DNA of 64,000 nt from Acidobacteriota bacterium (lineage in GTDB: Bacteria > Acidobacteriota > UBA6911). A program made the position numbers and the translations under genes. Positions 1-64,000 of this stretch are shown piece by piece. Positions within the stretch are counted from its first letter, which is position 1; every line of letters starts with the position of its first letter. The stretch is taken from NCBI GenBank assembly GCA_963664705.1, contig OY761556.1, positions 3,040,001 through 3,104,000 on the forward strand. The letters run 5' to 3'. Below the pieces are notes generated by a model that did no database searches, was not told the origin of the DNA, and was given only the letters and a program-made list of their open reading frames with translations.

Positions 1-1
1 C

Positions 2-520
2 GAAAACTCCATTCGGTTCTCTGTCGGAGAAGCCAATGCCGGCAGGGCCGGCGGCGATGCCGTGCTTGCGAAGCTTTCAGAGGTACTGCTTGTCGAAACG
101 TTGCGCCGCTACATTGCGCAACTGCCTCAAGAACAGACCGGATGGCTTGCCGGGGTCCGAGACCCTCATGTGGGCAAAGCCCTCGCGCTGCTTCACCGCA
201 ATCCTTCACATCCGTGGACCATTGCCACGCTCGCCCAGGCTGTTGGCGTTTCCCGATCCGTAATGGCAGAACGTTTCCGGCACTACCTGGACGATCCCCC
301 AATGTCCTATCTTACACGCTGGCGTCTTCAGCTCGGCGCGCAGATGCTGGCGGCGACGAGCCACAGCGTGGCACAAATTGCCCTGGAGGTTGGTTACGAA
401 TCCGAAGCCGCGTTCAATCGGGCTTTCAAACGGGAATATGGGTTGCCTCCTGCGCAATTTCGAACCACCGCGAAAGCTCCGGCATCCGCCAATTCAGTGG
501 TTCCACGCTCGGCGAACTAA
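2..520 (+). CDS. AraC-family transcriptional regulator (5' end outside window)
   Basis: C-terminal AraC HTH signature VAQIALEVGYESEAAFNRAFKREYGLPP; frame is open back to the window start. Confidence 0.9.
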   Translation, partial: ENSIRFSVGEANAGRAGGDAVLAKLSEVLLVETLRRYIAQLPQEQTGWLAGVRDPHVGKALALLHRNPSHPWTIATLAQAVGVSRSVMAERFRHYLDDPPMSYLTRWRLQLGAQMLAATSHSVAQIALEVGYESEAAFNRAFKREYGLPPAQFRTTAKAPASANSVVPRSAN

Positions 521-777
521 TGAATGCCAATAATCGTCACTTGCTCGTCTTGAAGCGCCAATAGCCTTTCTCTATGTCACCATTTGGAACAGCCATCTTC
601 CCGCCGCGTCCATAACTGACAGTAATACGGAGTTGCTTCTGCCGCTGGATCCCACGAAGCTGCATAATGACAAAATGCAACCAATCAATACTGCCTTCCC
701 AGCCAATTGGGAATCACTCTCGGGTTAAAGCCGGATAATTCGCTTTATAATGCATGGACGGAAGCTAGAATTGCTGA

Positions 778-1044
778 TCATTGTGTCCCTTTTTTTGTCG
801 CTTGGCGTGGAATCTTATGAAAAAGATAATCTCCAAAAGCGCAAAGACACACAACGAAACCCAATAATATAATTGCCAATTCCCCACTGGGTTCTTTTCT
901 GAGGCCGCCAGTTTTGCTCCTCACATTTTCTATTAACGGAAATCCGGCGATGAACCATTGATAAGCGCCCCAGCAAAACATCAAGATCCCGACCAGGAAC
1001 TCTAGAACAACTCTCGTCCAATTGAAAAAACGAGTGAAGGTCAT
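778..1044 (-). CDS. small two-TM membrane protein, unknown function
   Basis: 88 aa ORF with two hydrophobic segments, co-oriented downstream of the ICMT-family gene. Confidence 0.55.
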   Translation of the reverse strand: MTFTRFFNWTRVVLEFLVGILMFCWGAYQWFIAGFPLIENVRSKTGGLRKEPSGELAIILLGFVVCLCAFGDYLFHKIPRQATKKGTQ

Positions 1045-1097
1045 GGTTCATTATCTTCCATTGAGAATTGTTCAGCGGACGCCCCAATAAACGAGGC

Positions 1098-1832
1098 TCA
1101 CCAAATACCCTTTATCAGCTTCCATGTCACTCGTTCCGCATATTCCCTGTACCCCGGCAACTCCTGTTGGAGGACCCGATCCTCCAATATCGTTCGGACA
1201 ATGAACATCGCCATGAATAGTCCTGCTACGATAAAAGCCCAATCTGATCCAAACAGAAGAGGAACCCCTAATGTCCGCAGGGCCCAAAATGCATAGCCGG
1301 GGTGGCGTACGAACTGGTAAGGCCCCGCATCGATAACCTGATGGCCGCGATCCTGCTGTATCCGGATGAATGAGGAAAAAAAACGGTTGGACTTCATGGC
1401 CCATATCAGGCCCAGTGTTCCGAGGAGTATGAGTCCAACGCCGAGCAGATGCTTCCAAACGGGCTGCGATGGCGTCCAATTCCAACGATGATCCAGACCG
1501 GGAACAATGAGTTCGGCTAGGGTGAACAGCCCCACCAGGGAAACAAAGTATCTATCCCATGGCTTCGCTCCCGGCTTCGGAGCCATGCGTTCCTCTATGA
1601 GTCCCTCATCGAGACGAAATGGGCCCCATAATGGTAAAAGCGTACTGAGGAAAAGTATCACCAGGTAGGCCCATCCTGGCCACCAGGACAAGTCTCCTGC
1701 CGAAGCAAAAAGCATGACGCCGATGATGGATTCCACTGCCAGTGATCGAGTTGTTGCACGCGCTAAAAGGGTCAAAGCAGCCTCGCAGATTCTGATTATT
1801 CCGTTGCCGAACATCAGATTAGGCGCTATCAC
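1098..1832 (-). CDS. isoprenylcysteine carboxyl methyltransferase (ICMT/PEMT) family membrane protein; start uncertain
   Basis: HQVIDAGPYQFVRHPGY and EDRVLQQELPGYREY motifs; multiple TM segments. Confidence 0.85.
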   Translation of the reverse strand: MIAPNLMFGNGIIRICEAALTLLARATTRSLAVESIIGVMLFASAGDLSWWPGWAYLVILFLSTLLPLWGPFRLDEGLIEERMAPKPGAKPWDRYFVSLVGLFTLAELIVPGLDHRWNWTPSQPVWKHLLGVGLILLGTLGLIWAMKSNRFFSSFIRIQQDRGHQVIDAGPYQFVRHPGYAFWALRTLGVPLLFGSDWAFIVAGLFMAMFIVRTILEDRVLQQELPGYREYAERVTWKLIKGIW

Positions 1833-2041
1833 TCAGAGATCGCAAGGATAGAATTTGATTTCTTTAATGTCAGGTCGTACGGCCTGGTATTTCCAGGAAT
1901 GGCTGCAACCGGATGGATTCAACCCTGTTGTTCTGCGCCACTAAACTTCATAGAATAAAAAGACTTGTATACCTGGAACGGGAACTTACTGGATAGCTTG
2001 GCCAGGGTATTCCATTACGTGGCCCCAAAGGAGGAGATCCG

Positions 2042-3523
2042 TTGAGACGTCTCACAAAAATGCTAACGGGGATTGCAGTCCTGTGTATCGCACTCGGCTT
2101 TACGCCGTGTGAGTCCGAAGAGAATCGCGCGCAGACACCCGGTGATGAAACGGCAGACGTTGTCATCGTAGGCGCGGGCGTATCCGGTGAAACTGCGGCC
2201 CTCGAGCTGAAAGCACTGAATCCCAACCTTAAATTGGTGCTGCTGGAAAAACAGGCCACGACAGGTGGATCCCTCCGCTATTCCAGCGGCTATGTCGGTA
2301 CGAGTTCGAAGCTTTCCAGAAAATCATTCAACACGAATACGGTCGATGATGTGCTTGCCTTCCTGGACGATTACATTGGCAAAGACAACGTCAACCACCC
2401 CTTCGTACGCAAGCTCTATAATCTGGCGGAATATGTCACCGACAATTTCATCTCCTGGGGCGTCGATTTCGACGGAGCCAATGCAACGCGGGCACAGGAT
2501 CCACAGCAGGAAAGATGGACCCGCGAAGGAAGGCATCTGTGGTATTACATCCCCGCGGGAAGAACAAATTCCATAGCTAATGCACTGGAAGATCAGCTCC
2601 GGAAGCGGCAGGTGGATCTGCGACTCAACACTCAGGTGATGGAACTGCTCATTGCAGACGGAAAAGTCCTGGGAGTGAGGGTTCAGGCCAAAGACAAAAG
2701 CTACTCCATCGACGCGAAAGCAGTCCTTGTCGCTACCGGAGGGTTTTCCAGCAAGGGGGATCTCGTTAAGAAGATGACCGCAGGGATGTATAAGAACGTC
2801 CCGACCGGACCGAATCCCTACTCCTCGAACCCTGGCGCAACAGGCGATGTTTTTGGCTTTGTGGAAAAACTTGGCGTACCGACAATCGGGACCGGAGTCA
2901 TGGCTTACGCGGGATCGCCGGGCGGCGGGTCCATTCCATCGCGGTTCTATGTCAACCAGGATGGCAAACGCTACATGGATGAGTATTCCTGGGGCTATAA
3001 CATCACGTTCCAGACTCAAAAGAACACGACGAATTGTTACCGGCTACTTGATACCGCCGTGCTCAACGGGCAGTCTGACAGCACAAAGGCAAGCGTCGCC
3101 GCAAAGGTGAAAGCAGGAACCGCCTCTAAATATGACACGATCGATGAGCTTGCCAGCGGGCTCGGCATCAACGCAGCCCAATTGAAGCGAACCATCGCCG
3201 CCTACAATGCGGCCGTTGACGCGGGTCAGAGCCCGGAGTTCGGCTTACCGGTGAAAAATGCAACCCCGATCAAAAATGGGCCTTTTTATGCCGAACAGAT
3301 TGCCTACACAACGGCCGGCTCTCTTGTCTCCATCAGGACCGATAACGATGCCAGGGTCGTCAACCGCAATCTTCAGCCCATTCCCGGTCTCTATGCCAGC
3401 GGCGAGTGTGCCATCTCCAACCAGTTCTGGGGCGGACTCTACGCAGGCAGCGGCTTCGGCGTTGGCTCTTCGGCCTATAACGGTGTACTTGCAGCCCGCA
3501 CTATCGTGAGTGATTTGAAATAG
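2042..3523 (+). CDS. exported FAD-dependent oxidoreductase, flavocytochrome c/fumarate reductase flavoprotein superfamily
   Basis: signal-peptide-like N-terminus; DVVIVGAGVSG Rossmann motif, VLVATGGF, PIPGLYASGE; AGGAG SD before TTG. Confidence 0.85.
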   Translation: MRRLTKMLTGIAVLCIALGFTPCESEENRAQTPGDETADVVIVGAGVSGETAALELKALNPNLKLVLLEKQATTGGSLRYSSGYVGTSSKLSRKSFNTNTVDDVLAFLDDYIGKDNVNHPFVRKLYNLAEYVTDNFISWGVDFDGANATRAQDPQQERWTREGRHLWYYIPAGRTNSIANALEDQLRKRQVDLRLNTQVMELLIADGKVLGVRVQAKDKSYSIDAKAVLVATGGFSSKGDLVKKMTAGMYKNVPTGPNPYSSNPGATGDVFGFVEKLGVPTIGTGVMAYAGSPGGGSIPSRFYVNQDGKRYMDEYSWGYNITFQTQKNTTNCYRLLDTAVLNGQSDSTKASVAAKVKAGTASKYDTIDELASGLGINAAQLKRTIAAYNAAVDAGQSPEFGLPVKNATPIKNGPFYAEQIAYTTAGSLVSIRTDNDARVVNRNLQPIPGLYASGECAISNQFWGGLYAGSGFGVGSSAYNGVLAARTIVSDLK

Positions 3524-3622
3524 GTTCCTCGCCACTGCGTTTGCTAACGGTTGGATTTCCGACGGGATGAACAGAGAAGAACCAAGGCGTTCTCCTGGAT
3601 TACGGAGGTCAGGAAGGTGGAA

Positions 3623-4999
3623 ATGATGGCGCCAACAACCGAGGTCCAGAAGGTCCCGAATGCGGCAGCTTTTTGTGATGAAATCAAATTCAATCGCTTT
3701 CACGGCCTTCTCACTGTTCTGGGGATACTTACGCTTTTCTTCGACGGATACGATTCACAGGTTCTTTCCTACATATTGCCTGAGGTTATCAAAGAGTGGA
3801 GACTTAGTCCGGTCGAGGCCGGGTCGCTGGCATCCTACGGACTGCTCGGTCTTATGATTGGAACGGCCGGGATCGGGATGCTTTCCGACAGAATCGGAAG
3901 AAAGATCCCGCTCATGATCGGCCTTGCCCTGTTCTCGTTCTTCTGCGGTGCGCTATACTGGGCGCCTGATTTCAAGACCTTCTGCGTATTGCGCTTCATG
4001 TCCGGCCTGGGCATCGGGGGAGTGCTGACCCTGATCATCACAATAGCCACCGAATTCTCGCCCGCTGCCATCCGTGCGCGAATGGTTGCAGGAATGATGG
4101 CGGGATTCATGATTGGACCTGCGATCGCGGGATGGCTTTCCATGGCAATGGTTCCCACCTACGGCTGGCGCAGTGTGCTGCTGGTTTCTTTCTTGCCACT
4201 ACTGCTGCTGCCTCTGATCTATTTTTTTATGCCGGAATCCATTCGCTTTCTCGCTCAAAAAGGAGAGACGGAAAAGGCCATCGAAGTGCTGCGGAGAATT
4301 GAGCGCGCGGCAGGTGCTCAGCCGGCCAACTGGTCCAGGGAAAGCTTTTCCCTGGGCGCATCCTCGAGCGCCGGCGTCCGGCAACTTTTTGCGTCAAGAT
4401 TGGCCATCATGACCATGCTTGTCTGGCTGGTGTACTTCGGGAATCTGCTGGTTATCTACGGCCTCACGACCTGGTTACCGACACTGCTGGTGAGTGCCGG
4501 GATTCCGCTGGTGCGGAGTTTTGGGTATACATCCCTGAACCATCTTGGCGGAGCCGTTGGTACCGTGGCTATCGGCATCACCATGGACCGCTTTGGCAGA
4601 AAACCGGGACTTGTACTTTCCTATGTGTTTGCTGCCGTCAGCATCTGGCTTTTCGCCCGGTTTATTGGGAATAATGCCGGCCTTTACATCATTGGAATGA
4701 CGGCCGGCTTTTTTGTAAATGGTGCGCTCTCCGCGCAACATGCCGTCACTGCAGAAATATATCCAACCGCCATCCGGTCCACCGGAGTTGGGTGGGCTTT
4801 GACCATCGGCAGATTCGGAGCAATTTGCGGTCCCTTGCTGGGAGGCTATTTTCAGGCGCGCGGTTTTTCTTTGCAGCAATATTTCGATATGTTTGCCCTT
4901 CCGTGCCTGGTCTGCGCAGCTCTTGTGTATTTCTATCGGGTGAACGTAAAGGGCGAGACTCTCGAGAGCGTTGCCCGGCATTTATCTGGTGCGCGCTAG
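3623..4999 (+). CDS. MFS transporter, aromatic acid:H+ symporter-like
   Basis: FDGYD in TM1, GMLSDRIGRK and MDRFGRK MFS motif A, EIYPTAIRSTGVG. Confidence 0.9.
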   Translation: MMAPTTEVQKVPNAAAFCDEIKFNRFHGLLTVLGILTLFFDGYDSQVLSYILPEVIKEWRLSPVEAGSLASYGLLGLMIGTAGIGMLSDRIGRKIPLMIGLALFSFFCGALYWAPDFKTFCVLRFMSGLGIGGVLTLIITIATEFSPAAIRARMVAGMMAGFMIGPAIAGWLSMAMVPTYGWRSVLLVSFLPLLLLPLIYFFMPESIRFLAQKGETEKAIEVLRRIERAAGAQPANWSRESFSLGASSSAGVRQLFASRLAIMTMLVWLVYFGNLLVIYGLTTWLPTLLVSAGIPLVRSFGYTSLNHLGGAVGTVAIGITMDRFGRKPGLVLSYVFAAVSIWLFARFIGNNAGLYIIGMTAGFFVNGALSAQHAVTAEIYPTAIRSTGVGWALTIGRFGAICGPLLGGYFQARGFSLQQYFDMFALPCLVCAALVYFYRVNVKGETLESVARHLSGAR

Positions 5000-5147
5000 G
5001 ACCTCTTAACAACGGCGGCGTCTCATTAGCAGACGCCTTCCAGATTGTAAACGGATTCGCATACCATACTCCTTGCCTTTAGCCAGTGACGTATTTCATA
5101 TTCTTGGTTGTTATCGATTCCAGAACCAACCCGAGAAGGAGGAAATC

Positions 5148-5681
5148 GTGGACAGAAAAGAATTCCTCAAGGACATTTGCAGCTTTGGTATATGCGGATG
5201 CGTTTTAAGTCTCTCCGGGGATAAAGAGTCGCTGCATGCCGAGGATGCCGCCATGGATCAGAGACTCATTTTTGCCCGCTATCAGCTATCCAAGCTGGTA
5301 AGCTTCATGGCTGCAGATACGACATCGGCTTCCGCTGTTGGGCTCCTGCAAAAGACCGGTCGTGAATGTGCCAAGCTGGGCAAGCTTCACGCAAATTTCA
5401 TAAATAATCCCGAAGGCTACTTTGCTGCCGCCAGGAAAAACTGGGGCACAGACTTCGTGTGGGACAAAGACAAAAGCATGATCACAGTGATGGTGGCCGA
5501 GGGCCCATGCGGCTGTCCATTGGTTGACCCCAAGCGAACACCCGCATTTTGGTGCAACTGCTCGGCAGGGTATCAAAGGGAAACCTTCGAAACCATTTTC
5601 GGGAAACCGGTCCATGTTTCGCTCAAAGACTCCAAGCTCAACGGCAGCAAACGGTGCATTTTTGAAATCAGGTTGACCTAG
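5148..5681 (+). CDS. Cys-rich hypothetical protein with Tat-like N-terminus
   Basis: AGGAGG SD before GTG; MDRKEFLK; GRECA, CGCPLV, WCNCSAG and SKRCIF motifs suggest a 4VR-like metal-binding fold. Confidence 0.7.
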   Translation: MDRKEFLKDICSFGICGCVLSLSGDKESLHAEDAAMDQRLIFARYQLSKLVSFMAADTTSASAVGLLQKTGRECAKLGKLHANFINNPEGYFAAARKNWGTDFVWDKDKSMITVMVAEGPCGCPLVDPKRTPAFWCNCSAGYQRETFETIFGKPVHVSLKDSKLNGSKRCIFEIRLT

Positions 5682-5873
5682 TACGATGGCCAAGAGGAAA
5701 GGCTTTGCTTAATATAGGGCACGGGAGCGAGGCGATCCGTCTCCTGAAAGAGGTGTTACGCGATCACCCGGATCATCATGCTGCAAAAACAACCCTGACA
5801 ATTGCGTTGAAGCGCCAAGGTTCGAAGTAAGGCGAGTTATCCTGCCGTTTCCAACGACTCAATTCGGCCACAA

Positions 5874-6662
5874 TCAACGGGCTGCATGTTTTGCGGAAGC
5901 GTTTCTCGAATCTGGGTGGATTTTCTCGAGGACGAACGCAAGCCGAACAGGCTTTCCCTCAAGCACCCACTGTTTCTGGACTGTAAGCACACGAAAACCT
6001 GACATACGCGCCATCAGCCGGATCTCCGCTTCTGTATAATGGCGTTCCCGCACTTGTACGAGGCGCTTTTTGTAAAGGCGTCCACTCGGGATAAACCAGA
6101 GTTGTTGGAACTCAACAATCCCGCTTTTCGGATCATAGCGATTGGAGGACTTCATGTAGTTCTTTCCAATGGTGTATAGCGTTTCCCGCTCGTGCAGCCA
6201 TCGGAACCAATGCGCGGTGCTGATGTCAAAGAGGAATAATCCGCCGGGACGCAAAATGCCGGCAACACGATGGAAAACCTCCTGCAATTCTCTCGGCGAC
6301 AGCACGTGATTGAGCGCATCAAAATGGCAGGTAGCAACATCCGCCCGCACATCGAGCCGCAATTTTCGTATATCCTGGCAGAACCAGCGTACTCGGTCAG
6401 ATTTCCTGCGGGCTTGCCGCAGCATGGCGGGAGAGGCATCGACTCCAAGGACAGACCATCCGGCTCTGCGAGTCCAGGGAATAGTAGCATTCCCGGTTCC
6501 ACACATCAGATCGACCAGCGTCCGAATTTTCAGTCTGCGTTCTGTAATGGTTTGCAGAAGCAGTTGTCTCCAATACCGATAGAATTTTTGGAGTTCGGGG
6601 TCCGCCGCCAGCTCATCATAGACCTCCGCAAGGTCTTTATACGGATCGTCCTCTGCATGCAT
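5874..6662 (-). CDS. class I SAM-dependent methyltransferase
   Basis: VDLMCGTG motif I, GVDASPAML, LRPGGLFLFD. Confidence 0.9.
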   Translation of the reverse strand: MHAEDDPYKDLAEVYDELAADPELQKFYRYWRQLLLQTITERRLKIRTLVDLMCGTGNATIPWTRRAGWSVLGVDASPAMLRQARRKSDRVRWFCQDIRKLRLDVRADVATCHFDALNHVLSPRELQEVFHRVAGILRPGGLFLFDISTAHWFRWLHERETLYTIGKNYMKSSNRYDPKSGIVEFQQLWFIPSGRLYKKRLVQVRERHYTEAEIRLMARMSGFRVLTVQKQWVLEGKPVRLAFVLEKIHPDSRNASAKHAAR

Positions 6663-6935
6663 TTGATTGCTCCGTGAGGTTGCATCTCATGGGATTCCGC
6701 CGCACTCGAATGCTTGAAGCTGGAACGAATGGTAAACCAAAAGCAACCCATTATGGCAGGAAATATTCCGATCGGCACTATCGGCAGGATTGAGAAGGAT
6801 TGGCGCCTGGTATCTGTTGGTCGGCTTTGCCATCCTTCACGGCACGGGTGAAATCAATTTGTTCTTGCAAAATGAGAGTTGTGAGCTCAATGTATTGCGG
6901 TTTTTGATCAACAACCCCATTTATGGAGGTGTTCC

Positions 6936-7184
6936 ATGACAAAGCACATCGACTTCGACAACCTCCCCTCCTTTCGAAATCTCTAGCAAACGGAGGAAGG
7001 GGATATCCCTCCGAAACCAAAGTTCGTCGCGGCGAGAGAACTGTCCACCTCGAAAAAGAACTGCATGAAAAACTCGGTCGCAATGATCTATGCCCATGCG
7101 GATCCGGGCATCGGTTTCAAACAATGTTGTTTGCGATCGGGTCATTTCGACGGAAGCAATCGAAATCACTATTCAAGAGATTAG
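6936..7184 (+). pseudogene. SEC-C motif small protein split across three frames (pseudogene or programmed frameshifting)
   Basis: GGAGGT SD then ATG 6936; KLGRNDLCPCGSG in one frame and the expected (F)KQCC in the +1 frame after TTT-C at 7115-7118. Confidence 0.6.
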
Positions 7185-7226
7185 CGGCAAAATGCCAAGC
7201 GCCCTGATTCGTTTCGTGGATTGATA

Positions 7227-7257
7227 GGCTGCCGGTCGCTTATTGGCACCGGCAGCC
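7227..7257. terminator. GC-rich hairpin between convergent genes
   Basis: GGCTGCCGGT-N11-ACCGGCAGCC, perfect 10-bp stem. Confidence 0.6.
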
Positions 7258-7295
7258 AGGACCAGAAGTATCTATAGAGTGCGGGAGACCTTAAC

Positions 7296-8054
7296 CTAAT
7301 GAAGCGAAACGCCTCCATCGTGCACGATTAACTGTCCGGTGATCATCCGGCTGTCATCGCTGGCGAGAAAAAGCGCCACTCCGACGAGATCCTCAGGATA
7401 GGCCGGCTTCTTCAGGCAGCGCACAGCCATCTGCAATTCGTCAAGAGGAGCAGGCGGGAACTTCTTATTCCGATCGAATTCATCCCCTCCCTCCGAGTGG
7501 GTGAAGCCGGGGGCGATTGCATTTACATTGATATTGTATTCGCCGAGTTCGCGGGCCATTCCGCGCGTAAAGGCCATAATGGCACCTTTGGAGGAAATGT
7601 AATGCGGCATGCCCGCGACTCCTTCGAAAATGGTTCCCGAGGAGATGTTGATGATCTTCCCACCCTTGTCTTTCATGTGGGGAAAGACTGCCTTCACGCA
7701 CTGAAAGGGGCCCAGAGTGTTGACTTCCATAACCCGCATCCATTCCTCGCGGGTTACTTCCATGAAAGGTTTTATGGTTACCAGCAATCCCGCATTGTTC
7801 ACAAGAATATCAACGGCGCCAAATCGATCCATGGCGGTCTTCACCATGGCGTCACATTGTTCCTGCTGGCTCACATCGGTTTTAATATAAAGGGCCTGGC
7901 TTCCAGCCTTCTCAATGGCGGAAACGGTATCTGTCCCATCTGCGATATCCGCGACAACGACTCTCGCCCCTTCTTTCGCAAATCCGACTGCAAATGCAGC
8001 GCCGATTCCACGGGCCGCCCCTGTTATGATCGCAACCTTATCTTTAAGTCTCAC
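7296..8054 (-). CDS. SDR family NAD(P)-dependent oxidoreductase
   Basis: TGAARGIG, NNAG and catalytic YISSK (YxxxK); AGGAG SD before GTG. Confidence 0.92.
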   Translation of the reverse strand: MRLKDKVAIITGAARGIGAAFAVGFAKEGARVVVADIADGTDTVSAIEKAGSQALYIKTDVSQQEQCDAMVKTAMDRFGAVDILVNNAGLLVTIKPFMEVTREEWMRVMEVNTLGPFQCVKAVFPHMKDKGGKIINISSGTIFEGVAGMPHYISSKGAIMAFTRGMARELGEYNINVNAIAPGFTHSEGGDEFDRNKKFPPAPLDELQMAVRCLKKPAYPEDLVGVALFLASDDSRMITGQLIVHDGGVSLH

Positions 8055-8283
8055 CGCAGGCTCCTTTCGCAAGCACGAAAGGCTATCATACAGAATTTCT
8101 CAAATGCTCCCCAGGACTTATTCGACAGACAAATTCCGCGGCGGGCAGGAGGCAGTATTCGCCCCGGGGTGTCATGATTCCGCGATTGGTCATTGCCGCA
8201 ATTTGGCCGATAACAGCGCAGCAAACAGGAAACGGCACTCAGGACCCGTCTTCCTGCATCCGGCGCGCATGCCCACATTGCGG

Positions 8284-10380
8284 TCAAAGTCTCACATAAC
8301 CACCGGATGCATTGGTCCGCTGGAATGCGCCAACCATTGCCTTCATTTCCTCGGCCTGTCCGGAAAGTTTCTCTGCCGCATCGGCAGATTCCTCTGCGTT
8401 GCCAGCTACCTGCTGCGTCACCTGATTCATTTGTTCAACCGCCGTATTGACCTGTTCCACCCCCTGGCTCTGTTGCTCGGATGCGAGAGCGATCTCATTC
8501 ATTACAGCGCTGACCTTGTTCACCTGACGGTTGATCTCCGTCAGGTTATTCATTACCTCCTGGTTAATCGAAACTCCGCCTTCAGCGTTCCGGACGGATT
8601 CCGCAATCATGTTAGCTGTGTTTTTGGCGGCTTCAGCACTGCGCATGGCAAGGTTTCGCACTTCTTCGGCAACCACGGCAAATCCTTTTCCCGCATCGCC
8701 CGCACGCGCCGCTTCAACCGCAGCATTCAGCGCGAGCAGGTTGGTCTGGAATGCGATTTCGTCAATCGTCCGGACAATCCTGGCCGTCGAATCGGAAGAC
8801 GATTTGATCTTGTCAATCGAGTCGGAAAGTCGCTTCATGCTTTCCACACCCCTGCCCGCAGTGGACAGGGCGCCCTCCGCGAGATTGCGTGCTTCTTTTG
8901 CATTTTCCGCATTCCGCTTTGTCATTGAAGCCATTTCATGCAGGCTGCTCGACACCTCTTCCAGCGAACTTGCCTGTTCCGAAGCACCCTGCGAGAGGGA
9001 CTGACTGTCTGAAGAGATCTGGCTGGAGGCGGAGGCTACCTGTTCGGCCGCAAGCCCTGACTGGGTCAGCGCTTCATCCAGATTTGTGATCAGGGTGTTT
9101 ATGTTTTTCTTCATTGTCTCGAAATCACCCTGGTAATCGCGTTTGACCCGCGCAGTCAGGTCCTTGTTGGCAGCGGCGAGAAGGGCTGCGCCACCATCTT
9201 CTTCAATGAGGGAGCGCAGGGTATCGATGCACCGGTTCAGGCTATTCTTGATATTGTTGAAATCGCCATTATAGTCCTTAGTGATTTTCGGAGGGATGGC
9301 TCCTTTGCTGATGCGCGCGATGTAATCGGATGCCATCTGTAATGGCTCCACCACCGCATCCAGAGTCGCATTGAAGCCCGACACCATGGTGCGATATCCG
9401 CCTTCAAACTGTTCTGCTTTGCCGCGATGGGCCAGGTTGCCTTCCCGGGCGCTTCGGATCATTCCATTTATCTCATCCGTCACTTTGCGAAGATTAGCCA
9501 AGGCGGCTTCAAAGGAGGCGACAGTGCCTTGCGTCCTGAAGATGATGCCATCGACACTCCGAGCCAGGTCGCCGATTTCATCTTTGGTATCAATGTCGAG
9601 CGGTTCAGTGCCGGTGACAACCTTGATATCGAGATCGCCGCGGGCCATTGCCTCCGTCGCTTTTCCAAGGTTGGAAATGCAGATGTTTTGCAGCTTTTCG
9701 GCACGGGAGGCAACCTGTTTGATCGGGTTTGATATTTTGCGGGATGTCCAGAGTCCACATGCGACAGCAAGCCCAATGCCGATTCCAATAATTGCCACGG
9801 ACAGTTGTCTTCCATTGCCGGCGATAGCGGCATTATGTTCGGATGCAGCTTTGGCCTGGAAGGTGTTTTCATCAACAAGATTATCAATTGCCGCTACAAT
9901 TGTATCTGCGGATTGAAGGAATGGGCCTCGCATGAATGCCAGCGCTTCCTTTTTATTGCCGGCTTGCAGCATCTTTGCAAACTTCTCAAAATCCTCCGTA
10001 TACTTTTGCATGCCCAATGAGAGTCGGTCGAAGGTCTCTCTTTCGCTTTTTCTGACGACGACAGGGCGATGCTCCTTAATGAATGCGTTGATGCTGCTTA
10101 TCAGTTCCCGCACGCCTGCAAGTTTCAAATCTCTATCGCTGGAATCCTCAGCCAGAAGCGCATCCCGAACATTTACTCGCAGCAACTGCATCGTCTTGGC
10201 TGATTCTGCGGCTTTGCCCAACGGCAATACATTCGCTTGATACATGGCCATGTCGGCTTTGCTCAACGTTTCCAGCTGGAGTATGCCGAAACATCCAACC
10301 GCGCCCGCCGCCAGCGCCAATAAGGTTGCGAAGCAGATCAGTTTGGAGGTGATTTTCATGTCATAATACCACTTCAACAT
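8284..10380 (-). CDS. methyl-accepting chemotaxis protein (4HB sensor, HAMP, MCP signal domain)
   Basis: [37 protein letters not shown] hairpin; two TMs; AGGAG SD. Confidence 0.95.
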
Positions 10381-10997
10381 TGCTATCTCCTGTTGCCTGC
10401 TTGTTGCCAGGTTTCTGCTTTCGGCTTCCGCCGTAAACATGGCGCGGACCTTCTGCATTGATAACACGCAGTTCCTATCCAGAAGCATCCTGGCTTGCCC
10501 TGTAATTCAACTGATCCCGGGGTTTATGCCCTCCCCGCTGCAAATAATGCCGGCATAAATAAAAATAGGCGCAGCAGGCAATCTCTGAATTGCCCACTGC
10601 GCCTTCAACTTGCAGACCTTATTGCCTACACGCCAAGACACTATAATTACAGTATTCTTAAATGCATACAGCAGGGAGTTTCGTCCCGAATGCTACATTC
10701 ATTATCGGCGATAGGATATTGCCCCCTTAATGAAGAAATGCATTTACATAGCATTTTGCCCAATTTAACCGCATGTCTCTTTGGAACTTGAGACAATAAT
10801 CGGAATCCTCGCAGCCAGCCTCATCCTCGGCGGGAATCGTGGTCATACGCCGTAAATCTTCTCGGCTGTTTTTCCCGGCAACCGATTTTCCTATTGGAAT
10901 GGAAAAATTGGGTAATGAATCCATCTTCTGGTGGTTTTTTGAAGGTTTTGTCGCGTTTAGGAATGAACGGAATTCCAAAGCATCCAGGAGGTCAGTT

Positions 10998-12494
10998 ATG
11001 AAGGCTACAAACGCGGCCATTATGTTCGGATTCGTCCTCGTATTGTGTGCATCGATACGCTGCAGCTCCGCTCGCACATGGGAGGAGAAAGAGGTTCCTC
11101 TCAAACTGTATGTACCGGAGAGTAAACAATATACATTGCACAAGCCAGAACCGTGGAAAGTACAGGAAGAATCCAGGGACGATGCTTTCCGGATTCTGGT
11201 GTCTTCCGCTGACGGAAACTCCTTAGTTGACCTGTTTTGGGCCCGAAACGATCTGGGAAAACCGGATGCGCTCCGCCTTCTGTCAACCTACCAGGAATAT
11301 CTGGGCCGGAGGCACGCCGATGTAACGTTCAGCGAGGTATTTCTGTCTGCGGATTCATCCCGGGCCGTCGCGGCCGTCCGTTACCGGACCGGCCAATCCA
11401 TCATCAAAGGGCGCTATTTCTTTGAATCCAAACCCAAAGGATTATCCGTGCAAGGCTATTGTGCGCCGGAGAACCGCTTGACGGCGGAGCGATCATTGCT
11501 CCTCAATGTGATGGCAAGCATGGCTTTTTCCAAGACTCAGGCGAAAGGGAATCCTGCCCGCAGTTCCGCGGAATCTCAGCCTCAGTTCGTCCAACTGCCG
11601 TTGGTGCCGAAGCGGGCATCCGATGGCAGTCTTTCGATGAAAGTGCCGGCGGATTGGAAGTTCCTGGGAGGCGGCGGGAAGGTGGTCGCCAGTTCACCCG
11701 ACGGAGGAATGGGCGTCATGTTTACCACCTTCTCGGGCAATCCGTTTCTGAGGAATGCGCCGATCAGCCAAGGGGTGATTGGCTCCCAATACCTCCCACC
11801 GGCACAGACCTTGACCACAATATTCAATGGCTTTGGAAATAGGGGCGTTCGCATCCTTTCAGCACAAGCGGACCGCGCAACCGATCAACAGTTTTTGGCA
11901 ACCATCGGCCGGCGTTCCGAAACGCAGGATTTTATGGTCAGGTGGGATTCCCCCTCGGGGACTCCTTGTATCGGAGCCTTCAAGATGATAAATGCTCAGC
12001 CAAACGTGACGGGGCTTTGGTTCTGCATTGTGGCTGGGATATGGGGACCTGAAAAGGATTTTTACCGGTTCTATCCAATGCTTGAATCGATAGGATCGTC
12101 CTTTTCTATAAACGATCAGTTCGCCCGACAATATATCCAGGCAGGCCTGGAAAACCTGCGCCGTCTGCAGCAACAGACCATGGCTGCAATGCAAGATCTC
12201 AACCGGTCCCGGGAGCAAAATCAGAGTGCGTGGGAAGCCCGGCAGGAACGAAAGGAATTCATGGATTCCAATTGGGACGATTACTGGCGAGGCCATACTT
12301 ATTGGGTTTCGGCGCTGGAGGGCGGAAAAGTCTATAGTACCGACAACTGGGGTACGAGTGACAATGTTACAGGAGATTACCACGAAGGGGATGCCTACAA
12401 ATGGACCAATTTTGGCGGACAAAATCCGAACTACCCCTCTGAAAACATGCGGGAAGTAAGCGGTTATGAACTGAAGCAGCTTCAGATGAAATAA
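10998..12494 (+). CDS. exported hypothetical protein with C-terminal coiled coil
   Basis: AGGAGG SD; signal peptide; 498 aa ORF. Confidence 0.7.
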   Translation: MKATNAAIMFGFVLVLCASIRCSSARTWEEKEVPLKLYVPESKQYTLHKPEPWKVQEESRDDAFRILVSSADGNSLVDLFWARNDLGKPDALRLLSTYQEYLGRRHADVTFSEVFLSADSSRAVAAVRYRTGQSIIKGRYFFESKPKGLSVQGYCAPENRLTAERSLLLNVMASMAFSKTQAKGNPARSSAESQPQFVQLPLVPKRASDGSLSMKVPADWKFLGGGGKVVASSPDGGMGVMFTTFSGNPFLRNAPISQGVIGSQYLPPAQTLTTIFNGFGNRGVRILSAQADRATDQQFLATIGRRSETQDFMVRWDSPSGTPCIGAFKMINAQPNVTGLWFCIVAGIWGPEKDFYRFYPMLESIGSSFSINDQFARQYIQAGLENLRRLQQQTMAAMQDLNRSREQNQSAWEARQERKEFMDSNWDDYWRGHTYWVSALEGGKVYSTDNWGTSDNVTGDYHEGDAYKWTNFGGQNPNYPSENMREVSGYELKQLQMK

Positions 12495-12626
12495 TATCGG
12501 TATGTTGTGGCTGATTCGGTCAAGTCGGGAGAAGCAGTGCGGGAAGCCAGGAACCGGAAGCCATTGGACTTCGTCCAATGACACTTTGGAACCTGGCTTG
12601 ACCGATTCCAGAGAAAACCACAGACT

Positions 12627-15218
12627 TTATCTCTGTCGCGATTTGAACGCCGCCGCCTTTTCGCTTTCCTTCCCTGCCTCATAAAAAACAACGACGCGTT
12701 GCAGAGCCTCTCGCGTCCGCTCATGGTTTGAGCCCAGTGTTTTTTCCAACTGCTCATAGCTGGAAACCAGCACCGGTCCGGCTTCCGATCGGTTCCCTAA
12801 CTTGCCAAGGCATTCTGCCCAGATACTCTTCGAATTGACGACCAGCCAGTGTGTATCGGGCAGGACGCGGCGCCGCAATTGCAGGCTCTCCGCCAAATAG
12901 GGCAAGGCTTCGGAAGGACGATTCTCCGCCATCAGGCTTTTCCCGAGGATCTGAAGAGCCGCCGGAATCATGGGATGAATTTCCGGCAATGAAGTGCCTC
13001 TCATTGCCAGCACTTCCCGTGACAATCGACAGGCTTCGGGATAATCTCCCTTGTCGAACATCAGGTATGCATAATTCTGAAGAGTCCAGGCGACATCGGG
13101 ATGCCCCGCTCCCAGCAGTTTCCTGCGCAAATCGAGCACCTGCCTGAAAAGAGCTTCCGCCTCCGGATATTTTTTCAACGCCTCCTTGATGCTGGCCAGG
13201 TTGCTCATGGTGACGACAACCTCAAGATCTTCAATACCTCGGAGTGATTTGAGGATGGAAAGGGCCTCCTCATGCAAGCTTTCGGCTTCCGGGTACTTGC
13301 CGCGGGTACCCAGCACAATGGCCAGATTATTCAGGCTTTCAGCAACGTCCAGATGCCGGCTCCCCTCCAGTTTGCGGCGCAGGGCCAGGGAACGGCGGTG
13401 CAACTGCTCCGCCTGCTCGAAATCTCCCAGACGCAATCGCAAGGTCGCGAGCGTATCGGTCAGAGAAGCCGAGTCAAGGCTATCGGCTCCTGTCCTGGCT
13501 TCTACGAGGCGCAAGGCACGCCGGCATAAGGATTCCGCTGCCGCGGGATCCCCCCTCTCCATTGCAATAAGCGCAAGATGGTGAAGGTTCATTGCCACAT
13601 CGAGATTCTCGGGACCCAACAAGCGCTGCCGGATTTCGAGCGATCGCTGAATTTGCTGTTCCGCGAGGTCATACATTCCCAGACCCAGGTAAGCCAATCC
13701 CATGGTGGTACGGACTGCCGCCTCTGTAACGGGATCCGTTCGCAAATCCTGGCCGATGCGAAGGGATGCCTGATCGAGTAGAGAGGCTACGGTCACCTTC
13801 GGCCCACCGGTACGAGGATCCGCGGAACTGAGCATCTTCTGCAGAAAGCGAGTAACAGCCTCCGCCTTGGCGGCCTCCAACTGCGCATGATCCCGCTCCT
13901 GCCTGGCAATCCTCGCCTGACGCAAGGTGCCGATAATTCCTCCAGCCAGTGCCAGGATGACCATGGCGATAGCCAGAATCGGAATTGCGTTGCGATGAAA
14001 AAATTTGCCGGCACGATAGCCAAAGGTCGCAGCGCGCGCCTGAACGGGCAAACCCTCCAGGTGCCGCCTTATGTCCGAGGCGAATTGCTCTACCGACGAA
14101 TAACGTCGCCGGGACTCCTTGTGCATCGCCTTCAAGATGATATTGTCAAGATCGCCCCGCAGCTGCCGGCTCAACCGTCCTCCCGGCTCGCTTTTTGGCC
14201 CCTCAGCCTCCAGCATGTCTATAGCCCGATTTGAGTCGAGTGGCGCCTTGACCGCGAGGGAGCGCAAAACGGCGGTGCTGGGTTTTTCCGGCTCAACCTC
14301 CCCGATGATCCGAACGATTTCTGCCGGATTCCTGGTTTGCATCCGGTAAGGGGGACGGCCCGTAGCCAGTCTATAAAGCAAGATGCCCAGTGAATAAATG
14401 TCTGCGGTGGTATTAACCAATTCCCCGCGAGCCTGCTCCGGGCTCGAATAATCGGGTGTCATCATTAGCAGTCCAGGCTGGGTAGCCTGCGAATCGGCCG
14501 GACCAACTCCTGATGGAGTCACAAGTTTGGCAATTCCGAAATCCAGGAGTTTCGGTACTCCGCTGGGAGTCACCAAAATATTCCCGGGTTTCAAATCCCT
14601 ATGAATAACCAGATTCTGATGGGCAAACTGAACAGCGTCACAAACCTGCAAAAATAAATGCAGCTTTTCCGTCAGCGAAAGAACCTTTTCATCACAATAT
14701 TGGTTGATCGGAATCCCTTCCACGTATTCCATCACAAGGTAGGGAGAACCGTCACCAGTGCTGCCTCCATCCAACAGACGGGCGATATTGGGATGTTCCA
14801 GATTGGCCAGGATCTGCCGTTCGACCTGAAAACGCTCGAGGAGCATGTCATTGGCGCCACCGGGCCTCAACAGCTTGATGGCCACCTGTTTTTGATAGGC
14901 CTCATCGTCCCGTTCCGCAAGATAGACCATGCCCATTCCACCGCGGCCCAACTCGCGCACGATCCGGTACGGGCCAATCTGTCGGCCTACCCAGGCATTC
15001 CCTGACTTGTGTTCCAGAATCGCTACTCCATCGGGAGTGGCGGGATTTTCCAGGAATGAGCCCGATTTCCCCAGTGAAGCCAGCAAGGATTCCACCTCCA
15101 GGCGAAGCCGCGGATCACCATGGCAGGCCTGTTCAAGAAATGCGGCCTGCTGCGAAGGCGGAAGGAGCATGGCCTTCTGAAAAATGGCTTCAATCTCAGC
15201 CCAGGCGTCCATGTTCAT
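12627..15218 (-). CDS. membrane Ser/Thr protein kinase with TPR repeats
   Basis: LGRGGMGMVY, VAIK, HRDLKPGN, DFG; TM segment; multiple TPRs. Confidence 0.95.
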   Translation of the reverse strand: MNMDAWAEIEAIFQKAMLLPPSQQAAFLEQACHGDPRLRLEVESLLASLGKSGSFLENPATPDGVAILEHKSGNAWVGRQIGPYRIVRELGRGGMGMVYLAERDDEAYQKQVAIKLLRPGGANDMLLERFQVERQILANLEHPNIARLLDGGSTGDGSPYLVMEYVEGIPINQYCDEKVLSLTEKLHLFLQVCDAVQFAHQNLVIHRDLKPGNILVTPSGVPKLLDFGIAKLVTPSGVGPADSQATQPGLLMMTPDYSSPEQARGELVNTTADIYSLGILLYRLATGRPPYRMQTRNPAEIVRIIGEVEPEKPSTAVLRSLAVKAPLDSNRAIDMLEAEGPKSEPGGRLSRQLRGDLDNIILKAMHKESRRRYSSVEQFASDIRRHLEGLPVQARAATFGYRAGKFFHRNAIPILAIAMVILALAGGIIGTLRQARIARQERDHAQLEAAKAEAVTRFLQKMLSSADPRTGGPKVTVASLLDQASLRIGQDLRTDPVTEAAVRTTMGLAYLGLGMYDLAEQQIQRSLEIRQRLLGPENLDVAMNLHHLALIAMERGDPAAAESLCRRALRLVEARTGADSLDSASLTDTLATLRLRLGDFEQAEQLHRRSLALRRKLEGSRHLDVAESLNNLAIVLGTRGKYPEAESLHEEALSILKSLRGIEDLEVVVTMSNLASIKEALKKYPEAEALFRQVLDLRRKLLGAGHPDVAWTLQNYAYLMFDKGDYPEACRLSREVLAMRGTSLPEIHPMIPAALQILGKSLMAENRPSEALPYLAESLQLRRRVLPDTHWLVVNSKSIWAECLGKLGNRSEAGPVLVSSYEQLEKTLGSNHERTREALQRVVVFYEAGKESEKAAAFKSRQR

Positions 15219-15241
15219 GCCGGATGATCCTCTTCTTTGAA

Positions 15242-15823
15242 TTAGGAAACCGAAGTATTGCCTGAACTCATTTCCCGGTATAGCCAGGCTTTTGCCATAT
15301 TCCAATCCCGCAAAACGGTATTCGGCGAGATTCCAAGGGTTTCAGCTGTTTCTTCCAGCGTTAGGCCCGCAAAATATCGGAGTTCGACGACCCGGCATTT
15401 CCGAGGATCGATTTTTTCGAAGGCGGCGAGCGCATCGTTCAGAGCCAGAAGATCCGGGGATCCTTCATCAACCGCGACCATGCATTCATCCAGAGAAACA
15501 GGGCTGACCGCCCCTCCCCGTTTCTGGCGGCGCTTCTCCCGGGCGTGATCCACCAGGATCCGGCGCATCAATCGTGCAGCAATGGCCATAAAGTGCCCCC
15601 GGTTTTCCCAGTGAATGTTTTTCTGGTTCACAAGTTTGAGATACGCCTCATTAATCAAGGCGCTGGTTTGCAGCGTGTGGCCCGGATTTTCGTGGCTCAT
15701 GCAACGGGAGGCGAGCTTGTGCAACTCCTGATACACGATTGGGATCAGTCGTTCCAAGGCGTCTTCATCGCCCATTTCCCAGCTTTGAAAGAGGAGCGTT
15801 AGATCTTGAGAAGGGATATCCAT
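15242..15823 (-). CDS. ECF sigma factor of the Ser/Thr-kinase-associated type
   Basis: HTLQTSALINEAYLKL and RRILVDHAR motifs; directly upstream of the kinase. Confidence 0.92.
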   Translation of the reverse strand: MDIPSQDLTLLFQSWEMGDEDALERLIPIVYQELHKLASRCMSHENPGHTLQTSALINEAYLKLVNQKNIHWENRGHFMAIAARLMRRILVDHAREKRRQKRGGAVSPVSLDECMVAVDEGSPDLLALNDALAAFEKIDPRKCRVVELRYFAGLTLEETAETLGISPNTVLRDWNMAKAWLYREMSSGNTSVS

Positions 15824-16233
15824 GCGTCAGCCCTCTGTCTAATTCTGCAATTGTGCGCGGCCGCTCAAGTCTAACAAAAAATAGCACCAAAATATATTGG
15901 CAAGGCTCTCCACGAAAACAGCTGGATGGCGCTGGGAAATCCGCGATCACACAGTCATAGTCTGCGGTCGGATAGGTTATAGGATCTTTGCCACAGACTC
16001 TTGATCGTCTTACGGGAATATCATGAGATGAGGTATTCGATGGTAGCTGAGGGTTTCCTGTTGGCTGGCGGCGCAGCGGTAAGGGCGCAGTAAAATGCAC
16101 TTCCAAACTGATTCATGATCGTTTGCGATTCGACCAACTCCGGGGTCGCACTGCCGCCAATGCCTGGCGGCAGTTGTTCCGATGCATTAACGGGCAGTTG
16201 GACAAACTCAATGCACGCCAATCTAACTACTTT

Positions 16234-17220
16234 TCACTGCAACCGGAAAGAGGCCACAATATCCTCAAAAACCGATTTCAGGTTCGAAAACTGGGAGGAC
16301 GGGCTTGTCAGCGTCAAAAAGCAAACCTGGTTTTTTACATAGGTAATATACATCCAGTCGACTTCCTTCTCCCGGGGTATCGGGGACTCTCCTTCCATAC
16401 TGATGAATTCGGCCGGCTGACCTCCCAGCGTCGTGGAACGACGATCAAGGATTCGCAATCCCGGATTCAACTCAACAAAGTTCTGGACCTGGTTATCAGC
16501 AGCCTTTTTCAGGTCGTTTGCGCCTTTATCTTCGTAACCCACTATCATTCCCAGCAGAATGGAGGTAACCCCTTCGGCGTTTCTTTGCCTTCCATCAGGG
16601 GCTGAAAAGTATGTGACGCGCCGGCTCGGAGACAGGGTGCTGGTCCAATTGGAAGGAATCGAAACGGCAAATCCATTGCCACGAAATGGAAGCATCGACC
16701 AGCCGGGCAATGTCACCGATGTCTTGGTCGGTTGAGAAACCGCGTTGACCGCCGGAGGTTTTTGGTTCGGAATAGCACCGGATGCTCCGGCCAGCCGGAC
16801 TTCAACCGTCTTGGGCCGCCCCGACTTAATAAGCATTATCGCAATGGTATCGCCCGGGGAAAACTTGCTCATGCGCTGAACCATTTCAGGGCTATTGCGG
16901 ATGGGAGTATTGTCAATGACCGCGATCACATCGCCGATCTGAATGCCAGCCTGCGCCGCGGGACCGCCCGGCTGCAACTGTATGACCATAACTCCCTGCA
17001 TATTGGTCAATCCATTTTGGCCCAAATCCATGGGAGTAATATCCCGAACCTGCACTCCAAGCACAGCCGGGTTTCCAGGAGCAGGGGTGTCTCCGGCCCA
17101 TGAGGCAAAGGGGCATGTACATAGCCAAAGTACGATCAAAGTCAAAAAACAGGTGAATCTTGTCAAGCCCGGAAGAGCCAGCGGATTCCCTTCTTGAGAT
17201 TGCCTGTGATCTCTTAACAT
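16234..17220 (-). CDS. exported PDZ-domain protein with a PsbP-like C-terminal domain
   Basis: LGVQV...GGPAAQAGIQIGDVI PDZ motif; FAVSIPSNW...FEDIVASFRL. Confidence 0.75.
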   Translation of the reverse strand: MLRDHRQSQEGNPLALPGLTRFTCFLTLIVLWLCTCPFASWAGDTPAPGNPAVLGVQVRDITPMDLGQNGLTNMQGVMVIQLQPGGPAAQAGIQIGDVIAVIDNTPIRNSPEMVQRMSKFSPGDTIAIMLIKSGRPKTVEVRLAGASGAIPNQKPPAVNAVSQPTKTSVTLPGWSMLPFRGNGFAVSIPSNWTSTLSPSRRVTYFSAPDGRQRNAEGVTSILLGMIVGYEDKGANDLKKAADNQVQNFVELNPGLRILDRRSTTLGGQPAEFISMEGESPIPREKEVDWMYITYVKNQVCFLTLTSPSSQFSNLKSVFEDIVASFRLQ

Positions 17221-17369
17221 CGATGCCCCCGATCTTTCATTCTGAGAGTTGCATTTGAGGAAAAGGACTGTTCGGCCTGGCGCTTCAATATGATCTGACC
17301 GGCCATTATCCAATTTTTTACTTATCAACCATGAGGCCGCCGGGCCCCATGCAGGAACCGTAAATTGCT

Positions 17370-17933
17370 TCAAGGTTGATACTCGAGCAATTCGAATTTT
17401 GTAACTCCATTGTCGATGATCATTCCTGTCCATCCGGGGATGTCCCGACAGATATAAACACGGCGGGTGAACGAGGGCGCATCATCCTTCCCTTCCTCAG
17501 TGCGCTTGTGAACCTCATAATTCCAGGTACGCCCGGAAATCGTCAGCTGCACCGTCTTTTCCAGAGGGCCGATTTCTTCCATCATTTTCTTCCTTACGGC
17601 ATCCGCAATATAGCGCGGCCGGACAGCGGAGGAAGTGGAACTCGTCCCGTTCTCCAAAACGGTAACTTTGACGTTGGCCTGTTCATCCGTCAGAGAAACG
17701 ACCTCCTCGGTCACCTCCCGGGTTCGCTTGGGCGAATAGGGAGACAATTGCTCGGTTTGCCGAAAACGGACTTTAGTCCCAACTTTGGCAGTAAAATAGG
17801 GGCCGGGGACCTTTGGACCCTCACCCTGCCCGAATGCCAGAGAAACAACCAGGAAACACCAGAAGGTCAGGGCCGTTCTTTTCGAAAACCGGTTAAATAA
17901 TGAGCTGATTTGCACCGTCAGTTGGACGCACAT
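17370..17933 (-). CDS. exported hypothetical protein
   Basis: hydrophobic signal-like segment ending SLAFG; 187 aa. Confidence 0.6.
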   Translation of the reverse strand: MCVQLTVQISSLFNRFSKRTALTFWCFLVVSLAFGQGEGPKVPGPYFTAKVGTKVRFRQTEQLSPYSPKRTREVTEEVVSLTDEQANVKVTVLENGTSSTSSAVRPRYIADAVRKKMMEEIGPLEKTVQLTISGRTWNYEVHKRTEEGKDDAPSFTRRVYICRDIPGWTGMIIDNGVTKFELLEYQP

Positions 17934-18374
17934 GAAATGCTCCTTTTTGCATAAATTTGAGAGTACCAAGTCCGCATGATTGGCATGGCCGAGCGATTCT
18001 CCGATTTCATTTCATTGGCTTCTGGAACCGGAAACAGCGGCGTTCAACCTCTATACGCGGCTTTCCTGGGAAAATCCCACCATCCTTTACAAAGTTTTTT
18101 TACATTAATGGAGGGGCAAACCAATACAGCCTGGGGCTGGAACGCCCGAATCTCTGCGGGAGATTCAGGCACCCATTCCACAATCGAACTGCGGCCAAAT
18201 CAGCATTGGAAAGCGTAAAACAGGCCTTGGCAGGTTTGTTGCAGGGCAATGCGGGCATCAAAGGCTCAAAATCCTGAACAGATCTCAACCATTCGCTTCC
18301 GGCATCACCAAATACAGAACTACGCTGAGCTTATGGAACTTATGTGCCTCCTTAAAAAGCGTTCAATTCAGCCT

Positions 18375-19127
18375 TTATCTGAGTTTCATAGTGAAGGAAA
18401 AACTGCGATTGCGGTTGTCGCATCCTGTGCCCTCGATGGAACCGAAACCCATTCCGTGCCCGATGAAATTGGCGCGATATCCGGTATTGTCCGTCATCAA
18501 GGCTTCAAAAACGCTTCCGTTCATCTGACCTCTAAATTCAGGGCCTCCAGCGGGGTTCATGTTTCTGCCTGTAAAGATGCCATTGAGGGAAGGAATGCGA
18601 AATGTGTGATAGGACCGCGCCAGGTCGGCGCTGTTGATCACGACTATGTCCCACAGATCGCCCGATCCATTGAGATTATCATTCCCATTATTGATTCGCC
18701 CCGAATTGTCTCGCCCTGTGTCCCTGGGTATATCCGGTCGGCCCTTCTCTCCGCCGAATCCGCCCTGGTTGCCGCCATCATCCAGACCGGCAGTCTGGCC
18801 GGAACCTCCCGGACACTTTTTTAGATCATCTTCCATTAGCTTGATATTGGCATCGATGCTCGTACCCACAGAGTTCTTGCACCGGCCGTAATGCCAGGCT
18901 TTGTCGGTATCCATCAATTGAGGGGCATAATCTAACTTTTTTTGACATTGTCGATCCTGCCATTCCTTCGCTATCTTGACGGCTTTATCCGCATAGGTCT
19001 GGCAGGCATTTTCCAGTTCTGCGCCCGAAAGAATCCTCTGGGCAAAAAGATCCGCGCTATTGCAAAGCCCCAGCCAGACGGCAAACGCCAACAAACATAT
19101 GTGCGCTGTTTCTCGATTCATCTTCAT
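18375..19127 (-). CDS. exported Cys-containing hypothetical protein
   Basis: GAGG SD; signal peptide; several Cys; G/N-rich linker. Confidence 0.65.
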   Translation of the reverse strand: MKMNRETAHICLLAFAVWLGLCNSADLFAQRILSGAELENACQTYADKAVKIAKEWQDRQCQKKLDYAPQLMDTDKAWHYGRCKNSVGTSIDANIKLMEDDLKKCPGGSGQTAGLDDGGNQGGFGGEKGRPDIPRDTGRDNSGRINNGNDNLNGSGDLWDIVVINSADLARSYHTFRIPSLNGIFTGRNMNPAGGPEFRGQMNGSVFEALMTDNTGYRANFIGHGMGFGSIEGTGCDNRNRSFSFTMKLR

Positions 19128-19605
19128 AGTTCCTCTTTAAATTCGGGCTATTTGGGGGACATCTTCGGTGTCCAGCTAGCCAGAATATCGGCCCTGTATG
19201 TCAGTCCATTAGCTAAATTCCTCCTATTCCGGATCAAGGTTAAGGAAGTCCGTTTAAAAACCGCTACTATTCACTACTTGCTGAGCCATAAACGTGCAGG
19301 ACTGGAGCAAGACAGTCTCCGCATGGTCTCACATACAGGCAAGGATTGCGGATCCTCATCAAGAAAGACCTCCTGAGACGGCACACAGAGAGTTCGTTGT
19401 GCGAATCTCTTAAAGCCGGCCAAGGCTGCATCCTTTTTTGGACTTGCTTGGCTAAGGTCAAAATAATAGGCTTCATTCATCGGAGTAATCAGGTGCTTCT
19501 GTCCGCGGTGGATCGGTGGGATCCTCCGTGAGCACGCAGAGATACTCCTGATACAGACGGCCGCCATAAAGAAGTCCGCGACAAAAGTACTGCAGAGGAA
19601 ATCGG

Positions 19606-21999
19606 ATGACCGATCAGGATATCAGCCAAAACTCAGGCAGGCGAAAATGGACATTTCTTGAATTTAACGTTCTCTCGTACTGGACGGGAAGATACGGGCT
19701 TACGGCTCTTGCCGTAGCGGCCTCCGCTGTGCTGCGATGGTTCATGCCGGACGTGCTCAGCCGCGCACCGTATCTCGGTTTTTACCCAGCGGTTGTTGTG
19801 GCCGCAATCCTGGGAGGAGTTGGTCCCGGCTTAGCCGCAACGTTCGGCTCAATGCTGCTGGTTAATTTTGTCTTTGTTCAATTCGATTTTCTTGATTACG
19901 GACTCCAGATGCGAAACGTGATCTGGATCCTCGGGGGCATCGGTGTCAGTGTCCTTGCCGGGAGGTTAAGACATGCGCACGAAGAGCTGCACCAGTTCAA
20001 CATGCAATTGGAGCAGCGCATGGCTGAGCAAAAGCTCGCGGAGGAAGCATTGCGTGCGAGCGAGGAGCGATTTAGAGTTGCGCAGGAATTATCGCCGGAC
20101 GGATTCACGATTTTCCGGCCATTTCGTGACGAGCAGGGTCGTGTCCTCGATTTCACTTGGATCTATGAAAATGAAGCGATCGCTCGTCTAAATGGTACAG
20201 AACCGAAAGCGGTAATCGGGCGTCGACTTCTGGAGATTATCCCCAGTCACGCCGGTTCACCTTTCCATAGAGCATACCAGCAGGTGGCGGAGACGCATCA
20301 GCCATGCGTTCTGGAAGCACCCTTCCATGGGGAGACGATGGCGGAGGAAAAATGGTTCCGGGTTGCAGTAGTGCCCAGCGGACAAGACATTGCTATTCTT
20401 GCGCAAGATGTTACCGCCCGCAAATCCGCGGAAGCGGCTCTGCATCAGAGTGAGCAGCGATTTCGCCTAGCTTTGCGCAATGCACCTGTCTCGGTAGGTG
20501 TGCAGGATCGCAATCTCCGCTACATCTGGGCTTATAACGTGCGCACGGCGCGGATAGAAGACGTTATAGGGCACACTGATGCGGACCTGTTCTCTCCGGA
20601 CGAAACCGCCCATCTCACGACGATGAAACGGCGTGTCATGGAGGAGGATATTGAGCTGCAGGAGCAGCTTTGGTTGACTCGGCCGAGCGGGCGCTTTTTT
20701 CTCGGCACGTACTGGGAACCCATCCATGATGCGGCCGGGCAGGTTGTCGGCGTCGGAAGCGCCACCGTCGACCTGACAGCTATCAAACTTGCTGAAGAAA
20801 AGCTGGCCAAAGCAAACGAAGAACTGGAGCAGCGCGTTACCGAGCGAACTGCTGAGCTGGCCCACCGAGCCACGCAGCTTCGGGCTCTTGCCGCAGAGCT
20901 TACTCTTTCCGAGCAGCGGGAGCGAAGCCGCCTGGCAAAGGTCCTGCATGATCATCTGCAGCAATTGCTTGTCGGAGCCAAGTTCCGTCTGGCAATCATT
21001 GAAAAAGCCTCAGAGGATCTGATCAGGAAGGCACTCAAAGAAGTCGAAGACCTGCTCGATGAATCCATCGCTGTTTCCCGTGATCTTACCGCTGAACTCA
21101 ATCCTCCCATATTGCAGGAGTCAGGACTCAACGCCGGACTCCAATGGCTGGTCCGTCGTATGGCGGATAAGCATGGCCTTTTTGTCGACCTCGAACTGGA
21201 GGAGGGCGGCCCAATTCCTGAGCAACTGAGAATCTTTCTATTCGACTCGATCCGCGAGCTTCTGTTCAATATCGTAAAGCATGCGCATACGAGTTCAGCC
21301 GCTCTCAGTTTGCGCCATGTTGACGATCATCTGCAGGTCACAATTTCGGATCCGGGGGTTGGCTTTGATCCAGCCACAATGCCGGCTGCAGGCGGCGGAG
21401 TGGGATACGGACTCTTCAGCATTCGTGAGCGGCTGGAGACCTTGGGGGGCCGCTTGCAGATTCAAAGCACCCCAGGCGAAGGAAGCCGGATGGTTTTGTC
21501 TGTTCCCGTCGCTCCCATCGGGAAGATAGAGCCGCAATTTCGGGAAATTCCGGAACGGCCGGGAGTTCAGCCTATCCTATCCGATGGTTCCATATCCGGG
21601 CGGAAGATCCGTGTATTGCTGGCTGACGATCACACGATCGTCCGGCAAGGATTTGCAAATATGCTCAGGTCTGAACCGGACCTTGATGTTATCGGTCAGG
21701 CCGCTGATGGCCAGGAAGCGGTTGAGATGGCTCTCAAACTCTTGCCCGACGTTATCCTCATGGACATAAGCATGCCCAAACTCAGCGGAATCGAGGCAAC
21801 ACGTGATATTTTTCGGGAACATCCCGAGATTGCTATATTGGGGCTATCCATGTTTGAAGAGCCCGATACCGCTCAAGCCATGCGTGACGCCGGCGCGGTG
21901 GATTACCTGACAAAAAGCGGACCTGCAGACGGGCTGATCAATGCCATAAGGAAGGCTATCCATTTTCCAGGCGCCAAACAGCGCGTGCCGATTAAGTGA
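19606..21999 (+). CDS. hybrid sensor histidine kinase (membrane sensor, 2 PAS, HisKA_3/HATPase, C-terminal NarL-type receiver)
   Basis: ERSRLAKVLHDHLQQ H-box, DPGVGF, VLLADDH...ILMDISMP receiver. Confidence 0.92.
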   Translation: MTDQDISQNSGRRKWTFLEFNVLSYWTGRYGLTALAVAASAVLRWFMPDVLSRAPYLGFYPAVVVAAILGGVGPGLAATFGSMLLVNFVFVQFDFLDYGLQMRNVIWILGGIGVSVLAGRLRHAHEELHQFNMQLEQRMAEQKLAEEALRASEERFRVAQELSPDGFTIFRPFRDEQGRVLDFTWIYENEAIARLNGTEPKAVIGRRLLEIIPSHAGSPFHRAYQQVAETHQPCVLEAPFHGETMAEEKWFRVAVVPSGQDIAILAQDVTARKSAEAALHQSEQRFRLALRNAPVSVGVQDRNLRYIWAYNVRTARIEDVIGHTDADLFSPDETAHLTTMKRRVMEEDIELQEQLWLTRPSGRFFLGTYWEPIHDAAGQVVGVGSATVDLTAIKLAEEKLAKANEELEQRVTERTAELAHRATQLRALAAELTLSEQRERSRLAKVLHDHLQQLLVGAKFRLAIIEKASEDLIRKALKEVEDLLDESIAVSRDLTAELNPPILQESGLNAGLQWLVRRMADKHGLFVDLELEEGGPIPEQLRIFLFDSIRELLFNIVKHAHTSSAALSLRHVDDHLQVTISDPGVGFDPATMPAAGGGVGYGLFSIRERLETLGGRLQIQSTPGEGSRMVLSVPVAPIGKIEPQFREIPERPGVQPILSDGSISGRKIRVLLADDHTIVRQGFANMLRSEPDLDVIGQAADGQEAVEMALKLLPDVILMDISMPKLSGIEATRDIFREHPEIAILGLSMFEEPDTAQAMRDAGAVDYLTKSGPADGLINAIRKAIHFPGAKQRVPIK

Positions 22000-22437
22000 T
22001 CGATGGAGGAAGCCTATCGCGCACGAACCTGCACGGATCCATCAATACTTGAGGTACATTTTGCCAGGCAGCGTGCCCTGCCAGGACTGCCTACCGCAAA
22101 TTGAACATCGGTTCTGACTGGCATAGTTTGTCCTCGCTTGTGGCAATCTTTCCACACTCGCGACAAAAGTAAGCCGGATAGTTTGCCAGGATTTTCAATT
22201 CTTCAAAATCCGAGGCGCGAGGGAACGGACAGACCTTTTCATCAGACTGTTTTCTTTCCGACATCGATCACCTCAATTCCCGAAACCTTTCAGGAATATA
22301 AAATCGGATTTCACGTTGGTCAATTGCAGTACTGCTTGGCTGATGTATGTGCCTGAATTCCGGATACATTCGTCCAGGCAAAACTATATCTAGTCACCGG
22401 AGCAAGGCTCCAGAGCACAGCCCTCTCAATTCAATGG

Positions 22438-22776
22438 TCACTTAAAGCTTTCAACCGCGGCATTCTCGTTTTCGAAAACGTCAAAAACAGTTAAGAGCTT
22501 CGTGATTGTAAGCAGCTGATGCACTTTTTTGTTCAGGTTCAGGAGTTTCAATTTCCCACCCTGATTCGAAACGCTTGTGTATGCCGCGACCAATTCACCG
22601 ACACCCGAACTATCAATGTAGTTCACATCGGCAAGGTTCATTATGATTTTTTTGGAACCGCTATTTACGATATCCCGCACTTTGGTGCGAATAGCGGAAG
22701 TCCCTTCACCCAGGGTTATTTTCCCGCTCCAGTCGATGATGTTCACGTCACCCACAGTTCGCAGTGCCACGCTCAT
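22438..22776 (-). CDS. STAS-domain anti-sigma factor antagonist
   Basis: VNYIDSSGVGELV phosphoserine motif. Confidence 0.92.
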   Translation of the reverse strand: MSVALRTVGDVNIIDWSGKITLGEGTSAIRTKVRDIVNSGSKKIIMNLADVNYIDSSGVGELVAAYTSVSNQGGKLKLLNLNKKVHQLLTITKLLTVFDVFENENAAVESFK

Positions 22777-23083
22777 ATGATCTCCTCAGATACTGAGTTC
22801 AAATCAGATCGGCTCCTTTGACAGGGGAGCACTGGACTATTTGTATATATATAGGATTGGATGCAGCCGTATGCAAAAACGGCTGCTAAAAATCTGGCGG
22901 GCTGCCCTGCTGGAATCTCTCCATAGCGGGAATCCGCATGCCCATATTCCTGTCCATCGAACAAATCCACCGATTGGTCAAAATCGCTAAACGATCTTCG
23001 TCCCTGGACAGGAATCTATGAACATCGATTGCAGGGGTAATCCCTAATCCCAAATGATTGGGGCAAAGCACCAAGACATTGGA

Positions 23084-24226
23084 TTACCCTGCTATTTTGT
23101 GAACAGCTTTGGCGATGACAGGGATCGCGCGGTCAATCTCTTGATGCGTGGTGTGCCTGCCAACTGAGAAACGAATGGTTCCCATTGCCCACTCCTTCGG
23201 TACCTGCATTGCAGTCAGCACGGCCGAAATTGTTACACCATCAGCATGGCATGCGGCGCCCGCGGACGCAGCGACCTGCTCGCCGATCTCCGAAAGCAAA
23301 GTGGTTGCTTCAATGTTGCGAAAACTCAGGCTGAGTGTGTTTGGCAACCGACGTTCTGGATGGCCATTCAATTGGACGAGGCCATCTCCAAGCTCACGCC
23401 GGAGACCTTCATGCAAACGGTCCCGCATGAACCTGAAATGAACTATATTCCCGTCTAAATCCCTTTGCGCTATTTTGCAGGCATGTCCAAGGCCGACAAT
23501 CTCCAAAACATTTTCCGTCCCAGGCCGCCTTCCGCTTTCATGGTTGGCTCCATGAAGCAATTTTTCCAAACGAACTCCATCCCTGATAAACAATGCACCA
23601 ATGCCCTTCGGCGCATAAACCTTGTGGCCTGCAACCGTCAACAGGTCAACTCCCAATTTATCGACCTCAACAGAAACCTTGCCGATCGATTGCGCAGCGT
23701 CGGTGTGAAATAGTGCTCGGTGCTGATGCGCAATGGTGCAAAGCTCTGCAATGGGCTGTATAGTCCCGACCTCATTGTTAGCGTGCATTACGCTCACCAA
23801 TGCAGTGTCCGCAGTAATCACTCTTTTCAGCTCGGCAGGATCCACCAGTCCGTGCCGATCCACGGGCAAAACAACCAGCCGGAACCCGTGCTGCTCCAAC
23901 CACCAGCAGACTTCCATAACCGCCGGGTGTTCGATCGACGAAGTGATGATCTGCCTCTTCTCATTCTGGTATGCCCACGCCACGCCCTTTATCGCGGCAT
24001 TATTGCTTTCTGTTCCTCCGCTGGTGAACACCAAATTATGCGCCTCACAAGCCAGGAGGTCCGCAACCTGGCTTCGCGCATTTTCGACCGCTTTTTTTGC
24101 AATAGAGCCGAAGGAATGAGCGCTGGAAGGATTTCCAAAATGCTCCAATAAATAAGGCGCCATTGCATCAGCTACTTCTCGGTCAATGGGCGTGGTTGCG
24201 TTGTAATCAAGATAGATAGGTTTCAT
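23084..24226 (-). CDS. NifS/IscS-family PLP enzyme (cysteine desulfurase or selenocysteine lyase)
   Basis: IYLDYNATTP, FTSGGTESNN, HTDAAQ, AGHK (PLP Lys), SAGAACH (catalytic Cys). Confidence 0.92.
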   Translation of the reverse strand: MKPIYLDYNATTPIDREVADAMAPYLLEHFGNPSSAHSFGSIAKKAVENARSQVADLLACEAHNLVFTSGGTESNNAAIKGVAWAYQNEKRQIITSSIEHPAVMEVCWWLEQHGFRLVVLPVDRHGLVDPAELKRVITADTALVSVMHANNEVGTIQPIAELCTIAHQHRALFHTDAAQSIGKVSVEVDKLGVDLLTVAGHKVYAPKGIGALFIRDGVRLEKLLHGANHESGRRPGTENVLEIVGLGHACKIAQRDLDGNIVHFRFMRDRLHEGLRRELGDGLVQLNGHPERRLPNTLSLSFRNIEATTLLSEIGEQVAASAGAACHADGVTISAVLTAMQVPKEWAMGTIRFSVGRHTTHQEIDRAIPVIAKAVHKIAG

Positions 24227-24250
24227 TTCATCCTCATGCAGCCATTCTCA

Positions 24251-24883
24251 TTACTTAGGATCAGAACGCTTAGATGCAATCTCTGCGGCCATTTGCAGGT
24301 GGCGCTCCAAAATAGCAGTTGTCCCACCGGTTGTCTCGAGTGTCAAGTTGAAGATCCGGCAAAACTCACCGGCTCGTTCAAGAAACTGCTGATTCCCGTT
24401 CACACCTGTATCGATAAAGAGGCCTCGTCTGTAGTGCACAAAAAGTCTTTTTGCCATTTCCAGAGGATCTTTGCCATATTTTATCACGCGGTCAGCTTTG
24501 AGATTCTTGATTACGAGCTCCGGGCCGGCATCCGCCCAACCCGGAGTCATGAACCATGTTCCAACCTCCTTGCGGATTTCGCTTGTGTATTTTTCCGGGG
24601 TCATCAGGATCTGGATACAGTCATCCATCTGAGGCATCACAATGGGAATATCAAATTCGGCCTCAATTCCCTTGAGTGACTGGCAGTACCCATACCCCAG
24701 GAATATTACATCCACTCTGTCCTTTATAGAATCGATCTGCTCGCGAATGGCCTCTTTCATTCGTTTCGGATAGCAATGAAGGGCTACTTCAAGATAGATG
24801 ACCTCGCAGATTCCCTGCTTAGACTGCAGAATCCTGTCCAGCTCGAGTTTCATTATGTTGCAGGCAATGACACCGATTTTCAC
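24251..24883 (-). CDS. DUF1638-like protein (corrinoid methyltransferase associated)
   Basis: IAC, LHxxP, LGYGYC, DDCI and WFMTPGW motifs; AAGGA SD. Confidence 0.8.
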   Translation of the reverse strand: MKIGVIACNIMKLELDRILQSKQGICEVIYLEVALHCYPKRMKEAIREQIDSIKDRVDVIFLGYGYCQSLKGIEAEFDIPIVMPQMDDCIQILMTPEKYTSEIRKEVGTWFMTPGWADAGPELVIKNLKADRVIKYGKDPLEMAKRLFVHYRRGLFIDTGVNGNQQFLERAGEFCRIFNLTLETTGGTTAILERHLQMAAEIASKRSDPK

Positions 24884-24896
24884 TGCATCGTCCTTT

Positions 24897-26849
24897 CTAG
24901 ACACGGGGCTGACCAATTGCGAGGGCAACGACTTTTATTTCCATTAATACCGCTTTCCCCCATCCTCCACTGAGCGGTGCCGTCACCTCTTCCATTGTAA
25001 CCGTCAGATGAATGTCTCCTGCTCCAAGCTCCGCAGCCTGCGACTGCGCCATGGTTTGTGCCTTCGCCTTTGCAAAATCCGTAGCTTCCTTAACACTCTG
25101 GAATATTTTCTCCTCTTCGCACGGAACCACGGAATAACCAGATGGCCTGACAGGACGAACCAGGATCAGCGCAGAAGCCACAACTCTGCCGGTAACGGCC
25201 CCGATCGCATTGGCGACATCGGCATTTTCAGGAATTATCAGTTCTGCACCCAGGTGCTCGGCTACATGTGGGAAATAGGCCCTCACCGGTGCACCCACCG
25301 CGATAAGAGGCTTCTTCAACATAAAACGTGCTGATATTCGAGCCTGCGCATCAAGGCGCAGAATGCGTGCAAGCAATTCCTCGGCTTCCGGCGCATGCGC
25401 AGGAATTCCCTCATGGACCAAACAGGTGGAGGTAATCGTCAGCTCCAGCTTCTGCAAAATCTCTTCAAAGACGCGTTGCAGCAGCGCGGATCGATCCAGA
25501 CCTGTCTTCCTTTGGTAATAATTCGCGGCCATGCCGGCCGCATCCTTATCCCACAGGGCCAACGATCCCATGCAATGCAGCAGATCGGATGGCGTGAAAC
25601 ATATTTCTCCCACATACCCCAGATTAGACAAACGATCCAGATCCACCCATGGGCCTGCAATCTGGTCTATCTCATTGCGGTGCAGGACCGTCCCGCGGAG
25701 CGCGCCAAGGACTTGCCTCTCCTGCTTTTCCAGCCAGGGTGGAGGCTCCTTTGTCAGCGTGAAAAAACTCAAATCAAAATCAGTATGCCGAACCCCTTCG
25801 GTCTCGGTCAGCTTTCCGATCTTTTCCTCAAGACTTGAAAATAAGGTCGCTGCATGCGAAATCGGTTCTACCCGACGGGGCCCGATCTGAACGGATCCCT
25901 GAGAGTCGATCGAAATTTTGCTGTCGCCGCCGAGCCCGATTGTCCACATTTTTATGGATCGGATTCGCGTCTGCCAGCCTCCGACAATGGCTCCATCTTC
26001 AACAACGCTTGGCATAGATCCGGCGAGGACGCCAATGTCCGTGGTAGTGCCGCCCATATCGACAACCAGTGCATCATTCAATCCGGTCAGCCAACCTGCC
26101 CCGATCATACTCGCGGCAGGCCCGGACAAAATGGTTTCGACGGGCCTGCTTCTTGCAGCCTTTTCACTGATGAGCGATCCATCTCCCCGCACTACCATGA
26201 TTGGAGCACGAATGCCCTTTTCGACCAGTGATTGCGTCAGCGAATGAAGCAGGTCTCCGATAACAGGAAGAAGCCGCGCATTGAATGCCGCGGTAACGGC
26301 ACGTTCCAGCATTCCTACCGCGCCCGTAAGTTCATGCCCGCAGACGACCGGATGCCTGCAAATATGTTCAATACTCTCTTTGAGCACCAGTTCATGCTGA
26401 GGATTGTAGATGCTGAAATAGCCCGACAAGGCGAATGCATCTACCCGATCCTTCATTTCGAGGATGGTTTTCGTTCCCTCCCCGATATCGAGAGGTATGG
26501 TCTCATTGCCCGATCTGGCATGTGCCCCGCGAATCACTGCGATTTCATCCGCCGGGATACGATCTGGAATCCGGAATGTTGCCGGGTCAGGCACCGCCAT
26601 GATCAAACCAACGCGCTGTCCCTTTCCTTCTACAATGCTGTTGGTAGCCAACGTGGTCGAGAGAGCAACCAGCTGTATCTCGGGAAATAATCGCGCATCC
26701 AGTCCCGCCAAAGACTTCAGAATCCCTATCTTCAAGTCTTGCCTAGTTGTCAGGGCTTTGGATTTAGAAATGACCTGGTGCGCGTTAAAATCGACAATAA
26801 CGCTGTCGGTGAACGTTCCTCCAGTGTCGATGCCTATCCCGTATCTCAT
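24897..26849 (-). CDS. hydantoinase/oxoprolinase family ATPase (ASKHA fold)
   Basis: GIDTGGTFTD, STTLATN, ETILSGPAAS, DMGGTTTD. Confidence 0.9.
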   Translation of the reverse strand: MRYGIGIDTGGTFTDSVIVDFNAHQVISKSKALTTRQDLKIGILKSLAGLDARLFPEIQLVALSTTLATNSIVEGKGQRVGLIMAVPDPATFRIPDRIPADEIAVIRGAHARSGNETIPLDIGEGTKTILEMKDRVDAFALSGYFSIYNPQHELVLKESIEHICRHPVVCGHELTGAVGMLERAVTAAFNARLLPVIGDLLHSLTQSLVEKGIRAPIMVVRGDGSLISEKAARSRPVETILSGPAASMIGAGWLTGLNDALVVDMGGTTTDIGVLAGSMPSVVEDGAIVGGWQTRIRSIKMWTIGLGGDSKISIDSQGSVQIGPRRVEPISHAATLFSSLEEKIGKLTETEGVRHTDFDLSFFTLTKEPPPWLEKQERQVLGALRGTVLHRNEIDQIAGPWVDLDRLSNLGYVGEICFTPSDLLHCMGSLALWDKDAAGMAANYYQRKTGLDRSALLQRVFEEILQKLELTITSTCLVHEGIPAHAPEAEELLARILRLDAQARISARFMLKKPLIAVGAPVRAYFPHVAEHLGAELIIPENADVANAIGAVTGRVVASALILVRPVRPSGYSVVPCEEEKIFQSVKEATDFAKAKAQTMAQSQAAELGAGDIHLTVTMEEVTAPLSGGWGKAVLMEIKVVALAIGQPRV

Positions 26850-28672
26850 TGTGTCGTACCTGGAAAAGAAAGCGATTGAGCAAAAAGTCGGTCAAAGCCC
26901 GGATAGCAAGAGAGCTCGATGTAGCGAACCCGGCGTGCTATCGCTTCCGCCTCCACGCGCTCCTCCTGAGACAGAAGACACAATGCAGCTCCTGATTTTG
27001 ATGTATTGCCGACAAACGCTAATCGATCGGTTAATGCGTGCGGCAGAATACCAATGCGGACAAAGTTGTCGGCCCGGATATGACACCCAAAAGCGCCCGC
27101 GATATATACGCGATCCACTTCGGAGAGATCGAGATTCAGGTATTTGATTAACGCCACAATTCCGGAAAGAACAGCCCCTTTGGCCAATTGTACCTGACGA
27201 ATATCTTTTTGTGTCAACCTAACGGTATCCATCCCATTGCGGCCAAAGCTCAAAACAAAACTGACCCGTCCATCATTCTCTTGGAACCGTTCCGCCAGGC
27301 CTTCGCCACCTATTTTCTCAAATCTACCTGATTGGTTGAGAATGCCGGCATTGAGCATCTCTGCAATCGCATCGATAATGCCGCTCCCGCAGATTCCACT
27401 CGCAGGCTTTGCGCCGATTGTCCTGATGCCTACATCGTCTGCAATCGAAACCTGGTCAATGGCTCCTTCCGCAGCTCTCATCCCGCAACTGATATTCATT
27501 CCTTCGAGTGCGGGACCGGCAGCGCAGGAGCACGCGACGAATTCGCGGCCCGAACAGAATACAATTTCACCATTCGTCCCGATATCGATCAGGAGCGCAC
27601 GCTCATTTTTTTTGGCCAGTTCCGTGGTAAGAATACCGGCCACAATGTCGGCACCGACATAAGCCGAAACAGAAGGCAAACAATACACCTCGCCGAGTGG
27701 AGAAATTTCCAGCCCCACATCGCAGGCACGGAGACTCTGCCCGCCAGTGAAAACCGGAACATAGGGCGAACAGCCAATTCCTGCGGGATCAATCCCGAGC
27801 AGAAGATGCATCATTGTTGAGTTTGCAGCGACGACTACTTCGTAGATGCTCTCCCGGCCGATGCCTGCTTCATCGCATCCTTCGGCAATCAATCCATTAA
27901 TTCCCTGAACGATTGCATGCTGAAGATCCTGAAGCCCTTGATCCGCGTTGCGCGCGTGCTGAATCCGGCTGAGAACGTCCAGCCCGAAAGACTTTTGCGG
28001 ATTGAGGCAAGATCGGATAGCCATTTCCCGGCCGGTGGAAAGATTAAAGAGAGATGCCACAACCGTTGTTGTCCCAATATCCACCGCAACCCCAAAGTTG
28101 GAATCAACTGTATTGCCCGGCTCAATGTCTAACAGAACTCCGTTCGACACTGCGAGGGTAATCTTGTATTCCGAATCACGCAAAATCGATGGCAGCTTAC
28201 GCATTAGCGAAAGCGCAATACGCTGAAGTTTTAACCCCGATGCCTGCTCGATTCGGAAGAGGTCATCTGACGCTTCTTCCAGAGAAGGCGGTGCCATCTC
28301 GACATATAATTTTTGAAGAGAAGGATTCAACATAAACTGCGGCATCAGGCCATCGGAAAGAATCCTGTTCTCCAGTTCCCCCTTTTTGACTATTTCGAAT
28401 GCCGAGTTTCCATGAGCGCTCACCCGGCAAGCAAGACGAATGCCTTGAGCAAGACTCTCTTGATTCAGCAAGCGTGCTTCATCGGGGTGCGGTTCCTCGA
28501 CAATGCCCTCCAGGTGGCGCACAAGGCACTTGCCACAGGTCCCCAAGCCATTGCAGTTTGAATCCATTTCGACAGCAGCTTCCCGTGCCACATCGAGAAT
28601 GCTAGCGCCTTTGGCGGCGCGTACAGTTATGTTATGCGGCAATAAACGCACTTCGATTTCATCTATATGCAT
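26846..28672 (-). CDS. ATP-dependent reductive activator of corrinoid proteins (RACE/RACo-like; N-terminal 2Fe-2S, ASKHA)
   Basis: CNGLGTCGKC...RLAC 2Fe-2S motif, VDIGTTTV, DIGTNGE, GICGSG. Confidence 0.92.
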   Translation of the reverse strand: MHIDEIEVRLLPHNITVRAAKGASILDVAREAAVEMDSNCNGLGTCGKCLVRHLEGIVEEPHPDEARLLNQESLAQGIRLACRVSAHGNSAFEIVKKGELENRILSDGLMPQFMLNPSLQKLYVEMAPPSLEEASDDLFRIEQASGLKLQRIALSLMRKLPSILRDSEYKITLAVSNGVLLDIEPGNTVDSNFGVAVDIGTTTVVASLFNLSTGREMAIRSCLNPQKSFGLDVLSRIQHARNADQGLQDLQHAIVQGINGLIAEGCDEAGIGRESIYEVVVAANSTMMHLLLGIDPAGIGCSPYVPVFTGGQSLRACDVGLEISPLGEVYCLPSVSAYVGADIVAGILTTELAKKNERALLIDIGTNGEIVFCSGREFVACSCAAGPALEGMNISCGMRAAEGAIDQVSIADDVGIRTIGAKPASGICGSGIIDAIAEMLNAGILNQSGRFEKIGGEGLAERFQENDGRVSFVLSFGRNGMDTVRLTQKDIRQVQLAKGAVLSGIVALIKYLNLDLSEVDRVYIAGAFGCHIRADNFVRIGILPHALTDRLAFVGNTSKSGAALCLLSQEERVEAEAIARRVRYIELSCYPGFDRLFAQSLSFPGTTQ

Positions 28673-29682
28673 CAGCCTGTCACTACCTTTGAAAGGCTTT
28701 TAATATTTGCAGCCGGCGTTTTTGTGCTCATGCCACAGGCCGGCGCAAGGATATCCGCACCTGATTTCATGCATCGCCGACCATTAACGTAAACTCGGTC
28801 TGGTTGACCATGGGACAGCAGATAGGTATTTATATTCCCAGTCACGACTTTTGAAGGAGCAAGATCTCGAAGGCGCCTCAGGTTCACGACCGCATCCACA
28901 CTTAAGGATTCCGTATCGATTTCTTCCAGTGCGGTACCCAGGCTATGCACCTTCCCGCAGATATGAACAATGGAGGGAATCCCATACTTTCTGCGAAAAT
29001 GCCCGAGCAGTTGGTTGATATACGGAAGGGCAAACTCCGAAAAGGATTTCTTCCCGATTAGTTCCCCTGAGGCGGAGGGATCGGCAATACATACAAGGTC
29101 CGCTCCGGCCTCTATCAGGGCATCTCCGAATATTTTCAAGTTATCCACGACTATTTTCATCAATGCATGCGCGGCTTCTTTGTTATTAACCAGCGATCTG
29201 TAAAATATAAGAGGCTCGATCAATGACGTTGCCAGGCTGATAGGCCCGGTCAAATTGGCAAACACTGGGAGGCCGGGAGTCTGCGCGTGGAGCAGCCTCA
29301 CCGCCTCAACGCAGACCTTGGCTCGCCCACTTAGCGGATCCAGGTTTTGCAAGCGACCAGTGTCCGCAACACTCTCCATTGGATAGACGGCAACACTTGG
29401 TTCATGCTCCAACGAACCAAGATCTATGCGGGCGCCCATCGCTTCCGCTTCCACGGTCATACAGAATGGCACTCCGACATTTTCAACTCCCGCCCGCCTG
29501 CTCGTCTCAAGTGTCAACAGAGCCATAGCTTGCGGATTAACATGTGCTTCCGGCCATCGACATTGGGAGTCTTCCATTATCTCGGTTACCGCCATGTTCA
29601 TCATGCCGCCAGGGCAAATAAACGGAGGACGATCATATTCCTTTTTTTGCAATACATTCAAAAGTCTGGCTTTGGGATCCAT
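28672..29682 (-). CDS. MtaA/CmuA-like methylcobamide methyltransferase (UroD fold)
   Basis: PFCMTVEAEAMG, VHICG Zn motif, ILAPACG. Confidence 0.9.
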   Translation of the reverse strand: MDPKARLLNVLQKKEYDRPPFICPGGMMNMAVTEIMEDSQCRWPEAHVNPQAMALLTLETSRRAGVENVGVPFCMTVEAEAMGARIDLGSLEHEPSVAVYPMESVADTGRLQNLDPLSGRAKVCVEAVRLLHAQTPGLPVFANLTGPISLATSLIEPLIFYRSLVNNKEAAHALMKIVVDNLKIFGDALIEAGADLVCIADPSASGELIGKKSFSEFALPYINQLLGHFRRKYGIPSIVHICGKVHSLGTALEEIDTESLSVDAVVNLRRLRDLAPSKVVTGNINTYLLSHGQPDRVYVNGRRCMKSGADILAPACGMSTKTPAANIKSLSKVVTG

Positions 29683-29697
29683 GAATATCCTTCAACA

Positions 29698-29724
29698 GAG
29701 GAGCGCAAAAGCTTTGCGCTCCTC
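29698..29724 (-). terminator. strong intra-operon hairpin (mRNA stabiliser or partial terminator)
   Basis: GAGGAGCGCAAA-N3-TTTGCGCTCCTC, perfect 12-bp stem; only a weak U tract. Confidence 0.55.
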
Positions 29725-29734
29725 CTGAAACACC

Positions 29735-30613
29735 TTAGAAGCCGTAGGAAATCTGCAGACCGATCCTGGAACGAGCCTGCAGATCAATTCCGGGTGCTAT
29801 CTTCCCGGCAATTTGCGCTACACCGAAATCGAGATTGAGTTTGGAATCTCCTATAGGGGTCAATCGCATGGCATAGGTGATTGTGGTCGGAATAACGGCA
29901 TTCGGGAGCAGATCCGCGTGCGCCGGTTGCTGAGCCAGTTCCATTCCAAAGATTGCGGATGCACCTTTCGGAAGCTTTACCACAAATCCAGCAGCACCGA
30001 ACGCTCTGGCGGTCCACTCCGAAGCATTCCCTCCCATGCCCCACAATTCGGAATTCGTGCTTCGCACTCCTCCGCTCAAAATAATCGGGATATGGGTTTG
30101 TGTGATGGTTTTACTGGCGACAAAGTAAATGTCGCCGTTCGTGGTGTCCTTCTTTTGCATTGCGCCACCCACATTTTGAACCTGGCTACGGGCAATGAAG
30201 CCCACGGACATGGCAGGAACCCATTTTGTGTTAACGGCGTTCTCAGAAACCAAATTCAACTTGCCATGCACAATGTTGAATCCATTGTTCCAGAGCGGAC
30301 TGAAGTTGGCATCTCCACCGGCGGTATGAAGTGCACGCGTGTATCCAAATTCTATGCGTGAAAACGCTCCAACTGTTCCTGAAACATTATAGAAGTCGCC
30401 AAGGACACCACCGCCGTTCAGATAGTGGTAGGCAACAAGCGGATGGCCCAGGCCGGTTTTAGGAGATTGGGCCGTATATGCCAGAGGCGTTACAAATATT
30501 CCAGTCTCTCCTTCCCACCCGATGTTCTGAGCCTTCGCACAAAAATTACATAGGAAGCTCATTGTGATGATCAGCAAGACCGGTATTTTTCTATTCATAA
30601 GATACTTCTCCAC
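29735..30613 (-). CDS. exported beta-barrel outer-membrane protein (DUF3034-like)
   Basis: signal peptide (AKA/Q), EGETGIFVTPLA, amphipathic strands, C-terminal LQISYGF beta-signal. Confidence 0.7.
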   Translation of the reverse strand: MEKYLMNRKIPVLLIITMSFLCNFCAKAQNIGWEGETGIFVTPLAYTAQSPKTGLGHPLVAYHYLNGGGVLGDFYNVSGTVGAFSRIEFGYTRALHTAGGDANFSPLWNNGFNIVHGKLNLVSENAVNTKWVPAMSVGFIARSQVQNVGGAMQKKDTTNGDIYFVASKTITQTHIPIILSGGVRSTNSELWGMGGNASEWTARAFGAAGFVVKLPKGASAIFGMELAQQPAHADLLPNAVIPTTITYAMRLTPIGDSKLNLDFGVAQIAGKIAPGIDLQARSRIGLQISYGF

Positions 30614-30636
30614 ATGAATTTAAGAACTCGAACCGT

Positions 30637-31695
30637 CTAGTTGTCGAATCTACCGTACTTGCGCGCCGCATTTACGAGAGCGTCGACGTTTTCGGGAGGT
30701 GTATTGAAAGGGATTTCGCAGCCGGACGCGAGAATAAAGCCGCGGCGATCTCCCATTTTTTCGCAGATGGTCTTTGCTTCGGCATCAATTTCCTCCGGCG
30801 TATTCTTCAACATATTTGCCGGAGTGACATTGCCGACAAGCACTACCCTATGGCCCGCTACCGCTTTTGCCTGTCCGAGATCGACATTATCGAGACTCCA
30901 CATATCAAACTCGGCTTCGAGCATTGCGTTCCAGTTAGCAGTGGTTTTGCCGCAGATGTGGAGGACCGCGGGCAAACCTCCACCGTTTTTATGCACATGA
31001 TCCGTAAGACGCTTGAGATAGGGAGCCACGAACTCCTTGAAGTGCACAGGGCTGATCAGGCTGGCCGAGGCAACCGGCTCGACGATGAGCGGCAGCGCTT
31101 TGCGCGCGAGAATCTCATCAATGAACTTGATGCCTGCCTGCGTGCAGATTTCCATAAGTTCATGAACCCATGCTTTGTTTTTAATCAAAGCCCGCGTAAG
31201 TTGGTCCACCGGATACAAAGCACCAGCGGTGGTCAGCGGGCCTGCGAATACAGTAGAAACGCACACCTCACTGCCAACTTCTTTGACCGCAAGTTCAGTC
31301 GCCTCGAGATACACCGGCAATCGCCCATCTTTATTGAAATCCGGAACCTTGACCCTTTTCAGATCCGATCTTTCTTTGATGAGCGGCTCGGAAATTTGCG
31401 GTGCATCCTCTTCAAAAAACTGCATCTTGGTTCCCATCGCCTCGCCGAGCGTAGAAGTCGTGGAGAAAATCAGGATCGCGTCGTTTCCGTATCGTCGGAA
31501 TGCAGCGACATGAGCCTTGGCCATTGTCTTTGCATCGCGGTTATATTTCCCGATCGGGACGCCCAGCACACGGGCCGCGTGGTTGAGCACCAGCGGAAAG
31601 CATGCAATCCGTTGCGGCTTTTCCCCCTTGAGGTAGCAGATGATTCTTTCCAATGAAGACTGGGTATCAGCCGGAATAGAACTGGTTGTGCTCAT
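30637..31695 (-). CDS. UroD-fold corrinoid methyltransferase, second paralog
   Basis: GEAMG, LHICG, FILASGCEIP. Confidence 0.9.
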   Translation of the reverse strand: MSTTSSIPADTQSSLERIICYLKGEKPQRIACFPLVLNHAARVLGVPIGKYNRDAKTMAKAHVAAFRRYGNDAILIFSTTSTLGEAMGTKMQFFEEDAPQISEPLIKERSDLKRVKVPDFNKDGRLPVYLEATELAVKEVGSEVCVSTVFAGPLTTAGALYPVDQLTRALIKNKAWVHELMEICTQAGIKFIDEILARKALPLIVEPVASASLISPVHFKEFVAPYLKRLTDHVHKNGGGLPAVLHICGKTTANWNAMLEAEFDMWSLDNVDLGQAKAVAGHRVVLVGNVTPANMLKNTPEEIDAEAKTICEKMGDRRGFILASGCEIPFNTPPENVDALVNAARKYGRFDN

Positions 31696-32369
31696 TTAGC
31701 CCTCCCCAGGTTTGAACTGTTTTTCGCCACAAGCTTCTTTGCAAGTTCGACCGCATTGGTTGCATTATCCGCATAACCGTCAGCGCCTATCTTTTTTGCA
31801 AAGCCCTGGGAAATTGGTCCTCCGCCTACCATCACCTGAAATGAATTCCGGATCCCTTCTTCCTTGAGCATCTCGATGACGGTTGCCATGCCGTCCATGG
31901 TTGTGGTCATAAGAGTGGACATGCATATCAGTTCTGCGTTGATTTCCTTTGCTTTCTCGACAAAATCGGCCAGTGGGACATTTCTGCCGAGATCATGCAT
32001 TTCAAATCCGGCGACATCCATCATGATTCTCACAAGATTTTTGCCTATGTCGTGTGTGTCGCCTTCCATGACACCGATAACCGCTTTGTGCTTTTCCACC
32101 GTCGAATCCATCTTAAGATGGGGTCGAAGTATCTCCAGACCTGCATACATGGCATCCGAACAGATCAGCAGTTCAGGTACAAAGTATTCTTCCTTCTCAT
32201 ACAGGACGCCTGCTTTATTCATGCCTGCAACCAGGCCGAGGTTGATGGCATCATAAGCGTCATATCCGGCCTCGACCACTTCTCTTGCAGCTTTCACCGC
32301 CAATTCCTCATCCATGAGGAACACTCCGTCCATGAGATCCTTAAATAGATCCCCTCTTTCTCTGGGCAT
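31692..32369 (-). CDS. corrinoid (B12-binding) protein, MttC/MtbC-like
   Basis: EGDTHDIGKNLV (DxHxxG), STLMTTTM, VMVGGGP. Confidence 0.95.
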   Translation of the reverse strand: MPRERGDLFKDLMDGVFLMDEELAVKAAREVVEAGYDAYDAINLGLVAGMNKAGVLYEKEEYFVPELLICSDAMYAGLEILRPHLKMDSTVEKHKAVIGVMEGDTHDIGKNLVRIMMDVAGFEMHDLGRNVPLADFVEKAKEINAELICMSTLMTTTMDGMATVIEMLKEEGIRNSFQVMVGGGPISQGFAKKIGADGYADNATNAVELAKKLVAKNSSNLGRAK

Positions 32370-32439
32370 GTTCGTACCTACCTTTAATGCAAATTATTTG
32401 ATTTATGGACCACGGCGCACCCGCAGGATGTGCCTATGC

Positions 32440-32481
32440 TCAGGTAAAGCCGGAGAAGGTATACAGATGGAAAGCGGTCAT
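32440..32481 (-). promoter_or_regulatory. leader peptide A, MTAFHLYTFSGFT-UGA (alternative ATG at 32493), upstream of the corrinoid operon
   Basis: one of four leader ORFs ending TTC TCC GGC TTT ACC TGA; conserved arm at 32411-32427; TATGCT -10-like hexamer 7 nt before the ATG. Confidence 0.75.
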
Positions 32482-32546
32482 ATTGAACAGCATAGCTTAT
32501 GGACTGAATCGTATAAGAACGACTACTCTGTAATTAATTATCGTTA

Positions 32547-32561
32547 ATGCTTGTTCCACAT
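32547..32561. promoter_or_regulatory. candidate LysR box, ATGC-N7-ACAT
   Basis: T-N11-A dyad with one mismatch to the ATGC-N7-GCAT box at 39196. Confidence 0.4.
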
Positions 32562-32595
32562 ACGGAGAAAGCCTTGCGTATAAAAATCCACGGTT

Positions 32596-34509
32596 TCATG
32601 CCTTTGGCCCCAAAAAGCGAGTGTTATCAGGCGATCGTTTTGTAATACCAACCCTGTCCAGATAATCCAGAAGCGGCAGCGCATATTTGCGGGTTGCATC
32701 GATGAGATACTTAAACTGCACGCTTTCCATCCGCTTCTCTTTTTTAATGTGCTCTGTCACCAGTTCCCTTGCTTTTTCCACGGCTTCCGTGTGGAAGTAC
32801 ATATCTCCGGCTACTCGTATAAGGCGCCCATGCTCCGTAAGGAGACGCAGAGCCTCGGCTGCCTCTTTGGTGCCCAGCCCGCAAACTTGCATAACTTCTG
32901 CCCTATCGGGCGGGCTGAATATGCGTTGCAGGAATAGAGACTCCACATCCTGCAGACGTTTCTCTTCTGCAATGTCAAATCGAACGCTGTGCGATGCAAG
33001 AAGCACGCGATCTCCTGTTTTACGAATTTTGCCTCGGGATTCGAGTTCACTCAGCAGCCTTCGAATAACAGGTTTGGGCAGCTTGGATGTGGTTTGGCAG
33101 CTCTCGATTTCCAGCCCGGGGCTGGCCGGATCCTCCCGATGATATTTGGATATCTCTTCCAGCAGTTCCTGCGATAGTCTCTCGAAAGTGTCTGCGTGGA
33201 TAGTAAGGCTTTGCTCGAGGATCATTATCTTTGCGGAGTCGGCAAGCGACTGAACTATTCCCTCTGCGCAGCGTACTGTCTTCTTAATTCTTTGGGCGAT
33301 AGCCTTGATGGTTAATGCCTGGTCTGGGACCGTGCGGATAGCATATTCAGCGAACTCCGCATCGTCTCGCACGGCTTTAGCTCGACAATGCACATCTTCG
33401 AGTACGACGGGCCTGTTTCGTTTCAGCTTTCGTTCCAGCGCTTCGATGATCACTCCACCGCCGATAGTCTGAACGGGCGATAAGCTTCGCAAGATGAAGC
33501 GGTCCATCGGACCGGCCACGATAGGTTGGCTAAGTTGCACCTGCACAAGCGCGCGCTCCCCGCCACGAGAAACATCCCCTTCGAGCGTGTATACGGTTGC
33601 GGTATTCTCCGAAGTGCCGGTATGGAATTTCACCGAAGATCCGTTCTTGAGATACAGCCCATCGAGAGCCAGCATATTCAATTCGCACAAAAATAGATTG
33701 GCCGGAGTGAACCATCCTTCCACTGTAATGACATCCCCCCGGGAAATCGTATCCTGGTCCCATTGCGGCACATTAATCGCGGCACATTGTCCGCATTGCA
33801 CCCGATCCGACTGGGTCGCATAAACCTGAATTGCTTTTATCCTTCCGGTCGAAGCCTGAGGATAAATGATCACCTGTTCTCCCAAGCCGGCGGAACCACT
33901 GACAGGTATGCCGGATACGATCGTTCCATACCCTTTTACCGAGAAGGTGCGCTCGACGGGCAAACGGAATATGCCGTCTGTCTGTTTTGGCTTCAGGTTC
34001 TGAACCAAGTTCGCAAGTCCTTCATAAAACGGCTCGAATCCTTCTCCAGTAATGTTTGAAAAGGGAAAGATCGATGCGTTTTGTAGGAATGTCCCATGAA
34101 GGTAAGTGCGGATTTCCTGAGTAACGGTTTCGACACGCTCCGGAAGGACCTTGTCCACCTTGGTCAAAACGACAACGCCGTGCTGCACACCCAGCAGCGA
34201 CAGGATGTCCAGGTGCTCCCGTGTCTGCGGCATCACGCCATCATCGGCTGCAATAACAAAGATCACGGCATCGATCCCTGTAGCCCCAGCCACCATAGTC
34301 TTGACAAAGTTCTCATGCCCGGGAACATCTACAATCCCCACCTCGAGATCGGCGATTTTCCAGGGAGCAAAACCCAGCTCTATCGACATCCCCCTTTCTT
34401 TTTCTTCTTTCAACCGGTCGGTTTCGCACCCAGTCAGGTTCCCGACCAGGGCTGTTTTGCCATGATCGATATGGCCCGCGGTTCCAAGCGTAATGTTCTT
34501 TTGATTCAT
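32596..34509 (-). CDS. selB: selenocysteine-specific elongation factor SelB
   Basis: GTAGHIDHGKT, DVPGHE, C-terminal winged helix TRKYALPLLDYLD; follows selA. Confidence 0.97.
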   Translation of the reverse strand: MNQKNITLGTAGHIDHGKTALVGNLTGCETDRLKEEKERGMSIELGFAPWKIADLEVGIVDVPGHENFVKTMVAGATGIDAVIFVIAADDGVMPQTREHLDILSLLGVQHGVVVLTKVDKVLPERVETVTQEIRTYLHGTFLQNASIFPFSNITGEGFEPFYEGLANLVQNLKPKQTDGIFRLPVERTFSVKGYGTIVSGIPVSGSAGLGEQVIIYPQASTGRIKAIQVYATQSDRVQCGQCAAINVPQWDQDTISRGDVITVEGWFTPANLFLCELNMLALDGLYLKNGSSVKFHTGTSENTATVYTLEGDVSRGGERALVQVQLSQPIVAGPMDRFILRSLSPVQTIGGGVIIEALERKLKRNRPVVLEDVHCRAKAVRDDAEFAEYAIRTVPDQALTIKAIAQRIKKTVRCAEGIVQSLADSAKIMILEQSLTIHADTFERLSQELLEEISKYHREDPASPGLEIESCQTTSKLPKPVIRRLLSELESRGKIRKTGDRVLLASHSVRFDIAEEKRLQDVESLFLQRIFSPPDRAEVMQVCGLGTKEAAEALRLLTEHGRLIRVAGDMYFHTEAVEKARELVTEHIKKEKRMESVQFKYLIDATRKYALPLLDYLDRVGITKRSPDNTRFLGPKA

Positions 34510-34533
34510 AACTTTCCGATGCGGAATACAGCT

Positions 34534-35937
34534 TTATAAAATCTGACGTAAGGCTTCGATCACGATGGAATCTTCTCCCGGCAGGAGCGTCCTTGGATCA
34601 AATAACACTTGCTCGTTTTGAATCCTCGCAATGATGGGTATTCGGTGCTGGCGCAGCCTGAGAACCAGCGTCTGCGCGGATATTACTTTTGGAGTGATCA
34701 CCAGCAGTGTTGTTTGAAGGTTCTGGTCGGGCAGAGATCCACTGCCTGTCTGCGAAAATCCCTGAACTGTTTTGATTTCTGCCTGCGGTTGGGCCTCTCC
34801 AAGTTTGGCCGCCAATGTTTCAGCAGCAACCTGAAGATCTTCCGGTTTCCGAAGAATCATCTCGAGTGTGGGAAGTTTACGTTCAGCATTTTTTGAGTCG
34901 AGGAAAAGCCTGAGAGTCGCTTCCAGAGCTGCAAGAGTCAATTTGCCTACCCGCAGAATACGCGCAAACTGGTTTTTCCGGATCGCCGCTATTAAATCCG
35001 ATCTCCCAAGGATGATCCCTCCCTGCGAAGCGCCGATCAGCTTGTCAGCACTGCTGGTTATGAGGTCCGAGCCTGCCGCGATGGATTGTGGCAACGTCGG
35101 TTCCGGTTCAAAGCCATACCTCGACATATCTACCAGGGATCCCGCACCCACATCATCGATCAGAACGAGTTTATGTTTGTGGGCGATCTGTACCATCTCA
35201 TCGAGAGGCACCTCTGAGGTGAACCCGTGGATTTTGTAATTGCTGGGATGCACTCGAAGAAGCGCAGCCGTGTTTTCCGTAATTGCCCTCTCATAGTCCC
35301 TGGCATGCGTTTTGTTCGTGGTCCCGACTTCCACCATCCGGGCGCCGCTGAAGGCCATTACGTCCGGAAGCCTGAACTCTCCACCAATTTCGACGAGCTG
35401 GCCCCTGGACACAATCACCTCCTTACCCTTCGCGATTGTGTTGAGTACAATGGAGGTTGCGGCCGCGTTGTTGTTGACAACGGTAGCGGCCTGCGCGCCG
35501 GTAAGGCGGCAAAGAAGGGTCTCAACGCCTTCATCCCTGGATGATCTTTGGCCTGAACCTAAACCGATCTGGAGCCTGGAGTATCCGGCAAGTTCCTCCC
35601 TTATCTCCTCAAGAGCTTCCTTTGCGAGTACGGCCCGGCCCAGTGCCGTGTGCAAAATTATGCCTGTGGCGTTGATCACCTTTTGATAAAACGGCCGCTT
35701 CATTGAATTCAGGGCGCCGAGAGTCTGGCTGAGGATCTCCTTGGAAATATCGCTTTTGCTCTTGTCCTTATAAGCGCCCTTTTGGATTTTGGCTCGGACC
35801 TTTTCTTTGACCTCGCGCACGGTCAGGGTAATGATTTCGGGGTTGAACCCGATGCCTGCCGATTGCAGTTCCGCTGATTTGAGTATGACGTCAACAGAAG
35901 GAAGATTTCGCAGGGCTTGATTCTCCTGGTTTTTCAT
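34534..35937 (-). CDS. selA: L-seryl-tRNA(Sec) selenium transferase SelA
   Basis: LRNLPSVD, VINATGIILHT, VNNNAAA, SRGQLVEIGGEFRLP, SADKL (PLP Lys). Confidence 0.97.
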   Translation of the reverse strand: MKNQENQALRNLPSVDVILKSAELQSAGIGFNPEIITLTVREVKEKVRAKIQKGAYKDKSKSDISKEILSQTLGALNSMKRPFYQKVINATGIILHTALGRAVLAKEALEEIREELAGYSRLQIGLGSGQRSSRDEGVETLLCRLTGAQAATVVNNNAAATSIVLNTIAKGKEVIVSRGQLVEIGGEFRLPDVMAFSGARMVEVGTTNKTHARDYERAITENTAALLRVHPSNYKIHGFTSEVPLDEMVQIAHKHKLVLIDDVGAGSLVDMSRYGFEPEPTLPQSIAAGSDLITSSADKLIGASQGGIILGRSDLIAAIRKNQFARILRVGKLTLAALEATLRLFLDSKNAERKLPTLEMILRKPEDLQVAAETLAAKLGEAQPQAEIKTVQGFSQTGSGSLPDQNLQTTLLVITPKVISAQTLVLRLRQHRIPIIARIQNEQVLFDPRTLLPGEDSIVIEALRQIL

Positions 35938-36064
35938 AGGTCCCCATTCCGGAGTTAAACATCGCTCGAACCTGCGCTATGTCGCGCAACTTCTTACAAT
36001 CAGTAGTATGAGAATTGAAATCAGATAATGGGTAGACGGCGGACCGACGTTAGCGTTGGGACAC

Positions 36065-36112
36065 TCAGGTATATCCGGAGAAGGTATGGATAGATTGTGC
36101 AGACCCGATCAC
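36065..36112 (-). promoter_or_regulatory. leader peptide B, (M)IGSAQSIHTFSGYT-UGA, upstream of selAB
   Basis: GGAG SD 7 nt before GTG; ends TTC TCC GGA TAT ACC TGA; conserved arm at 36035-36050. Confidence 0.75.
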
Positions 36113-36139
36113 AAGCAGACTCCAATTAATGGTTATCGC

Positions 36140-36169
36140 ATTATCAATCCGACCTTGCCAAACCGTCAA
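36140..36169 (-). promoter_or_regulatory. sigma70-type promoter for leader B and selAB
   Basis: TTGACG-N18-GATAAT on the minus strand. Confidence 0.55.
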
Positions 36170-36520
36170 TAGTTTTTTCAAGGGAGCAATTTTGAAATTT
36201 GGTGCCTTTTGAGGTAAGCGGGGAATGGCGGCAAAGCGAAAGGAATTGCAAAAAGGACCGAAACAAATTATCGTGACGATTCGTTGATTGGACAAGAAAG
36301 TGAGTTTGCCTTGAAAACGGCAGTTTGGAAAACCTGGGAAGGCGGTTGAGTCGCGGCACACGATGCTCGTGGCGAGTTCGCTGGATGCCGGCCCGGGAGT
36401 GGCAATGCCGTAACTGCTTTTTGATTTCATTCCGTTCCATCTCTTAGGCTGCATCACATCCCATTCACAACCACAAAGATCAGCGCGGATTGGTTCCGCC
36501 TCAATTTGTTTCCTTGCCTA

Positions 36521-38143
36521 ATGAGATCTACTATGACGATCAATATTGAGCGACGAAGACGTGCAATGCAGCGTTCTGTTCGCCTGGGGCACTGTGTGTG
36601 CGACCCCGCAAAGCCCTGCCCCTGCGACCTGTTCAAGGAAAAAGACATTTGCCTCTGTGCCGGCGAGCGGTTGGAGGCTCCGGTCGGACCTGTCGCACTG
36701 ACGCAGTTGGTGGAGAAAGCCGGGTGCGCGTCTAAAATCGATCAAGCGTTTCTTAAGGCTACGCTTAATAATTTGCCCACCTTCGATGATCCGCATGTTT
36801 TGGTGGGAATGCCCGCGGGCGATGACGCCGGCGTGTACGAAATTGGAAATGGGATGGCGTTGGTGCAAACCGTGGATGTATTCACGCCTTCTGTAGACGA
36901 CCCATACCTATTTGGTCAGGTGGCAGCGGCTAATTCCCTCAGCGATGTTTATGCTATGGGTGGACGGCCGATCACCGCATTGTCAATTGTCGGATTTCCC
37001 GTGCGCAAGGTCCCGGACAGCGCCCTTCATGAAATAATGCGCGGCGGCATAGATAAAATGAAAGAAGCTGGGGTCCCGGTCATCGGCGGCCACAGTATCG
37101 ATGACGATCAGATAAAGGCAGGCTTTGCCGTAACCGGACTCATCCAAACCGATCAGGTAGCCACGAATGCTAATGCCCAGGTCGGTGACTTGCTAATTCT
37201 GACAAAGCCGCTGGGGACAGGAATTGTGGCCTTCGCCCGGCAAATCGGACGTGCCGAGGAAGAATCGGTAGCCGCTGCCGTGCAATCAATGACAACGCTC
37301 AATAAGGCAGCGGCAGAGCAAATGGCGGCGCACAATGTTCATTCTTGCACAGATGTCACCGGTTTCGGGCTTATGGGGCACTTGTCGGAAATGGCCTTGA
37401 GGAGCGGAGTTGATATTGAACTGCTCTGGGATAGTCTCCCCTGGTTCCCTGGTGTTTTGCAATATGTTGCCGATGGCATTCTTCCGGGAGCCATCGAGCG
37501 AAACAAAGAGTCGTGCGGAGACCGCGTATTTTCCGGCAGCGGGATCAGTGAACTTATGCTGGATATGTGCTTCGATGCTCAAACTTCGGGAGGGTTGCTC
37601 ATGGTGGTCGACCCGAAAAACTCGGAAACGCTTTTAAGCGCGCTACACCTCGCAGGCATCCCGGATGCATGTGTCATCGGCAACGTCCGGCAAAAAGGCG
37701 AAGGCCGCGTCTTTCTTGAAACCAATGGGAGAAGGAGATTACCTATGTCGAAAGATCAATCCAAACCCACTCCAACGCCGCAGGAATCCGCGTGCTGTAC
37801 GGAACAGGCCCAACAAGCTTCCTGCTGCAGCCCTGAAATCCAGACTGCCGGCTGTTGCTCCGGTGAGGCAGAATCAGCCGCCGAGTCGGGCGCGGAAGCA
37901 CTCTATGGGCAGTTTCTTTCCGCGGTAGGAAAGCCCGGAAGTCTGGATGCATTCACCAAACAGGCGATCAACATTGCGTTGGCGGTGGGGACCCGATGTG
38001 AACCCTGCCTAAAAGCCCACATTCAGAAGGCAAAACAAAACGGTTTCACACCGGCCGAGATAGATGAGGCCGCGTGGATGGGGGTGGGATTCGGAGGGTC
38101 GCCTGCTCTGATGATGTATACACGATTAAAAAATAGCAAATAG
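36521..38143 (+). CDS. selD: selenophosphate synthetase SelD with N-terminal Cys-rich extension and C-terminal AhpD/CMD-like domain
   Basis: AGCASKI, DDAGVY, QTVDVFTP, ANSLSDVYAMGG, TDVTGFGLMGH, DAQTSGGLL; C-terminal RCEPCLKAH. Confidence 0.95.
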   Translation: MRSTMTINIERRRRAMQRSVRLGHCVCDPAKPCPCDLFKEKDICLCAGERLEAPVGPVALTQLVEKAGCASKIDQAFLKATLNNLPTFDDPHVLVGMPAGDDAGVYEIGNGMALVQTVDVFTPSVDDPYLFGQVAAANSLSDVYAMGGRPITALSIVGFPVRKVPDSALHEIMRGGIDKMKEAGVPVIGGHSIDDDQIKAGFAVTGLIQTDQVATNANAQVGDLLILTKPLGTGIVAFARQIGRAEEESVAAAVQSMTTLNKAAAEQMAAHNVHSCTDVTGFGLMGHLSEMALRSGVDIELLWDSLPWFPGVLQYVADGILPGAIERNKESCGDRVFSGSGISELMLDMCFDAQTSGGLLMVVDPKNSETLLSALHLAGIPDACVIGNVRQKGEGRVFLETNGRRRLPMSKDQSKPTPTPQESACCTEQAQQASCCSPEIQTAGCCSGEAESAAESGAEALYGQFLSAVGKPGSLDAFTKQAINIALAVGTRCEPCLKAHIQKAKQNGFTPAEIDEAAWMGVGFGGSPALMMYTRLKNSK

Positions 38144-38177
38144 ATCGAGCAGGCAAACAAGTTGACCTAATTCACGC

Positions 38178-38207
38178 TTGACCTTGTATTGCAGGATGCC
38201 GTAAATT
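38178..38207 (+). promoter_or_regulatory. possible sigma70 promoter for tRNA-Sec
   Basis: TTGACC-N18-TAAATT, 7 nt before the tRNA 5' end. Confidence 0.45.
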
Positions 38208-38214
38208 CATCAGC

Positions 38215-38309
38215 GGAGGTGACGGGGGCCCGGTGGCTCCCGCGGTCTTCAAAACCGTTGAGCCGCCTTTAAAGCGGCAGGTGGGTTCAACTCCCATTCG
38301 CCTCCGCCA
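38215..38309 (+). tRNA. selC: tRNA-Sec (anticodon UCA)
   Basis: 95 nt; 8-bp acceptor stem GGAGGTGA/TCGCCTCC; loop CTTCAAA with TCA at 38249-38251; long variable arm; GCCA end. Confidence 0.97.
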
Positions 38310-38341
38310 CTACCCTTTGCTTCACTCCTTATCTCCGCCAA

Positions 38342-39091
38342 TTATCTTGTTGCCCGCAAATATACTCCCTCGGTGTACCTGGATGTGGTGTATCCGGTTT
38401 TGCCGAGAATCTTAGCCGAACGAAATCCGGCTTCGCCTAGTTTCGCCAGGTAGTCCCCACCCGGCAACGCTCCGGCGATTCAGGTCGACCAGGCATCCAT
38501 GCTCGCCAATGTCTCTTCTGGAATGCTTTCTACCACCACAAGATCGGCGGCCACAAAATTTCCGTCCGGACGTAACACCCGAGCGATCTCCCTAAAGGCT
38601 TTATCCTTATCAGGGACCAGGTTTAGAACACCGTTTGAAATCACGAAATCGAATGACGCATTTTCAAAAGGCAATTCTTCAGCCGATCCCTCTTGGAAAC
38701 GAAGGTTTTGCATAGCGGTTTCCGCCCGGGCTTTGCAGGCCCAATCGAGCATTTCGGCCGTAAAATCAATGCCGAAAACCAGTCCCTCCGGCCCCGCCAG
38801 GAGCGCTGAGACAAAAGAGTCAAGACCACAGCCACAGCCGATATCAAGGACTCGCTCTCCTTTACGCACGGAACGGATGCTGAATGGATTCCCCACTCCG
38901 ACGAATCTATCCACGACATCCTTCGGAATAGTACGGATCAACTCACGAGGGTATCCAAGCCGTTCCAAGCTCTCTTGTCCGACAGGATAGGGGAACAGAC
39001 CTTCCGCCTTATGCGAAACACCTCGGTATTTGCTCTTTATGGCAGACTGCAGTCGTTCTTTCCAATTGTCAGCGAAACAATTATCCGTCAC
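38342..39091 (-). CDS. ArsM (arsenite methyltransferase)-like SAM-dependent methyltransferase, selenoprotein (Sec204, UGA at 38480-38482)
   Basis: GVGNP, VLDIGCGCGLD, SNGVLNLVPDK; W-S-T-U-IAGAL matches the ArsM WxxCIAGA motif; frame continues 45 codons to TAA; 11-bp SECIS-like stem TTGCCGGGTGG-GGA-CTACCTGGCGA starts 12 nt after the UGA. Confidence 0.88.
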
Positions 39092-39195
39092 TTAACAGGC
39101 GCTCCCGTGTTGGTTTTCACCCTATAATTCCATTACTGCCTCTAATTGTAGAATCGCTCATGCTATGATAATAATGATTTTGTTGGACAGATACG

Positions 39196-39210
39196 ATGCA
39201 GATTTCGCAT
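39196..39210. promoter_or_regulatory. LysR recognition box ATGC-N7-GCAT
   Basis: perfect T-N11-A dyad overlapping the LysR start, about 65 nt upstream of the start site implied by a TACAAT -10 (39145-39150, minus strand) of the divergent methyltransferase. Confidence 0.55.
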
Positions 39211-40131
39211 AGAATAATTTCCCAACTGAATTTTCAACACTTGCGCACATTCCAGATATTGGCACGCCTTGAGAACTTCTCCAGAACAGGCGATCAAGTC
39301 GGACTATCGCAATCAGCCGTTTCAAGGCACATCAGTGCGTTGGAAGAGGCATTGGGGCTACGGCTATTTGAACGTATCGGACGGCGCGCAATATTGACCT
39401 CGGCCGGAAGAATTTTGCGAGAACGAATTGAGACGCTTATGCGAGAAGCCGATGCTCTGCCGAACATTCTTAAAGATTTGGCAGAAGGGATACAGGGCGA
39501 TCTCAGGATTGGCGCCTGCATTACCGCCGCAAATGCCATTCTTCCGCAAGCTCTCGGGTTGTACAGGCATCAGTACCCACACATCGGGCTTTCACTTCAA
39601 CCGGGCAATAGTTCTGATATTATCGAATGCCTTCGACGGGGTGAGATCGATCTTGCATTTGTTGCCTCGGACAGGTTGCCTTCCGATGTTAAAACTCTGG
39701 CGGAAATTGCGGATGATCTGATTTTATTCGCCTCGCCGGATCACCCAATCTCGATCAAGCGTAACATTGAAGCGAATGATCTCGCTGATTGCGACTTTAT
39801 CCAGCGAGAGGCTCCATCAGACACACACTCGATGGTCACGCGTTGGCTAGAAGCGAAAGGAATTCAGTTGCGAAATCTGATGGATGTGTGGTGACCGGAC
39901 ACTATCAGGCGCCTGGTAGGCGCTGGGTTGGGAATATCTGCACTGTCCCGCCGATTAATTGCGGACGAACTCCTGAAGAGAACTCTTAAGGAGTTGCGAG
40001 TCAAAGGATGGCCGCTGTCCAGGAAAATTCGAATTGCTGTTATGAAGGAGTATTTTTTGTCCAGGGCAACGAAGCAGTTCCTTCAGTTGCTGCGACACAA
40101 GGTCCCGGAGGGACGGTTCTTTGATGCCTAA
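39196..40131 (+). CDS. LysR-type transcriptional regulator with in-frame UGA (candidate Sec233 at 39892-39894)
   Basis: HTH motif LSQSAVSRHISALEEALGLRLFER; read-through gives MDVW-U-PDTIRRLVGAGLGISALS and a typical 311 aa length; hairpin CAGGCGCCT-GGT-AGGCGCTG with its loop 20 nt after the UGA. Confidence 0.85.
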
Positions 40132-40212
40132 TACAGGGAACTCCGACGTCTCAATGGCGAGCCGAAAGAAACCGCAATCTGTTCCGCCAAGCAGTACGTA
40201 GCCGCTTCATGC

Positions 40213-40239
40213 GGCGGGCTTGATCAAACCAAGCCCGCC
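40213..40239. terminator. hairpin between convergent genes
   Basis: GGCGGGCTTG-N7-CAAGCCCGCC, 10-bp stem. Confidence 0.6.
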
Positions 40240-40252
40240 ACACAGTTGTCAC

Positions 40253-41350
40253 TTACTTCTTCTTTTCCGCCCCTCTCTTTCCGCCCAGGTTGAACTGAAC
40301 ACCCAATTGCAGGCTGGTTTTTGCAAAATCTGCAGCTCTTTGGGTATTGGTGAAATCCAACCCGACATATTGATGAAGGCGAACAGGAACAGTGAGGTAG
40401 TAGGTCGCGAACCCCGCATCCCAAGCTATTCCCGGGGAAAGCGAAACCATGTACCCTGGCTGACGGTATCCAGATGTGGCGGTTAAAACGTTATAAACCG
40501 GAACACCAGCAACCTGGCTGCCGACAGACAACGAAAAGCGCTTGAAATGTGGAACAGCCGTGGATATGCCGCCGCTAAACTGGTAGGAATCCGGAGCGGT
40601 CAGATAGCGTACATTTTCCGCAACTGCCTGCGGACCGGCCGGGTTTACGGCCGCACCGAACGCGATGGTGTCGTTTTGCTTTTTGAGACTGAATAGGTAA
40701 AGCCCGCTTCCATAGACGCTGAATCGCCCTATCGAGCGGAACCCTTGAGCAGACAGCCTCAAGCCTAAAGCACCACTGCCAGGCTGAACAGCAGGATACA
40801 CGGGACGATTGATAATATTTGCCCCTTTGGAGTCGGGATAGGGGACCTGATAATTGGACTCCCCGGTTGGCAACCGAAGTCCCAAACCAACACTGATGTT
40901 CTGTTTGGTATTTTTTTCAGGATTCAGCAACCACATCCGGCCGCCAATGACGGCATCGCCGAAACCGTGCACGTGCTGATAATAGCGAGTGCCTGCGACT
41001 ACATTGCTCCAATAAGACCAGAGAACATAGGGAACTTCGGCGGTAAGGTTGATCCTGCGGGAGAGGCCATAGGCTCCCTGTAGATTCAGTGTGTCGCCTC
41101 CCTCCCACACCGAATTTGTCGATATGACGTCGTACCCACGAAACGTCTCATCGGTCGCAAATCGACCCCAATAGCTATTCAACTGAAACTGGCCCTTTTG
41201 CAGGTACGGGCCCATCATGCCGCCACGCATGGGCGACATACTCTTGGACAAAATTCAACCACAGCCCTGCGAGAATGCAGACTGAGGTATGAGTAGAGCG
41301 AGGCCGATTACCATCGGTAACAGCCAGCTCAAGTAATCACACTTCCTCAT
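40253..41350 (-). CDS. exported beta-barrel protein, paralog 1, candidate selenoprotein (signal peptide, then QG-C-G-U; UGA at 41255-41257)
   Basis: AAGGA SD; MRKCDYLSWLLPMVIGLALLIPQSAFS/QGCG-UGA-ILSK in frame with the 332 aa ORF; GFGD...LRLPTG barrel motif; hairpin ATGTCGCC-CATGCGT-GGCGGCAT after the UGA. Confidence 0.85.
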
Positions 41351-41388
41351 CGAAACATTCCTTTCTAGCATAGTTTTCTCTATTGCAC

Positions 41389-41403
41389 ACAAGCAACGTG
41401 CCA
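41389..41403 (-). promoter_or_regulatory. possible sigma54 -24/-12 promoter
   Basis: TGGCAC-N5-TTGT, one mismatch to TTGC. Confidence 0.3.
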
Positions 41404-41494
41404 CATTGTGGTCGAATGAGTCCTTCGCATGCAAATATATTTGAATATTATAATAATGAGAAATACGGATAAGATCTCAGGTAAGGCGGACTGG

Positions 41495-42934
41495 TTATTT
41501 GGAGGGCGCAGCTTCCATATTGGCAATCGCGAACAACTCGCTTCGACTCATGATGTATAAAGCTCCATTCGCAGCAACCGGTGTGCTGTACACAGAACTA
41601 CCCATTAAATTCTTCGCGAGAGTCTTTTGCTTTTTGCCGGCCAGAAAAACAGCAACATCGCCATCTTCATCCGCGAGATATATCTTCCCGTCTGAAAGCA
41701 GCGGAGATCCCCAAATTGCAGACTGCAGATCGTAATTCCAATAGGATTTCCCGGTTTCACTGTCGAGACAATGCAGAACGCCGCTGAAATCGGAGATATA
41801 CACCAACCCATCGGCAATGGCCGCGGTCGAAATAGAGCGGCGGACTTTGTCGCTGTGCCAGACCCGTCCACTTTCGGTGATATCGCCGCTTTGGGATGGA
41901 TCAATACTGTACATATGACCGGGGCCTTCTCCATGTTCCGGATCCTGACCGCTGGGAACGAAGACCCTGTTATTAAAGAAGACCGGAGTAGCAATTCCGT
42001 AATTTTTTGTTTTGGGCCAGACTGCGTTTTTGGGGTTCAAATCAAAGGACCAGAGCCTCTCTCCGGTACGCGCATTGAAGCCGTAGAGCCATCCATCACC
42101 GCCGGGAAAGAAAACCTGCATCGTTCCATTGACTTCACCTAGAGCCGGCGAAGCCCATTGTCCGTGAAGGATATGATCGCCAGGTGAATTATCCTGCCAG
42201 ACAACTTTGCCGGAGTTTTTATTGACAGCAATGAAGCTTGGGGCTTTAGGCGCAAAGACCTTCTCGTGATTTTCCGATACACCGTTTGAGGTCTCCACGA
42301 AAATCAAGTCGCCCCAAATAACCGGCGAGGAGCTGGCCATGTTGTGCGCATAGGTCCCCAACTCCTGCATCATATCGAGCTTCCAGATTACATCCGCATC
42401 CAGTTTGCTTTTATAGGCTTCATTCTGAACCGGACCGTCATTTTTCCCATCTTGAAATCCCTCAGTATCCAGGCAGACGAGTTCGCCGCGATTTGTAACA
42501 TAATAGAGACGCTTTCCTTCCACTGCGGGAGAAGAACACACTCCCTGTTCCGGCCAATCGTTGGCCGGACCTGAATCCAGCTTGTCCGTTACCGCCTGCC
42601 AGAGAAATTGACCGTCAGATTCGCGGAAGCACATCAGGATTCCCTTGTCGTCTTTAATTTCCGGATTTCGCGCATGCGCATTGTTGGTTCCAACAAACAC
42701 TTTTCCGTCTGCAACAACGGGGTTACCGTAGGATGTATCCCCAAGTGCTGCTCTCCATTTTATGTTGCTGCCAGTCTTGAGATCCCAGGTCGAGGGCAGC
42801 CCGACAATGGAACTAATCATATTTCGCTGAACCGATCCTCCCCACATGGGCCAGTCCTGAGATACAAGCGGCAGAATGGAAGCCGCCAGCAATAGGGTTG
42901 CAGCACAAACAATTATAAAGTGCACGTGGCGCAT
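41495..42934 (-). CDS. exported PQQ-binding-like beta-propeller (BamB-like) protein
   Basis: signal peptide, DWPMWGG, repeated SSP...G.VY...G..W blades. Confidence 0.88.
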   Translation of the reverse strand: MRHVHFIIVCAATLLLAASILPLVSQDWPMWGGSVQRNMISSIVGLPSTWDLKTGSNIKWRAALGDTSYGNPVVADGKVFVGTNNAHARNPEIKDDKGILMCFRESDGQFLWQAVTDKLDSGPANDWPEQGVCSSPAVEGKRLYYVTNRGELVCLDTEGFQDGKNDGPVQNEAYKSKLDADVIWKLDMMQELGTYAHNMASSSPVIWGDLIFVETSNGVSENHEKVFAPKAPSFIAVNKNSGKVVWQDNSPGDHILHGQWASPALGEVNGTMQVFFPGGDGWLYGFNARTGERLWSFDLNPKNAVWPKTKNYGIATPVFFNNRVFVPSGQDPEHGEGPGHMYSIDPSQSGDITESGRVWHSDKVRRSISTAAIADGLVYISDFSGVLHCLDSETGKSYWNYDLQSAIWGSPLLSDGKIYLADEDGDVAVFLAGKKQKTLAKNLMGSSVYSTPVAANGALYIMSRSELFAIANMEAAPSK

Positions 42935-43032
42935 GGTCTTCTCGAATATCTTGCGATTATCTCATCGGATCTTGGATCCTTTAAGGTGGCGCTAGTCTGC
43001 CGCCTCAAGGGATCGCCGCACAAAGAACAGGT

Positions 43033-43572
43033 CTAAGGCTTTTCGGCGCCTGTTTTATCCGGGGAAGCATCCAATGCCTCCATGATCTTTGCTTCGAGTG
43101 CCTTCTCGTCCCCTCGGTTGTAACCATTCTGATAAAACAGAACCTCGTTCTTTCTGCCGAGCAGATAGTGGGTCGGTGTCATCGTGAGGCGATAATCATC
43201 CATAAGATCATCTTGGGATACACCCAGCAATACGGGCACGGTTATGTGATATTTCTCCGTCCAGCCTGCAATCAGTTTGCTTTCATCCGGCTTGACGTTG
43301 ATTATGACGTAGGACAACCCTTGTTCCTTATATTTGTCGTATATCTTCAGGACTTCTGGTATCGCAAGATTGCAATAAGCGCAACTTGGATAATAAAAGG
43401 CTACCAGGGTTAATTTGTTTGCAAAATCCGGCAAGGTTTTCGTGATGCCTTCGGGAGTTTTCAGCTTGAACGGTTTAAACTTTTCTGCTGCAGGCCCGAG
43501 GGTCGTTAATAGAATAAGGCAACAGACAGTCAGGATGGTAATTTGAATGCTTTTCCTATCGCTTCTTGTCAT
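43033..43572 (-). CDS. exported TlpA/ResA-like thioredoxin-fold redoxin
   Basis: signal/TM segment, FKLKT, FYYPSCAYC (CxxC), cis-Pro TPTHYLL; AAGGA SD. Confidence 0.85.
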   Translation of the reverse strand: MTRSDRKSIQITILTVCCLILLTTLGPAAEKFKPFKLKTPEGITKTLPDFANKLTLVAFYYPSCAYCNLAIPEVLKIYDKYKEQGLSYVIINVKPDESKLIAGWTEKYHITVPVLLGVSQDDLMDDYRLTMTPTHYLLGRKNEVLFYQNGYNRGDEKALEAKIMEALDASPDKTGAEKP

Positions 43573-43683
43573 TTTGTATTCCTTGCAAATGCACTCATTG
43601 ATCACATTCAGGCAAACAAAAATGTCCGCATAATTCAGCGGGCAGCCACAGATGGCCACCCGCCGAAATAAACAGAATATCAA

Positions 43684-44787
43684 CTATTTTGCTGGTTTCT
43701 TTCCGCCGAGGCTGAAAGTCACGCCGAATTGCAGACTCATTTTATTCAGATTCCCGCTTTGCTGGGTGCCGGTAAAGTCCTTCAATATACCACCCCACAC
43801 ACGGACGGGAACTGTTAGAAAATAGGATCCAAGCTTTGTTCTCAGCGACAGGCCTGGGTTCAATGTTACAAGATATCCTGGCTGCCGATATCCCTCGGAA
43901 CCAGTCAGGACATTAAACGTCGGCACTCCCGCAATCTGGCTGCCCAAAGAGACGGAGAGCCCCTTCAAATGCGGGACAGGCGCGGACATGCCGGCATTAT
44001 ATAGATAGGAATCGGGCGTGGCGTTATAGCGCTTATTCGCCGCTACGGCGTCAGGCCCACCCGGGTTAAATGTGGACATGATTGACTGGGTATTGTTCTG
44101 CTCCTTGAAACTGAACAGATATAGAGCATTTGCATACACAGCGAAATGGCTGAACCTTCGGTATCCCTGCATTGCCACTCGGAGCCCGGCCGCACCGCTG
44201 CCAGGTTGTACGTCCGATTTTGCAGCATGGAGCTTGATATCCTGTCCCAGAATATTGGGGAACATAACCTGATAGTCCGAGTTTCCAGTAGGTAATCTGA
44301 AGGCCAACTGGAAGGCCATGTTCTGTTTTGTATTCTTTTCAGGATTGAAGAGCCATACGCGCCCGCCAATTATGGCATCACCCAGGCCTTTGGTTTTCAT
44401 TTCACGCCGTGAGCCTGCAATGGGATAGTTCCAGTAGGAATCGAGTAAGACCGGAACATCTGCGGTGATGTTGATTCTGCGGGTAAGGGCATACGCGCCC
44501 TGGAAGTTTAAGGATGTGCCACCCTGTTTTGGAGCCGCGTCCGCATTAATGAGGTCGCTCCGCAACTGGGTTCCGGTGAAGTATTGGTCGCTGTTAAACC
44601 GATTCAAACTGCCTTGAATCTGCCATTCTCCCTTTTCCAGATAGGGTCCAAGTAGGCCGCCGCTCATGGGGGCCACATTTCTTGCTAAAATTCAACCACA
44701 ACCTTGTGAAAACGCGCTCTGTGGCGCAAGCAGAGCCAGGCAAAGTGCCCACGGCACCAGCCAGCCCAGCAATTTCATCTTTGTCAT
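43684..44787 (-). CDS. exported beta-barrel protein, paralog 2, candidate selenoprotein (QG-C-G-U; UGA at 44692-44694)
   Basis: AAGGA SD; MTKMKLLGWLVPWALCLALLAPQSAFS/QGCG-UGA-ILAR; UGA is codon 32 in both paralogs; GGCC...GGCC hairpin downstream. Confidence 0.85.
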
Positions 44788-45019
44788 TTCTATTCCTTTC
44801 CATACACAGTTGTTTCAGCATTCAGAAAACCAGTTCATTTGACCAAAGCTTCCTCGCATTATGCAACAAGAAAGTTCTGCCAAATTGAGTAAGGCCAATT
44901 TCGCATACCTCCATAGGTCCGCGGCACTTTTATTGTCCGAAGGCAAATCCTAACTCAGATCTATTTTGCTCCGAAAAGCCTTGCTTCTATTCCCCTATCG
45001 GTGACACACTTATTCTGAC

Positions 45020-45061
45020 ATGAATAAAGTATTTACATCCCGCTTCTCCGGCTTCACTTGA
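45020..45061 (+). promoter_or_regulatory. leader peptide D, MNKVFTSRFSGFT-UGA, upstream of the RelE-like gene
   Basis: ends TTC TCC GGC TTC ACT TGA (synonymous variants); conserved arm CGTCGGTACGCCGTC at 45078-45092. Confidence 0.75.
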
Positions 45062-45153
45062 TAATCCTTTCCATACACGTCGGTACGCCGTCATCCTGAT
45101 TTCTCATTTTCGATAATCCAAATTGTGAGCTCATTGCAGCTGCGGAGCTTTGC

Positions 45154-45669
45154 GTGCAAGACACTGCGAAAGATAAGCCTCTTCTTATTCATCGACTCAA
45201 AACCTTTGATCGGAGCCTCGAAGAATTGCGGCACAAAGCCGGATCTGGTGAAATTGCGGCCAGCAAAGCGGAACAGCTGATTCGGCAGCTTTCGGGATCC
45301 AACGATATCAACTTGCGCAGGCAATTCAGATTTACCCGGAGTGGTGAAAACAGGATTACTTATTGTAGAAAATATGATTTGGGTTGCGGGTATCGGCTTG
45401 TATTCATCAGGAAAGGAGAGCAAATCGCCTTTCTATATGTTGGGACACATGACGACTGCTTTCGTTGGATTAGCCGAAATAGGGGATTTACCTACGAATT
45501 CGTTGATTCAATGAATAATCCCGAGCCTCCACGGCCAGAAGCTGAAACCAATCATTTCTCCGATGAACATCAATATCTTGAAACAGACGAATATGAAGAC
45601 CAGCTGATGCGCAAAATAGATGACAAAATTTTGCGGGTTGTCTTTGCCGGCCTGACAACACAGTCTTAG
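45154..45669 (+). CDS. hypothetical protein with RelE/YafQ-like core and acidic tail
   Basis: RKYDLGCGYRLVF...FLYVGTHD resembles the RelE/YafQ-superfamily C-terminus; GGAG SD before GTG. Confidence 0.6.
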   Translation: MQDTAKDKPLLIHRLKTFDRSLEELRHKAGSGEIAASKAEQLIRQLSGSNDINLRRQFRFTRSGENRITYCRKYDLGCGYRLVFIRKGEQIAFLYVGTHDDCFRWISRNRGFTYEFVDSMNNPEPPRPEAETNHFSDEHQYLETDEYEDQLMRKIDDKILRVVFAGLTTQS

Positions 45670-45779
45670 TTCAGTTTTTTGATAGAAGATACTTCATATT
45701 TGCAGCATTCAGCAACGCGTGTTTTGGACCCAATCAAATTGTACCCTCATCCCAATCCCGAGTGAAAAACCAGCCACCA

Positions 45780-45827
45780 TCCCCGTTTCCCATCCATGGG
45801 CTTATAGTCGTGGCTGGGAAACGGGGA
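45780..45827. terminator. long hairpin between convergent genes
   Basis: TCCCCGTTTCCCA...TGGGAAACGGGGA, 13-bp outer stem. Confidence 0.6.
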
Positions 45828-45845
45828 ACTGATAACAGGGCGCTA

Positions 45846-48197
45846 TTAAGCTTTACCAAGCGCTTTAAGCACCTTATCCGGCGTGGCAGGCGGGTCTACC
45901 CATTTATCAATTGCATTGTAAATGGCACAGATGATCATATGTGTGTTTGACATGGAATGGCTGATGCCGTTGGCCCCGTAGGTTCCATTGCCGGCGCGCG
46001 TTTCAACCAGACTCGTCTGTAGCTTCGGCACATCCAGCATGCCCGGTTTTTTGTACTCGATCATGTTGGTATTGAGTTTTACGCCGGTCTGCTTATCGTA
46101 GAAGTAGTCTTCAAACATCTGGCATCCCTGGCTGAAGAACGCAACCTGGTCGAGTTGCCCCTCAAGCGAAATGCGCCTGATTACTTTGCCCGAGTCCACC
46201 GCGGCTCCGTACCTCAGGATTTCCACCTCACCCGTTTCTGTATCGACAGCCACTTCGCAGTACAGAGTATTCAGTGTGTCATACTTGCTGGGCCATAGCG
46301 GTGCGGGAGGATGCCCGGCAAATGTCGCAAATACGTTTGACGAGAGACTCTTGATTGGTACCCCGGCAGTCTTGTCTGACTTGAGTACTATTTTGCCATT
46401 TACTATATCCAGGTCTTCCGGCTTCTTGCCCTTCAACGGGTTTGGAGCCGTCTTTCGCGGCGGTCCGAATCCTCCAGCCGCCGGTTTGTCCGCTTCAGCA
46501 ATCGCCGCTTCAAAAATGCGCTGTCTGAATATCTGGCAGCATTCTTTCATGACCCAACCCGTAGCTACAAGTCCGTCTGCCCCTCCGCTAATAGACACGA
46601 ACATTGCATTGGGATCATAATCAATGCTGATATCCGCAGCTTCCAGGCCGAGCTCTTCTGCGGCAATCATGGCAACGCCTTCAACAGAAAATACCCCAGC
46701 ATGGGGACCCTGGATCGGCATGTGCACAACTCCGTTCCGAAGCTCGAGCACTGCGTGAAAATCACTGCCCATTGCATGCCTTGGGCACATCTGGTATCTG
46801 AAACCGGCCCCGTGCATCCTGCCGTCAGGCAGTTTCTTTGCGCCGTTTTTATGCCAGGTCCAGTTCATCATTTTCTTTCCGGCTTCGATGCAGGCGTCAA
46901 AGCTGGGAACCGATCTTGTGTCCTTCTGTCCGTCAGGCCCATGGAGGTTCAGCCTGGCAATATCGATTGGGTCTTTCCCAAGTTTCTCGGCAATTATATG
47001 AATTGCCATAGTAACGGAGTCCCAATTGAAGGGACAAAATTGCGAACTGAATGGCATCAGACCGCGATTGCTGTCCACGATATCCATTCTCTGCCGGATG
47101 TTAAGGCATTTTGTTCCTATGTACGGTCCGTAACCCTGATCGCCAATAGTCCCGAAAAATGAATTGCCTGTAGTGCCGCCGTCGGCAATAGAGAAATCAT
47201 CGAAAGCGGTAATCAGTCCGTCCTTTGTAAATCCCACCTTCATGTGAATAAAACGCTGCTGAATCATGAAATCAAAGGTGTCCTTGCGTGTGTTTATGCA
47301 ACGCACGGGCCTTCCGGTCCTCTTTGCCAGAAGCGGCGTAATCTGCTGGGATCGTCGTATCGTCCAGTCGCAGTACTTGCCACCCTGAAAGAGCCCTTCC
47401 TGTACCGTCTTTTCCGGCGGCAGACCGTACAATTGTCCGATCGCGTTTTTGCCGCCGCTGGCGTGCCAGACAGCGCCTTCTATATGGAGATTATCTCTTC
47501 CAAGGTAAGGATCATCGAACCACCACGCTACGGAACTGTGCGGATTGGGAGAAGCGGAAGCATACGTAGGCATGTTTAGGTCGTATTCGATAATGTAATC
47601 GGCTTCCTTGAAACCTTGCTCTACATCTCCCTGGTTTTGATTTGAATAGGAAACATTCCCTTTTTTCGGAGGATTGTTATTCCCTCCCCCACCGAAAGGA
47701 TTGCTGGGACCGCCTCTATCCTCGGGCCGAATCACCGGAGCGCTGGCTTCTCTTCCCGCTTTGATATCCACGACATGCGGAAGGATTTCCCATTCCACAT
47801 TAAGTGCCTTTAAAGCCTCATCGCAGATATCTCCATTTTCCGCTACCACAATGAATCCCACTTCTATGTTTTCTTCTTCTGCAACATCGGAAATAAAAGG
47901 CTGGGGCGCACCGCCCATGCCGCCACGCTGCAGCTTTTTTAAGTCTTCATCCTTCCATGTGACGATATCCACAACTCCGGGAACAGCCTTGGCTTTTTCG
48001 AGATTGAAACTTTTTATCCTTGCGTGCGCATGAGGACTGCGCAGAAATTTGGCTTCGAGCATATTGGGAACGACATAATCGATTCCGAATTTAGCGAGAC
48101 CCGAGGCAACTGCCCATGACAGTTTGCCGGGCAGGTTTGCCCTGCCGACTACCCTGAAATCCTCTCTTTGTCCGTTAGTTCCTGTTAAATCAGCCAT
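45846..48197 (-). CDS. xanthine dehydrogenase-family molybdopterin-binding subunit (atypical active-site motifs)
   Basis: LRSPHAHARI, LAKRTGRPV, EVAVDTETGEV, VDSGKVI. Confidence 0.88.
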   Translation of the reverse strand: MADLTGTNGQREDFRVVGRANLPGKLSWAVASGLAKFGIDYVVPNMLEAKFLRSPHAHARIKSFNLEKAKAVPGVVDIVTWKDEDLKKLQRGGMGGAPQPFISDVAEEENIEVGFIVVAENGDICDEALKALNVEWEILPHVVDIKAGREASAPVIRPEDRGGPSNPFGGGGNNNPPKKGNVSYSNQNQGDVEQGFKEADYIIEYDLNMPTYASASPNPHSSVAWWFDDPYLGRDNLHIEGAVWHASGGKNAIGQLYGLPPEKTVQEGLFQGGKYCDWTIRRSQQITPLLAKRTGRPVRCINTRKDTFDFMIQQRFIHMKVGFTKDGLITAFDDFSIADGGTTGNSFFGTIGDQGYGPYIGTKCLNIRQRMDIVDSNRGLMPFSSQFCPFNWDSVTMAIHIIAEKLGKDPIDIARLNLHGPDGQKDTRSVPSFDACIEAGKKMMNWTWHKNGAKKLPDGRMHGAGFRYQMCPRHAMGSDFHAVLELRNGVVHMPIQGPHAGVFSVEGVAMIAAEELGLEAADISIDYDPNAMFVSISGGADGLVATGWVMKECCQIFRQRIFEAAIAEADKPAAGGFGPPRKTAPNPLKGKKPEDLDIVNGKIVLKSDKTAGVPIKSLSSNVFATFAGHPPAPLWPSKYDTLNTLYCEVAVDTETGEVEILRYGAAVDSGKVIRRISLEGQLDQVAFFSQGCQMFEDYFYDKQTGVKLNTNMIEYKKPGMLDVPKLQTSLVETRAGNGTYGANGISHSMSNTHMIICAIYNAIDKWVDPPATPDKVLKALGKA

Positions 48198-48255
48198 TGT
48201 ATACCCCCATGATTAATTGCAGCGCTGCGTAGGTTGCGATAATGTAATTAGATTG

Positions 48256-49299
48256 CTAAGCTAATTTTTCCAGAATCGGCTGTAATCTTGATGGCTCCAG
48301 TCCGATTGAAAAGGCGTTGATACCTTCCATAATTTTGAAAGATCCTGATTCAGACTTCGCGTCCATAATCAGTACATTCCCTCCAAAGCGTGGTTTCATA
48401 ATTCCCACACGGTGTTGAACCTGCCCAATGGTTTCAGAGTCAGTGAGGTTCTTTTCCATTAAAGACTCTATTGTGAGATCCGGCCCATTGATTGTCCGCT
48501 TATGCATATCCGCGTATACCGGCGTTTTGTTCACATCCGGAACAACGGACAGAAAGATCACTCTGGAATCAAGCACAGAAGATGTATCGCCGTTGCGATT
48601 CCGCAGCAGTCTTTGGGTTGCAATCTCAACCGGAACATAGTAAGAATCCACTTCTCTGGCCAAAGGCATCTTAAAAGCTATATATCTGCCCAGTTTTTTC
48701 GAATGGAGAACAAATTCCGGGATGCGCTTTGCAGGGTGATGGAACTGACGTCCGAAAGCAATTTCTCCGATTTCGACAACAAGAGGCTTATTGTCGGCAT
48801 CGAGAGCGACCCCAAGAATTCCATCAGGTTCGAGCTCAACGGTAAGGGCAAGCGCAACCCAGGCTTCATACCCTCTCCGAAACATTGCTGTTGTATCTAC
48901 GATAAGATCGTTTCCCACAACCCATTCAAAATCACCCTCAGGTATTTTCCCCTGAACCAGTTCAAATAGCCGGTTGTATATGAGGCGCATCATCCCTTGT
49001 TGGGGATTGTGAAGAAAGCTGGACAGATCGAGCGGCAACTGAATTTTGCAATTTAGTGTATTGGACAACCTGGTTTCAGACTCAATGTAATTTTGCGAGA
49101 GAGCGAAAATGTCCAATGCAAATGAACGGCTCCATGATTCGACGATTGCCGCTCGGACGTTGTCAAAATGCGCATAGAATCTGTCACGCCGATCTTTAGG
49201 AATGTGCACTTCATGTGGAGAAATATGGATTTCCGGGTTTGACGAAATGAATTCACTCAGAATCCCATACTCGCGTTTCCACTTTGGATCAAGAGTCAT
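48256..49299 (-). CDS. hypothetical protein inserted between the XDH-family FAD and Mo subunit genes
   Basis: 347 aa ORF; visibly more AT-rich than its neighbours. Confidence 0.65.
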   Translation of the reverse strand: MTLDPKWKREYGILSEFISSNPEIHISPHEVHIPKDRRDRFYAHFDNVRAAIVESWSRSFALDIFALSQNYIESETRLSNTLNCKIQLPLDLSSFLHNPQQGMMRLIYNRLFELVQGKIPEGDFEWVVGNDLIVDTTAMFRRGYEAWVALALTVELEPDGILGVALDADNKPLVVEIGEIAFGRQFHHPAKRIPEFVLHSKKLGRYIAFKMPLAREVDSYYVPVEIATQRLLRNRNGDTSSVLDSRVIFLSVVPDVNKTPVYADMHKRTINGPDLTIESLMEKNLTDSETIGQVQHRVGIMKPRFGGNVLIMDAKSESGSFKIMEGINAFSIGLEPSRLQPILEKLA

Positions 49300-49319
49300 A
49301 AATATCTTGTCTATGAACC

Positions 49320-49394
49320 GTCCATCGGGTCGGAATCGGAATCGAAATTAGGCTTCCAACCCCAATACCGATTCCGACCGCGAATCCGATGGAC
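49320..49394. repeat. imperfect inverted repeat containing GGAATC hexamers
   Basis: TCCATCGG-GTCGGAATCGG...CCGATTCCGAC...CCGATGGA. Confidence 0.55.
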
Positions 49395-49405
49395 ATTCTA
49401 AATGG

Positions 49406-50356
49406 TTAGACAGTTGCCAGGAGCGCTCGTTTGACGAGCGTCTTTGCGATCTGCACTTTGTACTTGGTGGCACTCAACGGCTTGGCGTCTTCAACCGCAG
49501 CCGCGCCGGCCGCTTCGGCATTGGCTTCATTGATAGCCTTGCCTGCGATCGCCGCTTCGGCCTTGACCGCGCGATACGGTTTCGGGGCAACGGCATTCAG
49601 AGCAATCCTCGGAGCTCCTCCCCCCACCATCACGGCACAGTTGACGATCGGGAAATCGATCGACTTGCGGATGGCGAATTTGAGGAAAGCGCTCTTGGCA
49701 CCGGCCGGAGGGGTCGGGACCTGGATTTCGGTGATGAATTCGCCGGCAGCGAGAACGGTGTTGCCGGGGAATTTGACATCAAAGAAATTCTCGGCATTGA
49801 TCTTGCGCGTGTTGGTCACCACGGAGGCATTCAAAGCAATGAGAGCCGGGGCGACGTCGCTGGGATGAACGGCGATGCATTTGTTGACGTTGCCGAAGAT
49901 GGAGTGATAGCGGTTGTCGCCCATCATAGCAAAGCAGGTTGTGCCACCCTTGCGGACGCAAGGGAACCGGTTTTCCGGCTTCCGGAAGTACCAGCAGCGG
50001 TGGAGCTGAGCGATGTTGCCGCCGATGGTGCCCATGTCGCGGACATGGGGCGTGGCGACGCGCAGAGCTGCCTGAGCCAGAGCGGTGTATTTCGCATTGA
50101 TGTCCTTGTTGGCTGCGACATCCGCAAGGCGTGTGGCGGCGCCGATTTTCAGGATACCGGCTTCTTCCTTGATGTAATCGAGACCCGGGGTAACGGTCTT
50201 GATGTTAATCACGGCTTCGGGGTACGTGGGAAGGATGTTGTCCTTGAGCCGGCCGATGAGATCGGTGCCCCCGGCAATGATTTCTGTTTTTCCGCCGGCA
50301 AGGGCAGTTTTGACCTCGGCCAGGGTTTTTGCATTCGTATGATTGAAACCTTTCAT
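49406..50356 (-). CDS. xanthine dehydrogenase-family FAD-binding subunit (PaoB/YagS-like, with 4Fe-4S insert)
   Basis: IAGGTDL, MGTIGGNI, RCWYFR...C..KGG..C...C insert. Confidence 0.92.
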   Translation of the reverse strand: MKGFNHTNAKTLAEVKTALAGGKTEIIAGGTDLIGRLKDNILPTYPEAVINIKTVTPGLDYIKEEAGILKIGAATRLADVAANKDINAKYTALAQAALRVATPHVRDMGTIGGNIAQLHRCWYFRKPENRFPCVRKGGTTCFAMMGDNRYHSIFGNVNKCIAVHPSDVAPALIALNASVVTNTRKINAENFFDVKFPGNTVLAAGEFITEIQVPTPPAGAKSAFLKFAIRKSIDFPIVNCAVMVGGGAPRIALNAVAPKPYRAVKAEAAIAGKAINEANAEAAGAAAVEDAKPLSATKYKVQIAKTLVKRALLATV

Positions 50357-50368
50357 GAGTGTCTCCTC

Positions 50369-51091
50369 CTATGCCTTGCCCATAGCCTGAGCTGCTTCCA
50401 TAATTGCGGTAGGATGCCGCGGGTAGGTTCCACAGCAGCAGATATTGCCGGCGAGAGCCTGTTTGCAGTCATTCTCGGTCGGATTGGGATTCTTCTGCAG
50501 CAGAGCCTTGGCCGAAACGACGAAGCCCGGAGTGCAGTAGCCGCACTGCATCGCGTCCCACTTGCAGTAGGACTGGATGAGGGAGCGCCATTTGGGATCG
50601 GCGGCAATTCCTTCGACGGTCTCGATGGATTTGCCCTCGCATTCGACCGCCAGGGTCGAGCAGGAGAGGACGGTTCTGCCGTCAATGTTCACGGAGCAGG
50701 AACCGCATACGCCGCGGTCACACATCTGCTTGGCTCCGGTAAGACCGAGTTTGAACTGCAGAGTGCGCTGAAGGGTCCAGTGCGGCTCGATGAGGACTTC
50801 GTACTCCTTGCCGTTCACCTTGAGTTTGGTAGCAACAGGGAGCGCATATCCGGGATGTGCCTGGGCGAAGTGGGTTTTCAATCCGCCATACGTGTTAAAA
50901 TCTTTTGCGCAGACCGGGCACTTGAAGTTGGTGATGGTCGTGGGAGCTTCTGCGGCAGCCGCAGCAGCCGCTTCGGTGGACAGGGTAAGGCCTGCTCCCA
51001 GAGTGCTGCCGGCTACAACAGCGCCTGCACTTTTAAGAAAATTTCTTCGATTCAGTCCTGTTCCTTCGTTGATAATTGTTTCATCTGCCAT
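50369..51091 (-). CDS. xanthine dehydrogenase-family 2x[2Fe-2S] subunit with Tat signal and C2H2-like finger
   Basis: NRRNFLK; CPVC-x12-H-x4-H; CDRGVCGSC; QCGYCTPG; NICCCG. Confidence 0.93.
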   Translation of the reverse strand: MADETIINEGTGLNRRNFLKSAGAVVAGSTLGAGLTLSTEAAAAAAAEAPTTITNFKCPVCAKDFNTYGGLKTHFAQAHPGYALPVATKLKVNGKEYEVLIEPHWTLQRTLQFKLGLTGAKQMCDRGVCGSCSVNIDGRTVLSCSTLAVECEGKSIETVEGIAADPKWRSLIQSYCKWDAMQCGYCTPGFVVSAKALLQKNPNPTENDCKQALAGNICCCGTYPRHPTAIMEAAQAMGKA

Positions 51092-51233
51092 GGCAGGTCC
51101 TCCTTAAGATTATTTGCCATCGCGTATCTAAACGCATACGCAAAGGACAGCCAGCCGAACTTGGGTGGCCTGGGAAAATCAAACCGCATTTTTAGGAAAG
51201 TGAATGACGACGTACCGGCGTTTCTTAGTGCGT

Positions 51234-51275
51234 TCAGGTAAAGCCGGAGAACTTATAGCGTGGGATTCTATTCAT
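51234..51275 (-). promoter_or_regulatory. leader peptide C, MNRIPRYKFSGFT-UGA, upstream of the molybdoenzyme operon
   Basis: ends TTC TCC GGC TTT ACC TGA; conserved arm CGCCGGTACGTCGTC at 51206-51220. Confidence 0.75.
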
Positions 51276-51426
51276 ATCAGGAGGAGAGTATGCAACACCA
51301 ATAAAGGCCGAAACAAGCATTTTCTGTCTATCCGACGCTTCCTCCAGGGACAGGATTCCATGTACATCAATTGCATAGGTACGAGAAAACGTGGCACCGA
51401 ACTCACAACCCACTCCAGGTTGCCAA

Positions 51427-52824
51427 GTGGGTGTAACTTCCTTTCTGTAAATTCAATTTAGTTTTTATCAAATCTGATTTGGTTTTGGGACCGGAGTGAA
51501 GGCGAGGGAACCGAGCCAAAACGAAGATCCCAAAACCAAGCAATAGCTTGTGTTGGGTGGGCCAAATCTGTTTTCCTATCCTTTGAATCGCCAAACTCAA
51601 TGGAAAGGAGACCGAAGTGGCCCACCAATCCGAATCTAACGTAGTGGATACCGTCGTTCAACTTCTTTGTGAATCCGGACTCTCCAAAATGGGGGAGGCC
51701 GTACGAATCATGCTCAATGAGGCAATGCGAATTGAGAGGTCGCGAGCAATTGAAGCCGAACCCTATCAGCGCACCGATCGACGGAAGGGTTATAGCAACG
51801 GTTTTAAACCCAAAACGCTGGACACGCGCCTTGGGGCGATCACATTTCAAGTGCCACAGACCCGTGGAGTGGAGTTTTATCCCTCGGCTCTGGAAAAAGG
51901 CATACGCAGCGAGCGGGCGCTTAAACTCGCTATCGCCGAGATGTATGTGCAAGGCGTGTCCACCCGCAAGGTCACCGAAGTGATGCGGCAGCTCTGCGGA
52001 CTCGATGTCTCCAGCACGCAGGTCAGTCGCGCGACTCAAGCCCTGGACGAAGAACTGAAGGCTTGGCGCCAGCGACCCATTGGCGAAATACCTTATCTGG
52101 TGCTGGACGCGCGATACGAAAAGGTTCGCCATGGCGGTTCAGTTGTTTCCTGCGCAGTTCTAATCGCGGTTGGCATCACTGCAAAGGGACATCGTAGCTT
52201 ATTGGGCGTGAGTGTCTCGTTGAGCGAGGCAGAGGTACATTGGCGTGAATTTCTCGGCAGCCTGCAGGATCGGGGCCTCCATGGAGTCAAGCTGATCGTC
52301 AGCGACGACCATTCTGGGCTCAAGGCAGCCGGTCAGGCCCGGTTTACAGGAGTTCCCTGGCAACGATGCCAGTTTCACTTGCAGCAGAATGCCGGCCACT
52401 ATGTACCTCGCATAGAAATGCGCAGCGATCTCGCGGCCGACTTGCGCGCTGTTTTTGACGCGCCGGACCGACCAGAAGCCGATCGCCGACTGGAAATGGC
52501 TGTACGCAAATATGAGAAATCTGCACCGAAGCTGGCTGCCTGGCTGTCCGCCAATATACCCGATGGCCTAACAGTGTTTATATTGCCGATTTCTCACCGT
52601 CGACGACTCCGGACATCGAATGTTCTGGAGCGGCTCAATAAAGAAATCAAGCGCCGTACACGTGTCGCGACTTTGTTCCCCAATGAGGCATCATTGTTGC
52701 GGCTTGTCAGTGCAGTACTGATGGAAATCAGTGAAGAATGGGAGACTGAAAAGATTTACTTAACCATGGAAAGCAGCGGCCTAATCACACAGGAATGAAT
52801 TTACAGAAAAAAAGTTGCTTCGCC
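51427..52824 (+). mobile_element. complete IS256-family insertion sequence
   Basis: imperfect 29-bp terminal IRs sharing TTTCTGTAAATTCA; 8-bp target duplication GTTGCCAA at 51419-51426 and 52825-52832. Confidence 0.93.
51617..52798 (+). CDS. IS256-family transposase
   Basis: EMYVQGVSTRKV, LDARYEKVR, SDDHSGL, WQRCQFH, TSNVLERLNKEIKRR. Confidence 0.97.
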   Translation: MAHQSESNVVDTVVQLLCESGLSKMGEAVRIMLNEAMRIERSRAIEAEPYQRTDRRKGYSNGFKPKTLDTRLGAITFQVPQTRGVEFYPSALEKGIRSERALKLAIAEMYVQGVSTRKVTEVMRQLCGLDVSSTQVSRATQALDEELKAWRQRPIGEIPYLVLDARYEKVRHGGSVVSCAVLIAVGITAKGHRSLLGVSVSLSEAEVHWREFLGSLQDRGLHGVKLIVSDDHSGLKAAGQARFTGVPWQRCQFHLQQNAGHYVPRIEMRSDLAADLRAVFDAPDRPEADRRLEMAVRKYEKSAPKLAAWLSANIPDGLTVFILPISHRRRLRTSNVLERLNKEIKRRTRVATLFPNEASLLRLVSAVLMEISEEWETEKIYLTMESSGLITQE

Positions 52825-52854
52825 GTTGCCAATGCTCCTTTGGCCTACAAAACA

Positions 52855-53352
52855 CTAAAGACTGAATTTCCTCAATCCCTTCGAACCAAGTAAAAGCCAC
52901 AATCCAAGCCCCAGCTTGACCACGCCTTGAACCAAGGGAACGAAGGAGAGAGTCCAGTTTACATTTCGATTTATTGTACGAATAGCGGAGCTAAGGGCGA
53001 ACAGGCCGCACAGTGGGGCTATGGAATCGACAACCATGAGAATCCCTAGTGCTGAGAATACAATACTTTGGATAAGCTGCGGAGTTATACCCGAAGCGTT
53101 TTCGGGCAACGGCGTTTGCGGAGATTTGGCTGCAATTCGACCGGCAAGGAGCCAGTTATTAGCAGTGAGCCACAAAACAACGCTAAGCAGTAACAGTCCT
53201 GCGGTAGGAACAAACAATAAAATCATCGAATAATTCAGCATGGTGAAAGCAGGTCGAATCGATAGCGGGAATTGCAGTGAACTTAGACTAACAATGAATG
53301 CATATATACTGAGAATTTTGCAGGCAACCTCCATGGTTTCGTGCTTGTTCAT
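52855..53352 (-). CDS. four-TM membrane hypothetical protein
   Basis: GAGGAGG SD; four hydrophobic segments. Confidence 0.65.
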   Translation of the reverse strand: MNKHETMEVACKILSIYAFIVSLSSLQFPLSIRPAFTMLNYSMILLFVPTAGLLLLSVVLWLTANNWLLAGRIAAKSPQTPLPENASGITPQLIQSIVFSALGILMVVDSIAPLCGLFALSSAIRTINRNVNWTLSFVPLVQGVVKLGLGLWLLLGSKGLRKFSL

Positions 53353-53492
53353 TAGATCCTCCTCGACCCGTTAACTGCTATTGATGGCAAATCCGAAGCT
53401 GGTTTATTCCCAAAATTGTTGACTATTGTACCGGAGGATCAACATGTCAGTCCACACTGTAGACTGAATCGCTTTTCCATTCGCCAGGAAAT

Positions 53493-53609
53493 AGGATTGT
53501 TGATAACGAGGTGAATCGGGGGGGAGGCCTGTGAGATTCGCCCCCAAGAGTGTTACCTATGTTTCCGGAATGGACCCTTTGGCAGGTGGTCGGGGCGAAA
53601 GGATTCGAA
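53493..53609. repeat. degenerate IS481-end plus tRNA-Pro 3' fragment (att-like), direct repeat of 55185-55333
   Basis: TGGTCGGGGCGAAAGGATTCGAA (53587-53609) is 22/23 identical to the tRNA-Pro(CGG) 3' end; shared TGATAACGAGGTGAATCGGG and GTGTTACCTATGT..CCGG.ATGGACC. Confidence 0.8.
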
Positions 53610-53944
53610 TTCTACGCCCATGCGTTCAGCTCACTTCGCAGATGTTCACAAGTAGCCCATAAACAAAGATCTTGAGCTCTCTTTCCTGCATTGTCCGAAC
53701 TTCGCCTATCACTGCCAAACAGGCTTGAACTTTGACCCGTTATTACACACGCTCTACACACGGATTGACCTTTATCAGAGCCTTTCATTTATCAGGCAAT
53801 ATCCAGAAATTGTTCAGCAGCATATATAAAAGCAATCCACCAATGTCACAATTTTCTGAGAGAACGCAGCACATTTGTAGATAATCGGATAGCTCGGTAG
53901 CAAACAGCGATCCCGTCATTCGTCACGAATACAAGAGGAGAGTC

Positions 53945-54994
53945 ATGTCCATGCATCTACGATTGCACGTTGCGGTCTTCGTATTAGCAATAGTGATTGG
54001 AGGAACTGGCCTGTTGGGCCAGCGCAGAGAACAGACCTTCTTCCCGGACAAAAGCGGGATCATAGAAGCTATAAAAATCGATCGCAACTCAGGCGAGGGA
54101 TGGCATCTCTCTGTTGCTGAACAAAAGGCTTTTTATGGCCATCTTGCTGAGTTGCATGAATTGTTCTTGGCGCAACCAGTTTTCAAGCCACCGAAGGGAT
54201 TTATGATCTCCGGCTATGCGCGCGCAGAAGACAAGTATGCCCGTACTGGAACTCCCGTCCGTGGGTCTAGCAGGCTGCGCTATATTCCCTACATACTTCA
54301 GAATGACTATAATACAGGCAAGCCCCCGGCCGGTAAGGAACCCTTTTCGTTCATATACCTCGAAGAGGATGTGTATCTTCATGTCAATGATCCAACTGCA
54401 GCTCTTGGGAGTTACGAGGCGGGTCCATTTTTTCCATCTGCGACAACACCGGTACTTTTCCAACCACACAAGATTGGAGAGCGTGACGGATTTCCCATCT
54501 ATGCGACGAGCGAGGGAAACTATGTCTCACCACTCCTCGTGATGACGCGATCCGCGAAATCGGTGTGGGTCCCGCTCAGCCAGGAAGGGTTTCTCAATAT
54601 CTTAATCAAACACCATCAGGCACGACGCGCAGCCAAAGACTCTGATTACAGGTCTGAGGAGCCGATTGTAAATATGCAAGCGGCACTGGCGAAAATGTCG
54701 CCGCAAGAGAAGCAGCGACAGGCGTTCTATCTTGAGCACTACGATTATAGTCCGCCCCTTGCCGCACCAGGCACACCGAGGGCTCAGCCCTTGGTCATAC
54801 CAAACCCTGAATTGTTCGATCCATCATTGCCGCGGACGGCGGTCCAACTTATCATTGTGCAGTTTCACGCAGCTTGGAACCTCAAGGATCCACAACCTGA
54901 ACAGTTCGGGAATTTCATGAACGTACGCCAGGCACAGACGCTGGACACCTCCAATTGGCAAGCAATCAGCGCTATTCTGGACGAACGCCCTTGA
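53945..54994 (+). CDS. exported hypothetical protein (cargo between tRNA-Pro repeats)
   Basis: GAGGAG SD; signal peptide; 349 aa. Confidence 0.75.
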   Translation: MSMHLRLHVAVFVLAIVIGGTGLLGQRREQTFFPDKSGIIEAIKIDRNSGEGWHLSVAEQKAFYGHLAELHELFLAQPVFKPPKGFMISGYARAEDKYARTGTPVRGSSRLRYIPYILQNDYNTGKPPAGKEPFSFIYLEEDVYLHVNDPTAALGSYEAGPFFPSATTPVLFQPHKIGERDGFPIYATSEGNYVSPLLVMTRSAKSVWVPLSQEGFLNILIKHHQARRAAKDSDYRSEEPIVNMQAALAKMSPQEKQRQAFYLEHYDYSPPLAAPGTPRAQPLVIPNPELFDPSLPRTAVQLIIVQFHAAWNLKDPQPEQFGNFMNVRQAQTLDTSNWQAISAILDERP

Positions 54995-55104
54995 TTGAAT
55001 GCACTTGGATTGCCTTTTACTAGCCAGGCAGATCGCATTGGACAAAACCTTATAGAAAGCGAATACACCAAAGTTAAAGGCAATGCCGGCAAAAGGTCTT
55101 TGGC

Positions 55105-55300
55105 AGAGTCTTTGCAGATTAATACGTCGGTATCAGAGAGGTCGAAAACGATATCCTGCTCGTAAATTTTATGGATTATGATCCAGGATTTTTTGATAAC
55201 GAGGTGAATCGGGTGGAGCCTGTAGGCGAAAATCCATTCGCCCCAAAAGTGTTACCCATGTCTCCGGTATGAAGTGTTACCTATGTGTCCGGGATGGACC
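55105..55300 (+). pseudogene. IS481-family transposase C-terminal remnant and right end
   Basis: translates RVFAD*YVGIREVENDILLVNFMDYDPGFFD...[14 protein letters not shown]; doubled TGTTACC.ATGT.TCCGG end motif. Confidence 0.7.
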
Positions 55301-55309
55301 CTTTGGCGG

Positions 55310-55387
<78 letters not shown>

Positions 55388-55501
55388 ACAAGAACGCAAA
55401 TCCTAGCGCAATTTGCCCCAGCAATCAAGTTCGATCGGGCATTCCGATGAAAAAACCGGATATTCCCGCCCGTTTCCAACCCCGAGGCGTGATGAAACCC
55501 C

Positions 55502-56263
55502 TTATTTCCCTTTGATTCGGAAAAAAGTTTCCGCTTCGCGCATCAGGGATTGAGCTGCCGTATAGTCGGTCTGATCACGCTGCAGCGGCGTGATCGAGAC
55601 ATAATTCTCCACGATTGCCTGGCGATCCGAAACAAACTCGATCTTCGGATTCTGTGCGGGGCTGAACGGTAAACCATCCAGGTCGCCCTTAAAATCCAAC
55701 GCATTGAAATGCGGCGTATGCTCGGAACACCCTTGCCGCGTTATCCTGGTCCCCTTGATCCGGCGCGCCGGCGGAAAATTCACGTTCAGGCAGATCTCGC
55801 CAACTATGCCATTATGAAGCAGCGCGGCAACCAGGTCGCGCATGTACTCTGCCCCTTCTTTAAACCGGATCGGCTTCTCCGTATAGGCCTGGGATACGGC
55901 TATCGCGGGAATACCGTGAGCGGAGGCCTCCCGCGCGGCGGCCACAGTGCCTGAGTACATGATATCGTCCCCCAGGTTGGCCCCGTGGTTGATCCCGGAA
56001 ATGACAAGGTCCGGGAATTGAACAAACAGATGCCGCAGCGCGTATATCACGCAATCCGCAGGCGTCCCATTCAATACATAGTGATTCGGCCTGATTTCCT
56101 GAAGATTGAGGGGAGAGCGAAGCGTCAGCCCGTGACTGACGGCGCTGCGCTCCTGGTCAGGAGCAACGACGATAATATGGGCAAGCCCGTTCAAGGCAGC
56201 CTCAAGGGTCTTTATCCCTTCGGCCTCAATCCCATCATCGTTGGTAAGAAGAATGACTTTCAC
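55502..56263 (-). CDS. surE: 5'/3'-nucleotidase SurE
   Basis: ILLTNDDG, GTPADCV, SGINHGANLG, YSGTVAAA. Confidence 0.95.
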   Translation of the reverse strand: MKVILLTNDDGIEAEGIKTLEAALNGLAHIIVVAPDQERSAVSHGLTLRSPLNLQEIRPNHYVLNGTPADCVIYALRHLFVQFPDLVISGINHGANLGDDIMYSGTVAAAREASAHGIPAIAVSQAYTEKPIRFKEGAEYMRDLVAALLHNGIVGEICLNVNFPPARRIKGTRITRQGCSEHTPHFNALDFKGDLDGLPFSPAQNPKIEFVSDRQAIVENYVSITPLQRDQTDYTAAQSLMREAETFFRIKGK

Positions 56264-56278
56264 AGTGTAGATAGAGAA

Positions 56279-56355
56279 TGGTCGGGACGAGTGGATTTGA
56301 ACCACCGACCACACGCACCCCAAGCGTGTGCGCTACCAGGCTGCGCTACGTCCCG
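56279..56355 (-). tRNA. tRNA-Pro (GGG)
   Basis: 77-nt cloverleaf; anticodon loop TTGGGGT; CCA end; conserved ihf-merR-tRNAPro-surE context. Confidence 0.96.
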
Positions 56356-56373
56356 ACGCAGGATCGAACAGTA

Positions 56374-56742
56374 TCATTCGCGGTCCAGCAAAGTCAATAT
56401 GTTCTCAAGCTCAGCTTTCACCTTCTTGAGCCGATCGGAGGGTTCCGCAGGCGCAGGCGGAGGCAGTTCCGGAACCGCTTCCTGAACCGGTTCCTCTATT
56501 TTATGCGCGCTCAAGTATTTGCGCGCACCCGCGATCGTGAAGCCCTCCTCATACAGGAGCTTTTTTATCCGCAGCAGCAACTCAATATCTTTCGGGCGAT
56601 ACGTTCGTTGACCTGACTTGCTTTTCGGGGGAGAAAGCGCCGAAAACTCCGTCTCCCAGAAACGCAGGACATGCGCTTCTACTCCGACGATTTCGCAGAC
56701 TTCCCTTATTTTGTAATAAAGCTTCTTGGGGACAAACGTCAT
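56374..56742 (-). CDS. MerR-family HTH regulator
   Basis: YYKIREV...HVLRFWETEF...GQRTY...LLYEEGFTIAGA. Confidence 0.9.
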   Translation of the reverse strand: MTFVPKKLYYKIREVCEIVGVEAHVLRFWETEFSALSPPKSKSGQRTYRPKDIELLLRIKKLLYEEGFTIAGARKYLSAHKIEEPVQEAVPELPPPAPAEPSDRLKKVKAELENILTLLDRE

Positions 56743-56745
56743 CGG

Positions 56746-57015
56746 TTAAACCGTTTTCAAATTCTTTGAAAGCTTGAACTTGATCGAATTCCGGCCGGGA
56801 ATCAGCATCGCCTCACCTGTTTGCGGGTTTACTCCCTTCTTGTCTTTCCGCCGCATCAACGTAAAACACCCGAATCCGCTGAGCAGAACCTTTTCCCCAC
56901 GCACCAGCCGTTCCTTGATCGTTTCCAGAATAAGGTCCACGATCTTCTGTGCTTCCGCATAAGAAAGACCGCCGTGAGCCTCGTAGACCCTTTTGCTGAT
57001 ATCGTTTTTGTTCAT
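56746..57015 (-). CDS. IHF/HU family DNA-binding protein (IHF-alpha-like)
   Basis: LSGFGCF...GVNPQTGE. Confidence 0.9.
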   Translation of the reverse strand: MNKNDISKRVYEAHGGLSYAEAQKIVDLILETIKERLVRGEKVLLSGFGCFTLMRRKDKKGVNPQTGEAMLIPGRNSIKFKLSKNLKTV

Positions 57016-57063
57016 CTGCCACTGTCGATGCCCCTCGGCATCGAATTTACGGATTCGTCGCGC

Positions 57064-58395
57064 TTACTTCCGTGGAGGCTTCAGCCGCTGCTGAATGCGA
57101 ATCGGCGTCGCGAAAAATCCGAAATGCTCCCGCAATTTGTTTGCGAGATATCTCTCGGTGGAAAAATGCAAGCGGTCCCGCCCCGTCGTAAAAATGACAA
57201 ACGTCGGAGGGTTCGATCTCGCCTGTGTTATATAGCGAATCCCAAGCCTCTGGTTGGGATCCTGCGCAGAAAACGTTTCTGCTGTATCGGGGACAAACAG
57301 ATTATTCAGCGTGCCGGTCGGGATCCTCACGTTGCGGGCTTCATACGCCTGGCGAATGACATCAAACAGCTTGGAAACGCGCTGCCCGGTCACAGCCGAA
57401 ACAGTCAAAATCGGGGCATACGAAAGGTACTTCATGCGCCGGTGAATATCCTCGGTATAAGTTTCGAGCGTGTGGGTGTCCTTCTCGACAAGGTCCCATT
57501 TGTTCAGCACAATAATGACAGAGCAGCCGGACTCCGCGGCATAGCCGCCAATGCCGGCATCGAGCTTTGTCACGCCTTCCTCGGCATCCAGCAGCAGGAG
57601 CGCTACATCGGCTTTATCCAGGCTTTTTTGTGCCATGACCACGCTGACCTTCTCGGTCCGCCCTTCAGTCTTCCCTTTGCGGCGGATTCCAGCAGTATCG
57701 ATAATCCGGAATCGCGTCCCTTCCCGAACCAAGAGCGTATCCACAGCGTCGCGCGTGGTTCCCGCGACATTGGTTACAATCGATCGTTCAAATCCCAGGA
57801 GGCGATTGACCAGCGAAGATTTGCCGACGTTGGGCCGGCCGACAACCGCGACGCCAATTTCCTCCGCAGGTTCAGCCTCCTCATCCACCGCGGAGGACGC
57901 AAATCCGGACGCGCGCTCGGCCAGGGCATCCAGCAGATCCGCGGTACCGATTCCGTGCTCGGCTGAAATCCCATACACCTGCTCCATGCCGAATTCATGG
58001 AACGCAGCAGTATGGCTTTCCCAGGAAGAGGAATCGATTTTGTTAACGACAGTCCAGACCGGTTTCCCTGTTTTCCGCATCATCGGCAGGAGCTGCTCAT
58101 CCAGGGGAGTGATTCCCGCCTTGCCGTCCACCACCATCAGGATGAGATGGGATTCCGAGATCGCCGCGGCCACCTGATTCAGTATCTTCTCAGGGATAAG
58201 CTCATTGGCATCGGGAATCATCCCTCCGGTATCGAGCACCGAGATCTGTCTGTTATTCCAACGCACGGAACCGTAAATACGATCCCGGGTAATGCCGGCC
58301 TCGTCGCCGACAATAGCTTTTCTCGTTCCGCACAACCGGTTAAAAAGCGTCGATTTGCCGACATTGGGCCGGCCTATAATAGCTACTTGAAACAT
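57064..58395 (-). CDS. der: ribosome biogenesis GTPase Der (EngA)
   Basis: two GRPNVGKS G-domains, DTAGIRRK, C-terminal KH-like domain. Confidence 0.97.
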   Translation of the reverse strand: MFQVAIIGRPNVGKSTLFNRLCGTRKAIVGDEAGITRDRIYGSVRWNNRQISVLDTGGMIPDANELIPEKILNQVAAAISESHLILMVVDGKAGITPLDEQLLPMMRKTGKPVWTVVNKIDSSSWESHTAAFHEFGMEQVYGISAEHGIGTADLLDALAERASGFASSAVDEEAEPAEEIGVAVVGRPNVGKSSLVNRLLGFERSIVTNVAGTTRDAVDTLLVREGTRFRIIDTAGIRRKGKTEGRTEKVSVVMAQKSLDKADVALLLLDAEEGVTKLDAGIGGYAAESGCSVIIVLNKWDLVEKDTHTLETYTEDIHRRMKYLSYAPILTVSAVTGQRVSKLFDVIRQAYEARNVRIPTGTLNNLFVPDTAETFSAQDPNQRLGIRYITQARSNPPTFVIFTTGRDRLHFSTERYLANKLREHFGFFATPIRIQQRLKPPRK

Positions 58396-58548
58396 ATTAA
58401 CCTTCTAGTAAATACAAATACCCCGAACAATATACCTAAATTTGCGAGACTTGGCGCCTAGTTTCTTTTGCGGGGCATTCTGCGCCTGATTGGAGCGCCA
58501 AACCACGACCTCCAGGTTTAAGCCTTTTGAGCCTTCAGCTGGGAAAAG

Positions 58549-59433
58549 TTAAGGTTTAACTGGAACTACCAGAGGGAAAGCCTTATTCCTTAGGCTAATT
58601 TCGACAGGGAGACCACCCGCAAGTTCGCCATCCACCTGCACCAGTACATCGGCACCGCCCCGAATGCTCAATGTCCGTGCCCGCAATCGATGCGTCCAGC
58701 TATGCCTGGCCGCTTTTCCAAACCAGGCCTGAATCAGGAAAAAACCCAGGGCAAGTCTACGCCGTCCTTCCAGAATCAGGATGTCCACCAGACCATCGGT
58801 CATATCCGCATCGGGACAGAAAAGGAGTCCTCCGCCATAGCTTCTGGCATTGCACACCAGACAGCTCGTTGCGGGATAAGTCCGCCCCTCGACCAGTACC
58901 TGGAACTCAGGAAATGAATAGCTGCGCAGGCCGGAGGCGATCGCCGCCGCATAGGCAGCCATGCCGATCTTTTTCTTCAGTGCAGGATTCACCCCGGCTA
59001 CAACAAAAGCATCGAAACCGATGCCGGCCACGAACAAAGAGCGCTTCGCCCCACCGTTCAGCTCGCACAAATCCACATTTCGGACACTACCTCCCAGGGC
59101 AGTCGTCAGCGCATGCACGGGATTCAATGGCACCCGCAATTCCCGGGCAACCACGTTGGCCGTTCCGGCCGGCAGGATTGCGACAGGGAAAGGAGGCTGC
59201 GGCAAACGGCAGGCAACCTCGTTGATTGTCCCGTCCCCTCCGCAAATGCCCACAAGATCCGGGGGCGAGAGGGTCAATTCTTCCGCTATCGAACCGGCAT
59301 GCTCCGGCCTTTGCGTTTCACGTATTTCGACCTTCCAGTCCCTGCGATCCCAGTTCCGGACGTGGTTCCGGATAGACTGATAGGCACGGCCTCCGCCGGC
59401 AACAGGATTGGCAATAATAACCAGTCTCTTCAT
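58549..59433 (-). CDS. diacylglycerol kinase family (YegS/DagK-like) lipid kinase
   Basis: NPVAG, GGDGT, PAGTAN, QVDGE. Confidence 0.92.
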   Translation of the reverse strand: MKRLVIIANPVAGGGRAYQSIRNHVRNWDRRDWKVEIRETQRPEHAGSIAEELTLSPPDLVGICGGDGTINEVACRLPQPPFPVAILPAGTANVVARELRVPLNPVHALTTALGGSVRNVDLCELNGGAKRSLFVAGIGFDAFVVAGVNPALKKKIGMAAYAAAIASGLRSYSFPEFQVLVEGRTYPATSCLVCNARSYGGGLLFCPDADMTDGLVDILILEGRRRLALGFFLIQAWFGKAARHSWTHRLRARTLSIRGGADVLVQVDGELAGGLPVEISLRNKAFPLVVPVKP

Positions 59434-59453
59434 TCGGATATATTCAATGCGGA

Positions 59454-59993
59454 TTACCTGATGGAAATCAGAAGACCGCCGCTTGCTTCGAACAGGTTGA
59501 TGGATCCGGAAAACGCGCTGGCATTGTAGCCGCGCACGTCAAAACGCAGCCCAAGAGGCCCAGCCAGCTTCGGAAACTTCAATCCGCCGCCATAATTGAA
59601 CGCAAACCTTGTCCCAACCGGCAGGTCGGAATCGCCATACTGGTGAAGGACGCCCACGCCGGCGGTAAGGTAAGGGACCACTTTGTGAACAGGGACATCA
59701 ATGATCAAGTTACTGTTGTAGACAAATCCTTTCGCCTCCTTAATTGCCGTGCGAGGGGGAAAGAGGTAATCGGAACTGAACGCCAGGGTATGCTCCACGC
59801 CGAGCTTTGGAACAATATTGGTGCGAAGCCGGGCGCCGATCACGGGACCGCTGTCGAGAGCGGTTTTTACGTTGTTATAGCTGATCGTGCCGGGACGAAC
59901 GCCGCCGGCGAAAAGGGTCAGGTCCGCCGATGAAAGCGGGACGGCAAAGAAAACGGCCACGGCAACTGCAGCGAGCAAAAAACGTGCAAACAT
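59454..59993 (-). CDS. small outer-membrane beta-barrel protein
   Basis: signal peptide; VPYLTAGVG...FNYGGG..LRFDVR strands. Confidence 0.8.
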   Translation of the reverse strand: MFARFLLAAVAVAVFFAVPLSSADLTLFAGGVRPGTISYNNVKTALDSGPVIGARLRTNIVPKLGVEHTLAFSSDYLFPPRTAIKEAKGFVYNSNLIIDVPVHKVVPYLTAGVGVLHQYGDSDLPVGTRFAFNYGGGLKFPKLAGPLGLRFDVRGYNASAFSGSINLFEASGGLLISIR

Positions 59994-60087
59994 AAGCGCC
60001 TCCGGCATGAACCTTGTGTACCCAATCGTTTTTTCAGAATCGAAGCAATCGAAATTGCCGGCTTCCCGCCGGCATGCAAATTGGCTT

Positions 60088-61458
60088 TTAGTTGGGCCGG
60101 CGAGATGCGGGCGCTCCCGGCAAGCGGGTTTGGGCTAATTCGCCATCCGTCATCTGCAACTCACTATTCAGCTTGTCACGCAGCGCGGCAAAGCTCGCAA
60201 ACTGATCCTTCGATACCGGGTTTCCCGGTGGAAAGATCACCTTCAGGGGATTAATGGGCTTCCCGTTTCGCATGACGCGAAAATCAAGGTGTGGACCGGT
60301 TGACAACCCCGTGGATCCGACGTACCCGATTACATCACCCTGGCTCACATGAGTTCCGGGTTTGGCTGCAATGCGAGACAAATGCAGGTACGCGGTTTCG
60401 AATCCGCCGGAATGACGCAGCCTTACCATTTTGCCGCTGCCGCCGCTGAACCCGGCGCTTATCACGGTCCCGGCCCCAACCGCCTGTACCGGCGCCCCCA
60501 TGGGTGCCGCATAATCCACGCCAAGATGCGCGCGCACTACACGCAGGATCGGGTGCATCCTCGCTACCGAAAATTTGGACGATATACGGGCAAATTTGAG
60601 CGGGGACTTCAGAAATGATCTTTTGAGGGATTTGCCGTCGGGCGCATAGTAGGCCGGTTTGCCGTTTTCATCCGTAAAGCGGAATCCGGAAAATTCCTTT
60701 TTCCCGTTCTGAAAAACCGCGGCCTGAATTGCGCCATACTTGGCACACTTACCATTCAAGTATTTCTTTTCTATGAGAATTCTGAACGAATCCCCATTCT
60801 TGATATCTGAATAGAAGTCGATATCCGATCCGAAAATATCGGCGAGATCCAAAGCCAACTGATCCATCTCGCCAAGATTCTTTATAGCCGCAAACAGAGA
60901 TGACTCTATCACGCCCTGGACGGCCTCGACGCGCGTTTCGTAGGGGAAGTCCTTCATGACAGGAACCAGCCGGTCCTGAACCGGATCCTGGAAAACCGTG
61001 AGATAGCGCTGATCGTCCACAGGGTAGCGGAAATCGCGGAAATCGCCGTCGTTTGTAAGATGGATCCAGTAAGGCTGCCCGGCCCTTACCCTGGCCAAGT
61101 TGTATTCCATGCGCGCCGAATCAATGATCCGGTTGGTTAATTCGCTGGAAAGACCATGACGGGTCAACACATCGGTAATAGTCTGATGCGGTTGAAACAG
61201 CCCCACAATTTCGCGCAATTCCGGAATTCGCGGCGAGGCAGCCACGATTGGAATCTGCCCGGACATATGCAGCTGGGTACCGGCCGGGTTATGTCTTGCG
61301 GCCAGGTAAACCGCCCCTGCAAGCAGAAGGATTAATATTGCCGAATAGCTGGTTGCGACGGCAAAAGGACCCTGGAGAAATCTGGAAGGCAAAAGCGTGG
61401 CTTTGGATCCAGTCCCCGGCTTCTCCAGATCAGGAGGGGATGACGCACGATTCGCCAA
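60088..61458 (-). CDS. M23-family peptidoglycan DD-endopeptidase (MepM-like)
   Basis: HLGVDYAA (HxxxD), YLHLS, STGPHLDF. Confidence 0.92.
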   Translation of the reverse strand: MANRASSPPDLEKPGTGSKATLLPSRFLQGPFAVATSYSAILILLLAGAVYLAARHNPAGTQLHMSGQIPIVAASPRIPELREIVGLFQPHQTITDVLTRHGLSSELTNRIIDSARMEYNLARVRAGQPYWIHLTNDGDFRDFRYPVDDQRYLTVFQDPVQDRLVPVMKDFPYETRVEAVQGVIESSLFAAIKNLGEMDQLALDLADIFGSDIDFYSDIKNGDSFRILIEKKYLNGKCAKYGAIQAAVFQNGKKEFSGFRFTDENGKPAYYAPDGKSLKRSFLKSPLKFARISSKFSVARMHPILRVVRAHLGVDYAAPMGAPVQAVGAGTVISAGFSGGSGKMVRLRHSGGFETAYLHLSRIAAKPGTHVSQGDVIGYVGSTGLSTGPHLDFRVMRNGKPINPLKVIFPPGNPVSKDQFASFAALRDKLNSELQMTDGELAQTRLPGAPASRRPN

Positions 61459-61475
61459 ACAATCACCCCTAATAG

Positions 61476-61958
61476 TTATTTTCGCAGTTTATTCGAAAGC
61501 CGTTTTTCAACATCTGCGGGGACAAGCCCCTGAATCGCTCCACCGAGCTGCGCGATTTCCTTCACCAGTTTCGAACTCAGGAAGGAATAAGACTCGGCGG
61601 GCAACATGAAGACGGTTTCGACCTTGCTTGAGAGTCTGCGATTCATCAGGGCCATCTGCAGTTCATACTCGTAGTCCGATACAGCCCGGATGCCGCGAAT
61701 GATAACGGAAGCTCCGATCTGATCCACAAAGTCGACAAGAAGTCCGTCAAAAGAGGTGACGGAGACATTCTTGAGATCGCGAACAGCTTCCTCCAACATG
61801 TCTACCCGTTCTTCAACAGAGAACAGCGGAACTTTTCCCGCGTTGCGAAGTATTGCCACCACCACTCGATCAAAAAGAGCGGCGCTCCTCTGGATCAAAT
61901 CCATATGCCCATTGGTTACGGGGTCGAAAGATCCGGGATAAACAGCTCGAGTTTCCAT
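61476..61958 (-). CDS. coaD: phosphopantetheine adenylyltransferase
   Basis: YPGSFDPVTNGH, RGIRAVSDYEYE, SSKLVKE. Confidence 0.97.
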   Translation of the reverse strand: METRAVYPGSFDPVTNGHMDLIQRSAALFDRVVVAILRNAGKVPLFSVEERVDMLEEAVRDLKNVSVTSFDGLLVDFVDQIGASVIIRGIRAVSDYEYELQMALMNRRLSSKVETVFMLPAESYSFLSSKLVKEIAQLGGAIQGLVPADVEKRLSNKLRK

Positions 61959-62019
61959 AGTAGAGCTTTCCTCAAAGTACAGCGGGATTATAGGAGCAAG
62001 GCCTAATGAAAAGCAAGCA

Positions 62020-62328
62020 TCACTCCAGCCGGCCAACAATATCCCGCAGCATCCTGGAAAGCTCTATGGCCTCCCCCTGTGTCGGAATCCGCCGGAGGCT
62101 CTCGAGTACCAACGTCCACTCCTGATGCCCCTGCATGCTATCGATATTCAGACCGCGCAGTTTTTTCCTAAACCGTCGAGCTCTGTCCGCGGTTTCAAGA
62201 TAATACTCCAGGCGCCCCGGCGGTGTGGATTTGGCCTCGGAAGCGATAGCTATCGCCAGTCGCGTGCGCGCCAATTCGAGGGCTACCAGCAGCTCTCTGT
62301 GTAGTTTTGTGAAAGTCCGACCCGACAT
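62020..62328 (-). CDS. hypothetical helical protein
   Basis: 102 aa ORF upstream of coaD, divergent from the sigma factor. Confidence 0.45.
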   Translation of the reverse strand: MSGRTFTKLHRELLVALELARTRLAIAIASEAKSTPPGRLEYYLETADRARRFRKKLRGLNIDSMQGHQEWTLVLESLRRIPTQGEAIELSRMLRDIVGRLE

Positions 62329-62434
62329 CACTTTGCACCACAATTTGTGAAATACAGAGCATTGCAACGAAACAATAGCAGTGTTCGAAATGCATCCTTA
62401 CTAATGACCTCATAGCCCTTTTGAGCCAAAAAAA

Positions 62435-63100
62435 ATGCAGATGGAAACAACACCGGACGACGAGAGTTTTCGGACTCTGCTGGGAACCGTTGTCAGCCGA
62501 AACGGCAGCAAATGGCTCCGGTTCATCCTGACCATTCTGAGAAATCAGGCGGACGCTGAAGACGTTCTCCAGGAAGCCATCCGTCGAGTCTTGGCGCGAA
62601 ATGTGCCATTACAGTCGGAGGATCAGATAAGAATGTACGTGGGTCGAACCATAGCAAATGCAGCGCTGGAATTTTTCAACACCAGGAAGAGAGACCGGGT
62701 TCGCCATCAGTCACTGTGCGAACAGGCCGCCTTGCTGCGCAGATCTTCCTCGCCAGGCTCCCGCATCGAGCAACGGGAACAGGCCAAAGAAAGAGAGCGT
62801 TTGCTCGGGTGTCTTGAAGAAGGATTGAAACATCTGCCCGCCAAACAGTACGAGGCGTTGCGCCTCACGATATTGGAAGCAGGGGATCTTTCAATTCGCG
62901 ATGTCGGGAGCCGGAATGACATCCCATATTCCACGCTCCGGCATCGGAGTAAACAGGGGTTAAGGCAGCTACGGAAATTCATCATTGCGCGGGGGAAGCG
63001 GAATAGGAGTCAGGAGGCAGGAGTCAGGAGTCAGGAGACAGGATGCAGGAGACAGGAGGAGGAATGGAAAGCGCAGCGGCAAGGTCCTTTCAGGATTTGA
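62435..63100 (+). CDS. ECF-type RNA polymerase sigma factor; C-terminus runs into heptamer repeats
   Basis: DAEDVLQEA region 2; LKHLPAKQYEAL...HTH region 4. Confidence 0.8.
   Translation: MQMETTPDDESFRTLLGTVVSRNGSKWLRFILTILRNQADAEDVLQEAIRRVLARNVPLQSEDQIRMYVGRTIANAALEFFNTRKRDRVRHQSLCEQAALLRRSSSPGSRIEQREQAKERERLLGCLEEGLKHLPAKQYEALRLTILEAGDLSIRDVGSRNDIPYSTLRHRSKQGLRQLRKFIIARGKRNRSQEAGVRSQETGCRRQEEEWKAQRQGPFRI
63004..63060 (+). repeat. tandem heptamer array CAGGAG(A/T/G), about 8 units
   Basis: taggagt caggagg caggagt caggagt caggaga caggatg caggaga caggagg. Confidence 0.9.
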
Positions 63101-63468
63101 TTGTCTGGAAAAAGGCGCATCTGTTTGTGTTGGAAGTTTATCGGTTTACTGCCAGCCTGCCTAAACAGGAGGCATATGCTCTGTCGTCTCAAATGCGGCG
63201 CGCAGCCGTTTCCATACCTGCAAATATTGCCGAAGGATTCAAGCGACATGGACAATACGATAAATCCAGGTTTATGAATTTTGCCCAGGCTTCGTTGGAG
63301 GAATGCCGCTATTACCTGATACTTGCAGCAGATCTCAACTATGGAAAAACCGATTCTCTCATGAGTATGGCGGAGGAAGTCAGCCGCATACTGCACGCCT
63401 ATTCCCGTTCTATCTTAAATCGGAAGCAGGAGCCAAAACTCAGGAGTCGGCCTCCGGATCACTCCTGA
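63064..63468 (+). CDS. four-helix-bundle protein (23S rRNA IVS protein/bAvd-like family)
   Basis: FQDLIVWKKA, QMRRAAVSIPANIAEG, ASLEECRY. Confidence 0.92.
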   Translation: MESAAARSFQDLIVWKKAHLFVLEVYRFTASLPKQEAYALSSQMRRAAVSIPANIAEGFKRHGQYDKSRFMNFAQASLEECRYYLILAADLNYGKTDSLMSMAEEVSRILHAYSRSILNRKQEPKLRSRPPDHS

Positions 63469-63999
<531 letters not shown>

Positions 64000-64000
64000 T

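Follow-up and report, generated by a model that had tools for sequence, protein, structure and literature searches.

The DNA analysed here is a stretch of 64,000 nucleotides (hereafter the window) from an Acidobacteriota genome, and it contains four copies, A to D, of a short leader motif, in which an upstream open reading frame (uORF) of small size, ending on UGA, is followed by a conserved downstream arm. The motif is not a product of chance: across the 6.9 Mb genome its two halves coincide at these four sites and nowhere else. The locus raises the question of what such a leader does ahead of operons with little obvious in common. A preliminary description of the window proposed that the arm pairs back onto the last uORF codons, so that translation would operate an RNA switch, or alternatively that it folds by itself into a SECIS-like hairpin, with Rho-type attenuation downstream. 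From comparisons with relatives we conclude that the element is real, and probably a selenocysteine (Sec) sensor. The positions of the leader parts and of the genes behind them are given in Table 1.

Table 1. Leader copies and the genes that follow them, in window coordinates.
Feature	Coordinates	Strand	Remarks
Copy D, predicted sigma-70-type promoter	44981-45010	+	-35 at 44981-44986, -10 at 45005-45010; uORF starts 9 nt on
Copy D, uORF MNKVFTSRFSGFT-UGA	45020-45061	+	13 codons
Copy D, second in-frame stop	45062-45064	+	UAA adjoining the UGA
Copy D, downstream arm	45077-45091	+	SECIS-like hairpin, weak; its GGU (45082-45084) follows the UGA by 20 nt
Copy D, G-poor pyrimidine-rich tract	45092-45121	+	candidate Rho loading site
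Gene after copy D	45154-45669	+	171-aa protein without Pfam or NCBIfam match; weak RelE/ParE-like lead only
Copy C, predicted promoter	51287-51316	-	-10 ends 11 nt ahead of the uORF start
Copy C, uORF MNRIPRYKFSGFT-UGA	51234-51275	-	second stop UAA at 51225-51227
Copy C, arm	51207-51221	-	hairpin; GGU 17 nt after the UGA
Operon after copy C	45846-51091	-	TAT 2Fe-2S subunit, FAD subunit, 347-aa protein without assignment, xanthine-dehydrogenase-family molybdopterin subunit
Copy B, SD-like GGAG and promoter	36120-36123; 36140-36169	-	
Copy B, uORF ending HTFSGYT-UGA	36065-36112	-	GTG start, 15 codons; second stop UAA at 36050-36052
Copy B, arm	36036-36050	-	GGU 19 nt after the UGA
selA-selB after copy B	32596-35937	-	the genome's second, island-borne set
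Copy A, uORF MTAFHLYTFSGFT-UGA	32440-32481	-	second stop UAG at 32434-32436
Copy A, arm	32412-32426	-	divergent, different hairpin predicted; GGU 18 nt after the UGA
Gene run after copy A	23084-32369	-	corrinoid protein, two URO-D-family methyltransferases, RACo activator, hydantoinase-like protein, DUF1638, class-V aminotransferase (NifS-like)
Island selD and tRNA-Sec	36506-38305	+	Cys-form selD; UGA occupies this site in the second selD of the genome

The next start codon lies 73 (A), 130 (B), 145 (C) and 95 nt (D) after the UGA. None of the four copies has a match in Rfam, either at the gathering threshold or with E up to 10. A Mutator-family transposase gene (51617-52798, +) is found just upstream of the copy C promoter. 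The 171-aa protein behind copy D falls into unnamed ESM Atlas clusters at 0.97-0.98, with RelE/ParE-like leads below 0.9, and a homologue of it is encoded behind a UGA-UAA leader in L166.

Searches of relatives and metagenomes brought the number of distinct leader copies to 106, the window's four included. The row L157 was dropped ahead of the analyses of spacing and pairing probability. Nineteen copies served to build a model on sequence alone, and this model had matches in 21 of 51 family genomes; two weak matches were left aside. Three of 46 distinct profile matches (L048, L049 and the second L069 match) were discarded as chance; the 43 copies used below are spread over this genome and, within the genus, 18 of 29 others, and the named records that carry these copies are Acidobacteriota assemblies. 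Two GTDB-wide pattern scans gave 72 loci, made up of 25 that were already known, 36 judged to be chance and 11 that were new, eight in acidobacterial bins and three in bins labelled as other phyla. As the 11 new loci were kept by eye, they are not used as a test. A metagenome scan yielded 53 further distinct matches, a set that was not selected for the second stop described below. When the phylum was sampled evenly, the pattern was present in 3 of 401 genomes, all three within the genus; the leader is thus patchy. One genome, G046, was counted only in background tallies, and no leader claim depends on it. The arm alone was rejected as a genome-wide element, having 68 matches, eight of them intergenic, and no enrichment relative to a control pattern. 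At L160 and L216, tandem leaders 124 nt apart precede a single gene. The copies L046 and L047 have an in-frame UAA five codons ahead of the UGA and a damaged arm, and have probably decayed.

The uORF has a narrow range of lengths. An ATG stands exactly 13 codons ahead of the UGA in 31/43 copies, and in the metagenome set, for which the search pattern did not require a start, 51 of 52 copies have a start codon between -15 and -9 codons. A -35/-10 pair with the -10 ending 10-13 nt before the uORF start is present in 65/99 copies (17% in shuffles). An SD-like 4-mer occurs in only 3/99 copies, compared with 1193/2581 controls. Based on the closeness of the -10 to the start and the scarcity of SD-like 4-mers, the uORF is near-leaderless. 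The peptide end FSGFT had been ascribed to all copies; copy B reads FSGYT, and only G-F-T-UGA is strongly conserved across relatives (Gly in 38, Phe in 42 and Thr in all 43 of the 43 copies), with all four Gly codons in use and a looser conservation of the Phe and Ser that come ahead of Gly-Phe-Thr. When the search pattern imposed no particular stop codon, 30 of 31 genus matches had UGA. In the corresponding GTDB scan, the promoter signature was present in 15 of the 119 matches listed (of about 130), all of them ending on UGA, and among the matches listed it accompanied 0/98 of those with another stop. Across the copies compared, the UGA of the leader is invariant.

A second in-frame stop follows the UGA within five codons in 39/43 copies, the other two frames having such a stop in 2 and 1. 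Among 10,000 shuffles the mean was 7.8 and the highest count 18, and ordinary UGA-ending ORFs of the genome gave 204/1350. The result was similar in the metagenome set (50/53, with 5 and 9 in the other frames). Both the position of the second stop (+1 to +5) and the identity of its codon vary among copies, so that it is not one inherited accident, and these comparisons indicate that it is under selection. The simplest inference would be that the UGA is sometimes read through and that the ribosome must then stop at once. The second stop tells us that read-through matters, but leaves the inserted amino acid unspecified. In five copies, D included, it is the very next codon, and read-through would shift the ribosome by only three bases. 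The switch would then be between a ribosome held and a ribosome released, and not a shift in position or a refolding of a long stem.

The proposed long stem, in which the arm pairs with the FSGFT codons, was analysed directly. All four pairings quoted in the preliminary description can be written as claimed. The UGA had been placed at the top of the stem; it lies instead inside a large loop of ~20 nt, with no compact tip. The claim that most differences retain pairing holds for the inner pairs and breaks down for the outer ones: across the 43 homologues, 12 copies break the one and 12 the other of two outer C-G pairs that lie at synonymous positions, nine copies break an A-U pair, and a change on both sides was seen in only two cells. 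The covariation score of the stem in these homologues, 0.153, was equalled by 115/500 shuffles, which does not support a conserved long stem as the switch, and in the first 19 copies 0/7 pairs covary. Its predicted pairing probability has a mean of 0.10 and a median of 0.003 over 105 copies, and is <=0.04 in the four window copies. Relative to shuffles, the fold z-scores are -1.22 (A), +0.60 (B), +1.21 (C) and +0.94 (D), the value for copy A being due to other stems and not to the long stem. In 14/106 copies GGU is replaced by GGG, a change that breaks the long stem and is permitted by the SECIS model. The long-stem switch is the weaker part of the earlier claim, and the SECIS-like alternative the stronger.

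As stated for that alternative, a GGU lies 17-20 nt after the UGA in every window copy (Table 1), and the spacing is the same as in the LysR SECIS candidate of the window, where GGU lies 20 nt after the UGA. Covariation in the larger alignment is present for this downstream mini-hairpin as a local stem (three-pair register, 2/500 shuffles). Two hairpin registers compete. In the longer one, RCG-Y-CG-GUN-CG-Y-CGU, 93.5% of cells are paired; its core alone does not covary (304/500) because it is too invariant. Together with three flanking pairs it was equalled by 0/500 shuffles, versus 8/500 for the other register, in alignment A4 (50/54 copies; four with indels in the arm were left out). In the metagenome set the flanking pairs, which form the variable extension, are paired in 74/156 cells, with 1/2000 shuffles as high. 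As shuffles ignore kinship among copies, the significance of the hairpin is overstated by all of these values. The distance from UGA to loop is 17-20 nt in 100/106 copies and 16-26 nt in 106/106, based on consensus anchoring, by which one divergent copy is poorly anchored. The apex is C-GG(U/G)NC-G (second G in 50/50, first G in 49/50), and the upper stem comprises 2 bp, a 1x1 mismatch and 3 bp, followed by the variable extension.

The bacterial SECIS model has a 3-9 nt loop with GG or GU, a spacing of 16-37 nt, a stem of 4-16 bp and an energy of -7.5 kcal/mol or lower (excerpt of PMC13188914, which also mentions a selenium cofactor of molybdoenzymes). The leader hairpin falls within the spacing range, and its apex agrees with the loop. 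Its energy does not: -7.5 kcal/mol is reached by 12/106 copies (median -3.95), and the hairpin is far weaker than the native SECIS regions of this genome (n=5, -8.3 to -17.5 kcal/mol). Native SECIS loops of the genome's predicted selenoprotein genes also lie 17-20 nt after the UGA (FdhA, SelD, one MvhD and the ArsM-like genes), and FdhA has the same C-GGUNN-G apex as the leader. With the ribosome-covered part removed, the predicted probability of the hairpin is 0.00 in A, 0.05 in B, about 0.5 in C and 0.03 in D, with a mean of 0.25. Because of the energies and the low predicted probabilities in A, B and D, we call the element SECIS-like and not a member of the SECIS class. Judged from sequence, the spacing and loop of the arm fit the bacterial model; together with the covariation of the local hairpin and the selected second stop, this favours the combination of a SECIS-like GGU hairpin with putative Rho-type attenuation, which the preliminary description had offered as an alternative.

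The C/U-rich tracts quoted for copies B, C and D are all present, and no intrinsic terminator was found on the sense strand behind any of the four copies. The G content after the arm is 0.135, compared with 0.245 in randomly oriented intergenic control windows; C is 0.26, and thus the tract is G-poor rather than strongly C-rich. The genome has two rho genes (643143 and 3893937, G000:C1) and two NusG-domain genes (3290284 and 2307209, G000:C1). Features of Rho attenuators found at the leader are therefore a conserved short uORF between promoter and operon, a G-poor tract, the lack of a sense-strand terminator in 4/4 copies and the presence of Rho in the genome.

Among the 43 copies, the first gene is selA in four, and tusE-selB, yedE or yedF in one each (7/43 together). 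The others precede 13 xanthine-dehydrogenase-like operons, nine TonB/Oar receptors, two corrinoid operons, two activase genes, two TauB/SaoA-like ABC transporters and eight mixed or unclear cases. In three more copies yedE, yedF, selD or a gene for an SclA-like lyase is found further down the operon. A second selA is present in 4/23 near-complete genomes of the genus, and all four second copies carry the leader. Copy L053 is followed by a Cys-form MvhD, where the MvhD of this genome has UGA, and six copies (L142, L147, L167, L175, L198 and L201) precede predicted outer-membrane selenoproteins. A YedE transporter of M. maripaludis rises under selenium depletion (excerpt of PMC11097638). The largest downstream classes, xanthine-dehydrogenase-like and TonB/Oar, have a putative selenium link at most, and this counts against a selenium regulon. 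No Sec-to-Cys differences were found between the island molybdopterin subunits and their paralogues. SelB co-occurs with the leader in 10/11, and the tRNA-Sec model scores above its cut-off in 28/30 genomes of the genus; given that selA is present in 94/101 genomes of the class, the co-occurrence with SelB is uninformative.

This genome has two complete Sec systems, the other set lying at 2046702, 3463159, 3657367 and 6559014. The island SelB is only 34% identical to the other SelB, the tRNA-Sec differs, and the island SelD is a Cys form fused to a CMD-like domain. Similar Sec islands are present in G020, G007 and G002.

Sequence comparison brings out the anatomy of the leader, its invariant UGA, the second stop, the covariation of the local hairpin, the G-poor tract and the selenium-related targets. 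We think it fairly probable that the leader is a Sec-sensing attenuator that switches genes on when the supply of Sec is low. At sufficient selenium, the hairpin would bind SelB-GTP-Sec-tRNA and the UGA would be decoded as Sec; the ribosome would then stop at the second stop and leave, and Rho would end the transcript. With Sec-tRNA scarce, the ribosome would wait at the UGA, where the GFT end may slow RF2, by analogy with PepNL at its UGA. The waiting ribosome would shield the C/U-rich leader from Rho, by analogy with TnaC, SpeFL and CruR, and the operon would be transcribed. The direction of the response and the Rho step are the least certain parts of this reading. Its most specific form, an Acidobacteria regulon under a Sec-released arrest peptide in which GFT holds the ribosome at the UGA, the weak SECIS acts as a threshold and the second stop leads to Rho, is a tentative proposal that we would not yet call probable. 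An operon near 6002823 (-), a 94%-identical paralogue of the copy C operon, has kept the promoter and part of the arm and has lost GFT-UGA; its uORF is now 43 codons long and reaches the SD of the next gene. This one case is consistent with the attenuator, as an anecdote. Another paralogue, near 4314534, has only the 3' part of the arm.

Several other explanations account for part of these data. The leader could encode an arrest peptide that works without SelB, stalling on GFT-UGA in the manner of PepNL or TnaC, with the arm as a pause or Rho-related element and with release by near-cognate read-through (such as by Trp-tRNA) or through binding of a small ligand that contains selenium or sulfur. 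The precedent is PepNL, a peptide of 14 aa whose UGA stall is relieved by Trp read-through (excerpt of PMC11890864). The narrow uORF length (ATG at -13 in 31/43), the weak hairpin and the conservation of G-F-T at the level of codons, in which all four Gly codons occur and for which Sec decoding by itself gives no reason, agree with it as well. We nevertheless consider it unlikely, because it leaves unexplained why a GG(U/G) loop stands at a constant distance of 17-20 nt and why selA, selB, yedE and yedF are among the targets, and there are no tryptophan genes among the listed downstream genes. In a second explanation the arm pairs with the Ser-Gly-Phe-Thr codons in untranslated RNA and hides the GGU loop and the Rho site, and a ribosome melts this stem, the refolding being the switch. 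Its inner pairs are possible in most copies. Among the copies taken from genomes, all 54 keep the pair at the third position of the Thr codon, one of them by a U-A double change, and 47/52 copies from metagenomes could form a pair at the third position of the codon ahead of Gly. The Thr codon is ACC or ACT in 30/30 unforced matches, versus 52% in genome usage, but this pyrimidine bias could be explained by Rho-site composition or tRNA choice. Given also the lack of covariation, the frequent breaks in the outer pairs and in the A-U pair, and the low predicted probability in the window copies, we regard such a switch as improbable.

The sign of the response could also be reversed, with the same Sec sensing and with Sec insertion turning the operons on, so that the cell would make its selenium-dependent proteins and the additional Sec machinery only with selenium available. 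Some enzymes of the xanthine-dehydrogenase family require a selenium cofactor. The six copies that lead predicted selenoprotein outer-membrane genes agree at least as well with a leader that selenium turns on as with the preferred direction, and in T. primitia selenium raises transcription through a UGA/SECIS (excerpt of PMC3892789). However, the selected immediate second stop would remove the ribosome after read-through, with no continued coupling, and uptake genes and a Cys-form MvhD are among the genes downstream; we consider this sign improbable. Finally, the arm could act at the level of DNA, as an RNA polymerase pause or an ops-like loading site for a NusG paralog, its position near the UGA merely synchronising transcription with the ribosome. 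The second NusG-domain gene, the conservation of the arm core beyond what a SECIS needs and the persistence of part of the arm in the paralogous leader without GFT-UGA would suit this explanation. The variable flanks covary as an RNA stem, however, and what we take to be a likeness of the arm to ops is only partial, making a DNA-level role highly improbable.

The Sec-sensing attenuator has counterparts among known systems. A ribosome held versus released, with a stop-codon stall that shields a Rho site, is described for CruR, TnaC and SpeFL (excerpt of PMC12360218). According to the same excerpt, CruR-bfrG of Bordetella, TnaC and SpeFL have, like the leader, a short uORF and no intrinsic terminator, and scarcity of the metal turns on a putative metal importer under the control of CruR. 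Unlike this group, the leader has a proposed signal consisting of a charged tRNA brought via SelB to the UGA, has in addition a hairpin and a second stop, and is without a CXXC or RAPP motif; stalling and Rho action are putative here. PepNL of E. coli precedes pepN and is read through by Trp-tRNA (excerpt of PMC11890864), whereas the leader described here precedes selenium-related targets, its conserved hairpin stands at SECIS spacing, and a further stop comes within five codons of the UGA. By analogy, the leader's mode of action would resemble that of CruR or TnaC, combined with a release of the PepNL kind. The SECIS-like element in the 5' UTR of E. coli selAB is likewise a SelB-type hairpin upstream of selA-selB that provides feedback from the supply of Sec-tRNA (excerpt of PMC13449736), a function that is putative here. 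In E. coli the element is 3 nt away from the SD of selA and acts by repressing translation, and the excerpt describes no uORF; the leader hairpin follows the UGA of a uORF, with roughly 40 nt (A) to 110 nt (C) or more between it and the next start codon. In the Treponema primitia fdhF gene, UGA decoding at a UGA/SECIS is linked to transcription elongation, as proposed here, but the effect occurs inside a selenoprotein gene and selenium means on, while the leader is a dedicated uORF heading several unrelated operons (excerpt of PMC3892789). Two established designs were rejected for the leader: a translational operator of the E. coli selAB type, since the hairpin is not next to an SD and the start codon is 73-145 nt after the UGA, and a classical attenuator of the trp/his type, since no intrinsic terminator was found at the four copies and the long stem is without covariation.

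To our knowledge, the sensing of selenium status in bacteria is known from few cases, and searches of open-licence papers brought up no Sec-sensing leader peptide. If our reading is true, leader-peptide attenuation would also cover the 21st amino acid, and a leader only about 90 nt long would combine stop-codon arrest with SelB recoding, both of them known mechanisms. The 106 copies provide a list of candidate genes for selenium uptake and salvage in soil and anaerobic Acidobacteria. If the tentative proposal of a Sec-released arrest peptide holds, the motif would also mark unrecognised selenium-scavenging genes, namely Oar/TonB receptors, operons for a corrinoid methyltransferase and a double-cubane reductase, and a new family of outer-membrane selenoproteins.

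The window itself encodes two paralogous predicted outer-membrane proteins (43684-44787 and 40253-41350, both on the - strand), in which a signal peptide is followed by SQGCG-UGA-IL, with the UGA at 44692-44694 and 41255-41257. Their relatives have AQG-UGA-IL (L142, L147, L167 and L198) or Cys (L141) at this site. The first of the two, with the UGA translated as Sec, has no NCBIfam match, and these proteins are a candidate new selenoprotein family. The LysR gene mentioned above (39196-40131, +) has an in-frame UGA at 39892-39894, followed 20 nt later by a GC-rich GGU hairpin, and read-through gives a full LysR of 311 aa, a candidate selenoprotein regulator. An ArsM-like methyltransferase gene (38342-39091, -) has a UGA at 38480-38482 that aligns with a Cys of its paralogues and is accompanied by a strong hairpin.
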